Source of the DNA: Aestuariivita sp. | GTDB taxonomy: Bacteria > Pseudomonadota > Alphaproteobacteria > Rhodobacterales > Rhodobacteraceae | Direction of reading: 5' to 3' | NCBI GenBank assembly: GCA_026710055.1 | Contig: JAPORV010000439.1 | Span: 1-61,903, forward strand | DNA: 61,903 nt | Shown: one piece after another, positions 1-61,903 of the stretch | Position numbering within the stretch: position 1 is the first letter of the stretch | How the letters are laid out: each line of letters starts with the position of its first letter | The notes under the pieces: model-generated | Seen by the model: the letters and a program-made list of their open reading frames with translations, nothing else | Database searches by the model: none | What the model was told of the DNA's origin: nothing | Translations under genes and position numbers: made by a program

Positions 1-241
1 CAACACTTGCACCATTATCCTGGGATCTTCGGGCAGCAGGTGCTCAACCGTTACCAACGATTATCACCATTCTGCTGATGGAACTTATGGCCATGATTCT
101 CATATGGACATTACCTTCAGCGGTCGGGGCCGTGGCCAACGGTCCAGGTCAAAAGCACCCCAATCCCTTTCGCTCTGTCACGTTGTCAAAAGTGGGCAAC
201 CCTGTGCTGAAAACTCTGACACGATCCGTTGGCACTCGGAA

Positions 242-1000
242 ATGAACGGCATGAAGTCAACCATCATTCAACATGTCGGCGTCACGCTCTTCTTCCTGAT
301 ATCCTGGGTATTCGTACTGATGGCACTGGCCACACCGGCCACCACAAGCGACCTCCTGACTTTTATTCGCGCTTTAGAAGCACCACGTGGGTACAATGAT
401 TATGAACGGCGTATTGGATTGGCTCCACCGCAACCCCTCACACAGATGCGTCTGCGCGAGGTTCTTGAGTGGCAGAAACGCGTCCGCACGGCAGGCTATC
501 CGTCGACCGCGGCGGGCGGGTATCAAATCATTCATGCTACACTGAAACGTTTGATCACCACATACCATATTGATCGTGATGTGCTCTTTCATGCCAAAAC
601 ACAGGATCGGTTGGCGCAATACCTCATCGCCGAGTGTGGCCCTCGACCCGCTCAAACGGACAGATCACAACATCCCGCCTTTGCGAACTGTCTGGCGGGC
701 GTCTGGGCTGCATTACCGGTCACAAGCGGCCGCGATCGCGGATACTCCGCGTATCGGCATGTCGCGGGTAATAAAGCGTTAACGACACCGGCAACAGTCC
801 TGGCGCTATTAGCAGGTCAAAAGGTTTCAACACCCCTACCCGATCCAAAGGCTCAACCGCCCCGCCAATCCCCACGACCTCTGGCCTTTGGCGCTGTTCA
901 TGTCGTGGATGCCCACGCAATGATGCGCCGTGTTCAAGGTAGCGACGACCTCACGCCATCCGTACATCATTGGACATTTGACCCTTATGCCAGTCAATGA
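242..1000 (+). CDS. Lambda-lysozyme/GH104-like lytic transglycosylase (transfer-associated peptidoglycan hydrolase)
   Basis: ORF 104..1000. The likely start is ATG 242 (MNGMKST), just ahead of a hydrophobic signal/anchor (VGVTLFFLISWVFVLMALA). The motif STAAGGYQII resembles the S-AAG-YQ signature of lambda R-type muramidases. The gene sits at the head of the tra gene block. Confidence 0.55.
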   Translation: MNGMKSTIIQHVGVTLFFLISWVFVLMALATPATTSDLLTFIRALEAPRGYNDYERRIGLAPPQPLTQMRLREVLEWQKRVRTAGYPSTAAGGYQIIHATLKRLITTYHIDRDVLFHAKTQDRLAQYLIAECGPRPAQTDRSQHPAFANCLAGVWAALPVTSGRDRGYSAYRHVAGNKALTTPATVLALLAGQKVSTPLPDPKAQPPRQSPRPLAFGAVHVVDAHAMMRRVQGSDDLTPSVHHWTFDPYASQ

Positions 1001-1001
1001 A

Positions 1002-2309
1002 ATGACCCTCCTCGATCGCTTACGAGCGCCCCGGGCAGAAACGCTGCGGGCAAATATTATAGGACATATCTGCGGTGCATTTGCGGGCAGTGGGCTGACC
1101 TATTTTGCATATTTCGATGATCGGTTTCCTTTAGCATGGGCACTGCTTCCATTTATTGTTGCGGTCATTCTGGGCACAATGTGGGCACGCATCACGGCCA
1201 TGGTGAGCTTTTTGGTGTGGCCGGTGGTCATCTCAAGCATTGGGCTGATCGGGATTGGTCTTGACGCTGCATTGGTGGGGCTTGGCGCGTGCGGTATTCT
1301 CATCACACTTTTGGGTCTCACCGCCGTTGCGGGCCTCACGGGTGCAACGATGGCGCTCTTATGTGTGCCTGTCTTTCCAGCATCTCCCCTCCTGCCTTTA
1401 ATGGACTCCCTTAAAGATCTTCCGTGGGCATTGATTTTTTTGGTTGTGATCATGATCATCACCGGCCTCTTGGAAGTCAAAAGCATTCAACATGGCTCTC
1501 CTGATGAAGCACGATCCTGCCGACTGGCGGTCATGGCTGTGATGTTTATTGTTGTTTCACTTGGTCAATCACTTCCGCATCGTCCTGACACTAAGAATGA
1601 CATAACAGAAGGTTTTCAGAGTCGGTGGTATGAAATCCCTGCTCCTGTCGGCCTTACGCCGCTGACGCGCTGGATTCAACTCCGTGATCAACTTCCCCGC
1701 AACGGGACGATTGTTCTGGGCGAAAACATCATTGATGCTGAAGACATTGACGGCTTGAGCTTTTGGTGTCGAGCAGTCGCCGCAAAAAACCTGACGCTTT
1801 ATCTGGGTGTCAGCGAACCTTACCGTTTCCATCGCCGCAGTGCCCTGTGGATGTTGGATCGCGACATATGTGCGGTGGTTCAATCCCCTGACTTCAAAAT
1901 AACAGATGCGCGTATTGCCCGCGCACGGTACGGCATACCGTGGGTTACAGGCACATGGACATTAATGCCTGCAACGCCACTGTCCTTGCCTGACGCCATT
2001 CAACCTGATGTGCTGTTATCCAGCAATTCTGTATTCATGTGTCTTGAGGCTTTTTTACCGTGGGCCTGGTTTCACAGCTTGCTGAACAGTCCCCCTACCC
2101 ACAATCACGAAAACCAACAAGTACAACACATGATTGTTGTGGCGAACGATACGGCCTTTGGTCGACATGCTGCGATGATATCAACGTTACGTCGTAAAGT
2201 TGCGGGTACGGTGATGACGTTCCTCAACCATTCCATCAAACGGCCGTTTTCATCCGTTGTTTTTGCCGAAGCGGAACGGACTTATTTAGTGGATCAGTAC
2301 ACACCATGA
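1002..2309 (+). CDS. Polytopic inner-membrane protein with C-terminal soluble domain, unknown function (possibly TraB-like conjugation protein)
   Basis: ORF 930..2309. ATG 1002 follows the upstream stop (998..1000) directly. The N-terminal half has several long hydrophobic segments. The stop overlaps the traG start (ATGA at 2306). No catalytic motif was recognised. Confidence 0.45.
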   Translation: MTLLDRLRAPRAETLRANIIGHICGAFAGSGLTYFAYFDDRFPLAWALLPFIVAVILGTMWARITAMVSFLVWPVVISSIGLIGIGLDAALVGLGACGILITLLGLTAVAGLTGATMALLCVPVFPASPLLPLMDSLKDLPWALIFLVVIMIITGLLEVKSIQHGSPDEARSCRLAVMAVMFIVVSLGQSLPHRPDTKNDITEGFQSRWYEIPAPVGLTPLTRWIQLRDQLPRNGTIVLGENIIDAEDIDGLSFWCRAVAAKNLTLYLGVSEPYRFHRRSALWMLDRDICAVVQSPDFKITDARIARARYGIPWVTGTWTLMPATPLSLPDAIQPDVLLSSNSVFMCLEAFLPWAWFHSLLNSPPTHNHENQQVQHMIVVANDTAFGRHAAMISTLRRKVAGTVMTFLNHSIKRPFSSVVFAEAERTYLVDQYTP

Positions 2310-5300
2310 AGGGGAGTAAACGAAAGCGATATGGGAGTGCTTTGACGCACTGGCTAGTCGACACCATCACGAGTCCTGTGGTGTATATGCCTGGCATTGT
2401 TCTGATCGCCACGTTGATGTTGTTTATCATTAACGCGGAAGTCTTTCGCGCTCAGCTGTATTCGGCGCAATGGTATGATCTTTATTTCAGCTTAAGCTGT
2501 TTAGCTCCAGCGGCCTGTAGTCATGTGATGGCCTATCACAGTGTCAGCAAGTCATTATGGTGGTGGGCTTTATGGTTACCCGGACTTGTCTGGTATTGGA
2601 TGCGGCCTTGGGTGGGTCACGATGGTTTAGAACTCTACTGGATGCGTCTGGATTACATCTGGGGTCATACGAAAGCACTCTTCTGGGCGAGTTGGTTCAA
2701 TCGACCCTTGCCTTCAGGCTCGCTGTCGACCGTTTTGAGTGTCTTTCTTATTGCTACAGCCATGTTAGCCTGTGCGGCTCGCCCTGTCCTGGCCTTATCA
2801 CATCACTATCGATCTGCGACTGATCCCAAAAGCGAAACAGGGAGTGGGACGGTCGAGGGCTTACCACAAGCACGATGGGCAGACATCAGCGAAATCAAGC
2901 ACCACTTTAGCCATAAAGGCGGCATTGTATTAGGGGAACTGACTGATCCAATTGACACCACGCCCGATTTTGATCCGGCAGATCCTCTCAGCTGGAAACA
3001 ACAAGGGAAAGGTCGGTTGATTACCATGGATCCAAATCGCGGCAACGGACATGTGGTGGTGATCACAGCATCTGCTGGCGGGAAGACCGCGGGGATTATT
3101 GTTCCCAATATTCTGCATTATGCCGGGCCGTTGGTTGTGATTGACCCCAAAGGCGATCTTTACGCCCGTACGAAAGATGCGCGTGAAGCCATGGGATATA
3201 CAGCCCGTGTGATTAATGCGGAGAATGGCTTTGATCCTTTCAAGCTTGTGGCACCGCTCGCGGCGAGCACGCCATCGGTTTATCTGACAATGGCCAAGAC
3301 GCTCATGCCGCTATCAGCGCGGAGTTCGGATATTTCAGAGTATTTTCACGAAATGTCGTGCTCGCTTTTTGCGGCACTCATGGCTTATTTTATTGATCAA
3401 AACAGTTCGAATGTCGCGAGAGATATTTCGCGTTTTATTAATCAATCGAGGGACGACGTTATTGAGGCTGGTACGGAAATTGCATCAAGATATCAAATGC
3501 CACTTATTACTGATGAAATGAAGGGTTTAGCAGCCCTTGATGAACGTACATTTCCCGGTGTTGTCAAAAGTATTGCGAATAAACTCGCTTTTGTGCGCTT
3601 TCCGGATGTGGCCGCCTACGGGAGTTCATCCCACAATGCAGCAGATCATTTACGTGCCCTCGAACCTCGTACAGATATTTTTATTAACATCCCTACGCTA
3701 TCCGTGAAGGATTTTGCCTCTTTTCTCCGTCTGCTCATTGGTGCAATGTACGTGGCCACTGAGTTACTTGAGCATCCGGACAGGCCACAGGCCCGTCGGT
3801 TATTTTTGATTGATGAGGCCCGCGTTCTTGGCGGCATGGATGCTCTTACCAATGTTCGTGATGCCGGGCGATCCATTGGCATGCATCTCATGCTGATTTA
3901 CCAATCGCTGGGACAACTCAAAGAAGCCTGGGGAGGTGAGGCGGGCGCGGATGCGTGGCTTGATAGTTGCGAAGCGCGCGTTGTCGGGGCTGTCGGGGCT
4001 GCGCGTACTGCACAAGACATTGTTACAATGCTAGGGCGGCGAACCATCGAAACACGCACGCGGGGAACATCATCATCGAGCAAGGTAACAGGTTTATTTG
4101 CGGGCTCCGTCTCGTCAAGCGCATCAACGCAGCTGCGCGAGGTGTCCCTGATGTCCGCGGCTACGCTTGGTCGGTTACCCGCACATGGTTCTGTGATTTT
4201 TACGCGGCGCACACATCCTATTCTCGGCACTAAGGCATTGTATTTTACGCGAAAGGACATGGCTGATCATGTTAAATCGCCGGAGGATGTAACCAAGGAA
4301 TTAGATGTTACAAAACGGCGCGAGAAAGTAATAAACGCGCTGAAAGAGACGAAAAACAAAAAAGCAAACGCCACGCCCAAGACGACAACAAGTGACATAG
4401 CGGACATCACAGCACCCAATGGTCGCAAGGTTGCATCAGATACAGAGGTTCATGAACAAGGTACCGAGGAGAAAATCGAACCGGCTTTATCACCAGTTCC
4501 TACTGAAGCCGCGCCTGTTTCAACCGCGGCGGACATATCGACGACGACATTGGTCTCAAAATTATCTGATATTGATCCCGGCACACTTAACAACATAAAA
4601 TCATTGGTAGTGCAATATCCGGCGCTCTTTCGATCAGACATATTAGACAATATATCGGCAACAATATCACATTCTGATGAACAGGATGCGACAGACCCGA
4701 TGTTAGCACCGCCCGAATCTCTCGCTGACAGTGTGACGATCATTGAACCACCGTCACCGACAGTACAGGACGCTGCAAAGGTCACACCATGTACTGACGA
4801 AGATGAAATCAAGGCTGACATTGAACCGGGTCATGAGTCCTCTGCGGTACCTTCAGGTGATGACATCCGACATGATCAGACAAAGAAAGACCCGGAACAA
4901 TCGTCTCAAACATCCGCCAAAGCCCCGATTAGTGCTTCGGACCTGAGGCCGCTTCTTGAAATGCGGGCGCGCGACCTGTTTGAAAAAACATTCGGGCCGC
5001 TTAAAAAAGAAGGTGCCCATAGTGTGCGCGTGGCCCATGACACATCCATCTCCATGACGTTTGAATCGAATAAATATGGTCAGTGGCATCACCACAAAGC
5101 CGGGTTTGGGGGAGATTTATTTGACTTAGTGGCCATTGGTCTTTGTGGCCGCCCCATTGTTAAAAACGCCGCCCGCCATGACTTTCCACAAGTGCTTCAA
5201 ATGGCCGCCCACTATGTGGGATATCATCAGCACGATCAAACATATCACACATTGACGGCAAAAGCACAACGGGCCCGAATGACCCGAAAAACAGCGCAAG

Positions 5301-6034
5301 CCGCCAGTGAAGCGCAGCGCAAAAAAGACAAGCAGGAACTTATCACGACACTCCAACGCCTCGCCTTACCTCTTCATGATACACCTGCGGAAACCTACTT
5401 GAAGAGCCGCCACATTATGCAATGGCCCGTCAGTGGATTAAACTGGCTTCCGTCACTTGACGATCACCTCTCACCAACACAGAAGACGGGCGTTCTTCAT
5501 GCCCAATATGGCGCCCTGGTTGTCTGGGCTGAGAATGAACATGGCGTGATCACGGGAGGGCAGAGAATACTGCTTAATCCTGATGGCAAGAAAGCCGACG
5601 TGTCGGCATCAAAACCGAGCTTTGGCTCACTGACTCATTCAGCAGGTCGCTTTTTACCTTTTGACGATCAAAAAGACCATCCCCTTGTTGTGGCTGAAGG
5701 GCCGGAAACAGCATTATCCATTTGGCTGACCGCGGGCATTGAAGTGTGGGCAGTTTTTGGTGTTTCCGGGTTTCAGTCCGCGCCGCTTCCGGAAAACAAG
5801 CGAATCATTCTCGCACCTGATCAGGATGACCCGACAAGCGTCGCGGCCGGGACCTTTCGAAAAGCGGCTGAATATCATCAAGCCAATGGGAAAGACATTC
5901 TCATTGCCGTCTGTCCTGAACAATCAGGGAGCAAACGCGACTTTAACGATACGCTCCTTCGCCTTGGCATCGAGCCGGTTCGTGATGCCCTGAAGAAGGC
6001 ATGTCCGTTAAGCGATTTTTATCAGGATACGTAA
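2306..6034 (+). CDS. traG: Type IV coupling protein TraG/VirD4 fused through a low-complexity linker to a C-terminal primase-like (Toprim) domain
   Basis: 1242 aa with N-terminal TM segments. T4CP motifs are present: ASAGGKTAGIIVPNIL (Walker A-like), VVIDPKGDLY, LFLIDEARVLG (Walker B) and LIYQSLGQL. After a Ser/Thr/Pro/Asp-rich linker, roughly the last 360 aa contain GGDLFDL and VVAEGPETALSIW...ILAPDQDD...DFNDT (Toprim-like acidic motifs). This region is paralogous to an internal TraA segment. Confidence 0.85.
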   Translation: MKGSKRKRYGSALTHWLVDTITSPVVYMPGIVLIATLMLFIINAEVFRAQLYSAQWYDLYFSLSCLAPAACSHVMAYHSVSKSLWWWALWLPGLVWYWMRPWVGHDGLELYWMRLDYIWGHTKALFWASWFNRPLPSGSLSTVLSVFLIATAMLACAARPVLALSHHYRSATDPKSETGSGTVEGLPQARWADISEIKHHFSHKGGIVLGELTDPIDTTPDFDPADPLSWKQQGKGRLITMDPNRGNGHVVVITASAGGKTAGIIVPNILHYAGPLVVIDPKGDLYARTKDAREAMGYTARVINAENGFDPFKLVAPLAASTPSVYLTMAKTLMPLSARSSDISEYFHEMSCSLFAALMAYFIDQNSSNVARDISRFINQSRDDVIEAGTEIASRYQMPLITDEMKGLAALDERTFPGVVKSIANKLAFVRFPDVAAYGSSSHNAADHLRALEPRTDIFINIPTLSVKDFASFLRLLIGAMYVATELLEHPDRPQARRLFLIDEARVLGGMDALTNVRDAGRSIGMHLMLIYQSLGQLKEAWGGEAGADAWLDSCEARVVGAVGAARTAQDIVTMLGRRTIETRTRGTSSSSKVTGLFAGSVSSSASTQLREVSLMSAATLGRLPAHGSVIFTRRTHPILGTKALYFTRKDMADHVKSPEDVTKELDVTKRREKVINALKETKNKKANATPKTTTSDIADITAPNGRKVASDTEVHEQGTEEKIEPALSPVPTEAAPVSTAADISTTTLVSKLSDIDPGTLNNIKSLVVQYPALFRSDILDNISATISHSDEQDATDPMLAPPESLADSVTIIEPPSPTVQDAAKVTPCTDEDEIKADIEPGHESSAVPSGDDIRHDQTKKDPEQSSQTSAKAPISASDLRPLLEMRARDLFEKTFGPLKKEGAHSVRVAHDTSISMTFESNKYGQWHHHKAGFGGDLFDLVAIGLCGRPIVKNAARHDFPQVLQMAAHYVGYHQHDQTYHTLTAKAQRARMTRKTAQAASEAQRKKDKQELITTLQRLALPLHDTPAETYLKSRHIMQWPVSGLNWLPSLDDHLSPTQKTGVLHAQYGALVVWAENEHGVITGGQRILLNPDGKKADVSASKPSFGSLTHSAGRFLPFDDQKDHPLVVAEGPETALSIWLTAGIEVWAVFGVSGFQSAPLPENKRIILAPDQDDPTSVAAGTFRKAAEYHQANGKDILIAVCPEQSGSKRDFNDTLLRLGIEPVRDALKKACPLSDFYQDT

Positions 6035-6038
6035 ATTG

Positions 6039-6494
6039 ATGGATATAAAAGGATACCACATGATGCGTGTGAACGACGATACTGATCATAAAGACCGGTT
6101 GCTCTGGAGCGATTTGTCAGGAGCAGATCCCGATGATCTCATTTTTGCACAAACGCCTATCTGGCGTCACAAACTACGAGAACGCTTTTCAGGAAGCAAA
6201 TTCGTCAAGTTTATCCAGGTGAGATCTCGAGTCAAAACACCCCTCAATCTCGCGCCCTGGACAAACACAGTACTCACTACAAATAAACATCCGCGTCGCG
6301 TCAGCCTTCGGCGTGTCTACGACTACTGGCTTTGGATCATCAGTCACCCTGACACGCGGTATCAAACAGGCGCATGGCATCAGCAACAACGACATAAATC
6401 CCGTCTACGGTGGCGGTTACAAAAACTTCAAGCAACGCTGCGGGGAAAGGCCCCTGGCGCGCCCGCCATCTTACGTAAAGAACATGAGCCATGA
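6039..6494 (+). CDS. Hypothetical basic protein
   Basis: ORF 6036..6494 (TTG 6036 or ATG 6039). The stop overlaps the traF start (ATGA at 6491), which suggests translational coupling. No motif was recognised, and the Arg/Trp-rich composition raises some doubt. Confidence 0.35.
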   Translation: MDIKGYHMMRVNDDTDHKDRLLWSDLSGADPDDLIFAQTPIWRHKLRERFSGSKFVKFIQVRSRVKTPLNLAPWTNTVLTTNKHPRRVSLRRVYDYWLWIISHPDTRYQTGAWHQQQRHKSRLRWRLQKLQATLRGKAPGAPAILRKEHEP

Positions 6495-6934
6495 TCCACC
6501 CATATACATTCCCATACCGGCTGTGGATGAATCGTTTTAAAGGTGTCCTTCATCACCATCGCTGGTCTTTTAGTGGTGTCGCGATATGGGCGATCATTGT
6601 TGTTGCCGTCAATCAGTTAGTCTCGAACGGGGTGGTCGTTGGTAACTATTCACCCTCTGCTCCCACCGGGCTTTATATCACATCATTGCCTCGTACTGCG
6701 ACATATGTGTCATTTTGTTTACGCGATGATCATATCGACATCGCAACGACAGGAGAATTCTGTCATGCCGGCAATCCCCATGGAACACGTGTGTTAAAGC
6801 GTATTGTCATGCGGCATTCTCACAATCGTTTGATCGTCGCAGGCGATACGCCTCAAGCACTTGATAGTCGTGTTTTAGGCGACATCACACCTTTGATGAT
6901 CCGTGGGTGGTGGCGACCATTATTGACCTTTTGA
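6491..6934 (+). CDS. traF: TraF-type S26-family signal peptidase-like conjugative pilin maturation protease
   Basis: 147 aa with an N-terminal TM segment. NYSPSAPTGLY matches the S26 catalytic Ser region, and ALDSRVLGDI matches the S26 D-S-R box. The size and the tra-operon context also fit. Confidence 0.7.
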   Translation: MIHPYTFPYRLWMNRFKGVLHHHRWSFSGVAIWAIIVVAVNQLVSNGVVVGNYSPSAPTGLYITSLPRTATYVSFCLRDDHIDIATTGEFCHAGNPHGTRVLKRIVMRHSHNRLIVAGDTPQALDSRVLGDITPLMIRGWWRPLLTF

Positions 6935-6960
6935 CGTTGGTATAGAAACGGAATGAGACA

Positions 6961-7629
6961 ATGACCACGGCAACTCATGTTCGAAATAGTCAGCATCACG
7001 ACACCTTAGAGCACCAAAAAAAGGGCCTTGAGACGGAGATAAAGCGTGTTCGCCGAAAGGAAGAAAAACGTCTTATTGCGGCGGCAGAAAAAGCAGGTTT
7101 TTTTGAGGTTCGTATTCCGTCAACACGTCTGATTGCGATGATTGAGGCGGAAAAAGCCGCCGTCTCGTTCAAGCTCTCGACCATTGTAAAACTCAAGCAA
7201 AATCTGAACAGTTTATCACATGCCAAGCGTAAAATTGATACCCGTCGCAAAATCATTTTAGGCAGTTTTGTTGTGGCGCAATGCCGGCATAAACCTGACA
7301 TTCACGACGAAATTGCCCGTGATATCAAAGAGTATTTGAGCCACCACCCGAACCAGAAACGTGCGGGTGACCATTTGGCCGTCCTGTCGGCCTTTTTGGA
7401 TGACCCGCATGACCAAGACGCACAAGCGCCCAAAACGCCCGATCAGCTCAACAACGAGCGCACGCATCGTCATGTCCTGCTGGGCACATGGCTGTTGGAA
7501 CGCCGGACACTCAATCCAACGGTATCCTGGCTGATTCAAACAGAACTGAAGGGGTTTTTAGCCCAGGACCAAAAAGCCGATGGCTACCAGGAATGGCTAG
7601 CGGATGTGTTAGAGTTCGAGCCCCTGTGA
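6961..7629 (+). CDS. TraD-like relaxosome accessory protein
   Basis: 222 aa with a charged coiled-coil N-terminus. The motif KIDTRRKIILGSFVVAQ resembles the DTRRKI-LG core of Ti-type TraD proteins. The gene is convergent with traA and overlaps its 3' end by 21 nt. Confidence 0.45.
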   Translation: MTTATHVRNSQHHDTLEHQKKGLETEIKRVRRKEEKRLIAAAEKAGFFEVRIPSTRLIAMIEAEKAAVSFKLSTIVKLKQNLNSLSHAKRKIDTRRKIILGSFVVAQCRHKPDIHDEIARDIKEYLSHHPNQKRAGDHLAVLSAFLDDPHDQDAQAPKTPDQLNNERTHRHVLLGTWLLERRTLNPTVSWLIQTELKGFLAQDQKADGYQEWLADVLEFEPL

Positions 7630-10600
7630 TCGAGTGCGAGCGCGTTTTGGATGTAACTGCCTGGCCAGCTGCTTTACCGCCGGCGTCCAGGCCGCAAAAC
7701 CATAGCGTGACCCGCGCGTCAGACGCTTCAAGCCATCGGCTATTGCCCTGCCCTGCCCGTCATCAGAAGTCGAATGCGCAAAGGCCATGATTTCCCGATG
7801 CGTGAATGACCGAAAGACCCGCTTTAACATCGCCCGTGCGGTCTGTTCATCTTTGACCTTAGTAATCGCAGGAATATCCATGAGAAGTTGTGTCCGCTCT
7901 TGCATAAAGGCTTTTGCAGAAGGCAGTGATCCCTGCTTGAAGACATCGCGGAGCACCTGACCAAGCGCGTCATCGCCTGATCCTTTTTCCACACTGTAGA
8001 TCACGTGGGCCGCCGCTCTTTCCATCGCTGTTGGATGGAGTTTTGATTTCGCCACTACCTTGACGACTTCAGGCACGCGACGGTCATATTCCTCCTTAAC
8101 GCTATTGTGCTGGAATTCGAGAGGATGCTGTAAATTGACCGGCCGGGGACCTTCGACCGCCATAAAGATATCCTCATTAAATGACTGCGCGAGCGGACCG
8201 CGCGGGTCTGTGGCCACAAGTTCCCTCGCGAGCGTTCGCTTCGCATCAAAAATCACGCGATCTCGCGCCAATGTGTGACAGAGGCTGTTCACCTTGGCCC
8301 TGTCCACTTCGGAAAGAACCTCTGCTTGAGGCAGTAACGTTGCAATCTCGCCTACCAAATCGCACTGATGAATCGGATGGTGTGCATCTATCCGCTCACT
8401 AATGGCCACTGCAAGTTGTAATGCCTGTTGAGGGGAATGTGGCTCTCTCTGGTTAATGGCGGTATCGTCCATCTCTTTCACGTCATTCTCTCGGCCTGCG
8501 ATCCGGGTTCTTGTCATATGCTCCCCAAATCGCTGGAGGGCTCGCTCAAAGATATCTGCTACCGTGTCTTCTCCCAAGGCCTGTGCTGCACTGGCTCCTC
8601 GTGCGAGATACCGCGCAATCGCCTGCGTCTCGCTGTTCCCACCCTGCCCGGCTGAAGAACCCACCACCGACCGTGCATGATCATCCGCGGCTCTGGACAA
8701 TCGTGAGGGCACCTGCCGTAAGAGCTTTCGCCAGGCACGGGGCTGACTGACGCGACGGACATAGTGTTCTAAAGCGATCCGATCTTGTGCTGTCACGCGA
8801 CAGTTATGATCTGTCTCCCACGCCGAGACGGCCCCCATGACTTCTGCCAGGACCTGTTGCGTCACATGGGATGGCGGAGATGGCTCGGTCACTGTACGAC
8901 GGAAACCCACTATGGCCCCCAAACGCCCGAAAGCCGCTGCCCAGCCTGCGGTGCGATCACCGACTTGCGCATCACGTCCCCGACCCTGTTGCAGAGCCTG
9001 TACGGCTGCCCGCGCCCCTTGCGTAACATCAAAGCCATAATCCAGGACACTTTCGGCGCGGCCATTCCGACGATGAATGCGCTGAAGAACTTCTTCCATC
9101 CGCTGATCCGATGATGGGACAATCACTTTCAACTGCTCTTGATGTGCAGCGATACCGGCCGCAAACACTTGCCGTGTCATTCCAGGGCTGGCCAGAAGAT
9201 GAACGCTCTTTCGTACTTGAGCGCCCTCACCATGGATGGTGCCTGCAAAAGCGAATGTCCACTGGGGTAATGTGTCATGCTGCCGGGCGGGAATCACCAC
9301 CTCACGCGATGACTGCCCATCCCGTGCGGTGACCTGCAAGCGGAGCGCATCCGTCCTGGCATCAAACCCCATGACCTCCGCATGATCACCCACCATAATA
9401 CGTTGCGCATGCCATGCAGGCGTTTGCTGCCGTGGGGGTACCCACGCTGTCCCCGCTATAAACCGAAGGCGATCGCCGACTTTGAGGTCCTTAATCGCAT
9501 CATGCCGCGCGCGCGGTCGCTTTTGACGTTCCGGTAAGATATCATCAAGCGCCGTCCGAATGGCGTTGGTCACGGCGATGGCATCCGCCCGGCTCCAGGT
9601 GAGGGCGATTTTATCCGTCGATGGATCGGTGATGTAACTGTGCGCCATCGCCGTGATGGCTTGACGGGCATTTGTCCCGGCGACCAACGCTTCATGGTCG
9701 CGTAAATCAGATATTGCCGCATCGGCCATTGCGCCGCCATTCAACACGTGGCTGAGAACGTCTGCCCGCCAGGGAGCACGCACTTGATCATGTCCTATTG
9801 TCAGTGATCCCACGCGCATATCCAACGCGCGCATGATCGGTCCTGCCCCCAGCGGCTGTTGCTCATCACCGCCGAGCATCGCCACCAATTTCGCCCCTGA
9901 TTGATCCACTCGCGTCAGAAGGGTTGTCACGTCAGTGCCCGCAAGCCGCGTGGCATCATCCAAAATCACTACTGTATTGGCTGTCAGCACAGGATCAGTC
10001 CTGGAGGCGTCTGATGCCGGGCCTGTGAGTGTCAGAAACCGCCGCATTGTCATGGGACGCGATACACCTGCCGTCTTCAGCGCGGTACATCCACTTCCTG
10101 TGGGCGCGACCGTCACGACATTCCACCCGGCTTGTGCATGCAAATGCGCTAAGTCCGACGCAATATGTGTCTTGCCCGATCCTGCGTCCCCCCGAACCAG
10201 CCGTAAGCGCGTCGGGGTCATGCCCCACACAAGCGCCTGGCGGTGCGCATCCGTGTTTTGAAGGTCAACACGCTGCTTTAATTGCCAATCGTTGCGTATG
10301 ATCGCATCAAAATCTGCCGATGGTGCTGTCGGCGACACGGCTGATACCGCCAGCTGAGTCCCCAGGTCAACTGCCCGCACGTCACGATTGACCTGCGTTT
10401 TGGTACTGTACACCGGTACACCGTTCTGGTCGCACTCGCTGAGCATGACAACATCTTTATGCGCAAGCGCTTGAGCGAACAATCGCAGGAAGGTCTCAGG
10501 ATCAGTCACCACCCGGGCGAGTCGTTCTGCAATATCATCTGCCCGAATGACAGAAGAGCGCTGCAGGAGATCGTCAACCACTTGTGTGGGGTCCGACAGA

Positions 10601-13600
10601 TACCAACGGTCATGTTCAGACACATCATCGGGCACAAGGGGTGCTGCGGGGTCAAAACGCGCTGCCATAAGCCCCGCAAGACGTTCAGCCACTGCCATCG
10701 CATGCGAATCTCCGACAAAAGCTGAGAGCCGTTGAGAGCCGTCGTTATGTCCTGTCAAGGCCATCCAGTCCGTGCGTTGCCCGACATCATCCGTCGTCAG
10801 CGCCGGCACATACCGGCGAGACGATGTTTTGTCGACGAGATGCTCCAGATCATCGGGCGCCATATCAAGACTGCCGGGTGCCTGCCCCAGACGGATCAGA
10901 TCGGCCACACATGTCGCATGGCCCACACGGCCATAGACCGACAGAGTGTCACGATGCCGGCTCATCGCTACATAGAGGGCATGACGGTGCATTCGGCGAT
11001 GCGCCAAAACAAACACATCGTCCGCCGAGAGCCCTTGCGACTTATGAATGGTCGCAGCATACCCGTAATCCAGATTCATCCACTCGTGTGAATGTAACAA
11101 TGTAATCTCATCATGGCCATCAAAGCGCACATCAAGACGGTCATCATGGGTGGCCACGACGGTCCCGAAGCTGGATGTAGGAATGCCCAGGGATGTCAAT
11201 GCCGCAGTCGCAATCACACGGTCTCCGACGGCGAGCAGGCGATCTGTCGTCAATGGCTGTGGCATGCCATCGTGATCAATCAATGTCCGAATGATGGTGC
11301 CGTACTGACGTTCCGTCCTCGGGTCAAAAACGCGGCGTTCTGAATCTGTATTCTGATGACCAGCAGCGATTGCCCGTAAGGCTTCTGCTTTTGTCAACTG
11401 GCGAATATGATCATTCAAAGCGGCCACATCGCGGTTGGAATAGCCGAGTGCAATGCGGCTTTTCACGTTGTTCTCATCGCCTTCTTCTGTCGTCATACTC
11501 TTTCCCGCCGCGACATAATCACGCGCTAAAGCACTGATGGGATCGGCTAAAACCTCTGAGGTTAACTTCAAACGCCCCGACGCCTCGTAATAGGCAATGG
11601 CATCAGCGATGTTTTTACCACCGCGCGCCAGCTGTCCTGTGGCCAGTTGATCAAAGATGTTCTGTTGCCGTATGACATTATCAATCACGACACTGCCACC
11701 GCTGGCCTGCTCTGCTAATGACCATCCCGGCAAATCCGACACCGGCTGAAGCTGATCAGGATCCCCCACTGTAATCAACTTCCCCCCTAACGCCCACACG
11801 CGGGCTTGAAGGCGGCTCCATTGACCCGCGCCCACCATGCCCGCTTCATCCATGATAAACACAAACGGCTCTGTGGGCACTTCACCGCGCGCCCACCGTG
11901 CTTCCCACATGGCCAACGTGTGCGCCTGTACGCCGCGCAGACCGCGCAGTTCGGCCGTCGCTTTCCCCGATGGTGCGCCCGCCAACACTGTCACACCCCG
12001 TGCCCGCCATTCCGATGCCACGGCCTTTAGCGTAAAGGTTTTGCCTGTGCCCGCTTTTCCCGTCACCATCGTCAGACGCGTCCCGTCCAACATTGCATCC
12101 GCTGCCTCACGTTGCGAGGCATTCAGCGCATCCAAAGCTTTCGGCCGCAAGACCGGGCCGTCCCCCGGCGTAAAATGCGCCGTCGATAATTGAACAGCCG
12201 CGTCGCCAATCTGCAAAAGCTGCTCAGCGCGCGCCATGGTCATATATTGTGGTACACCATCAGGGGTGAGTTGCGAGAGCTTAACAAGTTCTGACGATGT
12301 GAGCACTTGCCGCGCCATCGATGTCACGTCACATTCTGACAGACGATACTCCGTTTTCTCCCGTAACGCCTGACGAACATCGACTTCAGTAAAAACACCT
12401 TGTCGTGCCGCCAGAAGCATTAGAATATGCGCGGGATGATCCTGCAAGAACATCCGGTTCGCTTTTTTTAAGGTCACATCATTCAGTCTGATCTTTGGAA
12501 GTGACGAGACCGCTGCGAGATCAATCGCCGTCGACTCCTCGTCACGATCATCCGATGGAGCGACAAGGAGGGGCGGATCATGTCGTGGCATGTCGTTGTT
12601 CGCGGCGCGATGTGCCGCGATTGACAGTGTTTTTTGCGGATTAAATCCATAATCCATTGCGGCGCGTGGGAGACGCTCTCGCCGGCTGATGGCATTCAGA
12701 ACGTCATAAAGCTGATCGTCATCCGCCGTAACACCCACCATTACATGTGTACGCGCTATCGCCACACCCGCTGCGAGCACCTCGCGATCCATTGTCTGAT
12801 TTGCTAATAAATGCACACGGTCATGCCGACGCCCTGCACTCGCCATGATTGTCGAGGCAAACGCAAAACACCACGTCGGTAGCGGACCATCATTCGGCAC
12901 AAGAATATCGCGCGGATCATCACCGTGCGGACCGGTCACTGTCAGTTTGATCATGCCATTTTCGTCACCCACCACCGTGGCGAGATCGCCGCGATTGATG
13001 CGCGAAGAGTCCTGTGAAGAGGGATCTGCCGTCAGCGCATGGCCCGCACTCAAAAACCGAAGGCGATCATGCGGCTTTAATCCCTTGCAGGCGCCATGTT
13101 CAGGACTGTCAAATGAACGTCGTTCGGGGTCTGATATATCCAACCCCGTGCGGATGGCCACCGTTAAGGCATCCGCATCCGCACGGCTCCAGGCCACCGC
13201 TAATTTGTCATGGCTCCTATCGGCAATATAGGATGTCGCCGTATGAATAACAGCGTCATTCCGTGCTCCCGCCGCCACAATGAGACCGCTATTCACCGCA
13301 TCTTGTAAACCGTTAAACACTTCTTGTGCTGAACACTCCGAATGCAGACAAGCGGCAAGATGCTGTACATCTGCGTGATGAGCACCATGGTGACCATTAA
13401 GACGAGACGATGACGGTAAAGGAGCGGGATCATGGTGCTGACGCGGGTCATCACGCAAGCGCTCTCCCAAACGCTGAAAGACAGGACCTGCGATCGCGGG
13501 TCGGCGATGTGGGTTGACCATCGCAATCAACCGCGATCCTTCAGCCTCAATGCGGGCGAGTACAATATCGGCCATCTTCACACCCAACCCATGCGCGTCG

Positions 13601-16600
13601 TCGAGAATGACCGTCTGTGGTGCCTTAGGATGAGCATTGAGCGAAAGAGGCTGTGACAAATAGGTTGCCAACGTGAGTGCCTCAACGCCTTCAGCCATCA
13701 ATGCCTGTCGACCCGCTTCTGTTGGACTGACAGCGATCACACAGCCGGGCGCTTGTTCAAGGGCGCCTGCAAGTCTTGCAGCCAATCGGGTTTTGCCGGA
13801 CCCGGTGCCACCTTCAATAATATGTAAATCACCACGTGACGGGTTGTTTGGCGATGGCGATCCATCTAACAAGGTGTGAAGAACATGGCGTTGATCCTGG
13901 TCTAATGCGCCTGCAAACTCATCAACATCAATGACTTGTGCATCTAAAAGATGCGGCGTTGATCGCATGGCTAGCGCGAGTCCGCGATCCATCGCGACAA
14001 TCTCGGCAGACAGGTGAGACTGCGTTGTATAAACGCGGGCTTCCGTATCGCCAGGTCGTCCTGATGCTCTCGGCAAATACACAAGATCCTGATGCGACAT
14101 CGCATGAACAAACAACCGCACAAACGTATCAGGATCACGCACCTGCCGCGCCAGCACACCAGCCACTTCTTCAGCAAAGAACACACCCTGTCGAAGAACA
14201 AGATCATCAATGACTCGTTGAGGTTCTCGCGTGTAATCCGCCGTTGTGCCGAAATCAATGTCGGCCAATAACGGATCATTATCCGCATGATCTGCCCCGA
14301 GCAACCCTGCCACTCGCGCCATGACAGACATTAAATACCGATCCTGCGTCATCTTAACGTCGGCTTGTTGTTGCGTTCGTCCGATCCAATCAGAGCGTGA
14401 TAAGACATGATCAGGAGCCGGTAGCGCCACCATCGAGTGATCAGCAACACGGCGTATCTCCTTTGATGGTGCGCTACGGCGCCCTGCCAACTGTATGAGA
14501 TCCTCGATGCTCTCGCAGTGATCCTCCTGTCCATAGACCTGCACATCATGACAATGGCGTGTGAGCGCCACATTGATGCCATACCGATTCATTGAACCAT
14601 GTAACAGCACAAAGGCCTGATCAACCGTCATGCCTTGCGCTTTATGAACGGTCGCTGCATAGCCATGCGTAAAGTAAGGAAACGCGACAGGGTCAATATC
14701 CACATGCTCACCCGAACCGTCCATTTGAAGGGTGATCTGATCAGGCCGAAGAGCGACCACAGTGCCAAAGGATGAGCGGGGGAGATGGGCGTCAGAATAC
14801 GGCATCGTCAACATCACACGATCGCCCACGCCCACGCGAACAAGCTGTTCAGTGCGTGTCGTCACTGTCATCCCATCTGAATCAACAGAACGATTAATAA
14901 TATCAACGGGAAATTCCTGCATTGTGGTGGCATCAACAAAGCCTTGCTTTATCGCTTCAGCTTGAATCGCTTGATTGAGCCTGTCCACATCCGTGTTGGT
15001 GGCTGCCATCGCCAGGCGCGATTCAAAATCAACGATGCCGTCCTCGCGGCGAACGCCATTCACAAAGTCTCGGGCAATAGACTCGATTGGATTGAGCATG
15101 CCAAAGGACAACGCGCCTTTATCGGCATAATGGTGAATCGCTGCCGCAATGCTTGAGTGATCACCTTTTGCTAATGCCGTGGTCGCCGCGCGATCTCCCG
15201 CGTCGTTTTGCCGCTGCACAATGTTTATCACAGACACTACACCGCCGGCGTCACGTACGGATCGTTCGGCTTCTTTCCAGCCGGAAATCTCGTTAATGGG
15301 CTGCAATTGCTCCGGATCGCCAATGGCAATGAGCTTGCCCCCCATCGCCCCGATTTTGGATTGAATCCGCGCCCACTGGCCACTCCCGACCATGCCGGCT
15401 TCATCCATGATAAAGATAAAACCGGCTCCTTCTGACCGCGCTACAGGAACCTGCCCACGCGCCCACCGGCTTTCCCATGCCGAAAGCGTGGCGACCTCAA
15501 CGCCGTCCAGTGTGGAGAGTGCCTGCGTGGCTTTGCCGGACGGGGCACCTGCCAGAACCTCAACACCACGATCCCGCCACACGCGGGCGACTTCCGTGAG
15601 CGTGAATGTTTTGCCGGTTCCAGCATGACCTGTCACGAGGGTTAAGCGCTCTGTATTCAGCATGGCTTCTGCCGCCGCACGTTGACCGTCATTGAGATCA
15701 CGTGACAACCACGGCCGAACATCTCGCGCATGATCAAGAGCATGGCGAACAGCGTCCGGCCCTGCCCGTTGATCCGTGTCATTCAGATCTTTCTTGGATC
15801 CCATCGCCTCCGGTGCCGTCGCGACTTTTATATTACAGCCCCGGCTCACATGATGTGCAAGCGCTTTGCGAAACGCACAGCCGGCAGGACTTGTCGGGGC
15901 ATCACGATCAGGCGCCAATATCACTTCACGGTCTGTTGGGATGGGTGCTGATGTCCACCCCGATACACCAAAAACCGCCCAGGTTTCGTACCCGGTCGCT
16001 TGCCAGATCGAGAGCGCGCTTTCCGGCCCTTCGGCAATCACCAACGGCGTGTGTGCCCGCTCCACTGAAACCGCTGGAAACCGGGCGACGGATCCACTGA
16101 TTTGACCAAACGACGGCTTCCGCACATCACGATCTGGCTTTGTCCCATCAGGATTGACAAGAATACGTTGCCCGCCTGTGATCATGCCCTTTTCATTATA
16201 TGCCCACACGATCAGCGCGTCATCGTCTGATCCAATCAAACCCCGCGGGAATGTCTGTTGTCCTTGCCCGGTCATCCAACTAAGGCCTGTTGCAGGAACC
16301 GTTTGAATACCGCGCGACTTTAAATACGTCGCCGCGGAACACGCCGGAACATGCGAAGAACCTATCTGTGCGACATCATCGCTCGTGTTCAATTCTGTCG
16401 CCAAAGCCTGAACATCTTTGACAAGCGCATCCCGTCGCCTGCGTTCCTGTTTTTCCTCTTCCCGAGCGTTACGTTCCCGTTGGATGCGTCGACGTTCCAA
16501 CTGCTCCATCGCCTGTTTGGTGGGCTGCAACTCCCCTCGACTCATGCCACAAAACTGTATCGCGTGTTCCATCACACGCGGGAAGTCTTGCCGTGCGGAC

Positions 16601-18276
16601 TCGAGCCCCAGAAAATGGGTTGCAATAAGATCAAACAAATCGCCCCCTAACCCCGCAGAGTGATCCCGCCACAGTCCGCGCTTGGCGCCATGAACCTGCA
16701 TCGCTATCGCCATGTTATCTTTTGCCCGCCATTCTGTACCACTTTTACGGACAGGTGCGCCAAAAGCGAGGCGAAAGAGATTTTCCGCCTGTGCATCCAG
16801 TGCCGCGCGCACCACCGCCGCAGACGGACGTGCATAACGCGATTGAGCCACGATATCCGGCGTGTGTGATGTTGATGACATCGCACTCAAGTTCTCACTA
16901 GTCGGCGTTGAATTCACCCAGGTGTCCGCGTGCGTGTAAGCAACGACATCCACATGTATAGGCCCGCTCCCCATCTCCAACCCATCCGGTATGGGGCCTT
17001 TGGTGGCGTGCGAAACAGATGCGGTCGATCCGTCTTTCTCATTCTTCCCCACTTGCGTTCCGTCCAGCGGTGTCGAATGATTAAGGTTAACCGTTTGCCC
17101 TTTTCCGATTCGGATGATCTTCTCATCAGCCGCCCAGGTGTCTTCCAGTTGGCTCCCTTGCAATCGCGCGGCATCAATCGCCACCTGCTGAATAAGTCCC
17201 GCTTTACCAACGGTGATATAGATTTTTTCAGGACCGTCTTTTCCGATTACCGGCAGTAAACGATCTGACGACATGGCGCGGTCGGTCAGGTCAGCCAATT
17301 CGTCTTTGTCATTCTCAAGAGACAGATCAAGTCGCTTGGCAAAGGCCGCCTCAACATGAGTCCGACCAAAAGTCGCACGGTCAATTTGAACCATCGTCAG
17401 GATATGTTCAGGATCATCCCTGAGCATTTGCTGGTTCTTTCGACGGGTCTCTTCATACCGTTCGCGATCCCGTTGAACATCACCCTTTGCATCCGCCTGC
17501 GGCGTATACTGAAGGTTCCAGTTTTCCGGTTTGATCTTGGGTTCAACCCCGAGTTCTTCTTGCTGTGCCGCCAATGTTCTATGGTCAATCCGCTCGTCAA
17601 AACCCTCGCGCTCCAGCATGATATTGGCGTGCTTTGTCCATGTCGCCCGTTGTTCACGCAAAACACTCACACTATTCCATTCTCGTGCTTTATACTGATC
17701 CCACGATAAGTCATTCAGCCGGCGCAGCGTCACCATAATATGCGCGTGCGGATTGCCTTTTCCCGTATCATGAAGAACCCAATCAGCGACCATACCGTGA
17801 GATGTAAAGGCCTCTTTGACATACCCTTGAACCAGTTCAATATGGCATTCTCTGCTCAGCATTGCCGGCAACGCCAGGGTGATGCTTCGCGCCATTTGAG
17901 CACGATTTTTAAATTTGTTGAAGGTGTCTTCGCCGGTATCAACCGACTGCCAAAGACGTTCGGATAGCTCGGCCCATGTGTTTAATTCGAGTTCCGTTTT
18001 GGTGAAATTATCATCATGTAGATGATGGTCATAGAGAAGATCAGCATATGTCTGCTGAAAGGCGGATGGCCCAAACGCATTGACCGCCCATGCCGGTGCG
18101 TTTGCCGGTACAGCGATTTCCGCATGCGTTAATTCGGGTAATTTTGAGCTGAAGTCTTTTGTGGCTTCCCCTGCCCGATTCATCATTTTCGTCGCATGAC
18201 GATACGCAGCCGCAGTCAGCGCAGATTGGTTTTTTCCGCGCGAAATCACATCAACATGATGATGCGGGCTTGACAT
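7609..18276 (-). CDS. traA: Giant multidomain conjugative relaxase TraA (MOBQ MobA/MobL relaxase + primase-like Toprim domain + duplicated RecD-like helicase modules + unknown C-terminal domain)
   Basis: This is a 3555-aa uninterrupted ORF. The N-terminus has VISRGKNQSALTAAAYRH (catalytic Tyr region) and NPHAHIMVT (His motif). Around aa 490-850 lie GGDLFDL and VIAEGPESALSIW...ILAPDRDA...DLNDT (Toprim-like). Four Walker A sites occur, with lysines near aa 889 (GHAGTGKTF), 1495 (GGTGSGKTR), 2079 (GKAGTGKTF) and 2702 (GDAGSGKTH). The helicase motif YAATVHKAQGMT / YAATIHKSQGLS appears twice. Confidence 0.9.
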   Translation of the reverse strand: MSSPHHHVDVISRGKNQSALTAAAYRHATKMMNRAGEATKDFSSKLPELTHAEIAVPANAPAWAVNAFGPSAFQQTYADLLYDHHLHDDNFTKTELELNTWAELSERLWQSVDTGEDTFNKFKNRAQMARSITLALPAMLSRECHIELVQGYVKEAFTSHGMVADWVLHDTGKGNPHAHIMVTLRRLNDLSWDQYKAREWNSVSVLREQRATWTKHANIMLEREGFDERIDHRTLAAQQEELGVEPKIKPENWNLQYTPQADAKGDVQRDRERYEETRRKNQQMLRDDPEHILTMVQIDRATFGRTHVEAAFAKRLDLSLENDKDELADLTDRAMSSDRLLPVIGKDGPEKIYITVGKAGLIQQVAIDAARLQGSQLEDTWAADEKIIRIGKGQTVNLNHSTPLDGTQVGKNEKDGSTASVSHATKGPIPDGLEMGSGPIHVDVVAYTHADTWVNSTPTSENLSAMSSTSHTPDIVAQSRYARPSAAVVRAALDAQAENLFRLAFGAPVRKSGTEWRAKDNMAIAMQVHGAKRGLWRDHSAGLGGDLFDLIATHFLGLESARQDFPRVMEHAIQFCGMSRGELQPTKQAMEQLERRRIQRERNAREEEKQERRRRDALVKDVQALATELNTSDDVAQIGSSHVPACSAATYLKSRGIQTVPATGLSWMTGQGQQTFPRGLIGSDDDALIVWAYNEKGMITGGQRILVNPDGTKPDRDVRKPSFGQISGSVARFPAVSVERAHTPLVIAEGPESALSIWQATGYETWAVFGVSGWTSAPIPTDREVILAPDRDAPTSPAGCAFRKALAHHVSRGCNIKVATAPEAMGSKKDLNDTDQRAGPDAVRHALDHARDVRPWLSRDLNDGQRAAAEAMLNTERLTLVTGHAGTGKTFTLTEVARVWRDRGVEVLAGAPSGKATQALSTLDGVEVATLSAWESRWARGQVPVARSEGAGFIFIMDEAGMVGSGQWARIQSKIGAMGGKLIAIGDPEQLQPINEISGWKEAERSVRDAGGVVSVINIVQRQNDAGDRAATTALAKGDHSSIAAAIHHYADKGALSFGMLNPIESIARDFVNGVRREDGIVDFESRLAMAATNTDVDRLNQAIQAEAIKQGFVDATTMQEFPVDIINRSVDSDGMTVTTRTEQLVRVGVGDRVMLTMPYSDAHLPRSSFGTVVALRPDQITLQMDGSGEHVDIDPVAFPYFTHGYAATVHKAQGMTVDQAFVLLHGSMNRYGINVALTRHCHDVQVYGQEDHCESIEDLIQLAGRRSAPSKEIRRVADHSMVALPAPDHVLSRSDWIGRTQQQADVKMTQDRYLMSVMARVAGLLGADHADNDPLLADIDFGTTADYTREPQRVIDDLVLRQGVFFAEEVAGVLARQVRDPDTFVRLFVHAMSHQDLVYLPRASGRPGDTEARVYTTQSHLSAEIVAMDRGLALAMRSTPHLLDAQVIDVDEFAGALDQDQRHVLHTLLDGSPSPNNPSRGDLHIIEGGTGSGKTRLAARLAGALEQAPGCVIAVSPTEAGRQALMAEGVEALTLATYLSQPLSLNAHPKAPQTVILDDAHGLGVKMADIVLARIEAEGSRLIAMVNPHRRPAIAGPVFQRLGERLRDDPRQHHDPAPLPSSSRLNGHHGAHHADVQHLAACLHSECSAQEVFNGLQDAVNSGLIVAAGARNDAVIHTATSYIADRSHDKLAVAWSRADADALTVAIRTGLDISDPERRSFDSPEHGACKGLKPHDRLRFLSAGHALTADPSSQDSSRINRGDLATVVGDENGMIKLTVTGPHGDDPRDILVPNDGPLPTWCFAFASTIMASAGRRHDRVHLLANQTMDREVLAAGVAIARTHVMVGVTADDDQLYDVLNAISRRERLPRAAMDYGFNPQKTLSIAAHRAANNDMPRHDPPLLVAPSDDRDEESTAIDLAAVSSLPKIRLNDVTLKKANRMFLQDHPAHILMLLAARQGVFTEVDVRQALREKTEYRLSECDVTSMARQVLTSSELVKLSQLTPDGVPQYMTMARAEQLLQIGDAAVQLSTAHFTPGDGPVLRPKALDALNASQREAADAMLDGTRLTMVTGKAGTGKTFTLKAVASEWRARGVTVLAGAPSGKATAELRGLRGVQAHTLAMWEARWARGEVPTEPFVFIMDEAGMVGAGQWSRLQARVWALGGKLITVGDPDQLQPVSDLPGWSLAEQASGGSVVIDNVIRQQNIFDQLATGQLARGGKNIADAIAYYEASGRLKLTSEVLADPISALARDYVAAGKSMTTEEGDENNVKSRIALGYSNRDVAALNDHIRQLTKAEALRAIAAGHQNTDSERRVFDPRTERQYGTIIRTLIDHDGMPQPLTTDRLLAVGDRVIATAALTSLGIPTSSFGTVVATHDDRLDVRFDGHDEITLLHSHEWMNLDYGYAATIHKSQGLSADDVFVLAHRRMHRHALYVAMSRHRDTLSVYGRVGHATCVADLIRLGQAPGSLDMAPDDLEHLVDKTSSRRYVPALTTDDVGQRTDWMALTGHNDGSQRLSAFVGDSHAMAVAERLAGLMAARFDPAAPLVPDDVSEHDRWYLSDPTQVVDDLLQRSSVIRADDIAERLARVVTDPETFLRLFAQALAHKDVVMLSECDQNGVPVYSTKTQVNRDVRAVDLGTQLAVSAVSPTAPSADFDAIIRNDWQLKQRVDLQNTDAHRQALVWGMTPTRLRLVRGDAGSGKTHIASDLAHLHAQAGWNVVTVAPTGSGCTALKTAGVSRPMTMRRFLTLTGPASDASRTDPVLTANTVVILDDATRLAGTDVTTLLTRVDQSGAKLVAMLGGDEQQPLGAGPIMRALDMRVGSLTIGHDQVRAPWRADVLSHVLNGGAMADAAISDLRDHEALVAGTNARQAITAMAHSYITDPSTDKIALTWSRADAIAVTNAIRTALDDILPERQKRPRARHDAIKDLKVGDRLRFIAGTAWVPPRQQTPAWHAQRIMVGDHAEVMGFDARTDALRLQVTARDGQSSREVVIPARQHDTLPQWTFAFAGTIHGEGAQVRKSVHLLASPGMTRQVFAAGIAAHQEQLKVIVPSSDQRMEEVLQRIHRRNGRAESVLDYGFDVTQGARAAVQALQQGRGRDAQVGDRTAGWAAAFGRLGAIVGFRRTVTEPSPPSHVTQQVLAEVMGAVSAWETDHNCRVTAQDRIALEHYVRRVSQPRAWRKLLRQVPSRLSRAADDHARSVVGSSAGQGGNSETQAIARYLARGASAAQALGEDTVADIFERALQRFGEHMTRTRIAGRENDVKEMDDTAINQREPHSPQQALQLAVAISERIDAHHPIHQCDLVGEIATLLPQAEVLSEVDRAKVNSLCHTLARDRVIFDAKRTLARELVATDPRGPLAQSFNEDIFMAVEGPRPVNLQHPLEFQHNSVKEEYDRRVPEVVKVVAKSKLHPTAMERAAAHVIYSVEKGSGDDALGQVLRDVFKQGSLPSAKAFMQERTQLLMDIPAITKVKDEQTARAMLKRVFRSFTHREIMAFAHSTSDDGQGRAIADGLKRLTRGSRYGFAAWTPAVKQLARQLHPKRARTRSQGLEL

Positions 18277-18347
18277 TGATTTGTTAGGGGTGACTCACAA
18301 TTTGGAAAATGGATGACTTGCCGTTAGCATACAGATGACAAAAAAAA

Positions 18348-18416
18348 TCGCAAGATTTTTTTTGTATAATCGTGCCATCCGAGATTTTTTTGGCCTATCC
18401 TGCCAAAAAAATCTCG
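18348..18416. promoter_or_regulatory. Candidate oriT (two inverted repeats flanking a TATAATCGTGCC nic-like core)
   Basis: IR1 is acaaaaaaaatc/gattttttttgt (18348..18359 and 18364..18375). It is followed immediately by ataatcgtgccatc. IR2 is a perfect 15-bp repeat, cgagatttttttggc/gccaaaaaaatctcg (18380..18394 and 18402..18416). The site lies just upstream of traA, the usual oriT position for MOBQ/Ti-type systems. Confidence 0.4.
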
Positions 18417-18885
18417 TTTCCCATGGATTTCTGCTCAATACCACGTTCCAGCGCAATAAAAAAAGCTGAATTTGACAGAATCTTCAGTCAAATAGAGAGA
18501 AAGATGGGGCATTTGGCGACATTGCCAAGACTGGCAAAATGACCAGAATTGACGAAATTAAAAAATAGGCGAAATCGCCAGAATTATTGACATTTCAGGA
18601 TGTCTGATGCGGCATGAACATGACTTCAATCTATCCAAAAGATTGGATTGAAGAAAACATACACATTAAAAATTAATCCCGCTAAAAGCGGATAGAAAAT
18701 AAAAAACTTAGGAAATGATTTCACAAAGCGATTTCAAATAATAAAAATAGTCGTAGAGTGCATTCTTTCTTTTCAAATAGTAACTACACCTGTTTTAACG
18801 CCGCTTCGACATTCACAGCGCAAATGAATTAGGTTAAAAAGATATTTTTCTTGCAAGATCAATCTCAAAGATTTACATAACGAAA

Positions 18886-19200
18886 ATGAATGACCTTAAT
18901 AATCGAGATCATGAACTGGATAAACGGTTAGCCGTCATGGAGGAACGCATGAATACGTTGAACGCAGAAAATACCAGTGCACAAGAACGGCTTAATGCGA
19001 CCTTGGAACGATTTCGTACTGATATGGCCAATTCAAAAACTGATGCCGAACGGCGCGACAAGGAGGCCGAAAAGCGCGACAAAGAAGCCGCGCGCCGTGA
19101 AACGGCCAATACCCGGTGGATCATGGCCAGCATCCTGGCCGCAGCGGGGTTGATTGTCATTATTCTGGGCTTTATGCTTCGTTTACCTGTTGCCTCTTAA
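18886..19200 (+). CDS. Small tail-anchored coiled-coil membrane protein (family B, copy 1 of 4)
   Basis: 104 aa. It has MNDLNN..LAVMEERMN..ERLNATLERFRTDM, charged RRDKEAEKRDKEAARRE repeats and a C-terminal TM segment (WIMASILAAAGLIVIILGF). It is a paralog of 48086..48331, 49498..49689 and 51687..52019. A TTGCAA-N17-TACATA element lies upstream. Confidence 0.7.
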   Translation: MNDLNNRDHELDKRLAVMEERMNTLNAENTSAQERLNATLERFRTDMANSKTDAERRDKEAEKRDKEAARRETANTRWIMASILAAAGLIVIILGFMLRLPVAS

Positions 19201-19337
19201 TTCGTCTTAAAAGGCTTTAACGGTCATGTCATAAATTAGTTCGTCTCACGAAACAGAAAAAGCCCTATTGATCTGTTGGTCTAGAATAAAACCCTTTTCC
19301 AAAACTTGCCAATTCTGGTGTGAGTTGAAATAACACT

Positions 19338-19913
19338 CTAGGCGGTCTGCTGTTTGTTCAGAGTTCGGTAGACGGTTGGGCGTGATACCGAGAAGATCTC
19401 GGCGAGATCGCTGATCGTGTAGTTCCCGCTATCATGCATGCGCCAAAGTTCCTTCCTTTGTTTTTCGGACAGTTTCGGGGATTTCCCCCGGAGCTTTCCC
19501 TTGGCTTTGGCAATGGCCATGCCCTCACGGGTGCGCATCCGGATCAGGTCAGCCTCGAACTCTGCGAAGGTGGCGACGATGTTGAAAAACATCCGGCCCA
19601 TCGGGTCAGAGGGGTCGTGGATGGTTGGGCCGAGGGCGAGCGTCACGCCCCTCCGTTCGAGTTCCTGGGCAATGTCACGTGCATCTGGAACGGAACGAGC
19701 CAGACGGTCCAGTTTTGACACGACGAGCGTGTCGCCTTCGCGTAGCGCCGCAAGCGCCTGGGCGAGACCTGGGCGATCTCTTCCGGTTCCAGTCAGTCCG
19801 TGGTCTGTGTAAATTCGGTCCTCGGTCACACCCAGTTCGAATAGGGCCTTCCGCTGTGCCTCAAGGTCCTGAGCGTGGGTCGAGCAACGGGCATATCCGA
19901 TTTTGATAGTCAT
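19338..19913 (-). CDS. Serine recombinase (resolvase/invertase family)
   Basis: ORF 19338..19955, with the likely start at MTIKIGYARCST (ATG 19913). The motifs YARCSTHAQDL and DRLARS, plus a C-terminal HTH (ISDLAEIFSVSRPTVYR), are typical of small serine recombinases. Confidence 0.9.
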   Translation of the reverse strand: MTIKIGYARCSTHAQDLEAQRKALFELGVTEDRIYTDHGLTGTGRDRPGLAQALAALREGDTLVVSKLDRLARSVPDARDIAQELERRGVTLALGPTIHDPSDPMGRMFFNIVATFAEFEADLIRMRTREGMAIAKAKGKLRGKSPKLSEKQRKELWRMHDSGNYTISDLAEIFSVSRPTVYRTLNKQQTA

Positions 19914-20364
19914 AGCGGGACTGTACGAAAAGGCTCCCCTCATTGCAACATTCATCGTACCAATCTATTGAGACATGTTTCGGCCTTGTTTTGCAGAGTG
20001 GATGTTTTAGCCGGAAGCTGTCCGTTGAGCGTTCCACTATCGGACAACCCAAAACAACGCTCATACTCTCCCCCGGTACCTGCAGTCGTACCGAAATCCC
20101 GAAGGTATCTCTGATGAAAAACTCCTTATTACCTAACGGCAAGACCGCATTTTACCAAAAACGCCTATCGTCCACCTCACTTGCGCTGTGCCGGCGGCTG
20201 CTTTAGTCTCCCTTTGAGAGACACCGATCGATGTTGAGCTCTGACAATATGACAAACCGTCCCTCGTCATCAGAGCTTCTACTCAACCTTTTAGCACAAC
20301 ACTAGGGTCCGGTGAGAGAGGCTTAGTGGTGCACGTCACTGTTAAATTGGAAAAGGACATATTT

Positions 20365-21006
20365 ATGACTGACGCATCTTCAAACCAATCCCATGACGAT
20401 ACAAAAGATTTAAAACTGTTTTGTGATTTATGCGAATGGGCTTATCAATATTGGGCAATGTATTATGCGCTGTTTCATGCAATGCCGGATCGTTTGAAGC
20501 AACACAATGTCTCATTAAGAGAATTTTTAAAAACCCCGGAAGGTGCTTGTTTTAATCGTTTAAACAAGGCCATTCAGGATTATTGCATTCTAGAAATTGC
20601 TAAATTACATGATAAAAATACCAGAAGTTTAACAGTTCATCATATTCAAAAAAAACAGTTCTGGAACACAGAAGATCGACAGGAAATCAATAATTTGATT
20701 TCAGAATTAGAAAAGTTTTACGAATTGTTAAAAAATGCGCGTAACAAAATCCTGGCACATAACGATCTTGCTACATATCGAGATAATCTGGTTCTTGGCA
20801 ATTTTTCAGACGGAAAAGACGAAGTTTATTTCGAGAACCTAGCGGAATTATGCACGATCGTTTGGAGGAAAGTTCCCAATAAAGGTGCATGCCAGAGAAG
20901 TTTTACATTTACAAAATCCGGCCCTGCCAATAATTTATTAAATTCGGTGACCGAAGGACAAGCACTGGGCGAATTGATCGTCAAAGCATGGCGTAATAAG
21001 GTTTAA
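20365..21006 (+). CDS. HEPN-like (AbiU2-like) protein, possible abortive-infection/RNase effector
   Basis: ORF 20326..21006, with the likely start at ATG 20365. It contains ARNKILAHND, which fits the R-x4-6-H HEPN motif. The region is AT-rich and next to a recombinase. A decayed paralog lies at 28718..29010. Confidence 0.4.
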   Translation: MTDASSNQSHDDTKDLKLFCDLCEWAYQYWAMYYALFHAMPDRLKQHNVSLREFLKTPEGACFNRLNKAIQDYCILEIAKLHDKNTRSLTVHHIQKKQFWNTEDRQEINNLISELEKFYELLKNARNKILAHNDLATYRDNLVLGNFSDGKDEVYFENLAELCTIVWRKVPNKGACQRSFTFTKSGPANNLLNSVTEGQALGELIVKAWRNKV

Positions 21007-21070
21007 CTGCGTTGTAGCGGATGACAGGCGAGTGCCGGTGGCACAGAATGGGACTCAAAAGCGCTTGACG

Positions 21071-21450
21071 GGTCCTTTCGCACCGAGCCGGCATCGCGGC
21101 CAAAGTCATTCCTGATACACGCAAGACCACTTTGCATGAGTTTGCTGATGAAGCTGCTGCTGACAGTGCCGACAAGTTTACCGATGAAAACAAAAGCTAC
21201 ACAGGCTTGAAACACCATAAGGCAGTTAATCATTCAGTGGGTGAATGGAATGGAATCCTTTTGGGCGATGATGAAACGCGGCTATCACGGTATCTATCAT
21301 CACATGAGCAAGAAGCACCTCAACAAGTATGTGCAAGAGTTTGCCAAACGCCACAATCTTCGCCAACTGGATACAATGGAGTAAATGGAAGAAGTTGTGG
21401 CCGGTATGTTCGGAAGGCGGCTCATGTATGATGAGTTAGTTGCTGATTAA
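21071..21450 (+). mobile_element. IS1595-family (ISXO2-like) transposase C-terminal remnant (pseudogene: truncated, frameshifted, in-frame stop)
   Basis: One frame reads IAAKVIPDTRKTTLHEFADE..DKFTDENKSYTGLKHHKAVNHSVGEW. After a shift near 21250, another frame reads [64 protein letters not shown]. The N-terminal part of the transposase is absent. Confidence 0.65.
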
Positions 21451-21599
21451 TTGAGAATTTGAAGGCGGGGAGCGTTAGGTTCTCCGTCAATTTTTTCTTT
21501 TTTTTATCGGCTGTCTCAATTGTTGACAGTTGGGGCAGTTGGCTTCATACAAGTATATAAGGGATATGAAAGGCCAATTTAATCAATGAAGAGTTCAAT

Positions 21600-21896
21600 T
21601 TGAGTAATTTGATTTCTCTTGGCTCGTTGGCTGTTTCATTGATTCTTGTGTATGTTCTGCTCAGTGGGAATGTTAATTCGTCATTAAACAGTCGCTTAAC
21701 CAGCATTAAAACCAATATTACTGAATTTCGTACTGAGTCAGGAAAAGATCGCCGCAACCTTCAAACTTCTATGAATGTTTTTCAAGCAGAAATGCGAGAA
21801 ATTGCAAAAAATCAAGGTCGCCTTGAAGGGCTTGTTGAGGCAATCCTTGTTGAACAATTTAACAATGTTGACAGTTGGGACAGTAGTCGCCAGTGA
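21600..21896 (+). CDS. Hypothetical small membrane/coiled-coil protein
   Basis: 98-aa ORF with a TTG start, an N-terminal hydrophobic segment and then a coiled-coil-like sequence. There is no homology support. Confidence 0.2.
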   Translation: MSNLISLGSLAVSLILVYVLLSGNVNSSLNSRLTSIKTNITEFRTESGKDRRNLQTSMNVFQAEMREIAKNQGRLEGLVEAILVEQFNNVDSWDSSRQ

Positions 21897-22108
21897 TTTA
21901 AGTTATCGATTTTGTAGGATTAGCTTGTATAGTTAAGTATATAATTCCCAAAATTAAGTCGGCAAAATATGTTCTTATAAAATTACCAACTTGGTTGCGC
22001 TTGAATTCCCAAAATAATTGAATAAAATCAGTCTGCTAAGCCTGAAGGAGTGCAGCAACGGTCACCCCTTTTTCTTGAAAACGTTATCTTTGATATGCTG
22101 TTGGGATG

Positions 22109-23758
22109 CTAAGCCCGACCGCCGTGCCTCATTCTATGAGCCCGAATTGTTGTCCAGCTGTTGCGAATGACCTTTAATTCATCCACCGTCTGATATCCTT
22201 CGGAGATCAACCAACGATCGCCAAAATCGAGTATCTCGTGAATGTCGCCGTTCGCAATTCGGTGCACTTGAAGAAATTCCGCAAACTGTTGTTCGGATGG
22301 TTCATGATAAATGAGAGCTAAGCCGCGAAACTCATTAGGCGAAAGTTCTAGTACACCACCTCCATAAAACCGACCGTTAATCTCAGCAAAAAGCATCGTT
22401 AACGACGTGTAGAATGAAAAGCATAGGCCTTGAGCGGTATACCCTTTTTTGAGACGCAATCCATAAGCTGCATCTGTCGTATAGGCGCCCGCTTCATTTA
22501 TCAGTACTCTGGGATGACTGTGTGAGCGCTTGAAAACGAATGCCTCTTCTGGTTCGACTAACGGCACCTGATACCAGTTTGAGCGCTTCCGGCATTTATA
22601 TCGTAAATGAATATCCCCTGCTTCACCAATCTCAATGTAAGCCTTCGCGGCAGGAGAAAGCCGCTCGCGTTCTCCTTCCAGGTATAACAGTAAACATGGT
22701 TGTCGCTCTGCGAGTTCATCGAAATGCGTGGATGTGAAAACCGGACTAGAAGACGCAAAGCTACCCTTCTTGAGAATGGGTTTGGTGTACTCAGAAAGGC
22801 CAAGCTTCGTGATGTCCATCTTTGTCCGAATGAAAAAATCATTTGCAGCCGACACAACACCCGGAGCGCTCGTCAAGAAATCCGAGACGCGACCAGTTTG
22901 TGATTGGAGCTTCTTGATCAGTCTCACCGAGGCTGTCGGTAATAGGTATGAATTAAGTTCGATTCCAACATGGTCACCATTCCGAAACTGTATCTTGAGG
23001 CCGTCAAGGTCACCAAGTTTCAGGAAGTCCGATACTTTGGAGATATACAAACCCGGTTTTGTCATCGGCTTTTTCTGAGCAATGAAAATGACTGCATCTT
23101 GATCAATTTCTCTAAACGCCCTTTGCGTGGATACCAAGATGTCCACGCGATCATATTCTCGCTGAATATGGTTAAGCACTTTTTGTCCATAATCAACGGT
23201 GAGGAGTTCATATGGGAGAACGAGAGCTACAACGCCGTCGTCAGCAACCAGCTTAGCGGCTGCGAGCAAGAATGCAGGCCAAATGTTCTTTAACCTGTTC
23301 AATGGGTAGTCAAAAGCAACCGCGAACCGCTTCAGGCTTTCCTTGACTTCCGTTGAAAAATTGTGACGGCGGATAAATGGAGGATTGCCTACGATCAGAT
23401 CAAATTTTTTTAGTTCTCCATCTTTAATTTCCCGGTCAACCGCATACTGGATAAAGTCACCTTGAATGAAATTTAGAATGTCGGCTTGATTATGGTAGCG
23501 GTGTTGTAGGTCACGGATAACCTGACTGTCTACATCAATGGCAGTGACCTTTATTGAGGAAGCTTCAAGACCTGTGAGCCCCGGTAGAAAGGCCCCATCG
23601 CCAACACTAGGCTCTAATACGTTGAGAGCCCGTGTTCCGAGCAACGAGACGCACTGCTCAACGACGGAAGCAGCAACGGCAACCGGCGTATAGACTGCCC
23701 CAGTGTGACGCACTGACGATCTCCAATCACTCATGAGCTTGACCTTCGTATCGATCAA
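22109..23758 (-). CDS. N6-adenine DNA methyltransferase (gamma-class, Eco57I/TaqI-like with C-terminal target-recognition domain)
   Basis: 549 aa with motif I LEPSVGDGAFL and motif IV DLIVGNPPFIRR (NPPF), followed by a long C-terminal domain. It is the last gene of an overlapping five-gene operon. Confidence 0.85.
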   Translation of the reverse strand: MIDTKVKLMSDWRSSVRHTGAVYTPVAVAASVVEQCVSLLGTRALNVLEPSVGDGAFLPGLTGLEASSIKVTAIDVDSQVIRDLQHRYHNQADILNFIQGDFIQYAVDREIKDGELKKFDLIVGNPPFIRRHNFSTEVKESLKRFAVAFDYPLNRLKNIWPAFLLAAAKLVADDGVVALVLPYELLTVDYGQKVLNHIQREYDRVDILVSTQRAFREIDQDAVIFIAQKKPMTKPGLYISKVSDFLKLGDLDGLKIQFRNGDHVGIELNSYLLPTASVRLIKKLQSQTGRVSDFLTSAPGVVSAANDFFIRTKMDITKLGLSEYTKPILKKGSFASSSPVFTSTHFDELAERQPCLLLYLEGERERLSPAAKAYIEIGEAGDIHLRYKCRKRSNWYQVPLVEPEEAFVFKRSHSHPRVLINEAGAYTTDAAYGLRLKKGYTAQGLCFSFYTSLTMLFAEINGRFYGGGVLELSPNEFRGLALIYHEPSEQQFAEFLQVHRIANGDIHEILDFGDRWLISEGYQTVDELKVIRNSWTTIRAHRMRHGGRA

Positions 23759-24338
23759 TAGCTATTGTGAGATCCCGATATCGTTCTAGAAGAGCAGTAT
23801 AGATTGCCGAATTCGGCAAATTAGACTGCTTGTAGCGTACGATCAGCAGATCAATTTCATCGCGTAGTTTTCTGGCTCTTCGTGAATGCCAAAGCACTTG
23901 GTGCCGAACAAGGTGGAGTCCCAGTCGCTTGAACATATACTGACCGAGAGCGCTCCTTGAAATGATCGCGCCTTCTGTCGATCTCGACAAATGAGCATCA
24001 TAGCACGGATCACAAGGATCAACAAACCCTCGCTTACCATCATTTGGCGTGGCAGGATCTAAGCCTACCCAATGACTGGATTTCCGCACATTGCAAAAGC
24101 GGCAAGCGTAGACGAGATTACCGTATTCAGTCTCAAGCGCCTTGAAGCGGCTCTTCGGTGCAAAGTGATCGATATGAAAGCAAATCGGATCACAGTGAAA
24201 ATCGCTATCATCGCAATAGCCACATCGTCCATTAAAGTCGGTCCGCAGATCATCACGGTAGTCGGTGTAATGTGGCCGAGAAGGCACATTCCTTCGCTGC
24301 GGTATCGCATCTCGAAGCATCAATACTCTATTCTCCAA
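23727..24338 (-). CDS. HNH endonuclease
   Basis: 203 aa. CGYCDD...HIDHFAPKS...NLVYACRFCNVRKS forms a Cys4 plus H-N-H core. The gene overlaps the methyltransferase start by 32 nt and the upstream gene by 11 nt. Confidence 0.8.
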   Translation of the reverse strand: MENRVLMLRDAIPQRRNVPSRPHYTDYRDDLRTDFNGRCGYCDDSDFHCDPICFHIDHFAPKSRFKALETEYGNLVYACRFCNVRKSSHWVGLDPATPNDGKRGFVDPCDPCYDAHLSRSTEGAIISRSALGQYMFKRLGLHLVRHQVLWHSRRARKLRDEIDLLIVRYKQSNLPNSAIYTALLERYRDLTIAIDRYEGQAHE

Positions 24339-24999
24339 GCGCGCGTTTCATATCGGCAATCAAATTCTCTGTCGCATGCAGCAATTCATTACGTTTACGG
24401 AACACATCTTTCTTTACCTCTATCGGAACTTGAGCGTCCGCACCGAGGGATGCTTCCAATTTGTGATCAAGTTCGATGAGTCGGCTGACATGCCGCGCTT
24501 GGCGTTCATCCACTGGAATTGCGACGAGTTGTACCAATTCCTCTTCCCAACTTTTTACTAGATCTTGATGCTTTTGGATTTGTTGAGCGACGCGCTCAAA
24601 AAGAGAGCGGCCACTATGCGCGTCGGCATTGATGTCCTTCGAATAGACACGGTTAACGTCGGCTGAACTTGAAAGGGCGTCCTGCTCGAATGATGTTCTA
24701 ATGAAGCAGGGGAAATCCGCTCTGATCCCAAGAAACCTCTCGACTATCTGTTCTCCAGAGTATTCGAGCGGAGCCGCCTCGGTCAGATTGAAATCTGTTA
24801 TAAGCGCGTCAATGTCGAGCGACAAAATATGCTTTAGCATCTCCTCGATATTCTGTAGAGGTTTGAGCAAATAAATTTTCCCAAAGAGATCGCTGTCGTA
24901 AGCATCAGTATAGAAGTTAGCAAGTTCATCATCCTTCTCGTCAATATAGGCGATGTTGGGACGTCGGCCATTGAGGGAAGGCTCTTCTGGCTCGTTCAT
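24328..24999 (-). CDS. Receiver (REC)-like domain protein with helical C-terminal extension, no recognisable output domain
   Basis: 223 aa. IAYIDEKDDE (acidic pocket) and IDALITDFNL (candidate phospho-acceptor Asp) are arranged as in CheY-like receivers. A 4-nt start/stop overlap links it to the upstream kinase-like gene. Confidence 0.5.
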   Translation of the reverse strand: MNEPEEPSLNGRRPNIAYIDEKDDELANFYTDAYDSDLFGKIYLLKPLQNIEEMLKHILSLDIDALITDFNLTEAAPLEYSGEQIVERFLGIRADFPCFIRTSFEQDALSSSADVNRVYSKDINADAHSGRSLFERVAQQIQKHQDLVKSWEEELVQLVAIPVDERQARHVSRLIELDHKLEASLGADAQVPIEVKKDVFRKRNELLHATENLIADMKRALGE

Positions 25000-27584
25000 C
25001 GTGCTTTTTTCCTTTTGTAAAGAGGCAACGTTAGTGCTAGAGAGAAATGGGGCTGGCCCATCTTCGACAATATCTCTACCCGCCCCCCGTAGTCGTCAAA
25101 GATCGCCTTAACGAGCCACATACCAATACCAGTGCCGGGTAAGTCATTGTTTTGAGTCTCTCGCTTTGAAGTATAGCCATACAGAAAAATATCTTCGGCG
25201 ATATTAAAAGAAGCAGGAATTCCCGGCCCATTGTCTTTATATTCGAAATGCACTTGGTCATCTGTGATGTCTTTTACCTTGATAACGATCTCACGGCTCG
25301 CCTGCTGCGAGGGGCGACTAAAGGCTTCAAATGAGTTGATGATCAAGTTGTAGAAGATACTGTCGATATCGATTTCATATGCAAGGACATGTGGGTCGGT
25401 CTCAATTGATTCAGGAACAGCTAAGTCGATGCTGCGCTCAGAAAGGAACTCACGCCAATACTGTTTGAGATTCCTGAGGTAGGATTGCCACGCGATTGAA
25501 CCGCGCCGTCTTTTAACCGGCGAAACAGAAGCAAGGGCAAAATCAACCCAGCGGCTTACTTTTTCATCTTCACGCCCCCAGCGTTTCAGAATGTTGTATG
25601 GATCCACTAGATTAGGAAGCAGCTTGACCTTTGACTTTTCCACAACCCTGTCTAGAGCGTTTTCCATGCGTTGTTGGCGCGACCCCATATTGGCCTTGAT
25701 CTGCTTAAGTTCATGGGTAAATGATACAAGCACCGTACCAAGAGTAGCCATGCCTCTCAAGACTTGAATTTCGTCCTTCAGAGAATCGTTCCTGCGTTCT
25801 GAGATATTGAGAGCTTCTGCCATTACTTTAGAGGAATCAGCGTCCGCAATAAACGATGATATAATTTCTGAGTTTTGCAACGATGGTGATGAAGAATCGT
25901 TATCAGTTTTCCCCTTCTGATTTGAGATTAGCACTTTATTTGCAATTTTCTTTCCCTTTTCTAGCACTCCGTCATCGGGATTATCTATTTCATAGGCTTC
26001 GTTGAAGTGAATGAAAACATAATTGCGATCACGCTCAAACTCGCGTATGAGTGCCAGAATTACTTTTCGAAAGAGTGCGAATGCTCGCTCATTCATAATA
26101 CCTTCGCGGTTTGACTGATCCGCAAGAAGTGAATTGCGCTCCTTCGAAATGTGGATCGTACCAGCAACTTGCTGCGGCGGCACACGCCAGTCGTGACCCT
26201 TTGTTGCAACGCCGGTAGGGTTTTGCGCCGTTCTTTGTCCCAAGAGTAACCAATCTGATCCTTGAGTGTTAGGTTCACCATACGGACGGACGCGAAATCC
26301 GTCACGATATAGCCGGATACCACCGGAAGCCTTGAGCCAATTACGGCGTTTTGTGACATTAAATCTTTTCTGAGAAAAGCGTTTCAGATTGTCGGATGTT
26401 GGATTCGAAAGCTTAAAGAAATATAATGTGAAATCTAAAGGACCGATGTTAAGTATATCCGCTTCGGTATCACCGTCGGTTAGAGTGACAATATCTGCAA
26501 GCTTCCTCTCGTAAGTCCGTATGCCTCTCTCAAAGTCCTCTTTTCGGTATCCAGACTTCTGTATACCTGGAAGAGTGTAGAAGGTGGGCGTTATACTGTC
26601 GGTATCAATCTCTTGCCGATAGATTTCAATTGCAGCTATACCGTCTTCGCGGACGTTTGCGTGCAGTTTGTAGTCAAATTGGTCTGGCGGGAAATTGTTG
26701 ATCCAACCGCTAGCCCTCGGAATTCTGTGGTCGTACACGAAGATGTTGAAATTGCCTCTATCCTTTAGAGGCAAAAGAGCTTCTAGCGTCTCCCTCAGCT
26801 TGATACTATCGCGCTGATCCCATATATCATGTAATGAACTTATTCCGATTGCAGTTCCGTGTGAAAACGATAACTTCGTGACGTTGTCATCTCGTACTGG
26901 CAAGTGCGTCGGAAGAAGTGCATCAAGGCCAACTGCGGATAACACGCTGTGGTAAGAGCGTGTCTCAGCTTTCAATATGGCAGTTACGTCATCAATGATT
27001 TTTCCTTCGCCTTCGAAATCACCCCAATCGACCTCCCAACATACTACTTCTCGCGAGAACTGCTGTAACGAGTAGAGCTTGCATTTTTGTCCCAACCGAT
27101 CTAATGCGAAACGACCAATGCCCTTGGCTCCAGTTAGAATCCGCCCGCCTGTAGATTTCGCGGTAATTTCCTTTACATCTGTACCGATGACCATCCAGAA
27201 TTGCTCAATGACTGCGCGAGACATGCCTTTACCATTGTCGACAATCCACAGATCCACAATGTTATCCAATTCCTTGGAAAGCATTGCGAGAGCGTCATCT
27301 TTGAGCCCATCCACAAGCTCGAATGTATCATCTTTGCTAGCATAAAATCTGCCACATCCCTTAAGAGTCTCTGACAATCCTACATAATCTTCAACGCTCA
27401 ATGATTGTGGAATACCCGGAAAACGGCGTAGAAAGAAAATAGCACACACGTCTGCATCTGCATCATAGGCATTCTTTACGAGTTCAGTGACCGCACTTTG
27501 AGAAGTGGCAACATTCTCACGACCAATAAGGCGAGCCGCACGGGCGGAAACTTTGAACGGAATCTTCTTCATATCACTATCCAA
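24996..27584 (-). CDS. Fusion protein: N-terminal MORC/HSP90-like GHKL ATPase (HATPase_c_3-like) + C-terminal histidine-kinase core (H-box + HATPase_c)
   Basis: 862 aa. The N-terminal Bergerat motifs are ELVKNAYDADA, VDNGKGMS and GAKGIGRFA. A middle GIRLYRDGFRVRPYG segment follows. The C-terminal part has FTHELKQI (H-box-like), NLIINSFEAF (N-box), KDNGPGIP (G1) and GTGIGMWLV (G2). Confidence 0.7.
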   Translation of the reverse strand: MDSDMKKIPFKVSARAARLIGRENVATSQSAVTELVKNAYDADADVCAIFFLRRFPGIPQSLSVEDYVGLSETLKGCGRFYASKDDTFELVDGLKDDALAMLSKELDNIVDLWIVDNGKGMSRAVIEQFWMVIGTDVKEITAKSTGGRILTGAKGIGRFALDRLGQKCKLYSLQQFSREVVCWEVDWGDFEGEGKIIDDVTAILKAETRSYHSVLSAVGLDALLPTHLPVRDDNVTKLSFSHGTAIGISSLHDIWDQRDSIKLRETLEALLPLKDRGNFNIFVYDHRIPRASGWINNFPPDQFDYKLHANVREDGIAAIEIYRQEIDTDSITPTFYTLPGIQKSGYRKEDFERGIRTYERKLADIVTLTDGDTEADILNIGPLDFTLYFFKLSNPTSDNLKRFSQKRFNVTKRRNWLKASGGIRLYRDGFRVRPYGEPNTQGSDWLLLGQRTAQNPTGVATKGHDWRVPPQQVAGTIHISKERNSLLADQSNREGIMNERAFALFRKVILALIREFERDRNYVFIHFNEAYEIDNPDDGVLEKGKKIANKVLISNQKGKTDNDSSSPSLQNSEIISSFIADADSSKVMAEALNISERRNDSLKDEIQVLRGMATLGTVLVSFTHELKQIKANMGSRQQRMENALDRVVEKSKVKLLPNLVDPYNILKRWGREDEKVSRWVDFALASVSPVKRRRGSIAWQSYLRNLKQYWREFLSERSIDLAVPESIETDPHVLAYEIDIDSIFYNLIINSFEAFSRPSQQASREIVIKVKDITDDQVHFEYKDNGPGIPASFNIAEDIFLYGYTSKRETQNNDLPGTGIGMWLVKAIFDDYGGRVEILSKMGQPHFSLALTLPLYKRKKAR

Positions 27585-27630
27585 TCCTCCAGAACACGAA
27601 TTGTGACATAATTGCGATCCATCATTTTAT

Positions 27631-28395
27631 TCAGAATTTTGCGGCACACACAGTAGCATAAGAATCAGGCAAAAGGCTCCGAGGAAATCCGTTCCATTCC
27701 TCTCCTTCAAGCAATCGACCGCCTGATTTTGCATGTGCTCCACCCCATTGTTTGAAAAAAAAAGCCACATCGAATCGTTCACAAGTCAATCGCAATTCCG
27801 TTGCCCATTCAGGATCCATTGCCCGCGCAAATGGCCCGCTCTCTCCACCCACAATCGCCCAAGCTATATCCGTCAAATCCACATTACCAATCGCTCCTAA
27901 AAGTGGTTCAAAAGAAATGAACCGTGCTTCCGAATTAATTTGACGGAGATGTTCGATACGTCCGATATGAGCACGGTCCTCCACAGATACACCTAACCAA
28001 ATATGCAATGGAATAAGTTGATTTCCATACCGTCTTTTTACATATTTCCGCATTAACGACGATCGCTTCGTCAATACCTGAAAAACATGCCATGATGCAA
28101 AATCCATAGTATCAAATACCTTATCAATATAATCGATTGGAATATCCTTATGAAAGAGATCACTCATGGAATTTACAAAGATCATTCTCGGCTTTTTCCA
28201 GCGTAATGGCTGCTCCAGACGTGATGGCCATAGCCGGAGATCAAAACCCTGTTCATAAGAATGTCCCGTGACACCGCGCCACCGTTCCGCAAAGCGCTCC
28301 GCATAACAATGATCACAACCCGGTCCAATCTTGGTACATCCTGTAACCGGATTCCACGTTGCATCCGTCCATTCAATCGCTGACTTTTGACCCAT
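27631..28395 (-). CDS. DUF5131 (phage Gp37/Gp68 family) protein
   Basis: ORF 27631..28425, with the likely start at MGQKSAIEW (ATG 28395). IEWTDATWNPVTGCTKIGPGCDHCYAERF is the characteristic N-terminal Cys motif of Gp37/Gp68-family proteins. The gene lies 46 nt upstream of the GHKL/kinase gene on the same strand. Confidence 0.75.
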   Translation of the reverse strand: MGQKSAIEWTDATWNPVTGCTKIGPGCDHCYAERFAERWRGVTGHSYEQGFDLRLWPSRLEQPLRWKKPRMIFVNSMSDLFHKDIPIDYIDKVFDTMDFASWHVFQVLTKRSSLMRKYVKRRYGNQLIPLHIWLGVSVEDRAHIGRIEHLRQINSEARFISFEPLLGAIGNVDLTDIAWAIVGGESGPFARAMDPEWATELRLTCERFDVAFFFKQWGGAHAKSGGRLLEGEEWNGFPRSLLPDSYATVCAAKF

Positions 28396-28530
28396 CGTTC
28401 GAACGCCTTTAATACAGATAAACACTCTATATTACACGGTAAATTAATCAGCAATAGACACTTCGATTTTCAATTAAGATTTAAAAATGGTGTTGAGTTT
28501 ATTTTTGTTTAATTAATCGAAAGCAAATCC

Positions 28531-28655
28531 ATGTTTGTTATCGTCATGGCCAGTTTCAAAGGCGATGCGGAAATCCACCTGCGCTGTGCTTCTTGCAACC
28601 AAATTTGCCCGGCAAGGTATGACTATCACAACCCTTGATTGTGATCCTGCAAATC
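28531..28655 (+). pseudogene. ParA/MinD-like ATPase N-terminal fragment (decayed)
   Basis: MFVIVMASFKGD reads in one frame. After a frameshift, the sequence reads RKSTCAVLLATKFARQGMTITTLDCDPAN. This resembles the KGG-GKST Walker A region plus the following strand of ParA-type ATPases. It is truncated after about 40 codons. Confidence 0.35.
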
Positions 28656-28717
28656 TCCCGATCTGTTCATATTATTCGAATATTTGGCGTTTAAACAGTT
28701 CATAGCGAGGTATGTGT

Positions 28718-29010
28718 CTACTGAAGAATTTTTAGCAAGTTCAAGACATGGCCAGGTGCGGTTGGATGTCGAAAATCCAAGGGGCCAACCTCTAGGGCGT
28801 TGCCGACAGCATCACAATATTTTTGCAGGTTTGTGAGGAAATCCTTTAATTCCTGTTCACTATGGGCACCAAGCGTTTCTCACTTGCGATACGTTTCTAA
28901 ATCACGATGTGCAATGATCTTATTCCGAGCCGGCTACACATGTTTTTCATATTCCTGCGATTTTTTATCAAGGTTTAGAATTTCATCCATAATATAGCTT
29001 TTACAGCCTT
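28718..29010 (-). pseudogene. Decayed HEPN/AbiU2-like paralog (in-frame stops)
   Basis: The minus-strand frame reads DEILNLDKKSQEYEKHV*PARNKIIAHRDLETYRK*ETLGAHSEQELKDFLTNLQKYCDAV... It matches the ARNKILAHNDLATYR region of 20365..21006 but carries at least 2 in-frame stops. Confidence 0.45.
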
Positions 29011-29400
29011 GGTTATTCTAGAGATGTGTTAAACGCTGTGTTGAAAGGTTATTCAACCTGCCTGTCTTTTTGAGCCCTGTCAAACGACCGACAGTCATTC
29101 CCGTTGAAATCGATTTCAGAGATGTGATATATACATAAAGATAAAGACATGTTGTGGTTTTTTTCATATATGAAGAAATACTATATGTTTATTTTGCTTT
29201 TCAACAAAAGGCCTGAAAGCGGAAAAAAATTCGCTTAAATGTAGAGTTTTGCAAGATCAATGGCTAACGAACGATATCGACTATCCGAAACTAATTACCT
29301 TGTGGGCAGGGTGGTTGATCGCTCGCTAAGGAACATTTTGCTGGCGTCATGGCACTGATGCGCGCCTCGCCGAACTGGACCGTGTTCAAACGGAATTTGA

Positions 29401-29712
29401 CACAGTCTTTTCCTAAGTATGAGGCGCAAAGGTTTCTAGCGCTGGGAGATGACGAATGACTCCCCCCCATATCCAAGTATCTGTGAAGGCCCTTACCTGC
29501 GCGGGAACCCCGTTTCCCTGTCCAAACGTTTGATTATAGTTCGCCTTAGAGTTGAACGGCGGGTCAAGATAGATCAGGTCAACGCACTGGCTCTGCCAAT
29601 CTTCCATGACTTTGAGACAGTCTCCGTAGTACAGGGAGTTGGGAATAGGGGAAGTCATTCGTCATCTCCCAGCGCTAGAAACCTTTGCGCCTCATACTTA
29701 GGAAAAGATTGT
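29401..29712. repeat. 61-bp inverted repeat pair (29401..29461 and 29652..29712, 1 mismatch) bracketing a ~190-bp segment
   Basis: The left arm is cacagtcttttcctaagtatgaggcgcaaaggtttctagcgctgggagatgacgaatgact. The reverse complement of the right arm differs only at position 5 (a for g). Confidence 0.9.
29462..29658 (-). pseudogene. 5' fragment of a DNA methyltransferase gene (DPPF motif), truncated by the left inverted-repeat arm
   Basis: MTSPIPNSLYYGDCLKVMEDWQSQCVDLIYLDPPFNSKANYN... is the typical N-terminus and motif IV (DPPF/Y) of beta-class N4/N6 methyltransferases. The reading frame runs into the repeat arm and stops after 81 codons (ORF 29413..29658). Confidence 0.6.
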
Positions 29713-29807
29713 GTATTGCGACCTACTGATGACATATATGTAGTTATCTCGCTATAAGTTTTGCCACGGCGTGGTGTAAATGTTGATAGAGATTTCGTTA
29801 TTGACAT
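29655..29807 (-). CDS. Hypothetical 50-aa ORF translationally coupled (ATGA) to the methyltransferase fragment
   Basis: The sequence is MSITKSLSTFTPRRGKTYSEITTYMSSVGRNTQSFPKYEAQRFLALGDDE. Its 3' end lies inside the right repeat arm. There is no homology support. Confidence 0.2.
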   Translation of the reverse strand: MSITKSLSTFTPRRGKTYSEITTYMSSVGRNTQSFPKYEAQRFLALGDDE

Positions 29808-30166
29808 GGTTCCAATCTTTAATTGCATTCATTAAAATGATGCTAACACATCTGACATTACTCATCAACGTTAAGTGGCGTTTTAATGAGAATGATTGAA
29901 ACAATCCGTTAATATCTTTTCATGTAAATCAAAATAACGGAGCACCTTGGTCATCCGTCCATTCATCGGCGGATATTCATCTGGTTTAAAGGTCCCATAC
30001 AATTCAAGAGTACAAGAAATAGCCAAATTCTTTCAACTTTATGGACGGGTCGTAAAGGAAATCGTGGAACCGCCGGATAAAATCACTCGGCTTATGCAAC
30101 AGATAAATTAAGGTCTTTTGACAGTTGCAGACAGCGTATTAGGTTTAACTCGTAACTGTTGCTGGC

Positions 30167-31564
30167 TTATTTTGAATTTAATCGCCCATAAAAGCTCCTT
30201 TCTAAATTTAATTCACCAATAACAGCTTTCTTTATCATCCCAAGAAAATACCCACTTGGTAATTTGACCTCACCAGTGCAGTACTTATCGAAAGTGAGTA
30301 CTAGAGCTAATGTTGCTGCAGGCGCCCCGAGTTTATTTTGAGCGAATGTCCATAGTTTTTTGGGAATACCAATCATTGGACTTAACTGAGTGACAGCGCG
30401 GTGCAGATCATCCCAATGCCGAATATAGCCATTTGCGCTATGCGCAAAAGACGCAAACTCTGAACAGGCTTCTAAAACAACTTCCAGTTTTATTCCAGTG
30501 TTGTATTTTTTATTTAGCTCTTCTTCTAATTTCTGAATTTCAATTGCGATAGAATTGCTATCAGATAATGCGTCTAATGTGTTACTCTTCTGGTTTTTTA
30601 CAACTGGTTCAGTAGTATCTATTAACATTCCTTGAGTAGAAATTCCCGATTTAAGTGATTTCACTTCCAATAAATGATCGTCTCCCCTACCCTTTTGATC
30701 GGAATAGTTTATCGAGGTATTCTCTTGTTGCTCAGAATTTAGCTTGTGAAATGCCTCTTCAATCTTTTCATTTATTGCCTGCAACGATGTTAGATAACGC
30801 TTTAGAACTTGTGGGCATTCTTTTCGATTAGGCATTTTAAGCAAATGATCTTCAAACATGCTATGTAGATTTACCCAAGTTTGATTTGAGCTATATTGTT
30901 TAGCATCATCTAAACTCTTGCGAATTAATCTTCGTAAGACTGTAATTTGCCTACGAAGTTGATCTCTATGCTCATTCTCGGCTTGAATCTCGTCTTCTAA
31001 TTGTTCAAATTCCTCTATTCGTTTTGCTAAAGGTGATAGATCAAAACCATAAGCCTCTGTGATAATACCTTCCCCGTTTCTTTTTCCCCAGCGTTTACCG
31101 TTTGGGCTATTTTTGAAATTAAGGACTCCAATTTTTTCCAAGCGGCGAGTATGACGTTTAACCGCAGAAAGCGATAGCCCAGTTCGTTCAATGAGCGATT
31201 GATTTGATGGCCAGACAATTGGTGTTCTTCCGTGATCCCAGTCTTTTGTTTGAGAATAAGAAAGAAGCGTATCCATGAGCATCATGGTGGTAGGTTTTAG
31301 GCCAATATATGCCCCTACTCTTTTGATGGCAGCGGTCGCCCTACCCTTAGATAAATGACGCACATTGGTAGTTTTGCGTTGTCTACTAACTTTCGCAGAT
31401 TGCTTTAATGAGGTTTGCCAGCTTGAATTTCGTAATTCATTCATCTGTGTGTGATTGATCGTCAATATACCAATGTCTGGTAATGTCGATTGTGCTGATT
31501 CTGTCATTACTTTAACAGTAGCCAACAAAAAACCCTTCTCATTTAATGAGAATTTGGCTTGCAA
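30167..31564 (-). CDS. repC: Replication initiator RepC
   Basis: 465-aa ORF; the true start may be an internal ATG. PIVWPSNQSLIERTGLSLSAVKRHTRRLEKIGVLNFKNSPNGKRWGKRNGEGIITEAYGFDLSPL is the hallmark RepC N-domain. The C-terminal ...LPSGYFLGMIKKAVIGELNLERS matches the RepC C-domain. The gene is third in a repA-repB-repC operon. Confidence 0.9.
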   Translation of the reverse strand: MQAKFSLNEKGFLLATVKVMTESAQSTLPDIGILTINHTQMNELRNSSWQTSLKQSAKVSRQRKTTNVRHLSKGRATAAIKRVGAYIGLKPTTMMLMDTLLSYSQTKDWDHGRTPIVWPSNQSLIERTGLSLSAVKRHTRRLEKIGVLNFKNSPNGKRWGKRNGEGIITEAYGFDLSPLAKRIEEFEQLEDEIQAENEHRDQLRRQITVLRRLIRKSLDDAKQYSSNQTWVNLHSMFEDHLLKMPNRKECPQVLKRYLTSLQAINEKIEEAFHKLNSEQQENTSINYSDQKGRGDDHLLEVKSLKSGISTQGMLIDTTEPVVKNQKSNTLDALSDSNSIAIEIQKLEEELNKKYNTGIKLEVVLEACSEFASFAHSANGYIRHWDDLHRAVTQLSPMIGIPKKLWTFAQNKLGAPAATLALVLTFDKYCTGEVKLPSGYFLGMIKKAVIGELNLERSFYGRLNSK

Positions 31565-31599
31565 AGTTCTATTGAAACTGCTAAAAGAAAATATTGTTT

Positions 31600-31685
31600 T
31601 GAATGTTGTCTGTTGGTCGCAGACATCAGCAAGTGCTGAATAAGTACTAGCAGCCCTCGAACTTTAGCTTCGGGGGTTTTCTTTT
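31600..31685 (+). ncRNA. Candidate repABC counter-transcribed RNA (ctRNA, incAlpha) with intrinsic terminator
   Basis: The repB-repC intergenic region carries a hairpin on the strand opposite the operon. Its stem is ccctcgaa/ttcggggg (31654..31661 and 31669..31676, 8 bp including one G-U), followed by ttttctttt. This is the canonical position and orientation of the repABC ctRNA. The 5' end is not defined. Confidence 0.4.
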
Positions 31686-31717
31686 ATTGACCTTTCTCCT
31701 TTCATTAATTTCATCAA

Positions 31718-32686
31718 TTATTGTAAATCACTTGTAGAGTTTACAGCTGTAAACTCTTGATGAGCATTTTGAATGATATTGGGCAGGTTAGCTTCTAGCC
31801 ATTCGCCAAATTGAGCATTGATACCAGTTTTTTTTGCAATCACGGTAACTTGTTGTTTGTTTGACTGGATTGAAACGCCATTCACCGGTATTGTCGGCTC
31901 ACTATTGAGTTTTTCTTTGTGAAAGATATTATCAATTGAGCGCAACAAAGTTTCTAATCGTTCATCAGAGTTGGCATTATGACATTGATGAAGAATTTGA
32001 GTTGCAAACTCTTTCGTAACAACATCAGACCTGAAATACTTCGCAAGTGTAGTCCACTTTGAACGTCCTGAATTTGGTGCAGCACCAATTTGATTACCAA
32101 CTTCATGGGGTACATATTTTGTAATATTTGTAAGATGTGATAATCCAGACTTTGAAACATTCAAAACATGCATTGTTGTTTTTGTATCATGTCCAAAACG
32201 TAGGATTTCATCCGCAAATCGTGCTCGTTCATAGAATGACAGATTTCGACGAGCGGCATTCTCCAGACCTTTTGCAAGCAAAGCGGACGCATCGTCAAGA
32301 TCTTGCACGTTAGCGCGAACCTTGATTTTTAGTTCACGACAAGCTTGTAAGCGTCGACGACCAAAGATTACTTCATAGCGCGTTTGGTTCTTTGTCTTTC
32401 GCACAAGAATAGGTACTTGCTGTCCACTGAGTTGAATACTTTCCTTTAGTGATTGAAAGTCTTGAGCATCATCTTTTGAGTGACTGTTGATAAATTCCGG
32501 AAGACGATCAATAGGTCCCCAATCATCAATTAAATTGACATCAATTTCTTTAATTGCCGCAAGCGAACCTTGTAATGCTCCTAAGACCGGAGATGATGGT
32601 TTAATTATGCGATCTTCTGGTTCATTATGGCTATGCACAATTGTTTTTGCGATTTTTGACATATCTTTGAGAGATTTACGCGCCAT
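31718..32686 (-). CDS. repB: Partition protein RepB (ParB family)
   Basis: 322 aa. The ParB-box-like sequence is QVPILVRKTKNQTRYEVIFGRRRLQACREL. The start overlaps the repA stop, and a parS palindrome lies in its 3' end. Confidence 0.88.
   Translation of the reverse strand: MARKSLKDMSKIAKTIVHSHNEPEDRIIKPSSPVLGALQGSLAAIKEIDVNLIDDWGPIDRLPEFINSHSKDDAQDFQSLKESIQLSGQQVPILVRKTKNQTRYEVIFGRRRLQACRELKIKVRANVQDLDDASALLAKGLENAARRNLSFYERARFADEILRFGHDTKTTMHVLNVSKSGLSHLTNITKYVPHEVGNQIGAAPNSGRSKWTTLAKYFRSDVVTKEFATQILHQCHNANSDERLETLLRSIDNIFHKEKLNSEPTIPVNGVSIQSNKQQVTVIAKKTGINAQFGEWLEANLPNIIQNAHQEFTAVNSTSDLQ
31739..31754. promoter_or_regulatory. parS centromere site (perfect palindrome GTTTACAGCTGTAAAC)
   Basis: The sequence matches the repABC parS consensus GTTNNCNGCNGNNAAC and lies inside the 3' end of repB. 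Confidence 0.75.
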
Positions 32687-33870
32687 TAGATTCTCCCCCA
32701 GACTTTCTTAATCATTTGTTCTACCTCAGTGCCGACTGCATCCATTGAAGATTTAGCACGGTCATAAGTTGCCCTAGTCATTTCAGATCTAACAACTTCG
32801 TAAATTGATTGTTTTAATAATGTTGCATCTGAGATGGCCGTGCTCTTTAAGGCTGTAGCAGACATAACGCGATCATGAAAAAGTGCGCGCATGAAGGAGG
32901 TTAATTGCTGTGAGGGTATATCCGTAGGTTCGTCACGCGAGATGAGAAACTTAAAATAATCATAATTGAGTGATGCGCCGTGTTGTTCAATAACATCCAT
33001 ATAAGCTGCTGAAAGTTCTAGAAATTGTGCTGTTGATGAAACATCAAGCATTGATGGCGTTAAAGGTACGATAATGGATGTTGCCGTTGCCATTCCGGTA
33101 ATAGTGAGAAAACCAAGTTGGGGTGGGCTATCAATGAGAATGAGATCGTAATCATCTTCAATTTGTTTCAGCGCCGAGCGAAGTCGTTCAAAGAATGGTG
33201 TTTCTTGGGATGTATTGACAGCAGAATCATTCTCGAATTCTGATAAAGCAAGTCGGGCTGGAGCAACTGATAGACCTGGAAAATATGTTGGTATGATAAC
33301 ATCACGCATCGGATGTTGATTATCGTATCCAATCGCATCATAAATTGTTAAGCCATCAAATTCCAATTCTGGGCTAATACCACACATGGAGGTAAGTGAA
33401 CCTTGCGGATCTAAATCAATGGCCAAGACTCGGTAGCCACGAAGCGCAAAATAATGTGCCAGATGAATAGCTGTTGTACTCTTGCTGCTTCCACCTTTGA
33501 AATTCATAAGCTGAAAAATTTGCAGTTTATCTCCGCGATTGCGTCTGGGCACATATTTTCCAGGTAAACGCGATGACTTCTCAAGGATATGCCGAGCATC
33601 TAAAATTTCTTGTGCGGAGTAATATCTTCGTCCTGCCTTTACTTCTTTTGGTTCTGCAAGAGTTCCTTCGCCATGTAATTTGCGCATAAATTGACCCGAA
33701 ACCCCGAGTAACTCAGCCGTTTCTGGGGCGGAAAACATACGAAGGGTTTTAATTTGCTCCGGAGAAAAAGCGGCTAACAAGTGCTCACGAATTGCTGACG
33801 ATAATCGTTCAGAAATTTCTCGTACAAGCGCTGATGGCTGTTGAACTTGTATCGGTGTCACGGGTAACAT
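32686..33870 (-). CDS. repA: Partition ATPase RepA (ParA family with N-terminal HTH)
   Basis: 394 aa with a deviant Walker A (MNFKGGSSKSTTAIHLA) and LAIDLDPQGSLT. An HTH-like N-terminus (FSAPETAELLGVSGQFMRKL) is present. It is the first gene of the operon. Confidence 0.92.
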   Translation of the reverse strand: MLPVTPIQVQQPSALVREISERLSSAIREHLLAAFSPEQIKTLRMFSAPETAELLGVSGQFMRKLHGEGTLAEPKEVKAGRRYYSAQEILDARHILEKSSRLPGKYVPRRNRGDKLQIFQLMNFKGGSSKSTTAIHLAHYFALRGYRVLAIDLDPQGSLTSMCGISPELEFDGLTIYDAIGYDNQHPMRDVIIPTYFPGLSVAPARLALSEFENDSAVNTSQETPFFERLRSALKQIEDDYDLILIDSPPQLGFLTITGMATATSIIVPLTPSMLDVSSTAQFLELSAAYMDVIEQHGASLNYDYFKFLISRDEPTDIPSQQLTSFMRALFHDRVMSATALKSTAISDATLLKQSIYEVVRSEMTRATYDRAKSSMDAVGTEVEQMIKKVWGRI

Positions 33871-34016
33871 TTAGTTGCTAAAATTTTCCAAATAACGCAT
33901 TTATTCTGCCACTAGCTTATAAGTACAGTATCTGTCAAGCCATTGTCAACAATTTTTCTATATTTTGTATGTGCGGTAAATTATGACCTATATTTACATT
34001 CATGTACTTCGTAAAG

Positions 34017-34032
34017 TTTACAACTGTAAACT
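34017..34032. promoter_or_regulatory. parS-like site (GTTTACAACTGTAAAC, 1 mismatch)
   Basis: This is a variant of the palindrome, about 150 bp upstream of repA. Confidence 0.55.
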
Positions 34033-34209
34033 GCTTTTATTACCGTAAATTAATTTTTTGATATCATCATTGCCACTACTAATTACATTGATATTTTCAT
34101 TTAGTAATTTGTATGTGGGGTTCATTTTTGAACCTCATGAGGTTCATTTTGCGCATGTTTATATACAAAGCAAGTTACGCTGTCTTGTTTATTCTCAGTG
34201 GCTGAAAGT

Positions 34210-34225
34210 GTTTACAGCTGTAAAC
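34210..34225. promoter_or_regulatory. parS centromere site (GTTTACAGCTGTAAAC)
   Basis: Perfect 16-bp palindrome. Confidence 0.75.
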
Positions 34226-34352
34226 TTAAAGTGATATTTAATGGTATTAAAACTAACACCCGTAATTTTGTTTGCGTGAGGAAATATTCAATGAACTATC
34301 AAGGTTGTCATGTCAATGATATGGAAATCGTTGCTCCTTGCCCTAATGATGT

Positions 34353-34643
34353 TCAAGCAGCGATCTCTGGGTTCTGAAAAAATCCGCAAGCTTGAGCTTT
34401 TGTATTACCCCAGCCAAAGTTTTCGTTATCTTGCATGGTGTGTGCAAGTTGAGCAAACCAGAATAGTTCTGGATCAACGTCGCGGTAAACGATATACTGG
34501 TGAGTTCCCCCGATTGGAATAACGCTATCGGCAGAAATATACCCAATGCGAGCTTCTGTCGCTCGGCGTGCTGCATCCGATAGAGTTCGGCCTGCAAAGA
34601 AAGTACCTTCTTTGATTTTGTTCGAAACATAAATGAACGCCAT
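34353..34643 (-). CDS. Hypothetical protein embedded in the parS array
   Basis: 96-aa ORF with ordinary protein-like composition. An alternative overlapping frame (34343..34708) looks less protein-like. No motif was recognised. Confidence 0.3.
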   Translation of the reverse strand: MAFIYVSNKIKEGTFFAGRTLSDAARRATEARIGYISADSVIPIGGTHQYIVYRDVDPELFWFAQLAHTMQDNENFGWGNTKAQACGFFQNPEIAA

Positions 34644-34737
34644 CTTTTACTCCTGTAACTCGTAAATCGCATGATTTCGTGTCGTAAGCAACGCAGATTA
34701 TCCCGCATTTAAATAATCAGCGATTTATATCATTAAA

Positions 34738-34753
34738 GTTTACAGCTGTAAAC
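34738..34753. promoter_or_regulatory. parS centromere site (GTTTACAGCTGTAAAC)
   Basis: Perfect 16-bp palindrome. Confidence 0.75.
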
Positions 34754-34894
34754 TCTAGTAATTTGGAAATGAATGCCTAAAAATTATCCTTAACGGAAGT
34801 CTTGTAAGATTATTTGGCGTTTAAAATAATGCCTTCGATAATAGCGAATATTGTGCTGATAAATATGCATATAATATCGGTGGAGGATCAAAGA

Positions 34895-34910
34895 GTTTAC
34901 AGCTGTAAAC
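34895..34910. promoter_or_regulatory. parS centromere site (GTTTACAGCTGTAAAC)
   Basis: Perfect 16-bp palindrome. Confidence 0.75.
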
Positions 34911-34995
34911 TTAAGCGAAATTGAAGCCGGTGAAGATGTGAACTGAACATTGAGCATTTACAAACATCAAATACAAAGCGGGTAGGGGGGTCAAA

Positions 34996-35011
34996 GTTTA
35001 CAAATGTAAAC
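34996..35011. promoter_or_regulatory. parS-like site (GTTTACAAATGTAAAC, degenerate centre)
   Basis: The arms are conserved, but the central GC is replaced by AA. Confidence 0.45.
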
Positions 35012-35151
35012 TTTACAGAATATTGATATTCGGTTTAAAATTATGATTAGTGTGATATTGATTTGTTTGGAAATATAAAAGAAAAGAAAATTCCGAATTT
35101 ACTATTTGAGTAAACAATTAAACTCAGGGTAAATGATGAGCGAGCATAGGG

Positions 35152-35167
35152 TTTACAGCTGTAAACT
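35152..35167. promoter_or_regulatory. parS centromere site (GTTTACAGCTGTAAAC)
   Basis: Perfect 16-bp palindrome. Confidence 0.75.
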
Positions 35168-35816
35168 TCATTAATATTTTAGAATAGGTGAGTTTGTCAG
35201 AATGTATTGACATTTCAAGATACGCAGGACAAACAGACACGTATTCTTCACAAGGGACTATCATAATGATCTTGAAGAGGCAAAAGCCACCCGTCTTTAT
35301 TGTGGGGATCGCAAGAGACCACTCATGACCCATCGACGCTTGCCCATCAGCATCCAAGATTTCAAACAATTACGGAATACTAATAGCTAGTGTCTGTTAA
35401 AAAACCTCTATTTTTCTCAAATTTCAAGAGTTTACCATGCATAAAAGTATATTTTTAAACGTGTTAACTTAACTGAAATATGTGGATGCCTTTTCTTCCA
35501 TTTAGCGAAGATTGGTTGATTCAATGGAAATCTTGTAAGATATTAAGAAATTGTACCAAATATTGGAAATCTTTGCCGGGGCAAACGCATCAGAAAAGTA
35601 CATATTTTCAACATTTTACCAGTGAATTTAGGGGTTTTTTAGCAGATACTAATTATATAAATAAAAGAAAAAATATTCTAGCGGGAATTGCTGAGCCGAT
35701 TTATTCGACAAAATAAGCTTACATCATCACCATATCGGGCAGAGTACGAACATCTGCGTAAGCGGAACCCATCGAGGGCATGTGCCTCAACGCCAAAAAC
35801 AGAATGAAGGGGGCTG

Positions 35817-36047
35817 TCAGGTGCGCAGTCTGAGCAACTGATCAACAGTCAGGGCGAAAATACCGAAAAACAAATGACACGCAACCTTCGCCGCACCCCG
35901 AACCCGGAGATGACGACCCCCATAGCTGTCCTTTAACGCCGCGTTCACTCGCTCAACACTAGAGCGTTGCTTGAACCGCTCTTTAGACGGGTCAACATGA
36001 CCCGTTGACCGTAAAGCAAGGGCCTCAAGACGCCGATGGGGGCTAAT
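35817..36047 (-). mobile_element. DDE transposase C-terminal remnant (IS4/IS5-like), 5'-truncated
   Basis: An open frame with no start reads ISPHRRLEALALRSTGHVDPSKERFKQRSSVERVNAALKDSYGGRHLRVRGAAKVACHLFFGIFALTVDQLLRLRT*. The VERVN-LKD--GGRH-RVRG--KV--HL-FG--ALT-DQL tail is typical of IS4/IS5-type transposases. It abuts the nrdJ stop codon. Confidence 0.7.
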
Positions 36048-36059
36048 ACGAAAAAATGT

Positions 36060-37166
36060 TTATGGTGAGCAGGGCGGTTTGTCCACATTTTCAACTTGTG
36101 ACTCTTGATGGGCTTTCAGTCCTATTTCTTTATTTTGCAGAAACCCGGTTGCTCTCATATGATGTTCAATAACCCTGCCAATCGCCGCGAGAATTGATGG
36201 GATGTATTTGCCGTCCATCCAGGCGCCCCCGCGTGGATCAAAAACGGCCTTGAGTTCTTCAACAACAAACGACACATCACCACCTCTGCGAAACACCGCC
36301 GAGATCATGCGCGTGAGAGCGACCGTCCAGGCAAAATGTTCCATGTTTTTAGAGTTGATGAAGACTTCAAACGGACGACGGTGGTCATGTTGAAGAATGT
36401 CATTAACAGTGATGTATAGTGCATGTTCGCTTTCTGGCCATTTCACTTTATAAGTGTGTCCCATGAGCGTATCGGGACGCTTGAGCGGCTCTGAGATATT
36501 GACGATGTCATTATCAGTATGCCGTGGAACGACGTCATCCGTCCCATCAACGACGGCGATTGTGTCCGTTGATATCTCTGTTCCGGGGACACTGAGAATA
36601 GATCCAGTGACCGCATTCGGGCGATAGGTTGTACAGCCTTTACAGCCGGTATCCCACGCCTGCATGTAGATATCTTTAAAGGCGTCAAAGTTGATATCGG
36701 CAGGGCAGTTGATGGTCTTGGAAATACTGGAATCAATCCATTTCTGAGCGGCGGCCTGCATCTTGATATGATCTGTGGGCGTGAGCGTTTGCGCATTGAC
36801 GAAGTATTCAGGTAATTCCCGCTCACCATATTTCTTGCGATACATGTGTACGGCATAATCAACGATATTTTCCTCAATTTTTGTACCGTCGTGTTGCAGC
36901 ACTTGACGGGTGTAGTCATAGGCAAACACGGGCTCAATGCCAGATGAGACATTTCCAGCGTACAGTGAAATTGTTCCCGTTGGGGCGATGGAGGTGAGAA
37001 GCGCATTCCGCAGTCCATTTTGACGCACAGCGTGAATCACCTTTTTGTTTAGAGCGCGCAGAGTTGCAGAGGAGAGAAACTGGTCGCGATTAAAAAGCGG
37101 AAAGGGGCCTTTTTCTTTTGCCAACTGTGCTGACGCCAAATACGCTGCGTTCGCGATAGCTTTCAT
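36060..37166 (-). CDS. nrdJ: Class II ribonucleotide reductase NrdJ, C-terminal half (same frame, begins immediately after the TAG)
   Basis: 368 aa. The sequence contains LLTSIAPTGTISL..GNVSSGIEPVF, SISKTINCP and GCKGCTTYRPN. It is contiguous and in frame with 37167..38285. Confidence 0.85.
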   Translation of the reverse strand: MKAIANAAYLASAQLAKEKGPFPLFNRDQFLSSATLRALNKKVIHAVRQNGLRNALLTSIAPTGTISLYAGNVSSGIEPVFAYDYTRQVLQHDGTKIEENIVDYAVHMYRKKYGERELPEYFVNAQTLTPTDHIKMQAAAQKWIDSSISKTINCPADINFDAFKDIYMQAWDTGCKGCTTYRPNAVTGSILSVPGTEISTDTIAVVDGTDDVVPRHTDNDIVNISEPLKRPDTLMGHTYKVKWPESEHALYITVNDILQHDHRRPFEVFINSKNMEHFAWTVALTRMISAVFRRGGDVSFVVEELKAVFDPRGGAWMDGKYIPSILAAIGRVIEHHMRATGFLQNKEIGLKAHQESQVENVDKPPCSP

Positions 37167-38285
37167 CTAGTCGTTGGTGTATGTGACGGCTTCGTTTGAC
37201 CCATAGCGCACGCCGATCATCAAAAGCGCATCAGCCAGACCCGTCACACCGAGACCAATGCGGCGTTTGTCTTTTGCTTCTTTTTCTTGCGCTGGAAGTG
37301 GAAATTGTGAAACATCAATCGCATTGTCCATCATGCGCACGGCAGTTGCAACTAATGCGGTAAGGTGCTTGACGTTAAGCATTGCGGTATTTTCAAACGG
37401 ATGATCAATGAGTTTGGCGAGATTGATGGATCCCAGGAGACAGGCCCCATACGGTGGTAAGGGTTGCTCCCCACAGGGATTTGTGGCGGCAATGGTTTCT
37501 GCGTAGGCGAGATTATTGGTCTCATTAATGCGGTCGATAAAAATCACGCCCGGTTCGGCATATTCATAGGTCGCGCGCATGATCGCGTTCCACAGATCTC
37601 GTGCTTGAATCGTCTTATAAGTGCGACCGTCAAAGACCAGGTCCCAGGACAGATTGGTTTTGACCGCGGTCATGAAAGCGTCTGTCACGAGAACAGAGAC
37701 ATTGAACATCCGGAGACGGGCAGGATCCGATTTTGCCGTAATAAAGTCCTCGATGTCAGGATGATCACATCTCAGTGTGGCCATCATGGCGCCGCGGCGT
37801 GATCCTGCGGACATGATGGTGCGGCACATGGAGTCCCAGACATCCATAAAACTTAACGGACCTGACGCATCGGCACCGACGCCTTTCACGGGCGCCCCTT
37901 TCGGCCGTAGCGTTGAAAAGTCATAGCCAATCCCACCGCCTTGTTGCATAGTCAACGCGGCCTCTTTGATGGCTTCAAAGATGCCTGCTAGTGAGTCGGT
38001 AATAGTGCCCATAACAAAGCAATTAAAGAGGGTGACAGTGCGCTTTGAGCCCGCACCCGCTACAATACGACCTGCGGGCAGGAACTTAAAATCGGTGAGT
38101 GCTTCAACGAATGTTTTTTCCCATTGAAGGGGAGAGGTTTCGCATTGCGCCAACGTCCGCGCAATTCGTGACCATGTATCAGCAACGGTCGTATCAATGG
38201 GGGTGCCTGTGCTGTCTTTGAGCCGGTATTTCATGTCCCAGATCTGTTCAGCGATGGGAGTGGAAAAGTCAGATGTATTCATCAT
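37167..38285 (-). CDS. nrdJ: Class II (adenosylcobalamin-dependent) ribonucleotide reductase NrdJ, N-terminal half ending at an in-frame TAG
   Basis: 372 aa. The sequence contains FLPAGRIVAGAG, TLFNCFV, MQQGGGIGYDFSTLRPKGAPV, GPLSFMDVWD..SAGSRRGAMMA and NPCGEQPLPPYGACLLGSINL (catalytic Cys/Glu region). Confidence 0.85.
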   Translation of the reverse strand: MMNTSDFSTPIAEQIWDMKYRLKDSTGTPIDTTVADTWSRIARTLAQCETSPLQWEKTFVEALTDFKFLPAGRIVAGAGSKRTVTLFNCFVMGTITDSLAGIFEAIKEAALTMQQGGGIGYDFSTLRPKGAPVKGVGADASGPLSFMDVWDSMCRTIMSAGSRRGAMMATLRCDHPDIEDFITAKSDPARLRMFNVSVLVTDAFMTAVKTNLSWDLVFDGRTYKTIQARDLWNAIMRATYEYAEPGVIFIDRINETNNLAYAETIAATNPCGEQPLPPYGACLLGSINLAKLIDHPFENTAMLNVKHLTALVATAVRMMDNAIDVSQFPLPAQEKEAKDKRRIGLGVTGLADALLMIGVRYGSNEAVTYTND

Positions 38286-38294
38286 GGGTGATCC

Positions 38295-39911
38295 TTAATT
38301 TTGAGAAGGAGGGGAGGGGTGTTGGAACTGCCGCGCAATGATGTGCTGAACCTGGTTCCATTTTGCCACTTTGGGCGCGGGGCGGCTATCGTTATGCTCA
38401 GTCCGCCGCGGTTGCCGTCCGGAACGTTCGCGGGAGATAATGCTCATGACGGATCGTGTCAGATCGAGCTGTCCGGCGCGGGCACAGTGTGTAAAGGCCC
38501 GTAATGCACCGCCAGGGTTGGTGATTGGTGTATCGGGATGAAACCGATTACGGTCAATCACTAGAAGCGCAATGGCGGCCACTGCGTCTCCCATGACATG
38601 ACAGGCTTCGCGCCATGCGGATCGGTGAATATCGAGCTCCCGCAAGATCATATAGATGGCGTTTTCCCAGTCTGAGAAGTGATCCAGATAGAGCAACGCA
38701 TCGTCGGAGGCGAGTTCACGATAGCCACCGTTCGCTAGGATCTTCATTACATCGGTATTCAACGGGCCGTTGTTCTTAAGCGTATGGCATTTTCCGACCA
38801 GATCGTTGAACGAGTGTGGCGAGATGACATTTTCTCTCTGCGATGTCATTGCTGATGGAGTGGGGCAGGGGGCTGATGTGACGATAGGCTGTGCAGATCC
38901 GGTGTCATTACAGGATTCTTTATAAATTTCTTCTTGTAGTGGCACCGGACTCTCCTGTCCGGTGCGGCGGACTCTATTGTCCGGTGCGACGCTTATTTGA
39001 GGCGTATGTTCCGCCCTGGATTCATGCGGTCGTTCGTCCGTGGCATCATGTTTCTCCACCGTATCGTCGCTGATGGGTACCTCAAGGTTGGGTGATTTCA
39101 CGGTAGATTCTTCGTGATGATCCTGCTTCTCAGGATGGTGAAGGTTAGCGGGCTCTTGAGCGGTTTCTATTGATTCAGTCGTGTCGGAAGATGCCATGTT
39201 GTGAGCGTCTGCGACAGCCGCGCGGAGGCGCTGTTCGAGAGAGAGCAACGCGGTGTGGTATGTTGAGAGCTGTTCGATCGTCCCGGTTCGTAACCCCGCA
39301 GGCCGATGCTGTTCTTTTAAGATGACATATTCATTCTCCAACTCGTCATTGATGTCCTGATCAGAAAGGTGGGTGTGCAGAAGCATCAGACGCCGTTCGG
39401 TCAGTTGAATCGTGATGACCAGCGCGTAATGCGCTGAGTTGCCTTTGGCCACTTCCGCATTCAGCAAGGAATATGCGCCAAAATTTGCGATTGAAGGTTC
39501 AAGGGAAATACCGGCGATGGGAGTAGTAGTGCCAGATCGGTGCCCGCGATAGCCGTTGGCGGCGGTTGTGCGGGCGATTGCACCGAGGCTTTCCAGGAGT
39601 TTTTCATATCGTCGGGCGGTTCGTTCGGTTATGTTGAGGTCTCGAGCGAGATCGCATTGTCGCCGCCAGTTGATGGCACCGACAAATGATGTCTGCCATG
39701 CACGATGTTCTGTCCACTTTGCCAGCTCACGATAGTAGGCAATGGCGCCTTCTGATGCGCCCATGAGGCGCAAACTTGCGCAGGCACATTCAATGGCGAT
39801 GGATTTGGAGACCTCTGTCGGGAGGGCGAAGAATTGGCCGATGATTGGCACGAAGGATTGCACGTGATCGGTGAAGTCGGTGTTGTAGGTACCAGTAATG
39901 AGAGGTGTCAT
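38295..39911 (-). CDS. Divergent second RepC-like replication initiator with long acidic/low-complexity insert
   Basis: 538 aa. The N-domain INWRRQCDLARDLNITERTARRYEKLLESLGAIARTTAANGYRGHR...AGISLEPSI parallels the RepC wHTH plus YGFDLSPL region. The C-domain HRSAWREACHVMGDAVAAIALLVIDRNRFHPDTPITNPGGALRAFTHCARAGQLDLTRSV parallels the RepC C-terminal region. There are no adjacent repA/repB genes. Confidence 0.6.
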   Translation of the reverse strand: MTPLITGTYNTDFTDHVQSFVPIIGQFFALPTEVSKSIAIECACASLRLMGASEGAIAYYRELAKWTEHRAWQTSFVGAINWRRQCDLARDLNITERTARRYEKLLESLGAIARTTAANGYRGHRSGTTTPIAGISLEPSIANFGAYSLLNAEVAKGNSAHYALVITIQLTERRLMLLHTHLSDQDINDELENEYVILKEQHRPAGLRTGTIEQLSTYHTALLSLEQRLRAAVADAHNMASSDTTESIETAQEPANLHHPEKQDHHEESTVKSPNLEVPISDDTVEKHDATDERPHESRAEHTPQISVAPDNRVRRTGQESPVPLQEEIYKESCNDTGSAQPIVTSAPCPTPSAMTSQRENVISPHSFNDLVGKCHTLKNNGPLNTDVMKILANGGYRELASDDALLYLDHFSDWENAIYMILRELDIHRSAWREACHVMGDAVAAIALLVIDRNRFHPDTPITNPGGALRAFTHCARAGQLDLTRSVMSIISRERSGRQPRRTEHNDSRPAPKVAKWNQVQHIIARQFQHPSPPSQN

Positions 39912-40197
39912 GGGAGTGTCTCTTATTGTTATGAGACGTGTGACCAGAAAAATTCAGTTTTTTTTGCTATGACGCGAATTTTTGACTTGACGACCCCTGC
40001 ATAATCCGTTATTTGTTTATTTGGTGTATGGGGGGTGTCGTGTGATCTTTTTCTGGTTCACACGACATTCTTCTTTTTAACGAGGATGTTTTTGAGCTGC
40101 TGTGAGCTTCAAAAGCACCGCATATCGGTGAGCCGAAGGCTTAAATATCGGCTCACCGGGCGGTCCCCGACCAAAATAAAGACAATTTCTGATGTTA

Positions 40198-40220
40198 GGG
40201 GCTTGCAGCCCCTTTTTTTT
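40198..40220 (+). terminator. Intrinsic terminator (GGGGCT-TGC-AGCCCC + T8), preceded by an 11-bp-stem hairpin at 40126..40158
   Basis: The stem is ggggct/agcccc, followed by tttttttt. An upstream hairpin has the stem cggtgagccga/tcggctcaccg. No credible + strand CDS ends here. Confidence 0.6.
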
Positions 40221-40406
40221 GGAATTATACCGCTGACATGACGGATAAATACACAATCTTGCGCCACGCGCGCCGCGAAGCCGCGAAGCCGCGAAGCCGT
40301 ATGTGATTCAGCGCGGTATCGCGCTGACAAGCCCTCTTTATTATTTTTATCGCCCCGCGTGGCATTTTGGCACCAGATGAGATGTCACTGGCGCAAGCGC
40401 CTGTTA

Positions 40407-41327
40407 ATGAACGAGCGATATCAAAAAGATACATCATGGCTGTTATCATACGGGCAGGGGGTGCAGGTCTGTCAAGTGATTTTTTTTCTAGCGCTCATGT
40501 CGGGAGCGGTGTCGGCATCACCCACCTCGTCCGGGAGCGCAGGGACGGATCCCGTGGTGCGCGCATCACGAGGTCTGATTCAGTGTCCTGACTGGCAACG
40601 TTATGTCTCCCCGGTTTATCTGGCTGATGCCACGCATCAAACCAACGAGCGCTTTGCTGCGCAGACACGACGTGACACGGGTGTACCACGTCGTAAGTCT
40701 TCTCAGGATACCGCAGTGCAGGCGGCGAGTCTCCTCCCTCAGACCGCCTGCACATATACCATTAAACAAGGCGATACGTTGGGCAAGATTGCCGCGGCCA
40801 CACTGGGTACGGCGACTAAGTGGAAGAACATTGCGACCGTCAATCCCGGCATTCAGCCAAAACGATTGCGCGTGGGAGCGACTATTCAATTACCTTGCGC
40901 CGTCACTAAACCGGCGAATACAGAACAGGCTTCTGATCCTCAAAAAACGCCCTCTACGACGTCCGCTCGTGCTAGCAGCTGGTGGCCGTTTGGGCAACGG
41001 TCGACACCAGCCGCAGATGTACCACCCAAGACTCCCGAGGCTCCTGCGGCTCCGAATGTCACTGAACCTGTCGCACCCCCACTTCCCATTTGGGAGGCGA
41101 AAAAAGGCGAGTATCTGGCGGATATTCTGCGGCGTTGGGGGAAAACAGCCGGCTATACTGTGATTGTTGATACCGCCGATGCCTGGAAAATAAGTGTCGC
41201 TATTCGGTTAAAAGCGGAATTTGAAGCAGCGGTGGATGAACTCGTGAGCGGTCTTGCTCATGATGGCACCCCGCCGCGGGTGCGTTTATATCCGAATGCA
41301 GTCGTTCGTTTGGGAGGGCCTCTATGA
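40407..41327 (+). CDS. pilL: PilL-like type IVb pilus protein (LysM domain + C-terminal TcpQ/PilL-type domain)
   Basis: ORF 40359..41327, with the likely start at ATG 40407 before a signal-like segment. The LysM-like sequence is YTIKQGDTLGKIAAATLGTATKWKNIATVNPGIQPKRLRVGATIQLP. The C-terminal WEAKKGEYLADILRRWGKTAGYTVIVDTADAWKISV... resembles the TcpQ/PilL domain. The gene directly precedes the secretin gene. Confidence 0.5.
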   Translation: MNERYQKDTSWLLSYGQGVQVCQVIFFLALMSGAVSASPTSSGSAGTDPVVRASRGLIQCPDWQRYVSPVYLADATHQTNERFAAQTRRDTGVPRRKSSQDTAVQAASLLPQTACTYTIKQGDTLGKIAAATLGTATKWKNIATVNPGIQPKRLRVGATIQLPCAVTKPANTEQASDPQKTPSTTSARASSWWPFGQRSTPAADVPPKTPEAPAAPNVTEPVAPPLPIWEAKKGEYLADILRRWGKTAGYTVIVDTADAWKISVAIRLKAEFEAAVDELVSGLAHDGTPPRVRLYPNAVVRLGGPL

Positions 41328-42865
41328 ATGTCGTGTTCTTTACAGGCCTGATGGTCATCGTAGGCGTCTCCATGACGGCCTGTGATCAGGAGCTACGTAT
41401 GGAAACGGCCGCGGGTTTGCGAGATGGTCAACGCTTGTCGGCCGCGCAATACGACTTGTTACGGTCACAACTTAATGGCGAGGTTCATCGTGAAGAACGC
41501 CCCTTTTACGGCGCGGCTGTGGCGGTCGAACGGGGGGATGTGTCGGGGGAGCCTTTACCGGACGCGGTGGAAGGTGTTCGCGGTATTACCCTGCGGATGC
41601 CGGGTCAATCCACCGTCACAACAATTGCGGCTGCAGTGACCGACGCTACCGATATTCCGATTAATATTCGCACCCGTTATGTGGTTGGGGGCGGTGCTGA
41701 CAGCCGTGTGATTGATGTGCCGATCGGCACCAGAATGCGCGTGAATTACGAAGGGTCATTATCTGCATTTCTTGACCGCCTGGCCGCTCGAATGGATGTC
41801 GGGTGGTCATATGACGGTACCATCATCACGATTGATCGCATGATTCGGTCAACCTGGCGAGTATCCTTGCCGTTGGGTGCTACTCGCTTTACACGGAGCA
41901 CGGACGGCGAAAGTGGTCACACGCTCTCTACCGAACTCACTTTAGATCCATGGTCGGATCTTGAGCAACGGCTGGCGCCGTTAGCGCCCCCACCAGCTCG
42001 CATTACGCTATCGCCCGATACCGGGCGCGTGGATGCATTTGGTCCCCCGTCCGTTCACGCCGCCATTCGTGCCGTTTTGGATGATGTGGCAACGACTGCG
42101 AAGACACGCATTGGCCTCGATGTTGCGGTGTACTTTGTGGATAGCGATAAAGCGGATGAATTCGGTGTCAGTACGGCTCTTGACGGGCTTCGCGTGGGCG
42201 AATTTGCGGGGCGTGATGTAACAGCAGATATTGCGTTTCGAAGTTCTGTGGGCGGGTTATCGTCGTTTCTGGCCGGGCAAGCCGGTGGCGGGATTGTTCT
42301 CTCACGGGGCAACAGCTTTTTTAGTTTTGAAGCACTCGCACGTAACAGTGCTGTTGTGGACTATCGTCTAGCGTCATCGGTGGCTCAATCCGGGGTGATC
42401 ACTCCGATTGGTCTGACCGAAGAACGCAGTTATATTCGCAGTGTCACTCGGGAGCGGGCTGACGATGATAATCCAGGGACGGTGACTTATGAAATCGGCG
42501 AGATGGAAACAGGCTTAACGCTAGCCGCACTTCCCCGATTGGTTGACCATCGACAAATTCATCTTTCGTTGACGTTTTCACAACGGGCGTTTCGCGGATT
42601 TGATCCCGATGTACTGACCCGCACAGGGACGATACAAGCTCCCACAATTGATAATCGACAAATTACAAACGAGACCGTGTTATCGCCAGGCGAAACGCTG
42701 GTGTTGGCGGGATATGAACAAGACATCGCAGAACAGGGTGATAGCGGCGCCGGATTTTTTCGCCGTATTGGATTGGGTGGAAAAACCGAAGCAAAACGAC
42801 GGAAAGTCCGCATGGTATTGATGGTTCGCCCCACACTCATTGCGAGCCGGAGAGACAACACATGA
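41324..42865 (+). CDS. pilN: PilN-type secretin lipoprotein (type IVb pilus outer-membrane channel)
   Basis: 513 aa with a lipobox-like signal (VGVSMTAC). The secretin-like C-terminus is PGETLVLAGYEQD...GFFRRIGLGGKTEAKRRKVRMVLMVRPTLI. Confidence 0.65.
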   Translation: MNVVFFTGLMVIVGVSMTACDQELRMETAAGLRDGQRLSAAQYDLLRSQLNGEVHREERPFYGAAVAVERGDVSGEPLPDAVEGVRGITLRMPGQSTVTTIAAAVTDATDIPINIRTRYVVGGGADSRVIDVPIGTRMRVNYEGSLSAFLDRLAARMDVGWSYDGTIITIDRMIRSTWRVSLPLGATRFTRSTDGESGHTLSTELTLDPWSDLEQRLAPLAPPPARITLSPDTGRVDAFGPPSVHAAIRAVLDDVATTAKTRIGLDVAVYFVDSDKADEFGVSTALDGLRVGEFAGRDVTADIAFRSSVGGLSSFLAGQAGGGIVLSRGNSFFSFEALARNSAVVDYRLASSVAQSGVITPIGLTEERSYIRSVTRERADDDNPGTVTYEIGEMETGLTLAALPRLVDHRQIHLSLTFSQRAFRGFDPDVLTRTGTIQAPTIDNRQITNETVLSPGETLVLAGYEQDIAEQGDSGAGFFRRIGLGGKTEAKRRKVRMVLMVRPTLIASRRDNT

Positions 42866-44331
42866 CGACGGCCGCCTTTTTTCAACGCGCCCGTGCGCTA
42901 CTCAAGGTTCCGCAGCCGAACCGGTCTGCACGGGCACCGGACGCGATCCAGTCTGTACCCGCACAGCCGGCAGACAGTACTGACATGATCTCATCAAACC
43001 TTGTCACTGCTGTCGCTCCCGACGGCACCCGACTTGTTGGCGGTCTCACATGGGACGTGGTATCTGGCGCTGAAGCGCCTGCATTGCGCAGACAGGCTCC
43101 TGCCGTTTTGCGGATGGAATTTCGTCGTGCTAAACTATCGCCGTCTTTGTGGGATGCCCAGCAGGGCGATCTGCCAGGATCATTGTTGGTTAATTTGGCT
43201 ACAAACCTTATCGCACAGGATGCTGTAATGGCTGGTACGTGGGTGTTTATAACGGAAATACCCGCGCCCCACCGTCCGCCGCGTTTGTGGGTGGCCATCG
43301 CGGATCTTAAGGAGAATGATGACAACTCTGATGATCTGCTCACCATTGTGCCGCGCCCTCAGACCGAACATATTCTTGACACCGCTGATGAAGCCTTGGC
43401 GTTGCTTCAACGCGAGATGGAAACAACTGAGATTGCGGGGTTAGCGGTTCGGTGGTTGCCCGAACATAGATCGCTACAGCCCGATCAAACGCATCGCGGT
43501 GCAATGATTGAGGGGTTTTCGCATGTCGCGCAAACGGTGCCACTATGTGATGTAAATTTTGTTGCAAGACATCATGATCATCCGCATTTTGTGGCACCAA
43601 AACACATTCCACTCCCCCTCATTGGTTGGGGATCAGCCGCCGCCTGCGCCCTGTTTGTGGGGTTTTTTGGCATCATTCCGTTTATGCAGGAATGGCTGAA
43701 AGAACCGCCACCCGCACCCCCTGACATGATTACTGTTCAACCCTCTCCAGGCGCTTTTGGAAATGTTTGCCTGACCGGTCTGACAGATTGGTGGCCCCGC
43801 ATTGTGGGGTGGGATGTTCAATCCAGCGGATGCGCATTAACAAACCATGTCCCGAAAGAGCTGGCGTTGCCAGTCGCAGCACCGACATCTGTTGCGACGC
43901 AACCCCTGGTGATCTGGCGCCAACTTCGCCCCACCCCAGGGCGTAATACGGTTCTCGCGCAATCGGCTGCTCATCAGGCTATCGGCACATGGCCGCACGA
44001 AATTCATCGCACCGATACTGGCGGTTTGGTGTTGTACAAAACAGCTGAATTACCTTTTATTGAGGCAAATGAGACAACAGACTTTGGATCAATTGATCTG
44101 GAGAGCTTACGGTCTCAACTAGCTATTTTGTGGGCTCATGCGCCCGATTCTGTTCGTCTGGTGGATCGTGAAATGACGATATCGGAACCGGGCACCCCTC
44201 GCGATGTCTTTGAACGCGTGGCACGTATTCCGTTGCTCATGCCGCTTCACTTTAGTCAGCCAGGAAACATGATGCTCACATCAGTATATCCGCGACAAAT
44301 TCCGATGATTGATTTTAAGGGCGGGAAGTAA
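42862..44331 (+). CDS. PilO-like pilus accessory protein (bitopic membrane protein)
   Basis: 489 aa with a single central TM segment (LIGWGSAAACALFVGFFGIIPF). The call rests on synteny (after the secretin gene, as in R64/PAPI-1 pil loci) and on ATGA coupling to pilN. No diagnostic motif was seen. Confidence 0.35.
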   Translation: MTTAAFFQRARALLKVPQPNRSARAPDAIQSVPAQPADSTDMISSNLVTAVAPDGTRLVGGLTWDVVSGAEAPALRRQAPAVLRMEFRRAKLSPSLWDAQQGDLPGSLLVNLATNLIAQDAVMAGTWVFITEIPAPHRPPRLWVAIADLKENDDNSDDLLTIVPRPQTEHILDTADEALALLQREMETTEIAGLAVRWLPEHRSLQPDQTHRGAMIEGFSHVAQTVPLCDVNFVARHHDHPHFVAPKHIPLPLIGWGSAAACALFVGFFGIIPFMQEWLKEPPPAPPDMITVQPSPGAFGNVCLTGLTDWWPRIVGWDVQSSGCALTNHVPKELALPVAAPTSVATQPLVIWRQLRPTPGRNTVLAQSAAHQAIGTWPHEIHRTDTGGLVLYKTAELPFIEANETTDFGSIDLESLRSQLAILWAHAPDSVRLVDREMTISEPGTPRDVFERVARIPLLMPLHFSQPGNMMLTSVYPRQIPMIDFKGGK

Positions 44332-44366
44332 TGTTAATTTTAACCCCCGAAAATAAGCAGAGGATA

Positions 44367-44654
44367 TTATTGGTTCATAATCGAAAACTGCAAAAGTGTA
44401 AAGCCGAGGACATTATGAGCTATCATAACGCCAATGACCCATATCATAAAGGTGACCTTCAAACTCATTGTATCAATTTTGGATTCCAATGTTGTGATAT
44501 CTTTCTTCACAAGCTTAATATCAGATTTTTGCGCCACGTTATTCGTAGCGATGGTATGAATCGCCTCTACCGTGGCTTCCGCTTGTTGTTGCGTGAAGCC
44601 TGCGGACGTCAATTTTCGCGTTTCTGCCAGCGTATTGACCGCGACATCAGCCAT
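44367..44654 (-). CDS. DUF1640-like tail-anchored coiled-coil protein (family A, copy 1 of 4)
   Basis: 95 aa. MADVAVNTLAETRKLTSAGFTQQQAEATVEAI..., a coiled coil and a C-terminal TM segment (FMIWVIGVMIAHNVLGF) match the DUF1640 pattern. The gene is antisense to the pil operon, in a 377-nt gap between + strand genes. Confidence 0.65.
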   Translation of the reverse strand: MADVAVNTLAETRKLTSAGFTQQQAEATVEAIHTIATNNVAQKSDIKLVKKDITTLESKIDTMSLKVTFMIWVIGVMIAHNVLGFTLLQFSIMNQ

Positions 44655-44708
44655 GCAATTCCCTTTAACATCAATGATGATTATATCTTTACCACATCAT
44701 CCTTTCGG

Positions 44709-46805
44709 GTGCAAGCGCTTGCGCTGACAGCGATCATATTGCTGATGAGCCTGCCGGCTCAAACGTTCGCACAAACCCAAGACACACTTGGTATTGATTG
44801 TGATAAACCGCGCTTAACAGAGTCCGGAAAATTAATATTTGGCGATGATGGATCGCATCGCGCTTTGTGTGAAGCCGACCGACGCACCGCACTCACGTAC
44901 GTGGGTCTCGTCACAGAGACACGCGATCGGCTTCGGCAAGCGTTAACGGTATTACCACCGCCTTTATGGGATCATTTAGCGCAACATTTGCGTACACAGA
45001 ATACACTTAATGACTGGCGTTATACAGACGCGAACATTCTCACGCAGCTGCAAACGACATCTCCCACTGTTCACGCGATCAGCAGCTATTGGGTTGACGG
45101 CATTCTTCACGACAGCACGATTGACGCATCCTGGCATCGTTTTGTGAAGGCACGCGCCTGCGGCACGGGACGGCAGGCCGTTATTCTGATTTGGCTTGAT
45201 CCAACAGTCATCAGAGATCGGTGGACACCAGGGATGGTACAGCGCACCGTCCGAGCATGGAAAGCAAAGACTGAAGCACAATACGCTTTTGACGAATCCA
45301 TTCCACGTGTTGTTACCACCGCGCGGCAGCTACAGCGGTCTGACGGCCGGCTTGAGGATATTTCCAGCGACAGTACTGTTGTGACCTGCTTTAGCGCGGT
45401 TCCCACTGGTGCATTGGCCTTCACGTTGTCACTGCGGTTTAAGACCAAATTTGGTACGATTCTGGAGGCGTGCACGGGAGCGAATGAAATCGGCGTTCGA
45501 AAATTATCCTGGATGAGACGTAATTCGGTCTACATTGTCCCACCTGATGCGATCACAGATGCTGGTGACCCACATCCTGATCGTGGTGAGCCGTTATTGG
45601 GACAAAGTGCTGCCTTACCATCTGTGAACGACTCAAATGTTGCTGACGGTGCGTTTTTAACGTCATCAAGTTGCCGACAGCCGCGAACATTGGATGCGGT
45701 TCGTACGGCGGACTGCCCTGCAACAGTGGCTGGTCAAGCTGTTCAAGGTAAGCATGTGCGGACATTTCGATTTCGGGAAGTACAGGATGATCCAGTGGAT
45801 GAGTTTCGCATTGACCTCGTGCCTGTTCGTCCCGGCACCAGCGATCTTGGTGTGATTATTCCACCTGGAGAGCCGCATGCTGTGTGGGACGAAACAACAC
45901 TTTTTTGCAATCCCGGCACAATTCCGCCCTCTGATGCTCCGCCCATCCCTGACCGCGAAGCAGATGATTGGGGATACCCTCGCTGTACGGCGGCGCATGG
46001 CGGGCGTTTTAACCTCGGTGATCGTTATGGGTATGTGCAAACGGTGACTTATCCACCAGGTTGGCCGGTTGATGAGATGGAAGTTCGTCATATTGATGAT
46101 GATTGTTTTCGGCTGGATTGGGTGACAGGAACGCAATACCGGCCGGGTCCGGCATGTCCCGCCGGGTATACAGGCGCGATTATTGAGGCACGTAATTTAC
46201 AATGGCAAGATCGCCAGTGGGCTGTTTCCGACAATGAACATAAATCGGCGTGGAACCGACGGTTGTCGGACATCTCTAACCCGACGGAAGCAGGCACGGT
46301 GTATGATGCTAGCGGGACGGGGCTTGATCGTGTTGTTCTTGTGCGCGATTGGTATGTGGTCATGACCAACTGTGCGGCACCGGTGGCCGCAAGTGACACA
46401 CAAACCCGCGACGGCGGTGCCTGTCCAGCAGGGGAGGTCGGTGCGATTACCGAAGGGCGGAGCTTTAGCTGGTACAATCCCGGCACGCCTACCCCCGCTT
46501 GCGGGACGCTTCCGGAGGCAGGGCGTCTTTTGTGCACTTCCGTCAGCGCCCAGCAATCACCTGTTCCTGTTAGCCGATCAGTGGACGCCGCGGCGGCCGC
46601 ATACGATGCTGGTCCCACCAGTACCAGCTGGTGGGATGCAGTGACACTCTCCCGTGACTGGCATGAGATCAGCAATACCTGTACGCCACCATCAGAATCG
46701 GAGGAAGGCTATACAGATAATGATAATGATGGTGTCAGCGTCGGCATTGATTCAGATGATAGTGATCCGAGTGTGGGTAATGAGAACGGAAATACTGACT
46801 ACTGA
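44709..46805 (+). CDS. Large secreted Cys-repeat protein with Asp-rich C-terminus, unknown function
   Basis: The in-frame GTG 44709 yields a signal peptide (QALALTAIILLMSLPAQTFA/QTQ). The first 126 codons of the tracked ORF (from 44331) are an antisense shadow of 44367..44654. An internal repeat occurs as ACPAGYTGAIIEARN...VRDWYVVMTNC and ACPAGEVGAITEGRS...SRDWHEISNTC. The C-terminus is DNDNDGVSVGIDSDDSD. Confidence 0.55.
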   Translation: MQALALTAIILLMSLPAQTFAQTQDTLGIDCDKPRLTESGKLIFGDDGSHRALCEADRRTALTYVGLVTETRDRLRQALTVLPPPLWDHLAQHLRTQNTLNDWRYTDANILTQLQTTSPTVHAISSYWVDGILHDSTIDASWHRFVKARACGTGRQAVILIWLDPTVIRDRWTPGMVQRTVRAWKAKTEAQYAFDESIPRVVTTARQLQRSDGRLEDISSDSTVVTCFSAVPTGALAFTLSLRFKTKFGTILEACTGANEIGVRKLSWMRRNSVYIVPPDAITDAGDPHPDRGEPLLGQSAALPSVNDSNVADGAFLTSSSCRQPRTLDAVRTADCPATVAGQAVQGKHVRTFRFREVQDDPVDEFRIDLVPVRPGTSDLGVIIPPGEPHAVWDETTLFCNPGTIPPSDAPPIPDREADDWGYPRCTAAHGGRFNLGDRYGYVQTVTYPPGWPVDEMEVRHIDDDCFRLDWVTGTQYRPGPACPAGYTGAIIEARNLQWQDRQWAVSDNEHKSAWNRRLSDISNPTEAGTVYDASGTGLDRVVLVRDWYVVMTNCAAPVAASDTQTRDGGACPAGEVGAITEGRSFSWYNPGTPTPACGTLPEAGRLLCTSVSAQQSPVPVSRSVDAAAAAYDAGPTSTSWWDAVTLSRDWHEISNTCTPPSESEEGYTDNDNDGVSVGIDSDDSDPSVGNENGNTDY

Positions 46806-46862
46806 AGCTGATCGGAGATGATAGCGTGATGGCGGTTTAATTGTAATTGGTGGAGATTTGTT

Positions 46863-47648
46863 ATGTGGTTATTTGTGCAAATGGCAATTATTTTGGCCAT
46901 GGTCGCGTCACCGACGTTGGCTCATGAAGAGTTCACGCCGCTCCCGATTGATGTTGAATCGGCCATTGTTCCCATGAGTAATAAAGAGGTGAATGACTAC
47001 CCGCCCTACCGGCATCCTCCAGTTAACATTCTGTCAAAAGACCAACCCGTTTTGTTTAGGAATGCCGTTTTTGTGAATGACCGGAGCCGCTATGATTTTT
47101 TAAAGAACTATCCCGCTCATACGCTTGAAATTGTTGTGTTTCGCGCAAACGGTTTTTTCGTGTCGTGTACACCGGATCGTAAAACCAACTATCGTGGTAA
47201 GTACGCGATTGGAAACCGCCGCTACTTTTTTGCTGAGATTCGACACACCACACACTGGTATCCCGCAATGACGTTTAAACGTCAAGTCTACGGCATCCGT
47301 GAAGGTCTTTTCCCTCTATATGATGGTGAATCAGGTAGACTCTTACAATGGCGTAAGAAACCGCGTCGTTCTGAATCTCATTTATACTATCCGAGTAAGG
47401 CAGGCCATTTGCAGTACGATATTCCTCGCGCTGTCTACGACCTTTGTCCGGACTTTCCGAGCGCGGATGAACTCGGCCTTGAAATTAATGAAGCGCAAAC
47501 GGCGAACACGTACTACGACCTCATTGCGCAACATCCCGGCAATCGTATCTTGCGTCCGGATTTAGTGACACCGAATGCGCACAAATATGGTGGCCCGAAT
47601 GGTTCTGAACCACAACCGTCACAAAACGATAGCGTTAATTCAAAGTAA
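46863..47648 (+). CDS. Secreted hypothetical protein
   Basis: 261 aa with a signal peptide (MWLFVQMAIILAMVASPTLA/HEE). No motif was recognised. Confidence 0.55.
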   Translation: MWLFVQMAIILAMVASPTLAHEEFTPLPIDVESAIVPMSNKEVNDYPPYRHPPVNILSKDQPVLFRNAVFVNDRSRYDFLKNYPAHTLEIVVFRANGFFVSCTPDRKTNYRGKYAIGNRRYFFAEIRHTTHWYPAMTFKRQVYGIREGLFPLYDGESGRLLQWRKKPRRSESHLYYPSKAGHLQYDIPRAVYDLCPDFPSADELGLEINEAQTANTYYDLIAQHPGNRILRPDLVTPNAHKYGGPNGSEPQPSQNDSVNSK

Positions 47649-47686
47649 GGGTGATGGAGATGCGTGGGTTTCAGCGAACGAAGGGA

Positions 47687-47911
47687 TTATCCCAGCAACG
47701 TGAACACGAGGGTAAACATGCTGATCACGTAGGCAAGAAGGCCGGTCAAAACAAAGTTGGTGTGCCGCCTGAAGATGGCTTTTATTTCCGAGCGCAAAAG
47801 GATTTGGCGGGTATCAATCTTGGCGTCTATTTTCTTATCGAGTGTATCTTCAAAGCCGGCATCGCGAAGTCTTTGAAATTCTCGGTGTGTATCAAAAGCT
47901 GTATCGGCCAT
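47687..47911 (-). CDS. DUF1640-like tail-anchored protein (family A, short copy)
   Basis: The likely start is MADTAFDTHREFQRLRDAGFED (ATG 47911), and a C-terminal TM segment is present. A conserved GGCTTGCGC-N17-TAGGTA promoter-like element lies upstream. Confidence 0.6.
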   Translation of the reverse strand: MADTAFDTHREFQRLRDAGFEDTLDKKIDAKIDTRQILLRSEIKAIFRRHTNFVLTGLLAYVISMFTLVFTLLG

Positions 47912-48085
47912 TCTGTACCCCAATATATTTCTTATACCTATCTTAACATTGTGCAATGCGCAAGCCGCCTGTTCAGCGGAAATACGCTCTCACGTGTGAG
48001 TGTTCTCTCTTGTGAGAAAAGAAGGAAAAGAAGTGGTCTATTGACGACAAAGTCAGGTCATCAAGACATTTATTGGCGTGATACG

Positions 48086-48331
48086 TTAAGACGGAACGCT
48101 GATCAAGACAGCGAGGATGCCCGTACAGACCGCAAACAACGCAATCATCATAGCAATCATGCGTGTTTCACGTTTTGCGGCGTCGGCATCCCGTTTTGCC
48201 GCTTCGATATCACGCTTTGCCGCATCTTCTTTCATGCTGCTCATTTTAACTTCGATATCTGTACGAAGGCGTTCAAAAGCAGCATTCATTCGCTCAAGCG
48301 CTGTTTCCGTTTGAGCATGATTGGTCTTCAT
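48086..48331 (-). CDS. Tail-anchored coiled-coil protein (family B, copy 2)
   Basis: 81 aa from the internal ATG. It contains TETALERMNAAFERLRTDIEVKMSSMKEDAAKRD plus a C-terminal TM segment. The 20 upstream in-frame codons (INNTPDTRELEKRIAVLEER) are family-conserved but begin with ATA (48389..48391), not ATG. Confidence 0.6.
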   Translation of the reverse strand: MKTNHAQTETALERMNAAFERLRTDIEVKMSSMKEDAAKRDIEAAKRDADAAKRETRMIAMMIALFAVCTGILAVLISVPS

Positions 48332-48505
48332 ACGTTCCTCCAGTACGGCAATTCGTTTCTCAAGCTCGCGAGTGTCCGGCGTGTTATTTATGCGTGTATT
48401 GTATCACTAGAATCACTTTTTGTCAAACGACGCTCACGTCTGACCGATCGGTGTTACCACGCATTACGCGCGAGCGTTCTGGTCACATCGTTGACGTCGG
48501 CAACC

Positions 48506-49072
48506 ATGGTGCTTTCCGCACCAGTACCAGCGCCTAACAGCGCAGAAGCGTGGCTTGATCAGGTCGAACGCACGTTTGTGCAATCCAGCGGTCACGAAAT
48601 CACAATTAACTTTAATGGTGATACGAAGACAGGCATCTTCTATGCCCCTTTAGCACAGTTTTGGGTGCTGAATGGTCACGATGTTTCAGAGGTGGCTTAT
48701 TTGCATCGACGCGAAGGCACTTTACAGTTTCGCTTTCCGGATATGTTCTGGGTGGTCGCAAAAGGGCAATTTTCGGCTGCGGTTTCAGAGGCAAGCGCCT
48801 CACCGTCTGCATTAGCGTTATTTCACGACAAGCTACTGACACAACCACTGGTCGCGGAATTAGCTGGCATACCGGTGGGGAGTCTGTTTCACCCACCTTT
48901 GTTGGGGTCGTCCACAGGTCTTATTCAAATACCGCAGGAAACTCCTTCAGCTCAAAGAGCCATGATCTGGACGAGTTCTGGAGATAAGATTCATATTACA
49001 CGACGGGATGGCGTGATGGTGACGTTGCACTGGACGGTCGTGGACGCTGCGTTGACGGAGGAGGATCAATGA
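48506..49072 (+). CDS. Hypothetical protein (pil-cluster, unknown)
   Basis: This is the C-terminal 188 codons of the tracked ORF 47651..49072. The upstream part of that ORF is an antisense shadow of two minus-strand genes. ATG 48506 is the first start after them. The stop overlaps the next tracked ORF (ATGA at 49069). Confidence 0.4.
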   Translation: MVLSAPVPAPNSAEAWLDQVERTFVQSSGHEITINFNGDTKTGIFYAPLAQFWVLNGHDVSEVAYLHRREGTLQFRFPDMFWVVAKGQFSAAVSEASASPSALALFHDKLLTQPLVAELAGIPVGSLFHPPLLGSSTGLIQIPQETPSAQRAMIWTSSGDKIHITRRDGVMVTLHWTVVDAALTEEDQ

Positions 49073-49104
49073 GGGTGGGACCATATGAATATCTGGAACG
49101 AGAC

Positions 49105-49422
49105 TTAGTTCGTTCCGGGAAAAATGAACTCAAGATAGACGATGAGCACGACAGCGAGGGCAATTCTGGTTCCAATGATCCATCGTATGATTCGGGTTGC
49201 AGACTGTGCCACGTCCGCTTTCGTCGCGACCGTTTCCTTCAAGCACGCGATATCGGTCTTGGTCGCGGCCGTTTCCTTCAAGTACACGATATCCGATTTG
49301 AGGGCTTTAAATTCGCCTTTGATCGCCATTGTATGGTTTTCAATTTCGGTCTTAGTCGCTGTTTTCAATGGCTCAATATCGGTCTTCATCTTCGCAACTC
49401 TGCCCCTTCCCGCGTCAGCCAT
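49105..49422 (-). CDS. DUF1640-like tail-anchored coiled-coil protein (family A)
   Basis: The likely start is MADAGRGRVAKMKTDIE (ATG 49422). It contains an 11-residue TKTDI/ETVATKADV-type repeat and the C-terminal RWIIGTRIALAVVLIVYLEF. GGCTTGCAC-N17-TAGATA lies upstream. Confidence 0.6.
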   Translation of the reverse strand: MADAGRGRVAKMKTDIEPLKTATKTEIENHTMAIKGEFKALKSDIVYLKETAATKTDIACLKETVATKADVAQSATRIIRWIIGTRIALAVVLIVYLEFIFPGTN

Positions 49423-49497
49423 TCTGTGATTCGGTATATTTCTCATATCTATCGTGACATCATGCGATGTGCAAGCCGTCTGTTCAGTGGAAATACG

Positions 49498-49689
49498 TTA
49501 AGACGAGACGTTGATCAAGGCAGCGAGGATGCCGGTACAAACAGCAAACAAGGCAATCATGATTCCAATCAAGCGTATTTCACGTTTTGCCGTTTCTATA
49601 TCGCGCTTCGCCATGTCAGTACGAAGGCGTTCAAAGGCGGCATTCATTCGCTCAAGTGCTGTTTCGGTTTGTGCATGTTTGGCATTCAT
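49498..49689 (-). CDS. Tail-anchored coiled-coil protein (family B, copy 3, shortened)
   Basis: 63 aa from the internal ATG. It is near-identical in its N-terminal region to 48086..48331 and has the same upstream conserved codons, again starting at ATA (49747..49749). Confidence 0.55.
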   Translation of the reverse strand: MNAKHAQTETALERMNAAFERLRTDMAKRDIETAKREIRLIGIMIALFAVCTGILAALINVSS

Positions 49690-49767
49690 CCGCTCCTCCA
49701 GTACGGCAATTCGTTTCTCAAGCTCGCGGGTATCCGGCGTATCGTTTATACGTTTCTGGAAGGAGAC

Positions 49768-50322
49768 TTAGTTCGTTCCGGGGAAAATAAACTGAAAATA
49801 GACGATCAGCACGCCGGCGATGGCAATGGCGGTTCCAATGATCCATCGCGTGGTTCGGGTTTCAGACTGTGCCAGTTTTGCTTCAAGTTTGCTGAGTTCC
49901 GCTTTCGTCGCGGCCGTTTCCTTCAAGTACGCGATATCCGATTTGAGGGCTTTAAATTCGCCTTCGGTCGCCACTTTAAAGTTTTCAATTTCGGCCGTGG
50001 TCGCCACTTTAAAGTTTTCAATTTCGGCCGTGGTCGCCGCTTTAAGGCCCTCAATTTCGGCCGTAGTCACTGTCTTCAGTTGCTCGATATCGGTTTTGGT
50101 CGCCGATTTAAGGCCCTCAATTTCGGCCGTGGTCGCCATTTTCAGACTTTTAATTTCGGCCGTGGTCACTGTCTTCAGTTGCTCAATATCGGTTTTCGTC
50201 GCCACGCCCCCAATCAATACAGCATTCATGGAATGAATAATGGCTTCGGCTTTTTCGTCTTCAAAGCCGGCATCTCGGAGTCGCTGAAACTCCCGGTGGG
50301 TATCAAACGCGGTTTCGGTCAT
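49768..50322 (-). CDS. DUF1640-like tail-anchored coiled-coil protein with expanded 11-aa repeat stalk (family A)
   Basis: 184 aa. MTETAFDTHREFQRLRDAGFEDEKAEAII is the classic DUF1640 N-terminus. Seven tandem 11-aa units of the (A/V)TTAEIE-LK type follow. The C-terminal TM segment is RWIIGTAIAIAGVLIVYFQF. GGCTTGTCA-N17-TAAATT lies upstream. Confidence 0.7.
   Translation of the reverse strand: MTETAFDTHREFQRLRDAGFEDEKAEAIIHSMNAVLIGGVATKTDIEQLKTVTTAEIKSLKMATTAEIEGLKSATKTDIEQLKTVTTAEIEGLKAATTAEIENFKVATTAEIENFKVATEGEFKALKSDIAYLKETAATKAELSKLEAKLAQSETRTTRWIIGTAIAIAGVLIVYFQFIFPGTN
49966..50196. repeat. Seven tandem 33-bp repeats (coding, in frame within 49768..50322)
   Basis: Unit boundaries fall at 49966, 49999, 50032, 50065, 50098, 50131 and 50164. 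Two unit types alternate: ggtcgcc-ctttaa-g----caatttcggccgt and -gtcactgtcttcagttgctc-atatcggtttt. The first two units are identical. Confidence 0.9.
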
Positions 50323-50415
50323 AATGTGATCCAGATTTTACGGTATTTCTATTTAATTTATCGTAACATTACATCAGTGACAAGCCTTTGGCTATCACGT
50401 TCTCTCAAGACAGAC

Positions 50416-51528
50416 ATGTTTTTCGCAAGACATTGTTTTGCTGGTCACTCCCGATTCACGTTCTTACTGCATTCAACGTTTCTTGCTATTCCCGTCGCTG
50501 TCAGTTTGGGTTTCTTTTCTCCCGCTTTAACGCAACAACCAATCGGCGCGACCTTTCAAGCACGTGATGACCGGGCAACTTTAGGCGATTGTCCTGCACA
50601 ACTCTTGCGACAAGCGTGGGCAGAAATGCTCCCGTTAGAAACCGCCGCGGTCGAACGCGAGGTCTTGGCATTGTGCACTGAACGTGCCGAGACCATCGCC
50701 CAATTCCTTCGCGCTCAAGAGAAGCTCAATACAACACTTGCCTTAGCGGTGTCTCCGGATGTTTCGACGAGTGGGTCTGCGTCTGATCAGACGGTAACCC
50801 GTCTTCGGGAGGATGTCACACATCTCCAGACTCGTATTACGCGGTTGGAGGAAGGCCCGGCACAACCGGAAACTGACGCTACGCTTTCACGATTGCGTAA
50901 TGAGTTGCGAGAGGTTGAAGCCGACTTACGGAGTGCTGAATTCGCACAACAGAGTGCTGCGGCACCGCCCGTGACAAAACCAGATCGCGAAAGCGACTCA
51001 TCGCTCAGCACAGACGATGACAATGCCGCCATTACGCCACGCCGGACAGTCGATCAACCATCTCCGCCCGGGCTTGAGACGCCCGATGAAACCGATGTCC
51101 GGGTGTCTGAACCCGCATCACTGCCCCATAACACATTGCCGATTGACCCTGATTGTGCCCCACCCACACTCTCGGTCAATTATGCTGTTCGTGGGGATCG
51201 CGATTGGACAATCGTCCTTCAGGAATCTCGTGAAGTGCTCATCCGCATTCCCCGTTCTCCGGAGGGAGGCAGCGACGACCCGATATCCGAAACAGAGGCG
51301 ACGTTTGATGCTGTTTGTCAACCTGAGGTCGATCCGCCCCTTCATGTGACTTTAAACGATGTGCTCCCGAGCGGTTTGATCGTGCAGAGCGTCACATCAG
51401 CCGGTGTGGAAATTCGCGATCCTGATAATGATGCTGTGGAAATATACCCGTTTGCGACAGACAGCTCGCCTGGTGATCTGCGGTGGGATGTTTACAACGT
51501 GCCCACCGTTTGGGAGGGCGGCGAATGA
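50416..51528 (+). CDS. PilP-like pilus biogenesis protein (signal peptide, coiled coil, Pro-rich linker, C-terminal beta-rich domain)
   Basis: ATG 50416 is the first start after the antisense-shadow part of the tracked ORF 49069..51528. A signal-like segment (FLLHSTFLAIPVAVSLGFFSPALT) is present. The position before the ATPase gene matches pilP in R64/PAPI-1 loci. Assignment to the PilP family is weak. Confidence 0.4.
   Translation: MFFARHCFAGHSRFTFLLHSTFLAIPVAVSLGFFSPALTQQPIGATFQARDDRATLGDCPAQLLRQAWAEMLPLETAAVEREVLALCTERAETIAQFLRAQEKLNTTLALAVSPDVSTSGSASDQTVTRLREDVTHLQTRITRLEEGPAQPETDATLSRLRNELREVEADLRSAEFAQQSAAAPPVTKPDRESDSSLSTDDDNAAITPRRTVDQPSPPGLETPDETDVRVSEPASLPHNTLPIDPDCAPPTLSVNYAVRGDRDWTIVLQESREVLIRIPRSPEGGSDDPISETEATFDAVCQPEVDPPLHVTLNDVLPSGLIVQSVTSAGVEIRDPDNDAVEIYPFATDSSPGDLRWDVYNVPTVWEGGE
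51443..51501 (+). repeat. 59-bp direct repeat, copy 1 (3' end of the PilP-like gene)
   Basis: tatacccgtttgcgacagacagctcgcctggtgatctgcggtgggatgtttacaacgtg matches 52247..52305 at 55 of 59 positions. Confidence 0.9.
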
Positions 51529-51686
51529 GATACCGCTCTGCAGATCGCCCTCAACCGCTCAAATCGTCTATGAACAGGCGTGCCGTCGGCTGCACAATTG
51601 ACGCCACCGATTCTTTTGGCATGGTTGGTCGTGCGTTCCTTCAGCACGGCAAGTTGGTTTCTGAGAAATCACATGTAAGGGTAAGG

Positions 51687-52019
51687 TTACATATTAATCA
51701 TAACGGCAATGATCGCTGTCGCGGCACTAATTGTAGCAATCGTCAGGAAAATCATTCGCGTTTCAAATTTTGCAAACTCGGTATCGCGTTTCGACAGTCT
51801 CTCTTTGATATCCGTCATCTGTTTAATATTGTCGGTATCGCGTTTCGCGGCATCTTCTTTCATGCTGCTCATTTTAACTTCTATATCCGCCCGAAGGCGT
51901 TCAAAGGCAGCATTCAATCGCTCGAGCACTGTTTCAGTTTCGGCATGCTTCGTCTTCATGCGTTCCTCCAGCACGGCAAATTGTTTTGCCAATTCGTGAA
52001 GATCAGGTTCGTCATTCAT
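51687..52019 (-). CDS. Tail-anchored coiled-coil protein (family B, copy 4, full length)
   Basis: 110 aa. It contains MNDEPDLHELAKQFAVLEERMKTKHAETETVLERLNAAFERLRADIEVKMSSMKEDAAKRD and a C-terminal TM segment. It lies between the 59-bp direct repeats. Confidence 0.7.
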   Translation of the reverse strand: MNDEPDLHELAKQFAVLEERMKTKHAETETVLERLNAAFERLRADIEVKMSSMKEDAAKRDTDNIKQMTDIKERLSKRDTEFAKFETRMIFLTIATISAATAIIAVMINM

Positions 52020-52246
52020 TTTTTTAACCTAACGTGCTTACCACTAATCGTCAACTGCCCTGTCAGGTGTTGTGAGGGTCGGCCAGTCTCCCCTCTATCA
52101 TCAGAGAACTTCTGTTCATTCAATCGTAAAAGGATGTCCTATGCGTCGTGACCACTATAACGGCAAGACCCAAGACGATCAGCAGGTACGGTCATCCAGT
52201 GAACCAGCAGTGCTTCAAGGTGATAACAGACGCCATGGTTCTGAAC

Positions 52247-52305
52247 TATACCCGTTTGTGACAGACAGCTCGCCCGTTGATCTGCGGTGGGATGTTTACA
52301 ACGTG
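52247..52305 (+). repeat. 59-bp direct repeat, copy 2 (orphaned original 3' end, still ATGA-coupled to the ATPase gene)
   Basis: tatacccgtttgtgacagacagctcgcccgttgatctgcggtgggatgtttacaacgtg encodes YPFVTDSSPVDLRWDVYNV. Copy 1 encodes YPFATDSSPGDLRWDVYNV. Confidence 0.9.
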
Positions 52306-52316
52306 ACAGATGAGGG

Positions 52317-54170
52317 ATGAGCGTGATGGCCAATCATAGCGACATGGCGCGGAAAGAGGCAGACGTGCAGATTTGTGACTTTAATGCGACGCGCATCAGC
52401 CCTGATCGTTCTCCGATTTCGTCAGCGATTCCCGTTCGGGCGCTTGTTCCGACGGACATGCGCGAGCCTGGAGAGGACGAGGCGACGGAACAGCGCTGGA
52501 GTGATAAGGCGAAAAAGTTTCTGGCGGCGCTCACCGGGCCGGAAGTGCCGACGGTGACGAAGGGAGGAGCTTTTGATATCGGCACTGAGATATTTCGGAA
52601 GTCATGTGCTGTCCTCGAAGATGGTTCAGTGTGCTTTGTCCGTGCTTATCATACTGCGGACATTGCTGCGGAGTTGGTGCAGTTGCGTAAAGATTATGTA
52701 CTACCAGACGAAACCATGCGCCGCGCCGTGTCACTTGCGGAAATGGCGGCATTTTATGGTCGATCAAGCGACGCTATGGTAACGCATCGTCCAACATCAG
52801 GGCAAATTCGACTTCAAAAGGCTTTGGCGGAAGCAGCCTCGCTGGGGGCCTCTGACATTAAGCTCGTTGAGCGAGCCACGCACGGATTATTGCGGATTAA
52901 AGTAGGGGCGGGTGAATTTACGCATGGATCGCAATGGCAAGTTGATGAAGTTAAGGAAGCGATTGCCTGGATTTACGGTCATCGTGACGGCGGTGACGGG
53001 AAAGCAACACTGATAAAAGGACAGCCCGCTCCTTTTTCGATTGGTCAGGCGCAAAAACTACCCGCCATGCCAAAGGGAATTGCGGCGATGCGTGGTCAAA
53101 TTGCCTGGCATGGTGATGTGCAGAATTTTCTCAATTTGCGACTGTTGCCAGAAGCGAACGCTGAGAATTATGCGGATATTGCGGGTTTAGGGTTAGAGGA
53201 CGATATTCTAGAGGCGTTAGCGATCGAGCGGCGATCAGAAGCGGGACTTGTCATTATTGGTGGGTCGACCGGTGACGGAAAATCGACGACGCTCGTGCGC
53301 AATCTTGAGTGTCTGTATGAGGAAAGAAGCGGGCAAGTCTCGCTGTATACGATTGAAGACCCAGTCGAGTATCCTGCGTCGGGTGACGGCGTGATTCAAT
53401 TTCCGGTAAAGGGAGGGAAAACGCCGCAGGAACGCCGCGCCAATTACAGTCAGATGCTGATGACATTTGTGCGCACGAACCCTGATATTGGGATGGTGTC
53501 GGAAATTCGGTCAGCGGATGACGTGAACGAAGTGCTCCATTTCGTGACATCGGGACACAAGATCTACACGACTGTTCATGCCAACTCGGCCAACGGTATT
53601 TTATTTCGGTTGATTTCGCTGGGTGTGTTGCCCACGGAATTGACGGGGCCTGATGTTGTGAATCTGGTCATGCGCCAGAAGCTCGTGCCTCTTTTATGTC
53701 CCGCGTGTTCAGAAGACTTGACGGGGCCTGCACTAGCGCGTGTGACAGAATGGTTGGAGCAAGACGCGATTTTTATGGATCGGGTTTCGCCGGCAACATG
53801 GCGCCCGAAGCGCCGTCATCGTGCGGGTTGTGATGTGTGTCTGCGGCCTTTTGCGCAGTTAGCGGGTGCGCCTGCTGAGACCGCACGCGCGGCGTGGGCA
53901 GGATATGCAGGACGGCGGGCCACCGCTGAGTTCATTCGCTTGGATGATATTTATCGTGGCTTTGTGGGCCAGCATGATCAACTCGGTGCTCACCAGCATT
54001 GGATCACGTCTGTTGCAAACGGGGGGATGGGAGGCATTCCCCTCATGGCGCGCATTCGCCGGCTTATAGCGCAAGGGGCGGCGGATTATGAACAAGCCAC
54101 AAACGAAACTCTTCCCGAGACCGTGCCAGTGTTAGCACGACCATCAAAGACATCAGAGGCGCCGGCATGA
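52317..54170 (+). CDS. pilQ: PilQ-type (GspE/PilB family) type IVb pilus assembly ATPase
   Basis: 617 aa with Walker A (IIGGSTGDGKSTTLVRNL), an Asp box/Walker B region (NPDIGMVSEIRSADD) and a His box (HKIYTTVHANSANGILFRL). A tetra-Cys cluster (CPAC...CDVC) is also present. Confidence 0.85.
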   Translation: MSVMANHSDMARKEADVQICDFNATRISPDRSPISSAIPVRALVPTDMREPGEDEATEQRWSDKAKKFLAALTGPEVPTVTKGGAFDIGTEIFRKSCAVLEDGSVCFVRAYHTADIAAELVQLRKDYVLPDETMRRAVSLAEMAAFYGRSSDAMVTHRPTSGQIRLQKALAEAASLGASDIKLVERATHGLLRIKVGAGEFTHGSQWQVDEVKEAIAWIYGHRDGGDGKATLIKGQPAPFSIGQAQKLPAMPKGIAAMRGQIAWHGDVQNFLNLRLLPEANAENYADIAGLGLEDDILEALAIERRSEAGLVIIGGSTGDGKSTTLVRNLECLYEERSGQVSLYTIEDPVEYPASGDGVIQFPVKGGKTPQERRANYSQMLMTFVRTNPDIGMVSEIRSADDVNEVLHFVTSGHKIYTTVHANSANGILFRLISLGVLPTELTGPDVVNLVMRQKLVPLLCPACSEDLTGPALARVTEWLEQDAIFMDRVSPATWRPKRRHRAGCDVCLRPFAQLAGAPAETARAAWAGYAGRRATAEFIRLDDIYRGFVGQHDQLGAHQHWITSVANGGMGGIPLMARIRRLIAQGAADYEQATNETLPETVPVLARPSKTSEAPA

Positions 54171-55327
54171 CGATCTTTCATAAGATGATCACGGTCTACA
54201 CACGATTGGATGCAATGGTGCAGGCCAAAACGAGTGGAACGGCGGCGGGTGGGGGTGCTCTGTCGGGCGAACCAGCCCGAGGGCTGGCACTTCTTCAGCG
54301 CAAGTTGACCTTTCTGGCCGCCACCCGTGCAGAAATCTGGCAACTTCTATCAGATGTTGTTGAAGCCGGTGTGTCGCTTGATGAAGCCATTGAAACGCTC
54401 ATGAATGGGTATTGTCGCAGTGGTCACCGCACTAAGGCGCTTGTGTTAGCGGAAATGCGGGTGGGTCTTTTGGATAATAACATTTCAGTGCGCTTAGCGC
54501 CCTATGTGTCCGCACCGGAGCGTTTGATTTTTGATGGCCTTGGCGAACAGGAAGCTCATGTTGTGTTTGGCTCTGCTGCGCGGTTGCTCAAGAACCGATT
54601 AGCGTTACGCAAAGCATTGAATGAAGCAATTGCCATGCCGATTTTGCTGACCGTTGGTCTCTTCGCGTTGATTTTGTTTTTCGGCTTGGAATTGCTTCCG
54701 GCGCTTTCGGAGATTGTTGACTTTTCGACGTTACCGACATTGCAGGCTATCACGGTTCAGTTCACGCTGGCGATCTCACGTTATCCGACAGCACTGGGTA
54801 TCGGTGTGATGGGCTTTATTGCTTTTTTGAGTGTGCTCATGCGCGTTTGGACAGGTCCGGGCCGTGTTACGGCAGATCGTTTTCCGCCTTTTTCGGTCAT
54901 GCGGCTTCAAGCGGGCACAGGGTTTTTATTTGCCATCATCGAATATGGCCGCAATGGCACTGCCGTGACGACAACACTGTTAGAACGTATGGCACAGGTA
55001 ACGGGTCGTTATGAGGCATCGCGCATTCGGGCGATGATTCCCTCACTGGAGAAAACGGGCAATTTGGGCACCGCGGCATTAGATGCTCATCAAGGGTTTC
55101 CGAATGATGATGTCGCCGTTGTTTTACAAGTGTTGTGGAATCGCGATGACGGCATTTCCCGTGCGGGTCTTTTTTTGGAGCGCCGTTTAGATCAGATCGA
55201 AAGCAATGTTCGGGCGCGAATGGCGGTTCTGAACGCGGTGTTGCTAACGCTGGTGACCACTGTTTTGGTGCTTTTGCTGTCCGTCATGATGCCAATTTTC
55301 GATCAACTCAATCAAGGGGCGTTATGA
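54167..55327 (+). CDS. pilR: PilR-type (GspF family) inner-membrane platform protein
   Basis: 386 aa with three long hydrophobic segments spaced as in GspF/PilC proteins. The start is ATGA-coupled to the ATPase gene. Confidence 0.7.
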   Translation: MTIFHKMITVYTRLDAMVQAKTSGTAAGGGALSGEPARGLALLQRKLTFLAATRAEIWQLLSDVVEAGVSLDEAIETLMNGYCRSGHRTKALVLAEMRVGLLDNNISVRLAPYVSAPERLIFDGLGEQEAHVVFGSAARLLKNRLALRKALNEAIAMPILLTVGLFALILFFGLELLPALSEIVDFSTLPTLQAITVQFTLAISRYPTALGIGVMGFIAFLSVLMRVWTGPGRVTADRFPPFSVMRLQAGTGFLFAIIEYGRNGTAVTTTLLERMAQVTGRYEASRIRAMIPSLEKTGNLGTAALDAHQGFPNDDVAVVLQVLWNRDDGISRAGLFLERRLDQIESNVRARMAVLNAVLLTLVTTVLVLLLSVMMPIFDQLNQGAL

Positions 55328-55392
55328 AGCACGAGAGTCACCCATTCACCGATTCGCTTGTTCACTTATCGTTTTATTAACAAAGGAAAGTT

Positions 55393-56106
55393 ATGATGAA
55401 TAGTTTTTTCTCATTTGGTCAGGGCAAATCTCACCGACTGATCACAGCTGGTGGAAATGCCGCCGTGTGTGGTGTGGTGGTGGCGTCTCCGGAAACTGAG
55501 ATCGCTGCTCAACATCCGCCTCACCGTCGTCTTCCACGCCGATCCCGACGAGGGGTTTCGCTCTTTGGTGTGATTTTAGGTGTGGCGATTGCCGCCCTCG
55601 TGACGCTGGGATTGGTATCGGCGTATCAAGGCGTTGTGACAAACACACGCGCTCAAGCGGTGTTGAACACGATGCTGATTATGGAATCGACGGTGCGCCG
55701 AACCTTTGCCAATCGCCCGACATTTGAAGCCGGTCCCGCGCTGCAAGGGGCGGCGATTTCGGCCGTCCCGACCAATTCCATTCAAGGAAGTGGAGCATCA
55801 CGGGTCATTGTGACCCCATGGGGCGGAAACATTCTTGTTGGGGCAGGAAACACACCGTCGGCCACCGCGCCATCAGGGTCCACTCCTGCCGCCAGCACCA
55901 ATCGATTTTATATCGTGGTGACCGGATTACCAGAAGCTGCATGTGAAACTGTCGCTTCTGCTTATCTGGATCGTGCGGATGTGATTGGTCTGGATACCGA
56001 CGGCACGTTTGCCGCGATCACTGCCGCTGTTGATGATGACTTCGCCGACATTAATAGTGATTGTGATAGCGACGATGAAACCGTTGGCATTGTGTTCCGG
56101 GGATAA
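55393..56106 (+). CDS. pilS: Type IVb prepilin (PilS-like major pilin) with long leader
   Basis: 237 aa. A basic leader ending in RRSRRG is followed by a hydrophobic helix (VSLFGVILGVAIAALVTLGLVSAYQG). A C-terminal Cys pair (AACETVAS...NSDCDSD) fits a pilin D-region disulfide. The position after pilR also fits. Confidence 0.6.
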   Translation: MMNSFFSFGQGKSHRLITAGGNAAVCGVVVASPETEIAAQHPPHRRLPRRSRRGVSLFGVILGVAIAALVTLGLVSAYQGVVTNTRAQAVLNTMLIMESTVRRTFANRPTFEAGPALQGAAISAVPTNSIQGSGASRVIVTPWGGNILVGAGNTPSATAPSGSTPAASTNRFYIVVTGLPEAACETVASAYLDRADVIGLDTDGTFAAITAAVDDDFADINSDCDSDDETVGIVFRG

Positions 56107-56112
56107 CGGCGT

Positions 56113-57348
56113 GTGACCAACGGCAATCATCATATTCAAGGAGTGGACGGTCACCACCTGCGGCCTGCCCGTCGGCGGGGACTTGTCGCGTTATCGGCGT
56201 GCGTGGGAATATTCAGTGTTCTCGCGGCGGCTTATGTGATGTGGCAGTTGGGTCAAGCAAACGAACGGCTCCGTGGATCAGCGCGTCATTTAGCCGATGT
56301 GGTGACAGCCGAAGGCTTTAGCGTTCATCATTGGTTGCACGATGAGATCAATCGCACCTCACCGATTATCACTGTTCCCGTTCTGAACACCGCTCGCGCA
56401 CTGACAGCGATTGAGCGCGGACGATTGGATACGCACTTTGCAACATCGCGGTGGCGGCGGTCATCTCTTGATATCAGCCGGGTGCTGTTACCGCGCGGAT
56501 GGTCACTTCATTATCTGATCACGACAATCGGACAACACACCAATGGCGATACGCTTTTGCCAGAGGGAATTTTAGTCGTTAGGCCGTCAAACGATATCGT
56601 TAACAGTTCGACATGGAGCGCGTTGAATGATGCTCTTAACGTTGTGCTGCCTGTTGCGAGTGATCAAGCATCAACTTTGACTGCGAGTGCGATTACATCT
56701 TTTGATGCCACACGGGACCGCGCGTTTTTTGTCTCACAATTTGCACGGATTAATACCGCCGCGGTATTACGGCAAGCGCATGTCGGTCATGCGCAGTTAG
56801 CGATGCAAACTGATTTGGTAATGGGAACGAATGATCTGTCAGACGTGGATGTGTTGGAAAGTTTAACCGGCACCGCCCCTAATATTACCGGGAATTGTCG
56901 TCCTGGTACGTCATCAAGTCCATTGTGTGTCACACTTCTCACGACGCAAGCGGATGTGGATGTGTCGGGGAGCACGACTGTAACGGCGTTAACGGCGACG
57001 GACATGACCGTGTCCGGAGACGTGACCAATATCTCGACATGGCGTGCTGACGATGTTGACATTGAGACAGCAACAACGTCAACGACTCAATTAACCGCCT
57101 GTGCCGATGCAGAAGTGGATATTTGCGGTGGGGGTGACGTGGATGTTGAGTCGGGGACTGGTGATCCTGATTGGACCACAGTGGCGATCTTTGGGGACAC
57201 AATCATTCGTGATGGCAATCAACTCAACGGCCTGACCACAACCAATATAGTGGAAAACGGTATTTTTGAGGTGATGACCGGCAATCAGTTGACCGTGAGC
57301 GGTTGCTTTCGCAGTGTCACTCCCTTTGTTTATGGAGCACGGTGCTAA
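56113..57348 (+). CDS. Pilin-like protein with repetitive Thr/Asp/Val-rich C-terminus (PilV-like minor pilin/adhesin candidate 1)
   Basis: The gene has a GTG start. The leader ends in RRRG and is followed by LVALSACVGIFSVLAAAYVMW. The C-terminus has repeats such as QADVDVSGSTTVTALTATDMTVSGDVTN. Confidence 0.4.
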   Translation: MTNGNHHIQGVDGHHLRPARRRGLVALSACVGIFSVLAAAYVMWQLGQANERLRGSARHLADVVTAEGFSVHHWLHDEINRTSPIITVPVLNTARALTAIERGRLDTHFATSRWRRSSLDISRVLLPRGWSLHYLITTIGQHTNGDTLLPEGILVVRPSNDIVNSSTWSALNDALNVVLPVASDQASTLTASAITSFDATRDRAFFVSQFARINTAAVLRQAHVGHAQLAMQTDLVMGTNDLSDVDVLESLTGTAPNITGNCRPGTSSSPLCVTLLTTQADVDVSGSTTVTALTATDMTVSGDVTNISTWRADDVDIETATTSTTQLTACADAEVDICGGGDVDVESGTGDPDWTTVAIFGDTIIRDGNQLNGLTTTNIVENGIFEVMTGNQLTVSGCFRSVTPFVYGARC

Positions 57349-58448
57349 TGCGGGGTAGTTATGCACGATACCGTTCATCCGCTTCATGCCGAGGTTTAGG
57401 ATTGCTTGATGCCATATTGGCCGCGGCAGTGCTGGGTGTGGTGACGTTGTGGGGAGCACAGGCGTTTGGAATATGGGCACAAAGTCGTGTAGTCACGGGG
57501 GAGGTTCGAACTGTGGCTGAACTTGCTCGTGCAGGGCGGCTCTTATTAGAAGGCGATGTGACTCATTCTGCCCGCACGCAAGCCGTGGCGTCGGCACCAT
57601 TGCCGGTGGCGCTGTCGGAATTGTCTGCTGCGAATTTACGTTCGCCCACGCTTGGCAACATCACCCCTGGCCGCCGTACGTTATCGCTATGGTTTTATCG
57701 TCCTACAACAGGGACGGTGTTAGTGATTGCACGGGCGCGTGGAGACATTCCTTTATCGCGGTTGCCAGGGGCGACAGATGGCGTGACTGGTGTTGGCATG
57801 TTGCGGACGGGGGACACATCCCTTCGGGGTCCAGGTATTGATTATGACATAGCCCCGTTGAATGCCCTGACGACTGGTTTTGCGACTGTCAACGATTTAT
57901 TTGCCGTTGATGATGTCGCGCTTGATGTGGCCTGTCAGACCTATCTTTTTCGTGTGGCTATTGATTGTGATGGAGATGGCGTAACGGATAGCATCGCCAA
58001 TACCATGACGGTTGATCTTGACATGGGCGGCCATGACATTGTGGGCGTTAATGATATCACGGTGGCGACCGCGACGATTGGCACGTTATCGGGAGCAACG
58101 GTCATCACAAACGATATGGACGTTTCGGGTGATCTGGAAGTGGGGGGACAGACTGATCTTCATGCCGTGACCGTCAGTGGTGCCATTTCGGCAGAGAGTG
58201 TGGATATTGATGGCGACTTGACTGTGGACAATCTCACCGCGACGGCGGACATTACGGGCGCGGATTTAACCTTTGACGGCACCATTACGGTTTCGGGTGA
58301 CGCTCGATTAGGCGATGCCGATGTCAATACGCTGAACGTTGAGACATTAAATGTTCGACAATTATCGTCAGATACTGCGCAAATCGCTCGCGGGTTTGTG
58401 ACGACTTTGACGGTGACAAGTTGTACCGGATGTAATCCAGCACCATGA
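57348..58448 (+). CDS. pilV: PilV-like minor pilin/tip adhesin candidate 2
   Basis: ATG 57348 overlaps the upstream stop (TAATG). The leader ends in CRG and is followed by LGLLDAILAAAVLGVVTLWG, which places an acidic residue at +5. The C-terminal LDMGGHDIVGVNDITVATATIGTLSG... and repeated D-L/V-T-V/G units resemble the PilV/tail-fibre-like region. Confidence 0.5.
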   Translation: MRGSYARYRSSASCRGLGLLDAILAAAVLGVVTLWGAQAFGIWAQSRVVTGEVRTVAELARAGRLLLEGDVTHSARTQAVASAPLPVALSELSAANLRSPTLGNITPGRRTLSLWFYRPTTGTVLVIARARGDIPLSRLPGATDGVTGVGMLRTGDTSLRGPGIDYDIAPLNALTTGFATVNDLFAVDDVALDVACQTYLFRVAIDCDGDGVTDSIANTMTVDLDMGGHDIVGVNDITVATATIGTLSGATVITNDMDVSGDLEVGGQTDLHAVTVSGAISAESVDIDGDLTVDNLTATADITGADLTFDGTITVSGDARLGDADVNTLNVETLNVRQLSSDTAQIARGFVTTLTVTSCTGCNPAP

Positions 58449-58855
58449 GAACACTGCTTTATATCACTCGTGTCATGGTCGCCTGTTGCCTGACAATCGT
58501 TTCGGGAATGGCATTCTCTCAGGACGAATCGCCCGAGCTTGGCAGCGCGAGCACGGTCAGTGCGGAGACGGCACCACTCGAAACGGTTGCCGTGACAGAG
58601 AGTGGTATTCTATTACGTACGGCTCTTTCGGAGGAGATTGATCGCTTAACGAGCGACATTGAGGATATGCGCCGCCTGATGCGGTGGCAGGAGGACCTTA
58701 TGCGTGCCGCACGTGTGGATCGGGCTGAAGCGCTCCGACAGCGGCGCCCCCACAGTGAGTGTTTAGAGAGTGTTCTTGCACCGATCTGTGATGATTTATC
58801 CGGGCTGTTTTTGCCGCCCGATACGACACCCATTGAGAACGAAAACAAAGAATGA
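58445..58855 (+). CDS. Small exported coiled-coil protein, unknown
   Basis: 136 aa with a signal peptide (VMVACCLTIVSGMAFS/QDE). The start is ATGA-coupled to the upstream gene. Confidence 0.5.
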   Translation: MRTLLYITRVMVACCLTIVSGMAFSQDESPELGSASTVSAETAPLETVAVTESGILLRTALSEEIDRLTSDIEDMRRLMRWQEDLMRAARVDRAEALRQRRPHSECLESVLAPICDDLSGLFLPPDTTPIENENKE

Positions 58856-58885
58856 CTTTTGCATGGACAGCCGAAAGGATGGGTT

Positions 58886-59383
58886 ATGGACAGCCAGCAA
58901 GCACATCTATCTGACGATATTCGACATGCACTCAATCACCCCACACGCATGGCGGAGATTGTCACGCGGATTGCGCATAATCTCAACCCGCTTGACTTGG
59001 AGTTTATCCGCAATCTTCTTGTTTTGCTGGAGACCGCGGCGCGGCTTGCACGTAATGCCCATGGCGATGCGCCGGGCACCAGTGCGCGTATCTTACATGA
59101 TGTTATGCATGAGATTCGCTGGAGAGTGGGTCATTATTACCGATGTCGACCGAAAGAAGGCGTGTCGGGGTTAGGTCGCGGCGTTTTGAATGAGTGGGTT
59201 CGTCATTATGCCTGGATGGATGAAGAAGCGTTCATGGAGCATATCGTGGCGAGTCCGGATCTGATCTTCAAGAAAGACCTCCATTCGCTCGCTTTAGAGC
59301 GCGAATTTAGTGCAGCGGCGATGCAAATGACCGACGATTTGGAAAGCAATAACGCTGACGCCACCATTGGGAGAGCGGATTGA
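58886..59383 (+). CDS. Hypothetical protein
   Basis: ORF 58859..59383 (TTG), with the first ATG at 58886. No motif was recognised. The stop overlaps the next start. Confidence 0.4.
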   Translation: MDSQQAHLSDDIRHALNHPTRMAEIVTRIAHNLNPLDLEFIRNLLVLLETAARLARNAHGDAPGTSARILHDVMHEIRWRVGHYYRCRPKEGVSGLGRGVLNEWVRHYAWMDEEAFMEHIVASPDLIFKKDLHSLALEREFSAAAMQMTDDLESNNADATIGRAD

Positions 59384-59664
59384 TGTTTGAGATAGAATGG
59401 TCTTATCGATCACTGTGGAGTGCGGTGCTTCACCGCATGATTCTTGACTTATGTGATGGTGAGGATCGGCGTTCACCGGAAGGTCTGCACCGTGTGCAAG
59501 CAGAGCAATGGGTTGGTGCCTTTCCTACACGAGACTTTGCGTATGTGTGTGACATGTTGAACATGAACCCAGCGTATGTTCATGCCAAACTTCGCATGTT
59601 GATTCGGCTCCCTGTTGCCGACCGGTTTCGGACAATGAATATCCGCAGGTGCCCGAATGATTAA
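59380..59664 (+). CDS. Hypothetical protein
   Basis: 94-aa ORF whose ends overlap both neighbouring genes. No motif was recognised. Confidence 0.4.
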   Translation: MMFEIEWSYRSLWSAVLHRMILDLCDGEDRRSPEGLHRVQAEQWVGAFPTRDFAYVCDMLNMNPAYVHAKLRMLIRLPVADRFRTMNIRRCPND

Positions 59665-60361
59665 TATGTCGGCCTCTCCGTTCATGCTGACCATGGGTGT
59701 CAATTTAGGTCTTATCCTCTTCATGATGATCGGCGTAATCGTCATTTTGTGGTGTAGCGTGTTGCTCCTTCACCGGGATATCACCCGCTTTGAAATACAC
59801 ATTGAGTCACTTGCCATCGCGGGCATAACGATGCTGGTGTTAACCTTGGTGTTGAGCGGCTTGCGTGAATTGATGGCATCTCTGGCGATTGCCTTGACGT
59901 TAGGTTTAACCACGGAGGCGATACGGCGTTTAAAACCGAGTCGTATGGGTGCAGGTGATCCGTGGGGCTTTGCCGCCCTTGGGTGTGCGGGGAGCGCTGC
60001 GCATATTATTCCTGTCGTGATGCTAACGGGAGTAGTGAGTATTATGACCGCTGCTGCTTACAGCGTGGCAAGGGGCAAGCGGTGTTTACACTCAATGTTT
60101 CCTGCCGCTATCGCCCTCGTGCCGGCGATGTTGATGGGCGTTCTGCTTCAGCTGTTGGATGCGGTTGGCGTCACAATCCTTTTGTCAGATATCTGGCATC
60201 TATCGTTATCATTTGAGTTATCGATCACGCTTCTTGTGATCGGTGGTGTTGTGACGGTTGGCTATTGGATCAGTCACCGTATTGTGGGGGAATTAGTCCC
60301 CCGTCACTCTCAATCAAAGGAGAATATCAATGTCTCATTATCATGTACTGATTCCGATTAA
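59657..60361 (+). CDS. pilU: A24-family prepilin peptidase (PilU/TadV-like, no methyltransferase domain)
   Basis: 234 aa and polytopic. The two candidate catalytic Asp regions are HRDITRFEI and RMGAGDPWGFAALG (GxGD-type). It is the last gene of the pil cluster. Confidence 0.6.
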   Translation: MINMSASPFMLTMGVNLGLILFMMIGVIVILWCSVLLLHRDITRFEIHIESLAIAGITMLVLTLVLSGLRELMASLAIALTLGLTTEAIRRLKPSRMGAGDPWGFAALGCAGSAAHIIPVVMLTGVVSIMTAAAYSVARGKRCLHSMFPAAIALVPAMLMGVLLQLLDAVGVTILLSDIWHLSLSFELSITLLVIGGVVTVGYWISHRIVGELVPRHSQSKENINVSLSCTDSD

Positions 60362-60524
60362 GGACAAAGATGAGTCGACGCGCTATCGACAGGTCGGCTT
60401 AATGTTTGAAAATAAGAATAAAGCCGGTGAGACTTATTTTCGTGTGAAGTTAGATTTTCCAATTGGGGTGAATGAATTTCTATGTTTCGCGCCACGCACT
60501 GACCAGCATGACCGCAACAAGTGA
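60330..60524 (+). CDS. Small protein, weakly DUF736-like
   Basis: 64 aa. GETYFRVKLDFPIGVNEFLCF resembles the YLSVKLDDPSFP-type core of DUF736 proteins, which are common on alphaproteobacterial conjugative elements. The call is weak. Confidence 0.3.
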   Translation: MSHYHVLIPIKDKDESTRYRQVGLMFENKNKAGETYFRVKLDFPIGVNEFLCFAPRTDQHDRNK

Positions 60525-60547
60525 GCATACCTGAAGGAGATTATCCG

Positions 60548-61072
60548 ATGACATCCCATGTCCACATTGATGGTGCAAGCCGTACGATCTGCCGCAGAGT
60601 GATGACACTGTGCGTGATGATAATCCTCATGCCAGAGGTGATGCACGGAGCCAATGCGCAAACTATGACGGGCACCGCGCGCATTATTGATGGCGATACA
60701 CTTGAATTGCAAGGTCAGCGGGTGCGGCTTCATGGTATTGATGCACCGGAAAATAAGCAACGGTGCCGTGATGCAAACGGGGCGACCTACGCATGCGGTC
60801 GCGTCGCCACCACCCGTCTCAAAAACTGGACACATAACCGATCGCTCACTTGCACATCACGAACACAGGATCGGTATGGTCGCCTGATCGCCGTTTGCAA
60901 GGTTGGTGGCACTGATCTTAACGCACGACTGGTACGTGAGGGTTTCGCTCTCGCCTATCGCCAGTACAGTCGTGATTATAGTGCTGATGAAGATCACGCC
61001 CGTGCCAACCGTCGTGGACTTTGGGCGGGGACATTTGTCCCGCCGTGGGATTGGCGGAGAGGGCAACGCTGA
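60548..61072 (+). CDS. Secreted thermonuclease (SNase) family nuclease
   Basis: ORF 60521..61072. ATG 60548 is preceded by gaaggaga. A signal peptide is present. The motifs are IIDGDTLELQGQRVRLHGIDAPE, DRYGRLIAVC and NARLVREGFALAY...RGLWAG. Confidence 0.85.
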   Translation: MTSHVHIDGASRTICRRVMTLCVMIILMPEVMHGANAQTMTGTARIIDGDTLELQGQRVRLHGIDAPENKQRCRDANGATYACGRVATTRLKNWTHNRSLTCTSRTQDRYGRLIAVCKVGGTDLNARLVREGFALAYRQYSRDYSADEDHARANRRGLWAGTFVPPWDWRRGQR

Positions 61073-61107
61073 TGGTGATCCCGATGCATCATATCCCGAT
61101 TGAGCAC

Positions 61108-61635
61108 TCAGCGGTGCCGGGACTGAACGCGGGCCATCAGATCGCTGAAAACCCACAGCCCGATGGCGATCATCAGAGAGGCAAAGACAATTCCGGCCAT
61201 GATCAGGTTTGTAAACGCCCAGACAACGGTGGCGAGCATCAGCATCACGCCGGTGACGTTCAGCCATGCGACAAACACCGCGTCGGCGGACGGTGGATCA
61301 TCATATCCTACAAACGCCCATGCTTTCATGTAAGCCGGCGGATGTTCGGCCGGCAAGGACCGTGGGGTTTGGATTGCGAGACGGCGCATGGCGAAATAGT
61401 AGGGGTCGATTTCAAAAATCGCGCGCAACCAGCGCACGCCGCCGAAGAACATCAGCAGCCCTCCAGTGACGCCGGTGACATTGATGCCAAACACCACAAT
61501 AATCAGGAAGGCGATGATGCCGACCAAAGTCAGGAAAGGAATGCGTTCACATCCCAGAATTTGCGGGGGCGCAATCAGGTGTGCCTCAAAACGGCCAACG
61601 GGCGGAAACACTGCAGTGTCATTACTGTCGGACAT
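61108..61635 (-). CDS. Polytopic membrane protein, unknown (faint VirB3/TrbD-like N-terminus)
   Basis: 175 aa with four hydrophobic segments. LIAPPQILGCERIPFLTLVGI...EIDPYY loosely recalls VirB3, but no virB4-like gene follows. Confidence 0.4.
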   Translation of the reverse strand: MSDSNDTAVFPPVGRFEAHLIAPPQILGCERIPFLTLVGIIAFLIIVVFGINVTGVTGGLLMFFGGVRWLRAIFEIDPYYFAMRRLAIQTPRSLPAEHPPAYMKAWAFVGYDDPPSADAVFVAWLNVTGVMLMLATVVWAFTNLIMAGIVFASLMIAIGLWVFSDLMARVQSRHR

Positions 61636-61676
61636 CGGACGGGAACCTCCTGTTTCGTAACGTCTGTCAACGCTGT

Positions 61677-61898
61677 TTATGATACGAGTCGCGTTGCCAA
61701 CGTTTGTTCCACATACTTTGGATCAGCTGCGATAATCCAGGCAAAAGCAACGGCATGTTCAGGTGGCATTATTTTGACGTCCTCCCAATCTCGTAGTGTG
61801 GTGACTGAAACACGCATTAACGCCGCAAATTCGGTCTGTGTCATCCCTAGAGATGTTCGCGATGTCCGAATATTGCGTGCGCGATACCCGCATTCCAA
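61677..61898 (-). CDS. XRE-family helix-turn-helix protein (possibly 5'-partial at window edge)
   Basis: LGMTQTEFAALMRVSVTTLRDWE is a typical XRE HTH. The tracked start is a TTG 5 nt from the window end, so the true start may lie outside the window. Confidence 0.6.
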   Translation of the reverse strand: MECGYRARNIRTSRTSLGMTQTEFAALMRVSVTTLRDWEDVKIMPPEHAVAFAWIIAADPKYVEQTLATRLVS

Positions 61899-61903
61899 AT
61901 CAT

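Follow-up and report, generated by a model that had tools for sequence, protein, structure and literature searches.

The locus and its reading frame

The window (the whole 61,903 nucleotide stretch of Aestuariivita sp. DNA that was analysed) contains a gene on the minus strand at 7609..18276, which is the sole long ORF in that interval. It is open for 3555 codons over 10.7 kb and encodes 3555 amino acids followed by a stop, in agreement with the single ORF given in an earlier reading made from the letters alone (the sequence-only reading), and has a predicted product of ~390 kDa. The start is supported by the orthologues, which align with the N-terminus of the ORF from residue 1. From the N-terminus, the MobA/MobL relaxase is followed by a small N-domain and a DnaG-like Toprim primase module, then by two copies of a module made of an active RecD2-like helicase, a linker and a degenerate RecD2-like unit, and finally by a conserved tail with an Arg-rich C-terminus. 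The features of the locus are as follows:

2306..6034, plus strand: VirD4/TraG-type coupling protein, 1242 aa, with C-terminal DUF7146 and Toprim_3 (T4SS-DNA_transf, E value 7.5e-51; TraG-D_C; DUF7146; Toprim_3)
7609..18276, minus strand: complete ORF, a single frame running from the relaxase through the primase-like module and both double-helicase modules to the tail
18338..18416, no strand assigned: candidate oriT region in the AT-rich leader, with perfect inverted repeats 60-140 nt upstream of the start codon
17557..18228, minus strand: MobA/MobL (MOBQ) HUH relaxase, aa 17-240 (PF03389)
17077..17469, minus strand: LK N-domain, ~100-130 aa following the relaxase, aa 270-400, homologous to J
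15727..16872, minus strand: primase-like block, aa 469-850, a DUF7146-like region and Toprim_3 (aa 745-841) (Pfam)
14467..15720, minus strand: unit 1, aa 853-1270, RecD2/TraA-type SF1B helicase (K889) (AAA_30; motifs I, II, III and VI intact)
13840..14466, minus strand: L1 linker, aa 1271-1479, its C-terminal half being the N-domain for unit 2
12637..13839, minus strand: unit 2, aa 1480-1880, diverged RecD-like (K1495) (AAA_30, E value 3.8e-11)
12151..12504, minus strand: J, second copy of the LK N-domain, aa 1925-2042 (BLASTP, HHalign)
10837..12150, minus strand: unit 3, aa 2043-2480, second intact SF1B helicase (K2079), with the best AAA_30 and UvrD_C_2 stretches
10210..10836, minus strand: L2 linker, aa 2481-2689, paralogue of L1 (alignment, HHalign)
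9028..10209, minus strand: unit 4, aa 2690-3083, degenerate RecD-like (K2702) (AAA_30, E value 8.5e-12)
7612..9027, minus strand: C-terminal tail, aa 3084-3555, predicted to be all-helical and common to one-module relatives
15720-12637, minus strand: duplicated core 1 (BLASTP self-comparison)
12150-9028, minus strand: duplicated core 2 (BLASTP self-comparison)

Pfam and NCBIfam scans of the 3555 aa protein returned only relaxase, Toprim and helicase/P-loop families; the MobA_MobL, AAA_30, UvrD_C_2 and Toprim profiles, all proposed as searches in the sequence-only reading, each matched (the last as Toprim_3), and the four AAA_30 matches sum to 333 bits. Pfam gave no match in L1, in the segment between unit 2 and J (aa 1881-2050) or in the C-terminal tail. 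An identical gene (100% DNA identity) was recovered in two other ENA assemblies, which may come from the same sample; the three assemblies were produced by different pipelines.

The VirD4-type coupling protein is encoded 1.6 kb from the relaxase gene and is likely to be its partner. The plasmid has its own repABC replication system in an alphaproteobacterial host. Two perfect inverted repeats in the leader, one of 15 nt (18380-18416) and one of 12 nt (18338-18365), may mark a candidate oriT; neither the leader nor the vicinity of the gene contains the RSF1010/Ti-type nic core TGCGCCCT. A VirB4-type mating-pair-formation gene was not recognised in the 62 kb window by Pfam or NCBIfam, and no T4SS genes were found within 10 kb flanking two of the homologues (L002 and L004).

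The relaxase, the N-domains and the primase-like block

PF03389 matched aa 17-240 with 137.3 bits (cut-off 26.7, E value 8.6e-40). The catalytic Tyr25 lies in the sequence AAAYRHA and the three-His motif, HDTGKGNPHAH, at aa 169-179, and both are kept in 8 orthologues. TIGR02768 (TraA_Ti) scored 848.5 bits against a cut-off of 590.45, a sum over five stretches that is inflated by the repeated helicases. Two TraA subfamily models, PRK13826 and PRK13889, gave 490 bits and fell below both cut-offs (1317 and 1015, respectively). With PF03389 and TIGR02768 above cut-off, the original assignment to the TraA-type MOBQ relaxases held.

The sequence-only reading had noticed that the linker following the relaxase reappears before unit 3. 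This was borne out by comparing LK with J, both by BLASTP (E value 2e-5) and by profile-profile comparison using eight orthologues (HHalign 99.7%, E value 2.4e-26). LK or J compared with the C-terminal halves of L1 and L2 (L1c and L2c) gave weaker matches (HHalign 80-86%, E value ~1e-5), while L1c and L2c matched each other at 100% (E value 7.5e-41), and in profile comparison a homologous N-domain precedes each helicase unit. The TraA_Ti profile match begins at aa 1935, within J, and on these alignments J is the true start of module 2.

Within the primase-like block, Toprim_3 matched with 35.3 bits (cut-off 27.2) and DUF7146 with 21 bits, under its cut-off of 27. The AEGPESAL, APDRD and DLND motifs of the block are invariant in 8 orthologues, and no other segment of the protein is as well conserved as this block (64% mean identity). 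The block and aa ~859-1232 of the coupling protein are paralogues with 41% identity (E value 7e-88). Neither the Toprim_3 domain (aa 745-841) nor the wider block (aa ~469-850) had been placed in the sequence-only reading.

Internal duplication

A BLASTP comparison of the N-terminal with the C-terminal half of the protein gave one collinear match, aa 853-1879 with aa 2043-3083, in which modules 1 and 2 are 36.6% identical over 1084 columns with an E value of 6.5e-163, far beyond chance; the internal duplication that had been seen by eye thus stands in a formal self-comparison. At the DNA level the only matches between the modules were of 388 and 74 nt with 65-73% identity. Because the DNA is only ~65% identical over such short stretches (the 388 nt match), the duplication is, judged from the sequence, old, in-frame and tandem, and not an assembly artefact. 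Since it is also conserved across orthologues, the earlier suggestion that it is under selection finds support.

The limits of the duplicated region required correction. The duplicated cores do begin near nt 15700 and 12130, as had been proposed for the modules, but they end at 12637 and 9028 and not at 12460 and 8770, and the tail that follows is 472 aa in length (9027-7612) instead of about 350 aa. The duplicated unit also starts farther upstream than had been claimed, at the ~100 aa N-domain (LK/J), with the primase-like Toprim block inserted in copy 1. The inter-helicase linkers are duplicated too, and the pair originally quoted aligns as described.

The helicase units

The P-loops start at GHAGTGKT 883 (K889), GGTGSGKT 1489 (K1495), GKAGTGKT 2073 (K2079) and GDAGSGKT 2696 (K2702); the positions previously given for the four Walker A lysines were exact, with spacings of 1190 aa (units 1 and 3) and 1207 aa (units 2 and 4). 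FIMDEAGM occurs at 955 and 2140, IGDPEQLQP at 985, VGDPDQLQP at 2170, YAATVHKAQG at 1206 and YAATIHKSQG at 2406, with FAFASTIMAS at 1804 and FAFAGTIHG at 3008 in the diverged units. The description of units 1 and 3 as intact agrees with the presence of all SF1B motifs, except that unit 3 has VGDP and not the IGDP that had been attributed to both. In 8/8 orthologues the two units have kept motifs I, II, III and VI without change, and they are equally conserved, with mean identities of 55% and 57%, respectively, and 28% invariant columns in each. The sequence of unit 1 matches residues 965-1133 of the TraI active helicase.

Units 2 and 4, which had both been regarded as vestigial, carry other sequences in place of SF1B motifs III and VI. 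The two units are not equivalent, and only the P-loop of unit 4 truly decays in some relatives. Unit 2, which aligned with unit 3 by BLASTP (E value 3.5e-8 over 422 columns), keeps its Walker A (GSGKTR) and Walker B (LDDA), while motif III has become NPxRRP and motif VI FASTIxAxAGRRH. The GKTR and DDA sequences were each found in 8/8 of the first orthologue set, and GKTR in 12/13 once five genomic loci were added (the exception, L009, has GSGRTR). As read from these alignments, unit 2 has gained new conserved motifs (NPxRRP and AGRRH) instead of decaying at random. Unit 4 has an intact Walker A and LDDA in the present protein, but Walker A and/or B is lost in several orthologues; its P-loop decays in P0008, P0006, L003 and L005, with variants such as GPDGGRR, GKI/LSHA and GKRV. 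This decay shows that part of module 2 is under relaxed constraint.

Predicted structures and the C-terminal tail

An AlphaFold2 model of module 2 (pLDDT 79) shows two RecD2-like lobes, corresponding to units 3 and 4, and predicts the RecD2-like fold of 1A/2A RecA lobes with a beta-rich 2B domain. Its best PDB match was 5N8O, the structure of F/R1 TraI, a MOBF relaxase with one vestigial and one active RecD2-like helicase (E value 2e-25, 1241 aligned columns), followed by RecD2 (3GPL; TMt 0.65, E value 2.4e-19) and then Pif1 and Dda. The match to 5N8O covers both lobes, although the model leaves it uncertain how the two lobes are oriented to each other (pTM 0.53, rmsd 33 Å). To this extent the fold supports the comparison with TraI drawn in the sequence-only reading. 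The TraI order of a vestigial followed by an active helicase is reversed here: each module has the intact unit first and the degenerate unit second.

The AlphaFold2 model of the tail is unreliable (pLDDT 47) and was too poor for a fold search. The tail ends in a conserved Arg-rich motif, HPxRxRxRxxG, and its T1 and T2 segments recur across the family.

Family and distribution

The family was recovered by an exhaustive HMMER search; a word-index search with aa 1401-2050 gave one match and missed the family. The two-module collinear layout was found in about ten protein clusters (P0003-P0012; 3461-4009 aa) and at genomic loci L002-L006, L009 and L012 (3595-4412 aa). The family comes from marine Alphaproteobacteria, the hosts being Ruegeria, Roseobacter, Tateyamaria and Paracoccaceae MAGs. 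Cultured isolates carry close relatives, the Roseobacter sp. HKCC cluster comprising 56 contigs. In most of the two-module relatives unit 1 best matches unit 1, and unit 3 best matches unit 3. The nearest distinct homologue is only ~44% identical, and substitutions are saturated. Neighbor Joining distance trees with bootstrap values, rather than maximum likelihood trees, gave separate clades for units 1, 3 and 2 with moderate support (bootstrap 50, 85 and 95, respectively).

One-module relatives of about 1500-2060 aa are abundant, and three-module relatives of at least 5202 aa with six P-loops also exist. Because there are sister lineages with one, two or three modules, it appears that module copy number is a selected, tunable property. 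The rarity of the architecture had been overstated, since the family contains at least ~10 clusters at 50% identity in addition to this range of module numbers. Nevertheless, its members are labelled only generically in the public records, as "AAA family ATPase", and no paper describing them was found. A megablast of the gene against PLSDB gave no match, tblastn found there only one-helicase TraA genes with ~26-28% identity, and PLSDB held no plasmid with this architecture and none covering 80% or more of the query. A description of multi-helicase MOBQ relaxases was not found in the literature searched (subscription-only papers lay outside its scope). As far as that literature goes, the protein is a real, previously undescribed variant of the Ti-type MOBQ relaxase-helicase.

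Proposed function and alternative explanations

We consider it likely that the ORF encodes one real polypeptide, a conjugative MOBQ relaxase of the Ti TraA type that has been enlarged in three ways. These are a DnaG-like Toprim primase module between the N-domain that follows the relaxase and the first helicase; an ancient in-frame tandem duplication of a ~1100 aa module, each copy being built from one N-domain followed by an intact SF1B (RecD2-like) helicase and then from another N-domain followed by a diverged RecD2-like unit; and a conserved helical tail that is Arg-rich at its C-terminus. What the sequence and model comparisons show is the domain make-up, the duplication with its age and conservation, how the family is distributed, and the likeness in fold to TraI. 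From the analogy with MobA, Ti TraA and F TraI we infer nicking, ATPase activity, unwinding, priming and translocation. Tyr25 would nick oriT, probably in the AT-rich leader, and stay on the 5' end, while units 1 and 3 would translocate 5'->3' and unwind the plasmid. Units 2 and 4 would be degenerate partner lobes that lengthen the channel for ssDNA, in the manner of the vestigial TraI helicase, and unit 2 probably still binds nucleotide. The analogy with TraI as an ssDNA clamp may not be directly transferable, because the intact-then-degenerate order reverses that of TraI. The Toprim module might prime complementary-strand synthesis, and the tail and its Arg-rich end could attach the relaxase to the VirD4-type coupling protein encoded nearby. 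A translocase with two such motors in series would be more processive or more firmly clamped.

It is unlikely, but worth consideration, that the ORF acts as a polyprotein or nested gene, in which internal starts or proteolysis free a relaxase-primase and helicase-only parts of ordinary size. RSF1010 MobA/RepB' and F TraI* are precedents for nested or shorter products in related systems, and stand-alone genes for L2, unit 4 and the tail only exist at L008 and L010. T4SS substrates must be unfolded, which makes a protein of 390 kDa awkward. Such a substrate would be roughly double TraI in size, so that processing or internal starts are conceivable. Against this, the Pfam and NCBIfam scans found no peptidase domain in the 3555 aa protein, and more than 15 independent genomes, with 40-55% identity, retain the full collinear fusion in a single ORF. 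Such processing would be compatible with the enlarged relaxase that we favor.

Somewhat less probable is neutral redundancy on its way to decay, with module 2 (or module 1) idle and the ORF open by chance or for the sake of the tail. The loss of Walker A and/or B from unit 4 in several orthologues would fit this, as would the abundance of one-module relatives (~1500-2060 aa), which are presumably functional. However, although the modules are only 37% identical, both intact helicases hold every catalytic motif in each of the 8-13 orthologues compared and are conserved to the same degree, unit 2 has evolved new conserved motifs, and two- and three-module forms have arisen or persisted in several lineages.

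We think it very improbable that the protein is a Helitron-like enzyme of rolling-circle replication or transposition, combining an HUH nuclease with Pif1/RecD helicases, and not a conjugative relaxase. An HUH nuclease with an SF1B helicase is the layout of Helitrons as well, the Helitron transposase 7LCC was among the fold matches to module 2 (rank 34), and mating-pair-formation genes were not recognised in the window. Yet the nuclease belongs specifically to MobA/MobL and has the MOBQ Tyr and three-His motifs, and the protein scores above the TraA_Ti equivalog cut-off; a VirD4-type coupling protein gene is adjacent, the plasmid has its own repABC replication system, and module 2 resembles TraI and RecD2 far more closely in fold. 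That the long ORF arose in assembly or annotation, through a repeat wrongly collapsed or expanded or through a sequencing error joining two genes, can practically be dismissed, since beyond the unusual length and the fragmented homologue calls in low-coverage contigs such as L001 little speaks for it, while the module copies are too diverged to be mis-assembled, the identical sequence occurs in three assemblies, and isolate genomes show the same single-ORF architecture, as do MAG records at the chromosome and plasmid level.

The enlarged, multi-motor relaxase would extend the present view of these enzymes, a 2025 review of type IV secretion having described a relaxase as a nuclease with at most one helicase region or primase (PMC12857230). 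Here the helicase pair is multiplied in frame to 4-6 units beside a primase and has been kept over a long divergence. The natural 1x, 2x and 3x variants offer material for studying the role of the degenerate lobe, the processivity of motors in series and the size limit of the T4SS coupling protein. Since the public records say only "AAA family ATPase", these relaxases are probably under-annotated where marine Rhodobacterales are MOB-typed or surveyed for plasmid mobility. More tentatively, it is possible that module copy number is adaptive and has been tuned repeatedly in multi-motor MOBQ relaxase-primases of marine Alphaproteobacteria, that these 390-570 kDa proteins act and are translocated whole, and that unit 2 has been neofunctionalised as a nucleotide-dependent regulatory or clamp domain. 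If they are translocated whole, they would exceed every known T4SS substrate in size and would offer a test, provided by nature, of the number of helicase lobes that a relaxase needs.

Comparison with known systems

Ti-type TraA proteins (pTiC58 TraA ~1100 aa, rhizobial forms ~1540 aa) have one relaxase and one RecD-like helicase. The present protein shares with them the MobA/MobL N-terminus (one Tyr, three His), the short N-domain, the RecD-like SF1B helicase with the same motif set and an alphaproteobacterial repABC plasmid as host. It falls outside their ~1000-1550 aa, one-helicase architecture, being 3x longer, with two intact and two diverged units, an internal Toprim primase module and a 470 aa tail.

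The structural paradigm is F TraI (1756 aa), in which a vestigial helicase is paired with an active one. Like F/R1 TraI, the present protein has tandem RecD2-like lobes after the relaxase, one complete and one degenerate. Unlike it, the relaxase is MobA/MobL and not TrwC/TraI, the lobes come in the opposite order, the degenerate unit 2 has retained Walker A/B and the pair is present twice. The TraI equivalog models matched only in the helicase region and scored far below their cut-offs (TIGR02760, 114 bits against 930; PRK13709, 115 against 2212).

MobA-RepB' of RSF1010/R1162 is also a MOBQ relaxase fused to a primase, which is thought to act on the transferred strand, and MOBQ relaxases are described as carrying either a helicase or a primase (PMC12857230). 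The present protein has an internal primase-like module, of the DnaG/Toprim_3 type, alongside its helicases. RP4 TraC1 and R64 Sog, Toprim primases that conjugative plasmids transfer, and the polyvalent proteins likewise have a Toprim_3-type primase domain of mobile elements, with conserved acidic residues and D-x-N-D. The polyvalent proteins resemble the present one further in being very large multidomain proteins of conjugative elements, and combine diverse conflict-effector domains, among them anti-restriction, methylase, peptidase and ART (Iyer et al. 2017, PMC5512222). The Pfam and NCBIfam scans of the 3555 aa protein found no anti-restriction, methylase or other conflict-effector domain; unlike the polyvalent proteins, all of its modules are DNA-processing, and its size comes from duplication and not from mixed effectors.

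Internal duplication of the relaxase gene

The minus-strand ORF at 7609-18276 is open over 3555 codons, with no other long ORF in the interval, and encodes a relaxase with four P-loop helicase units. The Walker A lysines (K889, K1495, K2079 and K2702) and the other motifs quoted in the sequence-only reading were all found where that reading had placed them. It had also proposed an internally duplicated double-helicase module, and this was confirmed: when the protein was split in two and the halves compared by BLASTP, residues 853-1879 (module 1) and 2043-3083 (module 2) gave a single collinear match of 1084 columns at 36.6% identity (E value 6.5e-163). The DNA of the two copies had in common only 388 nt at 65% identity and 74 nt at 73% identity. 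Because the copies are so diverged, the duplication is, judging by sequence, old, and mis-assembly could not have yielded such repeats, which rules out the assembly artefact that the same reading had wanted checked. An identical gene (100% at the DNA level) is present in two other ENA assemblies from different pipelines, which may share one source sample.

A 222-aa ORF without a family match (6961-7629, plus strand) converges on the relaxase gene, overlapping its 3' end by 21 nt. Homologues of this ORF lie directly downstream of relaxase-family genes in three homologous loci (L008, L010 and L013), where they are on the same strand.

Domain anatomy

The window protein was searched for known domains using Pfam and NCBIfam.

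Domains identified in the window protein
aa 17-240: MobA_MobL, 137 bits
weak match to DUF7146, then Toprim_3 at aa 745-841
four units: AAA_30
TraA_Ti (TIGR02768): 848 bits against a cut-off of 590, a score inflated by the repeated helicases

Both the catalytic tyrosine (AAAYRHA) and the three-histidine motif (HDTGKGNPHAH) are conserved in eight orthologues. Profile-profile comparison of the eight bore out the suggestion that the post-relaxase linker reappears before unit 3, since the domain of about 100 aa that follows the relaxase (LK, aa 270-400) recurs there as J (aa 1925-2042; 99.7% probability, E value 2.4e-26). LK and J also resemble the C-terminal halves of the inter-helicase linkers L1 and L2 (80-86%, E value about 1e-5). 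From the likeness among these four we infer that an N-domain plus a RecD-like core forms the basic repeat, of which there are four copies; the duplicated module then consists of N-domain, intact helicase, N-domain and degenerate helicase. The 472-aa tail had no family match in the Pfam scan and its structure model was of poor quality; at its end is a conserved Arg-rich motif, and segments of the tail recur in one-module relatives.

A primase-like block lies inside copy 1, between N-domain and helicase (aa 469-850). It is the best-conserved part of the whole protein, with 64% mean identity and an invariant Toprim Glu, DxD and DLND among the eight orthologues, and it has a counterpart in a neighbouring gene:

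2306-6034, plus strand: VirD4/TraG-type coupling protein, 1242 aa, with C-terminal DUF7146 and Toprim_3, especially at about 4880-6000

The block matched the C-terminal 380 aa or so of this protein with 41% identity (E value 7e-88), and thus the relaxase and the coupling protein of a single plasmid each carry a fused copy of this primase-like module. Related loci had only the relaxase copy of the module within 10 kb. In two relatives (P0015 and P0032) the block falls within the first helicase unit and not ahead of it, in the order unit 1 fragment, primase-like segment, Toprim, rest of helicase; the insertion site of the primase module may differ among relatives.

Family members and number of modules

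Module 1 was used as the query of an exhaustive HMMER search, which together with segment mapping identified nine further representatives with the same collinear layout (P0003-P0008, P0010, P0012 and P0157 (P0004 cluster); 3461-4009 aa, 41-47% identical). Scanning species-representative genomes added loci of 3595-4412 aa from Ruegeria atlantica, a Ruegeria MAG, several Paracoccaceae MAGs and one MAG binned as Thermoanaerobaculia, some of them on records labelled chromosome. One cluster, present on 56 contigs, is from cultured isolates of Roseobacter sp. HKCC, and no plasmid in PLSDB covered at least 80% of the query. The architecture is therefore not unique. In the source records the proteins are called no more than "AAA family ATPase", "putative MobA/MobL protein" or "mobilization protein A", and our literature search found no description of multi-helicase MOBQ relaxases of this type. 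The window protein is a real, conserved and recurrent member of an existing family, to our knowledge undescribed, that is present in the databases and effectively unannotated.

Module number varies. One-module relatives (relaxase, J, helicase unit, linker, unit 4, tail; about 1500-2060 aa) are abundant in metagenomes, P0013 and the KLH11 protein have two modules without Toprim, and two paralogous loci in one Rhizobiaceae MAG, 86% identical, have three, reaching a length of 5202 aa or more, with six Walker A sites and modules 60-73% identical to each other:

L013, 2-14005: three-module relaxase, at least 4668 aa
L014, 5540-21157: three-module relaxase, at least 5202 aa

Twenty of the 150 best cluster representatives in the module 1 search were at least 2600 aa long. 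One giant relaxase, P0035 (3352 aa), has a nuclease of a different family (PF03432, MobA/VirD2-like) with four AAA_30 units and TraI_middle domains, so helicase multiplication is not confined to MobA/MobL relaxases. Stand-alone genes of about 1700 aa encoding only L2, unit 4 and both tail segments occur in a Paracoccaceae MAG (L008, 9662-14830; L010, 9662-14794; records labelled chromosomes 2 and 1, respectively). Since the 9.6 kb upstream of them contained no relaxase and no intact helicase, the degenerate unit with its tail may function as a protein in its own right.

Constraint on the helicase units and history of the duplication

Motifs I, II, III and VI of units 1 and 3 are kept in all eight orthologues. 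The degree of conservation is the same in both units, with mean identities of 55% (unit 1) and 57% (unit 3) and 28% of columns invariant in each. In unit 2, all eight retain GKTR and DDA, with a conserved NPxRRP in place of motif III and FASTIxAxAGRRH in place of motif VI; with five genomic loci added, the Walker A lysine was lost in one of 13 (L009, GSGRTR). Unit 4 retains the H of TIH(G), and Walker A or B, both intact in the window protein, are lost in several members. The second helicase is fully intact in two more basal relatives (P0029 and P0020), which together with this pattern of decay suggests a series from two intact helicases, through one degenerate, to module duplication.

Neighbor-joining distance trees (100 bootstraps) placed the unit 1 and unit 3 sequences of the main group in separate clades (bootstrap 50 and 85) and unit 2 in a clade of its own (95), and unit 4 grouped with its degenerate counterpart in one-module proteins. 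These groupings indicate that the duplication is older than the divergence of the main group; module 2 is nearer the ancestral state, unit 2 being derived. In L014 all three modules clustered together beside the one-module L011 (bootstrap 84 and 100), and the modules of P0013/P0014 and of P0020/P0025/P0027 each had a distinct pattern. Amplification therefore seems to have happened independently several times, although gene conversion could mimic this. Conversion does occur: the two intact units of L006 group with each other, whereas its degenerate units are still orthologous to those of other genomes. As these are distance trees, the number of independent events is provisional.

The rest of the plasmid window

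19338-28425: lower-GC region adjoining the relaxase leader
30167-33870, minus strand: complete repABC operon
36060-38285, minus strand: class II-type ribonucleotide reductase in two adjacent ORFs (372 and 368 aa)
38295-39911, minus strand: another RepC-like gene (538 aa), solitary and divergent, about 4.4 kb past the repA end of the operon
40359-60361, plus strand: type IVb pilus-like cluster

The nearest relatives in PLSDB of the RepC encoded in the repABC operon were on Rhodobacterales plasmids, at only about 40-45% identity. The lower-GC region encodes a serine resolvase, HEPN AbiU2, an Eco57I-type methyltransferase, an HNH protein, an 862-aa protein with two HATPase_c domains and DUF5131, and looks like a defence or accessory island. 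The reductase is split in its barrel domain, at about profile position 312/316, which may reflect a frameshift, a pseudogene or a genuine split gene. The pilus-like cluster contains a TcpQ/LysM lipoprotein, secretin, T2SSE ATPase, GspF/ComGB-like platform protein, PilS-type pilin and prepilin peptidase; six interleaved ORFs (222-824 aa) had no Pfam match, and five of these, scanned also with NCBIfam, had none there.

Proposed mechanism

Domain content, repeat structure, conservation and fold come from the analysis itself; the function of the window protein rests on analogy with MobA, Ti TraA and F TraI, drawing on established knowledge and two reviews (PMC12857230, PMC5512222). By this analogy Tyr25 would nick oriT, probably in the AT-rich leader, which has perfect inverted repeats at 18338-18416. 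Units 1 and 3 would unwind 5'->3', units 2 and 4 would hold ssDNA, the Toprim module would prime, and the tail would dock the relaxase on the adjacent coupling protein. Domain scans recognised no VirB4-type gene or ATPase anywhere in the window. We know of no precedent for a 390-kDa T4SS substrate, and it is therefore possible that the relaxase is processed, or internally initiated.

Comparison with known relaxases

Module 2 was modelled with AlphaFold2 from a 25-sequence alignment (mean pLDDT 79), giving two RecA-type lobes, each with a beta-rich domain. Its best PDB match was the cryo-EM structure of F/R1 TraI (5N8O; E value 2e-25, 1241 aligned columns), followed by RecD2 (TMt 0.65), RecD and Pif1, and the unit 1 sequence matches residues 965-1133 of the TraI active helicase. 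The protein resembles TraI in having paired lobes, as the sequence-only reading suggested, with a relative lobe orientation that is uncertain in the model, but the order of the lobes is opposite to that in TraI, with the intact unit first and the degenerate unit second, and NCBIfam scoring does not place the protein in MOBF. It classes instead as a MOBQ relaxase. Although it scores as a Ti-type TraA (848 against 590 bits, with the inflation due to repeats), it does not have the TraA architecture. According to a 2025 T4SS review (PMC12857230), a MOBQ relaxase has either one of two additions, a helicase or a primase; the window protein has the two together, and its helicase pair is doubled.

Follow-up and report, generated by a model that had tools for sequence, protein, structure and literature searches.

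In Septu, PtuB-type HNH nucleases need an ATPase partner, and the PtuAB nuclease is reportedly inhibited by ATP. GHKL paraMORCs occur in restriction-modification (R-M) operons, paraMORC1 alongside HNH genes, and a looping or clamping role has been proposed for them; the paper describing them is silent on kinase fusions and on receivers (Iyer, Abhiman & Aravind 2008, PMC2292703). VcSduA (paraMORC3 / Shedu type I-D), which combines GHKL, clamp and nuclease, is a validated anti-phage protein whose ATPase is needed (PMC12137116). In work that built on the paraMORCs, kinases of HATPase_c_3–DHp–HATPase_c architecture and their receiver-like partners have also been linked to R-M, an association that has statistical support and comes from computational work only. 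That set lies mostly in C5-methylase/Vsr contexts within +/-10 genes, and its mechanism was proposed no further than a ‘regulatory role’ (Bellieny-Rabelo, Pretorius & Moleleki 2021, PMC8011034).

The window analysed here, a 61,903-nt stretch of DNA from Aestuariivita sp. (contig JAPORV010000439.1), belongs to a plasmid carrying a packed cassette that encodes a GHKL-histidine kinase, a receiver, an HNH nuclease and an N6-adenine methylase. With a probability of roughly 0.55, this cassette is an R-M system in which His-to-Asp phosphotransfer gates a PtuB-like nuclease.

Arrangement and conservation of the cassette

The original prediction described an operon of five genes. All five open reading frames are present on the minus strand, and the claimed junctions of +46, -4, -11 and -32 nt are reproduced with the longest-ORF starts; the gene-caller ATG starts, all with a Shine-Dalgarno-like motif ahead of them, give +58, -4, +7 and -8 nt, and the packing is still tight. 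The GHKL-histidine kinase gene lies at 24996–27572 (858 aa from ATG 27572; 862 aa from TTG 27584) and is followed by the gene for a stand-alone receiver (REC) at 24328–24999 (223 aa). The gene for the PtuB-like HNH nuclease occupies 23727–24320 (197 aa from ATG 24320; 203 aa in the longest ORF, from TTG 24338), and that for the putative gamma-class N6-adenine methyltransferase (MTase) 22109–23734 (541 aa from ATG 23734; 549 aa in the longest ORF, from TTG 23758). The kinase and receiver genes share 4 nt (ATGA) where the one stops and the other starts; at the HNH stop and the MTase start (ATG 23734) the overlap is 8 nt.

Outside this replicon the same set recurs: in 77 of 80 species-level loci, kinase, receiver, HNH and MTase genes share a strand and keep this order, with junctions that overlap or nearly abut. 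Because these four downstream genes keep their order to such an extent, the arrangement is far beyond chance. The 80 loci span Alpha-, Beta- and Gammaproteobacteria, Bacteroidota, Bacillota, Nitrospinota, Verrucomicrobiota, Thermodesulfobacteriota, Acidobacteriota, CPR bacteria and Sericytochromatia; one cassette locus is archaeal in name (a Methanolobus-labelled contig), and annotated plasmids of Bacillus, Salipiger, Bacteroides and Ensifer also carry the cassette. The four proteins also co-vary in their pairwise distances (Mantel r 0.92, 0.85 and 0.73; 0/999 permutations reach the observed values), which shows co-inheritance and is not proof of direct interaction. Every catalytic residue that the proposed chemistry calls for is near-invariant despite overall identities of 28-35%. 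The four-gene cassette is inherited and horizontally transferred as one unit.

It is extremely improbable that an ordinary type II pair (MTase and HNH) merely lies beside an unrelated two-component system by chance. Each half does resemble a known stand-alone module, but the fixed order and overlapping frames across many phyla already contradict this explanation, and the correlated evolutionary distances stand against it as well. Moreover, the receiver has no output domain for regulating anything else, and the kinase lacks a sensor of the usual kind.

The fifth gene, placed by the original prediction at the head of the operon, encodes DUF5131 (Gp37/Gp68; 27631–28395, minus strand; PF07505 at 5.7e-93) and in this plasmid lies on the same strand, 46-58 nt upstream of the kinase gene. 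This position, together with matches of about 1e-100 to PADLOC PDC-M41B and PDC-M30B, the B components of two candidate systems, would suit a fifth functional component leading the operon. However, DUF5131 occurs within 7 kb of none of the 80 related loci (0/80) and is likewise missing from P. aeruginosa; the closest relatives, with receivers 73-74% identical, have a MazE/PIN pair directly upstream of the kinase gene and no DUF5131. Its co-occurrence is confined to near-identical copies of this plasmid (contigs L011-L014), and the other four proteins match none of the PDC-M30 or PDC-M41 partner models in PADLOC. A functional role in the operon is thus very unlikely and already effectively refuted; DUF5131 is an unrelated neighbour, not part of the conserved cassette. 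Of the functional unit first proposed, the kinase/receiver/HNH/MTase part stands and DUF5131 drops out.

The predicted defence-island setting holds, with one correction. An AbiU2-type HEPN gene (20326-21006) and a recombinase-like ORF (19338-19955) are neighbours, and GC around the cassette is 0.45-0.48 against 0.51-0.59 in the transfer region; yet the plasmid’s own repABC genes lie inside the same low-GC block, so the block is not purely accessory. Cassette contexts are mobile elements and defence islands, with integrases, toxin-antitoxin pairs, anti-phage HerA and an AbiU2 HEPN gene.

Domains and catalytic residues

The kinase is an Hsp90/MORC-like GHKL ‘clamp’ module joined to a complete, canonical DHp-CA core; Pfam, a PDB profile search and Foldseek together support the combination of MORC/HSP90-type ATPase and histidine-kinase core that had been predicted. 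The protein is soluble, without membrane or classical sensor domain. An Hsp90/MORC-type GHKL ATPase and a middle domain take up residues ~1-560; the DHp, which carries H620-E621, and a C-terminal HATPase_c follow. Its Pfam matches are HATPase_c_3 at 1.8e-14 and HATPase_c at 7.1e-14, and residues 584-849 align with the DHp-CA of HK853, FixL and ZraS in the PDB profile search. In Foldseek, the C-terminal part matched histidine-kinase cores and the N-terminal part Hsp90 N+M domains over 561-578 columns; the AF2 model is of moderate confidence (pLDDT 74.9, below 50 in segments 430-462 and 557-615). Invariant motifs are E30/N34/D37, D112xGxG, G148-A156, H620-E621, N742/N746, D780xGxG and G813TGxG. 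The N-terminal module resembles the GHKL region of BbrUII/HgiDII-type restriction enzymes, and this 560-residue clamp module is conserved to the same degree as the kinase core.

The predicted structure marks the 223-aa protein as a true receiver domain, complete in its phospho-acceptor pocket and followed by a helical tail, in line with the earlier description of a receiver-like protein with no DNA-binding output. It matches no Pfam, NCBIfam or PADLOC model. The AF2 model (pLDDT 80.5) has a (βα)5 domain at ~16-120 with phospho-acceptor D69, and a C-terminal extension (129-220) of three helices with no DNA-binding domain; the top Foldseek PDB matches are almost all response-regulator receivers, with probability 1.0. 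In a set of 46 sequences D20-E21, D69, T102 and K121 never vary, and across the locus set, at ~33% overall identity, D69 is kept in 89/89 and T102 and K121 in 88/89 each.

These residues bear on a reading that dispenses with the phosphorelay, in which both GHKL domains would be ATP-driven DNA clamps or loopers joining recognition and cleavage sites, and the receiver-fold protein a structural adaptor between ATPase and HNH. The looping/clamping proposal for R-M paraMORCs (Iyer, Abhiman & Aravind 2008, PMC2292703), the alignment of the N-terminal module with Hsp90 N+M and the fact that VcSduA functions without a kinase module (PMC12137116) are consistent with it. But the DHp helix can be aligned with true kinases and its H620-E621 never varies, and the retention of D69, T102 and K121 is hard to explain unless phosphoryl chemistry is used; we consider a system of clamps alone improbable.

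The HNH gene product matches Pfam HNH at 5e-6 and PADLOC PtuB at 3.4e-17 (residues 24-185 covered), scores under the cut-offs against NCBIfam TIGR02646 and PtuB, and has as its closest solved chains PtuB of Septu and retron I-A (E about 0.01). C33, D51-H52, N68, C73, N77 and K80 are conserved in 88-90/90 sequences, and the catalytic core is intact; there is no recognisable DNA-recognition or specificity domain. The MTase matches M_Eco57I_C at 1e-31, Eco57I at 2.3e-10 and N6_Mtase in Pfam, PADLOC MTase_II (PDLC03267) at 1.6e-118 over its full length, and M.BseCI as the closest solved structure at 1.7e-10. It keeps GxxYTP, GxGxF and N117-P118-P119, has the full motif set of an active N6-adenine enzyme and is, from its sequence, an active-looking gamma-class N6A enzyme with its own M.Eco57I-type C-terminal target-recognition domain. 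Intact MTase motifs and conserved HNH core residues support the two proteins as the predicted R-M core.

Pfam matches were obtained for DUF5131, HATPase_c_3, HATPase_c, HNH, Eco57I and N6_Mtase, as named in the original prediction, and the motifs it quoted are real and conserved: FTHELKQ holds H620-E621, ITDFNL holds D69, and NPPF is kept in 94-95/96 sequences.

Proposed control of restriction

The earlier hypothesis that restriction is gated by an ATP-dependent sensor and phosphotransfer is plausible. The methylase would mark self DNA, and the N-terminal GHKL module, in sensor-domain position, would dimerise or clamp in an ATP-dependent way and thereby sense a state of DNA or protein, one that might be tied to unmodified or invading DNA. 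Detection would stimulate the C-terminal CA domain to autophosphorylate the kinase at H620, from which the phosphoryl group would move to receiver D69, and the phospho-receiver, via its helical extension, would bind the PtuB-like HNH and license it to cut DNA. Given the translational coupling of the genes and a receiver that lacks DNA-binding output, control would act at the protein level rather than on transcription. Both the signal sensed and whether phosphorylation activates or inhibits are parts of this model that we purely infer.

The same anatomical evidence would fit the reversed logic, in which the phosphorelay serves as a brake, or as a timer during establishment. Until self DNA carries its methyl marks, or for as long as ATP stays high, the phospho-receiver (or the kinase as phosphatase) would keep the HNH inactive, and collapse of the relay would let restriction fire, analogous to C-protein control of type II R-M or to the buffer receivers in Detocs. 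The cassette is highly mobile and would therefore need safe entry into unmethylated hosts, it encodes no HTH or C-protein, and the reported ATP inhibition of the Septu PtuAB nuclease points the same way. Activation and inhibition look alike in sequence data, however, and a pure timer has no obvious need for a 560-residue clamp module conserved like the kinase core; a brake is a contender, if an unlikely one.

Variant operons retain the HK-REC core with the nuclease swapped for an MBL-fold hydrolase, the methylase swapped for type I M or C5, or the receiver lengthened by an extra C-terminal domain. These variants are as expected of an HK-REC regulatory core serving interchangeable R-M effectors. 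Each element of the model also has a precedent: VcSduA, the R-M-linked kinase/receiver pairs and the ATPase-dependent PtuB nucleases of Septu.

Relation to described systems

PADLOC, run on the proteins, assigned no named system to the gene set, as the original prediction had anticipated, and the literature searched held no experimental work on the cassette (methylation, restriction, phosphotransfer or phage protection). The HEF_HK/Response_reg_2 pairs (PMC8011034) have in common with it a soluble kinase with N-terminal HATPase_c_3, DHp His-acidic motif and C-terminal HATPase_c, a small receiver-like neighbour that has a conserved Asp but lacks an output domain, a non-random tie to R-M genes (HNH and N6 methylases among them), and a proposed paraMORC origin. 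The present locus differs in being a fixed, translationally coupled four-gene operon, in which the HNH is PtuB-like and the N6A methylase is of Eco57I type. The kinase does not match the HEF_HK model PF19191, which was in the library, even at E<=1; the receiver family gave no match to Response_reg_2 (PF19192) in a search run without a positive control; and neither model appears in the precomputed Pfam columns of 74 receiver and 120 kinase homologs.

With paraMORCs the cassette shares an N-terminal GHKL domain whose ATP motifs are intact, a middle/transducer-like domain after it, and a place in R-M operons with methylases and nucleases; in VcSduA, too, a GHKL domain controls a nuclease. Unlike paraMORCs, it has no SF-II helicase, its GHKL protein ends in a complete histidine-kinase core and a receiver is interposed; unlike in VcSduA, its nuclease is a separate protein, not fused. 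Septu and retron I-A PtuAB likewise have a PtuB/TIGR02646-type HNH, a small nuclease working with an ATPase partner, but here there is no PtuA ABC-type ATPase, the HNH falls below the NCBIfam models’ thresholds, and an MTase, absent in Septu, is present. Detocs (DtcABC) offers the same concept of a soluble histidine kinase acting through receiver-domain proteins on effector control; no protein of the locus matches the PADLOC Detocs models, and here the effector is a separately encoded HNH rather than a receiver-fused nucleosidase, the sensor is a GHKL module and an MTase would serve self-marking.

Classical type II R-M systems with an Eco57I/BseCI-like gamma-class N6A MTase have in common the full-length MTase match, NPPF, M_Eco57I_C and an HNH nuclease gene overlapping the MTase gene. 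They differ from this locus, which adds two strictly co-inherited ATP-dependent signalling proteins and has a nuclease without recognisable specificity domain and no C-protein. The claim of an undescribed system was overstated, as the theme was published in 2008 and 2021 and the link of kinase/receiver pairs to R-M had already been predicted; what is new is the particular fixed four-gene cassette, which is unnamed and unmatched by the HEF_HK model.

A four-gene cassette on a repABC-type plasmid

The minus strand carries five closely spaced open reading frames, all exactly where the original prediction placed them: a DUF5131 gene (27631-28395; PF07505, Pfam 5.7e-93), the gene of an 862-aa GHKL/histidine-kinase protein (24996-27584; Pfam HATPase_c_3 and HATPase_c), a 223-aa receiver gene (24328-24999; recognised by its AlphaFold2 fold and invariant residues), an HNH gene (23727-24338; Pfam HNH) and a methyltransferase gene (22109-23758; Pfam Eco57I, M_Eco57I_C and N6_Mtase). 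The predicted junctions of +46, -4, -11 and -32 nt are reproduced with longest-ORF starts; the intact HNH gene overlaps the methylase gene. ATG starts are preferred by the gene caller on identical metagenomic contigs; Shine-Dalgarno-like motifs precede ATG 27572, ATG 24320 and ATG 23734, and the junctions then become +58, -4, +7 and -8 nt. Under either start choice, the last four genes are predicted to be translationally coupled. Scans for promoters and terminators returned no more sites than shuffled sequence would, and are uninformative on transcription units.

The window represents a repABC-type plasmid, as indicated by a repC (RP-C)/parB/parA cluster on the minus strand (30167-33870), and identical proteins are encoded by contigs in four other metagenome samples. 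The block has a GC content of 0.45-0.48, against 0.51-0.59 in the transfer region. It is thus a lower-GC block as predicted, but not a purely accessory one, because the plasmid's own repABC genes lie inside the same stretch. An AbiU2-type HEPN gene (20326-21006, plus strand; PF18734, 1.6e-13) lies beside the cassette and accompanies it in near-identical contigs; a further flanking gene, a serine-recombinase-like ORF, lies at 19338-19955 on the minus strand. The same strand carries a single 3555-aa ORF (7609-18276), unusually large for a conjugative relaxase; by eye, its N-terminus resembles a relaxase and several of its modules look like P-loop helicases. Between DUF5131 and repC, an 81-aa N-terminal fragment of a DPPF-type N4/N6 DNA methyltransferase (29413-29658, minus strand) is framed by two 67-nt inverted repeats (29400-29466 and 29648-29714; 97% complementarity). 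The arrangement suggests the remains of a mobile element, or else a small invertible or MITE-like element.

Conservation of the gene neighbourhood separates four of the five genes from the fifth. In 185,579 species, each covered by one genome, at least 581 relatives were recovered, and the best 80 loci were compared through iterative profile searches with the five window proteins. The order kinase, receiver, HNH, methylase is kept on one strand in 77 of these 80, and junction gaps in intact loci are mostly -32 to +16 nt. The exceptions are two loci cut by contig ends (L061 and L079) and one decayed kinase remnant (L031). Hosts include Alpha-, Beta- and Gammaproteobacteria, many Bacteroidota, Bacillota, Nitrospinota, Verrucomicrobiota, Thermodesulfobacteriota, Acidobacteriota, one CPR bacterium, Sericytochromatia and a 286-kb contig labelled Methanolobus; this distribution points to extensive horizontal transfer of the cassette. 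Pairwise protein distances over 84 loci are strongly correlated between the kinase and the receiver (r=0.92), HNH protein (0.85) and methylase (0.73), values reached in 0/999 permutations. These correlations show that the four proteins are inherited together as a unit and are by themselves no proof of physical interaction.

DUF5131 is absent from all of these best 80 of at least 581 loci. The prediction of a functional unit therefore stands for four genes and fails for DUF5131 as a fifth component; the five-gene reading is rejected, since the comparative loci have the cassette without it. Plasmid-copy contigs with an identical receiver protein do carry DUF5131. Relatives with a 73-74% identical receiver have a MazE/PIN pair in its place, directly upstream of the kinase gene, and the P. 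aeruginosa copy sits inside an integrative element with nothing co-oriented upstream. Nor was DUF5131 found beside the plasmid homologs in Rhizobium, Ensifer, Bacillus, Salipiger, Bacteroides and Deinococcus. The protein matches the B components of the PADLOC candidates PDC-M30 and PDC-M41 (~1e-100), and no neighbouring protein matches their A partner in PADLOC; only the methylase fragment lies upstream. It carries a C-x7-C-x2-C motif and weakly matches 'radical SAM mobile pair protein A'. DUF5131 is probably left over, as an orphan, from a different module.

Among plasmids, tblastn finds full-length kinase homologs in the same six genera. In Bacillus, Salipiger and Bacteroides, the genes are annotated as 'sensor histidine kinase / hypothetical ~215 aa / HNH endonuclease / N-6 DNA methylase'; the Ensifer ORFs have the same layout, and in Deinococcus the methylase is shifted to the front. 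No plasmid matched the block in a megablast search, so relatives in the plasmid collection exist at protein level only. The closest of them, on Rhizobium phaseoli pRphaN161d (comparison contig L005, 5944-11817; 50% identity), is decayed: its kinase is broken into two ORFs and the region of the methylase is interrupted. Phage genomes yield only two partial matches, in small unannotated faecal 'Bacteriophage sp.' fragments.

A constant core and exchangeable partners

Distant homologs retain the kinase-receiver core and swap other parts. On a Burkholderia aenigmatica plasmid (contig L007, 6622-11791), the order is methylase, GHKL-kinase, receiver and MBL-fold metallo-hydrolase, and a Hymenobacter volaticus plasmid (contig L102, 3421-8555) has the same layout, which is therefore found in two phyla. 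The cassette receiver profile matches the Burkholderia and Hymenobacter receivers at 4e-5 and 3e-7, respectively; in this variant the MBL protein presumably replaces HNH as the nuclease. Klebsiella and Deinococcus have the order methylase, kinase, receiver, HNH.

Conjugative plasmids of Campylobacter (41 Campylobacter plasmid records by tblastn; for example Campylobacter coli pCCDM224L, contig L010, 4803-9256) encode a GHKL-kinase, a 340-aa receiver protein with a C-terminal domain of 220 aa, and a convergent Dcm gene. The 340-aa protein may be a receiver-effector fusion. In a Stenotrophomonas rhizophila plasmid (CP031730.1), a C5-methylase and a kinase are followed by an unannotated 212-aa ORF (contig L101, 7135-7773), whose N-terminus looks receiver-like by eye ('VIDDE…LLVDYDL'); the ORF has no Pfam match, and another unannotated ORF, of 226 aa, comes after it. 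Such modularity would be expected if a shared regulatory core works with exchangeable effectors for modification and cleavage.

From predicted activities to a candidate phosphorelay

The kinase is a soluble protein built of HATPase_c_3, a DHp region with the core His, and HATPase_c. In an alignment of 11 sequences with 28-65% identity, all ATP-binding motifs of the N-terminal GHKL domain are kept (HATPase_c_3 1.8e-14; E30/N34/D37, DxGxG and the Gly-rich lid invariant), as are the H620-E621 H-box and the N, G1 and G2 boxes of the CA domain. A PDB profile search aligns residues 584-849 with the DHp-CA of HK853, FixL/YF1, ZraS and LvrB. In the AlphaFold2 model (pLDDT 74.9), the C-terminal third matches kinase cores and the first ~570 residues match full Hsp90 N and middle domains over 561-578 columns. 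The ATPase motifs are matched in conservation by a mid-domain block (residues 401-500; GGIRxYRDxFRVRPYGE…DWLxLG…DQSNREG). With clustering at 50% identity, an exhaustive HMMER search with residues 1-590 yields 313 clusters at E<=1e-30, rising to 2091 when the limit is relaxed to E<=1e-10. Lengths of 750-880 aa, which imply fusion to a kinase, predominate among the top 150; 28 of these fall below 700 aa and may be fragments. A 1259-aa protein (P0196) considered as a Rosetta-stone fusion was discarded: it joins YadA repeats to a partial module and most probably results from a chimeric gene call. Profile searches detect neither a receiver nor an HNH domain in the ~630-aa partners of the B. cereus and A. 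baumannii kinases.

The receiver gives no match to the sequence models of Pfam, NCBIfam and PADLOC, and its assignment comes from structure and conservation. D20-E21, D69, T102 and K121 are invariant in a 46-homolog alignment, and among 89 distinct sequences from divergent loci D69 is kept in 89/89, T102 and K121 in 88/89 each and D20 in 86/89. The AlphaFold2 model (pLDDT 80.5) has a (βα)5 domain that continues into a long α5 plus two more helices, and the conserved residues lie at the C-terminal ends of β1, β3, β4 and β5. Almost all Foldseek matches in the PDB are response-regulator receivers (FleR, XynC, PhyR, RcsB, DesR and KdpE; probability 1.0). The protein is thus a true receiver, and probably a phosphorylatable one. 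Its C-terminal 100 residues form three helices without a family match, and the modelled tail appears helical and non-DNA-binding.

Both presumed effectors retain their catalytic motifs. In the HNH protein, D51-H52, N68, N77 and the Cys ligands are conserved in 88-90/90 sequences; the nearest solved chains are PtuB proteins, weakly (E about 0.01), and no recognition domain is detectable in it. The methylase conserves GxxYTP, motif I and NPPF, and its nearest solved structure is M.BseCI. Methylase divergence, tested for concentration in a hypervariable target-recognition segment, is spread evenly and provides no argument on specificity.

These features are consistent with a system in which the methylase would mark self DNA. 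The GHKL-plus-middle module occupies the position of the sensor domain of ordinary kinases, where its ATP-dependent dimerisation or clamping would probably detect DNA that is unmodified or invading, or a complex formed on such DNA. Sensing would lead to autophosphorylation of H620 and transfer to D69, and the phospho-receiver would use its helical tail to activate the PtuB-like HNH. We give an activating phosphorelay switch for the nuclease a probability of roughly 0.55. The main alternative, the reverse logic with the relay acting as a brake or establishment timer, is distinctly less probable. A clamp working without any phosphotransfer is improbable given the near-perfect conservation of H620, D69, T102 and K121. 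Since the receiver lacks a DNA-binding output and the cassette has no HTH gene, control has to be exerted after translation.

Taken as a whole, the cassette might encode a restriction system found widely, in several hundred species-representative genomes, whose cutting step is licensed at the protein level by its own His-to-Asp phosphorelay: an Hsp90/MORC-like GHKL clamp would sense foreign or unmodified DNA, and a stand-alone receiver would switch the PtuB-type HNH nuclease. This full reading is tentative, its chances falling somewhat short of even. If true, it would be the first R-M system under two-component chemistry and a mechanistic tie between MORC-type ATPases and phosphosignalling. 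Restriction would then be gated by phosphotransfer and not only by transcription or subunit assembly, giving R-M biology a further principle of regulation and a second phosphorelay-based immune design beside Detocs. Eukaryotic relatives of MORC-like GHKL modules act in epigenetic silencing, and the bacterial modules would gain a testable role. The hypothesis is directly testable, because the cassette is compact (about 5.5 kb), the catalytic residues are identifiable and the cultivable Pseudomonas aeruginosa bears a 49-55% identical copy.

Relation to named systems and published families

PADLOC v2.0.0, one of the checks proposed with the original prediction, assigns the set to no named system. 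The sole match of the kinase is a marginal one to REase_II (0.0013), the receiver has none, and NCBIfam adds sub-threshold matches only. MADS, Detocs, Mza and other named systems are rejected on the PADLOC result; the only link to MADS is a generic match of the methylase to mad2 (5.6e-15). PADLOC-based censuses of defence and R-M systems probably miss this cassette, because PADLOC v2 has no system-specific kinase or receiver model; annotation pipelines label it 'sensor histidine kinase / hypothetical / HNH / N-6 DNA methylase'.

Individual proteins resemble parts of known systems. The HNH protein resembles PtuB of Septu (PADLOC 3.4e-17) but stays below the NCBIfam cut-offs, with 23.9 bits for PtuB against 150 and 33.6 for TIGR02646 against 52. 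The PtuA ABC-type ATPase of Septu is missing here, the sole PtuA match being to the HNH-containing part of one fused model. The methylase is a full-length type II match in PADLOC (MTase_II 1.6e-118) and, like type II R-M methylases, appears to be of active type with a target-recognition domain (Eco57I / M_Eco57I_C, NPP). With canonical two-component systems, the receiver shares the fold, the acidic pair, the acceptor Asp, the Thr/Ser and the Lys, but it fits neither the transcription-factor type of regulator nor that of a bare CheY.

The N-terminal part of the kinase recalls the paraMORC families. paraMORC1-5 were defined in R-M operons, paraMORC1 with HNH genes, and no kinase or receiver is mentioned there (PMC2292703; Iyer et al. 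2008). VcSduA, a paraMORC3 protein composed of a GHKL ATPase, a clamp-like middle and a nuclease, protects against phage and needs its ATPase (PMC12137116). The window kinase shares the N-terminal GHKL with intact ATP-binding motifs. As regards the S5-fold transducer domain that follows GHKL in paraMORC, its N-terminal ~570 residues align with Hsp90 N and middle domains, partly at low pLDDT, and S5 is not specifically identified. The SF-II helicase association is missing, as none of the 77 cassettes contains a helicase.

The closest published parallel is a computational survey that started from a Pectobacterium locus and defined HEF_HK (PF19191) and Response_reg_2 (PF19192) (PMC8011034; Bellieny-Rabelo et al. 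2021). Over 644 regions, kinase and receiver genes were linked in 91.6%, and the predominant architecture was HATPase_c_3+HEF_HK+HATPase_c. R-M genes were over-represented nearby, mostly type II C5-methylase/Vsr and also HNH and N6/N4 methylases; descent from paraMORC was proposed, and only 'a regulatory role' was speculated. The claim that the system is undescribed holds in that the set is unnamed, has no HEF_HK match and, in the literature searched, no experimental study of such a kinase/receiver R-M cassette was found, the only two papers citing PMC8011034 being on unrelated topics; it is weakened by the computational foreshadowing in that survey.

PF19191 gives no match to the window kinase at E<=1; its sub-threshold match to the A. 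baumannii homolog shows that the model is present in the library. PF19192 matches neither the window protein nor 46 family members and 10 variant receivers at E up to 10, a result that lacks a positive control, as none of the Campylobacter, Klebsiella, Burkholderia, Hymenobacter and Stenotrophomonas receivers in which one was sought matched. Both families are also missing from the precomputed Pfam annotation of 194 homologs (120 kinase and 74 receiver). The window cassette nevertheless shares with the HEF_HK group the kinase architecture, the adjacent kinase and receiver genes and the R-M linkage (77/80 loci). Since the architecture is the same and neither PF19191 nor PF19192 matches, the window clade is treated here as a divergent sister of the HEF_HK group.

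Follow-up and report, generated by a model that had tools for sequence, protein, structure and literature searches.

Small membrane-protein genes nested antisense in a plasmid pilus operon whose reading frame appears to be kept open across them

The window analyzed here, a stretch of 61,903 nt, represents a repABC conjugative plasmid that carries seven small minus-strand genes and one remnant between pilO and pilQ of its pilus (pil) operon. An eighth small gene, of family B, lies at 18886-19200, outside this stretch. Long plus-strand ORFs run through the same DNA, and the question is which strand encodes protein there. We favor, at a probability of roughly 70%, the reading drawn from sequence that the small genes are real, independently transcribed membrane-protein genes nested antisense in the pilO-pilQ stretch, and that the pil frame is selected to stay open across them.

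The operon resembles the R64-type (type IVb) thin-pilus operon in its TcpQ/LysM protein, secretin, PilO-like protein, T2SSE ATPase, GspF-like platform protein, and PilS-type pilin, and the gene order of R64 is the same as that of these shared genes. It differs by four extra genes of no known family, X1 to X4, between pilO and pilQ, with the cassettes among them; to our knowledge, R64 has no equivalent of X1-X4 and the nested cassettes. The pil genes are functional as judged by their dN/dS against the related locus L008 (0.06-0.18 for the five measurable genes; 0.15 for the PilO-like gene). Orthologs of the PilO-like gene are present in L008-L011, L014, L016-L019, L091, and L092. The fixed points of the stretch are as follows.

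42862..44331, plus strand: PilO-like gene, 3' of the secretin gene, upstream boundary of the cassette-bearing stretch
46863..47648, plus strand: X2, 261 aa, with an N-terminal signal-peptide-like segment
52317..54170, plus strand: PilQ-type assembly ATPase (PF00437, E 1.7e-38), downstream boundary

The small genes and their two families

44367..44654, minus strand: family A gene, 95 aa, DUF1640-like, divergent head type
47687..47911, minus strand: family A short form, 74 aa from ATG, keeping only the 22 N-terminal head residues ahead of a short coil and the anchor
48086..48391, minus strand: family B gene, ancestral start now ATA at 48391, internal ATG at 48331 giving 81 aa
48398..48426, minus strand: promoter-like site TTGACA-17-TACAAT with TG upstream; 6 nt separate its end from the ancestral start of the family B gene
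49105..49446, minus strand: headless family A copy, 113 aa (105 aa from 49422), dN/dS 0.93
49498..49749, minus strand: family B gene, ancestral start now ATA at 49749, internal ATG at 49689 giving 63 aa
49768..50322, minus strand: full-length family A gene, 184 aa, with head, V-A-T-K-T-D neck motif, 11-residue repeats, and anchor
49966..50203, no strand assigned: tandem 33-nt repeats that code for the 11-residue stalk units of the 184-aa gene
51629..51660, minus strand: remnant of a family B 5' end (NQLAVLKER), repeat D6, 88% identical to 51956-51987
51687..52019, minus strand: full-length family B gene, 110 aa, with a promoter-like motif whose end lies 6 nt upstream of the ATG
18886..19200, plus strand: un-nested family B copy between relaxase and resolvase genes, used as internal control

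An ORF check of the window recovers all eight ORFs at the coordinates and strands given by an earlier sequence-only reading, including the antisense placement in the pil operon, and tblastn with both families against the whole window returns the same eight places and none further. That reading had called all eight intact. The ORFs exist, but 49105-49446 has lost its head, 47687-47911 is shortened, and two family B genes carry an ATA start. The division into two families stands, and so does their description as small proteins that combine a coiled coil with a hydrophobic anchor at the C-terminus.

Family A is built from a head, a stalk, and a membrane anchor, a layout that for the 184-aa protein draws in part on an AlphaFold model, and 55 homologs were found. 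Its proposed DUF1640 likeness is supported by matches to PF07798, phrog_17872, and PDB 6h9l, although just one of the four copies in the window exceeds the Pfam cut-off of 33.5 bits: the 184-aa protein scores 47.8 bits (CCDC90-like/DUF1640) and matches PDB 6h9l at E 1.5e-6, whereas 44367-44654 reaches 22.1 bits, 49105-49446 reaches 18.5 bits, and 47687-47956 has no match in Pfam. For the 95-aa protein of 44367-44654, phrog_17872 is an additional match along the whole protein (E 8.9e-9). DUF1640/CCDC90-like proteins (PF07798), which include human MCUR1 and CCDC90B and archaeal Kcr-0859 (PDB 6h9l), likewise have a small N-terminal head, a stalk, and a C-terminal anchor. Their beta-layer motif [aliphatic]-A-T-K-[polar]-[D/E] at the stalk start corresponds to V-A-T-K-T-D in the window, and the coiled coil carries 11-residue A-T-x-x-[D/E]-I-E repeats; the motif and the range of the family have been described (PMC4786415). 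The 33-nt tandem repeat that encodes these units in the 184-aa gene is confirmed. The short form 47687-47911 and the 5' end of the 184-aa gene have a 70-nt repeat in common (D7, 81% identical), and L092 holds a copy of the short form with a 91% identical protein.

Family B is unannotated and has only the anchor in common with family A. It comprises at least 622 cluster representatives, 340 homologs were found, and most occurrences lie outside pil operons. The four members in the window share 44-67% identity and 16 invariant alignment columns and are connected by the DNA repeats D1, D4, and D6, which bears out their grouping; D6 also confirms the suspected 5' remnant at 51629-51660. At 48086-48331 and 49498-49689, ATA occupies the position where relatives start with ATG, and by their sequence these genes can only be translated from the internal Met21, the sole usable start, behind a GGAGGA ribosome-binding site.

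By dN/dS, homologs, and conserved promoter motifs, families A and B are real genes. Substitutions concentrate at minus-strand third codon positions, and dN/dS is 0.10-0.25 in both families: 0.13-0.24 for 44367-44654 against the L008 copies, 0.16 for 47687-47911 (for the shared N-terminus only), 0.25 for 49768-50322, 0.19-0.21 for 48086-48391, and 0.10 for 49498-49749 against the L008 and L002 copies. Predicted promoter motifs are preserved among diverged copies, un-nested ones included, which supports the sequence-only reading that these genes have promoters of their own. The site at 48398-48426 matches the consensus at 11 of 12 positions and keeps its geometry in the family B copies of L002 and L006; 44367-44654 has a promoter-like motif and a ribosome-binding site upstream. 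By upstream motif comparison, 49498-49749 is without a promoter of its own, and the region has no more promoter-like or terminator-like sites than shuffled sequence does.

The nested genes could instead be dead remnants whose purifying signal predates their insertion, with only the pil-strand ORFs at work. Truncation or loss of the start codon affects several copies, and the headless one shows neutral evolution relative to the 184-aa copy (dN/dS 0.93) and is probably decaying. For the set as a whole this explanation is highly unlikely, as pairs in which both members are nested (window or L002 against L008) still show dN/dS of 0.10-0.25 at dS of 0.6-1.4 and retain their promoter motifs, and the nested head sequence is conserved among loci with a PilQ identity of 42-63% to the window.

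Plus-strand reading frames across the cassettes

44331..46805, plus strand: X1 long ORF, 824 aa, start overlapping the pilO stop, codons 13-108 antisense to the first family A gene
47651..49072, plus strand: X3 long ORF, 473 aa, first ~285 codons antisense to cassette 2
49069..51528, plus strand: X4 long ORF, 819 aa, first ~449 codons antisense to cassette 3
51439..51501, plus strand: first copy of a 63-nt direct repeat at the X4 3' end (D8), 94% identical to 52243-52305
51525..52151, plus strand: relay ORF 5, antisense to the 110-aa family B gene, ATG overlapping the X4 stop behind GGGAGGG
52141..52320, plus strand: relay ORF 6, 59 aa, duplicating the X4 3' end, carrying the pilQ ribosome-binding site, and including 52243-52305

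The long plus-strand ORFs had been dismissed as spurious, a view that the data do not bear out: stop-complement codons are avoided, ribosome-binding sites lie at the junctions, and the ORFs share the frame of the pil gene that follows. Each plus-strand ORF starts at the stop of the upstream gene, with ATGA overlaps and ribosome-binding sites at the junctions. The X3 ORF opens 2 nt past the X2 stop and continues into X3 without a change of frame, the X4 ATG overlaps the X3 stop (ATGA) behind GGAGGAGGA, and cassette 4 is spanned by a relay from X4 through ORF5 and ORF6 to pilQ. The counterpart of ORF6 is called as a 59-aa gene in L002.

The nested genes lie opposite the pil frame codon for codon, so that TTA, CTA, and TCA in them would be pil-frame stops. 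None of the 168 Leu/Ser codons at risk in nested copies is one of these three (0 among 77 Leu and 36 Ser codons in the window and L002 copies), compared with 24-25% of Leu and Ser codons in other genes of the plasmid. In 13 nested genes, A-ending codons are otherwise common (114/584 in other four-fold families and 203/298 for Lys/Glu/Gln) but are missing from CTN+TCN (0/130) and TTR (0/38; Fisher 1.9e-11 and 1.3e-17); these counts come from paralogous copies of common ancestry and are not fully independent. Single genes are significant alone, e.g., the 261-aa copy of L008 with 38 Leu/Ser codons at risk. Un-nested copies do use TTA/CTA/TCA (18/153; TTA/TCA in 3 of 15 Leu/Ser codons at 18886), and no ORF of at least 120 aa is listed on the strand opposite 18886-19200.

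This pattern bears on the possibility that the cassettes are real and the plus-strand ORFs are untranslated shadows, open by chance or codon bias, with the pil genes starting internally. Chance openings are most frequent in the codon-aligned antisense frame, amino-acid constraint is absent from the plus frame (dN/dS near 1), and in-frame internal starts lie near hydrophobic segments (GTG 44709, ATG 48506, ATG 50416). The conserved part of X1 begins at the hydrophobic segment near 44709, and the cassette-free X1 ortholog of L009 has only ~45 residues ahead of this segment; X4 was likewise aligned with its orthologs. Such a shadow origin is nonetheless unlikely, given the selective loss of the three stop-creating codons, the 702 nt of spacer within the plus-strand ORFs that are stop-free as well, and the strongest ribosome-binding sites, which are found at the upstream junctions rather than at internal starts (the X4 ATG at 50416 has none in front).

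From these codon patterns, the pil-strand frame is selected to stay open across the cassettes, and the peptide it encodes there is itself unconstrained. The pil frames being kept stop-free across the nested genes, both DNA strands would be under selection. An X4 N-terminal extension of up to ~450 unconstrained residues looks costly and speaks against the favored reading. The plus-strand tiling is imperfect in L019 and L015, and the high-GC loci L011, L015, and L017 add little weight because long antisense ORFs are expected there by chance.

Recurrence and turnover of the cassettes

The arrangement is not confined to the window. Nested cassettes recur in L008, L092, L011, L013, L015, L017, L018, and L019, always antisense and never before X2, whose upstream junction is cassette-free in every locus compared. 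Antisense DUF1640 genes recur within this pil operon family, invariably in the same orientation and down to a PilQ identity of 42%, in other Paracoccaceae/Rhodobacteraceae assemblies and one Rhizobiaceae assembly. In the accessible literature, no bacterial DUF1640 gene is placed antisense within an operon.

Presence of the cassettes varies among related pil loci, and five operons have none (L009/L010, L091, L012, L014, and L016). In L009/L010 and L091, pilO-X1-X2-X3-X4-pilQ are tightly packed without family A or B genes, which supports the earlier proposal of insertion into the operon. From these comparisons the cassettes are accessory. The array is also dynamic: plasmids that are 99.7-100% identical elsewhere differ by a 1252-bp cassette block and in repeat copy number (L004 is one 33-nt unit short), and cassette 4 lies between the two copies of the 63-nt repeat derived from the X4 3' end. 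The X2 of L092 is 97% identical to that of the window, with flanking genes at 44-78%.

Presence/absence polymorphism, flanking duplication, many copies per genome, and a Y1 transposase with a TnpB-like gene near family B copies in L006 would fit cassettes moved by a dedicated recombinase, similar to integron cassettes, miniature transposons, or IS200/IS605-borne cargo. We consider this very unlikely, as no terminal inverted repeats or attC-like pairs surround the cassettes and the stretch contains no recombinase gene. The duplications, of 63 and 133 nt, are long and made of host-gene sequence, the L002 block holds chimeric pil-gene fragments, and the deletion junction overlap is just 6 nt. Arrays would rather grow, shrink, and move between junctions and plasmids through duplication, unequal or illegitimate recombination, and deletion, without a transposase.

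Proposed mechanism and role

In the favored reading, antisense genes have colonized the pilO-pilQ stretch at the dispensable cytoplasmic N-terminal tails of the single-span assembly proteins X1, X3, and X4 and at the X4/pilQ junction. Antisense would be the sole orientation that lets both messages stay open. With TTA, CTA, and TCA purged from the nested genes, pil mRNA could be translated without a break from the upstream stop across the cassette into the next pil gene or along a relay of short, coupled ORFs. Such continuous translation may maintain translational coupling and the production of X1, X3, X4, and PilQ, and may protect the pil mRNA from premature transcription termination. Published antisense overlapping genes of bacteria, such as the long antisense ORFs of Pseudomonas aeruginosa (PMC8850804; reviewed in PMC7457138), similarly have two coding frames on opposite strands of one DNA with selection on both. 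They differ in that a young frame is overprinted in an old gene, whereas here old, widespread genes appear inserted and the host frame is extended across them, constrained only against stops.

The DUF1640 proteins might also be pilus partners or regulators, for example as a cytoplasmic membrane stalk on the PilQ ATPase or on the X1/X3/X4 tails, with the antisense arrangement as a switch by which pilus and cassette expression exclude each other. The association that holds down to 42% PilQ identity, the grouping of nearly all nested heads in a tree of head sequences, the invariant orientation, and the cassette promoters facing the pil promoter are in line with this idea, which is compatible with the nesting mechanism and adds a function. 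It remains tentative and rather doubtful in view of the five cassette-free operons, the variable copy number and position of the cassettes, the prevalence of family B elsewhere, and close relatives that stand alone beside housekeeping genes (L001).

The closest analog of the nested proteins appears to be the Borrelia Bdr family, the sole match of the 184-aa protein in a plasmid-database search (E 5-7e-4, 24-26% identity). Bdr proteins are small, inner-membrane-associated proteins of unknown function with variable internal repeats, and many paralogs are encoded on plasmids and prophage plasmids, one by the replication locus (PMC10016077). The similarity is weak, and bdr genes are ordinary and free-standing rather than antisense-nested. 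The nested products would be inner-membrane proteins anchored at the C-terminus, with a coiled-coil stalk leading to an N-terminal head in the cytoplasm, and our best guess by analogy is a cytoplasmic scaffold tethered to the membrane, comparable to mitochondrial MCUR1/CCDC90B and Borrelia Bdr. As the cassette promoters face the pil promoter, expression of the cassettes and of the pilus should oppose each other.

The plasmid and its pilus operon

The entire 61.9-kb contig is a repABC-type conjugative plasmid. Besides RepC itself it has another gene whose product carries a RepC C-terminal domain, and it also encodes a resolvase, AbiU2, and an Eco57I-like methylase. Its pilus operon is type IVb-like and lies on the plus strand.

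Transfer, replication, and pilus genes of the plasmid
2306-6034, plus strand: type IV coupling protein (T4SS-DNA_transf, TraG-D_C) fused to DUF7146 and Toprim, 1242 aa
7609-18276, minus strand: 3555-aa MobA/MobL relaxase with Toprim and several helicase/AAA domains
30167-31564: RepC
40359-41327, plus strand: LysM/TcpQ protein
41324-42865, plus strand: secretin
42862-44331, plus strand: PilO-like protein
52317-54170, plus strand: T2SSE ATPase "PilQ"
54167-55327, plus strand: platform protein
55393-56106, plus strand: PilS-type pilin

A decaying pil operon is ruled out, since the five measurable pil genes have dN/dS values of 0.06-0.18 and are thus under purifying selection. For PilQ and for family B, the second of the two small-protein families described below, the named relatives come from marine Rhodobacteraceae/Paracoccaceae assemblies, e.g. 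Aestuariivita, Ruegeria, and Roseovarius. The genome scan gave matches with an alignment as query and none with the PilQ sequence alone. Exact look-ups of PilQ and of a 184-aa family A protein returned no record, megablast of 41000-55000 found no match in the plasmid collection, and no NCBIfam match of PilO or of the four unassigned pil proteins X1-X4 reached E 0.1. Rfam and tRNA scans of the window had no matches.

From about 18000 to 36000, GC content is 37-48% (one 1-kb bin, 54%) compared with 50-59% elsewhere. Because of this and of its content (resolvase, AbiU2, Eco57I-like methylase, a two-HATPase protein, and repC), the region looks like an accessory and replication block that was acquired separately. 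The 54.5-kb contig of a related plasmid (L006) encodes a 3571-aa product whose domain types match those of the relaxase; the fetched stretch covers the first 15 nt of its gene.

Two families of small anchored proteins

Minus-strand cassettes between pilO and pilQ encode small proteins of two families, A and B, both with a coiled coil and a C-terminal anchor. The sequence-only reading had described eight intact genes in the window. Eight ORFs are indeed present at the places it named, with no further A or B copies; intactness holds for only some of them. One A copy has lost its head and another keeps just 22 head residues, and in two B copies ATA replaces the start ATG, which leaves Met21 as the sole usable start. 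In front of Met21, the LEERM codons happen to spell a GGAGGA ribosome-binding site.

The proposed DUF1640 (PF07798) identity of family A is borne out by the 184-aa protein (49768-50322), which exceeds the 33.5-bit cut-off with 47.8 bits and matches profile positions 1-172 of 175. The three other A copies fall under the cut-off (22.1 bits, 18.5 bits, and no match). Full-length matches to phrog_17872 were obtained for the 95-aa product of 44367-44654 (E 8.9e-9) and for the copy on the near-identical sister contig L002 (E 3.1e-15). DUF1640 proteins are integral membrane proteins of prokaryotes and mitochondria, and their beta-layer motif, [aliphatic]-A-T-K-[polar]-[D/E], sits at the start of the stalk (Hartmann et al., PMC4786415). 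The 184-aa protein and its L002 copy have G-G-V-A-T-K-T/A-D at this place, and the 95-aa copy has the variant V-A-Q-K-S-D. The layout of the 184-aa protein comprises two short head helices, V-A-T-K-T-D, a 94-residue helix of 11-residue repeats, and a hydrophobic C-terminal helix (residues 43-136 and 140-179 for the two long helices of the AlphaFold model). The stretch W-I-I-G-T-A-I-A-I-A-G-V-L-I-V-Y-F-Q-F-I-F after the stalk is a putative transmembrane anchor. The repeats of the 184-aa protein match an archaeal protein (PDB 6h9l), and the CCDC90B head (6h9m) matches its sequence at E 0.25 only. Foldseek with the AlphaFold monomer found nothing under E 2 and is uninformative, as the single long helix dominates the model. 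Against NCBIfam, A and B proteins gave only matches far under the curated cut-offs.

In the sister contig L004, the 184-aa gene is short of exactly one 33-nt unit (window 49983-50035), so its stalk has 11 residues fewer and the fused plus-strand ORF has 808 aa instead of 819; stalk length thus varies within a population. In a neighbor-joining tree of the heads, all nested copies except that of locus L019 cluster with the three close homologs P0002-P0004, of which P0004 is a free-standing chromosomal gene.

Pfam, NCBIfam, and PDB searches with family B found no related family. It is nevertheless a real family: a word-indexed search found 340 homologs, and an exhaustive search found at least 622 cluster representatives (169 at E 1e-10 or better), often with several copies per genome or plasmid. 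Whole-protein profile comparison places it outside DUF1640. In hhalign, A and B align over 38 columns only, at the end of the stalk and in the anchor (probability 89%, E 2.4e-6), and their heads are unrelated. Five B copies stand beside replication (RPA), ParA, and Y1-transposase genes in L006:10001-18700, and three B genes and one DUF1640 gene lie in the chromosomal island L007:1-10300, where a resolvase and a type I restriction system are also encoded.

Among nested copies of the window, L002, and the related locus L008, substitutions concentrate at minus-strand third codon positions. The minus frame has dN/dS 0.10-0.25 at dS 0.2-2.0, and the same alignment columns read in the plus frame give values near 1. 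The headless A copy (dN/dS 0.93) is probably decaying. At least seven diverged B copies, of which the window has three, L002 one, and L006 three, share an upstream TTGACN-17-TAnnnT that stops 6-7 nt short of the ATG.

Regions of the B promoter motif in the window (-35/-10 pair)
52020-52064
48392-48436
18841-18885

The closeness of the -10 box to the ATG suggests leaderless mRNAs. A genes have a conserved CTTGCA-17-GATAnAT in front of them, which a free-standing chromosomal relative shares. A consensus promoter/terminator scan found sites no more numerous than in shuffled sequence; conservation of the motifs among copies is more informative. Judged from these substitution patterns and motifs, the small nested genes appear to be functional and to have their own promoters, and the convergent promoters are predicted to cause mutual interference with pil transcription.

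Insertion into the operon and the frames that cross the cassettes

The suggestion that the small genes are insertions is upheld by related loci without them. In L009/L010 (PilQ 74% identical) and L091 (78%), pilO-X1-X2-X3-X4-pilQ occupy about 5 kb with no A or B gene, and stops and starts overlap between genes. L008 (PilQ 84%) and L092 (78%) carry antisense cassettes of differing content at some of the shared junctions. A 63-nt segment from the 3′ end of X4 is duplicated around cassette 4, and L008 is cassette-free there. Turnover is also seen at close range: four metagenome contigs, 99.7-100% identical to the window, have at 47651-47656 a 1252-bp block that the window lacks, with one A gene, one B gene of full length, part of another A gene, and a chimeric X3/X2 fragment, and one of the four has one 33-nt stalk repeat fewer.

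An integron cassette or transposable element is an unlikely vehicle, as the stretch has no terminal inverted repeats, attC-like sites, or recombinase gene. Across 8.5 kb, the sole inverted pair from the repeat search is unrelated, and the flanking duplications (63 and 133 nt) consist of host-gene sequence. In the region L092:5607-7189, X2 is 97% identical in protein sequence to that of the window (46863-47648), compared with 44-78% for the neighboring pil genes, which argues for recombination between plasmids; L092 also has two adjoining X2-sized ORFs (261 and 262 aa). The likeness and the paired ORFs suggest that the surroundings of the X2-cassette junction recombined or were duplicated recently.

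Antisense DUF1640 genes between pilO and pilQ recur in L011, L013, L015, L017, L018, and L019 and are absent from L012, L014, and L016. L011 (Paracoccaceae, PilQ 63% identical) has two copies, L017 three, and L018 belongs to Rhizobiaceae (PilQ 42% identical). V-A-T-K-A/S-D is found in the nested copies of L011 (X2/X3 copy), L017 (third copy), and L018. The spanning plus-strand ORFs of L011 likewise start at ATGA overlaps, but nested ORFs in the L011-L019 carriers have 59-76% GC, so open frames there carry little statistical weight.

In the window, ORFs tile the plus strand all the way between the stop of pilO and the start of pilQ, with the natural X1-X2 spacer as the sole gap.

Plus-strand ORFs between pilO and pilQ
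44331-46805, plus strand: X1, long form
46863-47648, plus strand: X2
47651-49072, plus strand: X3, long form
49069-51528, plus strand: X4, long form
51525-52151, plus strand: relay ORF 5
52141-52320, plus strand: relay ORF 6

The long ORFs run antisense to the nested genes with codon boundaries aligned, and each continues in frame into the pil gene downstream. With the frames aligned in this way, only a TTA, CTA, or TCA codon in a nested gene can put a stop into the opposite frame. Among nested copies in the window and L002, these codons serve for 0 of 77 Leu and 0 of 36 Ser, compared with a share of 24% for Leu and 25% for Ser in the plasmid's other genes. In 13 nested genes (window, L002, L008), A-ending codons number 0/130 in CTN+TCN and 0/38 in TTR, against 114/584 in the other four-fold families and 203/298 for Lys/Glu/Gln (Fisher 1.9e-11 and 1.3e-17). 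Un-nested copies do use TTA/CTA/TCA (18/153; 3/15 in the window copy at 18886-19200). The 702 nt of spacer within the long ORFs are likewise stop-free. The earlier dismissal of these ORFs as spurious does not fit the missing codons and the in-frame pil continuation.

ATG 49069 overlaps the X3 stop behind GGAGGAGGA, and the internal ATG 50416 is without a ribosome-binding site; ATG 51525 overlaps the X4 stop behind GGGAGGG, and ATG 52141 the ORF 5 stop behind AAGGA. ORF 6 is a duplicated X4 3′ end that contains the pilQ ribosome-binding site. These junctions look like working coupling sites. By the measure of codon use, the pil-strand frames are kept open, and the array is an antisense overlapping pair with both strands open and under selection.

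Antisense nesting and its meaning

In the cassette-bearing loci examined, cassettes lie before X1, X3, or X4 or at the X4/pilQ junction; none lies before X2, and every one is antisense. In cassette-free orthologs of X1, X3, and X4, a hydrophilic start of about 45-55 residues precedes a hydrophobic segment, and in X2 the signal-peptide-like segment comes right at the start. If a gene were inserted in the sense orientation, its stop would terminate the host frame, while an antisense, codon-aligned insertion can leave both strands open. This constraint would account for the orientation, the codon phase shared by successive cassette genes, the missing codons, and the choice of sites. The benefit may lie in production of fused pil proteins, in translational coupling, or in shielding from Rho-dependent polarity. 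A tentative proposal, to which we give about one chance in five, is that such nesting is a general, unrecognized route into operons for small promoter-bearing genes. On this proposal, a gene would survive only when antisense, codon-aligned, and purged of TTA/CTA/TCA, with host translation crossing it, and the DUF1640 lineage of this pilus operon would act as a switch that is built in and works by convergent transcription, with pilus production as one state of the cell that carries the plasmid and a membrane scaffold as the other.

Published accounts of antisense overlap in bacteria typically concern a young frame that was overprinted on an old gene (PMC8850804, PMC7457138). In the window, by contrast, old genes appear to have been inserted and the host frame extended over them, as judged by comparison between loci. 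With its reversed history and comparative evidence, the arrangement is rated a variant of known antisense overlap and not a separate category.

The mitochondrial proteins MCUR1 and CCDC90B are membrane scaffolds whose head binds a partner; a 2019 paper in Structure reportedly proposed a head-neck-stalk-anchor model for them. Against the PADLOC defense models, six proteins gave two marginal matches only (E 0.001-0.003). Type I toxin-antitoxin, holin-like, and entry-exclusion roles find no supporting model or genomic context and are speculation. The nearest described analog is Bdr of Borrelia. Bdr proteins are repeat-containing and inner-membrane-associated, with many plasmid paralogs, one of them beside a replication locus (PMC10016077). 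In a tblastn search of the plasmid database with the 184-aa protein, two annotated bdr genes were the only matches (E 5e-4 and 7e-4), at 24-26% identity over 67-78% of the query, which may reflect common coiled-coil repeats. Family B proteins had no matches in the plasmid collection. In small MOBQ12 Col(156) plasmids of E. coli, an ORF annotated DUF1640 is listed right after mobA/mobL among the accessory genes, a possible further link of DUF1640 to mobilization regions (PMC13516913).

The window is among the cleanest comparative bacterial cases in which frames on opposite strands are both selected and the direction of their history is clear. It also carries a caution for annotation, as gene callers alternate between the 819/824-aa fused ORFs and the small genes, and neither alone is right. 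A testable rule follows: a synonymous TTA or TCA in a nested gene should break the host operon. Finally, the DUF1640 lineage and the anchor-sharing family B, with its at least 622 cluster representatives, are tied to conjugative plasmids of marine Alphaproteobacteria, a link that parallels the unexplained Bdr families of Borrelia plasmids.
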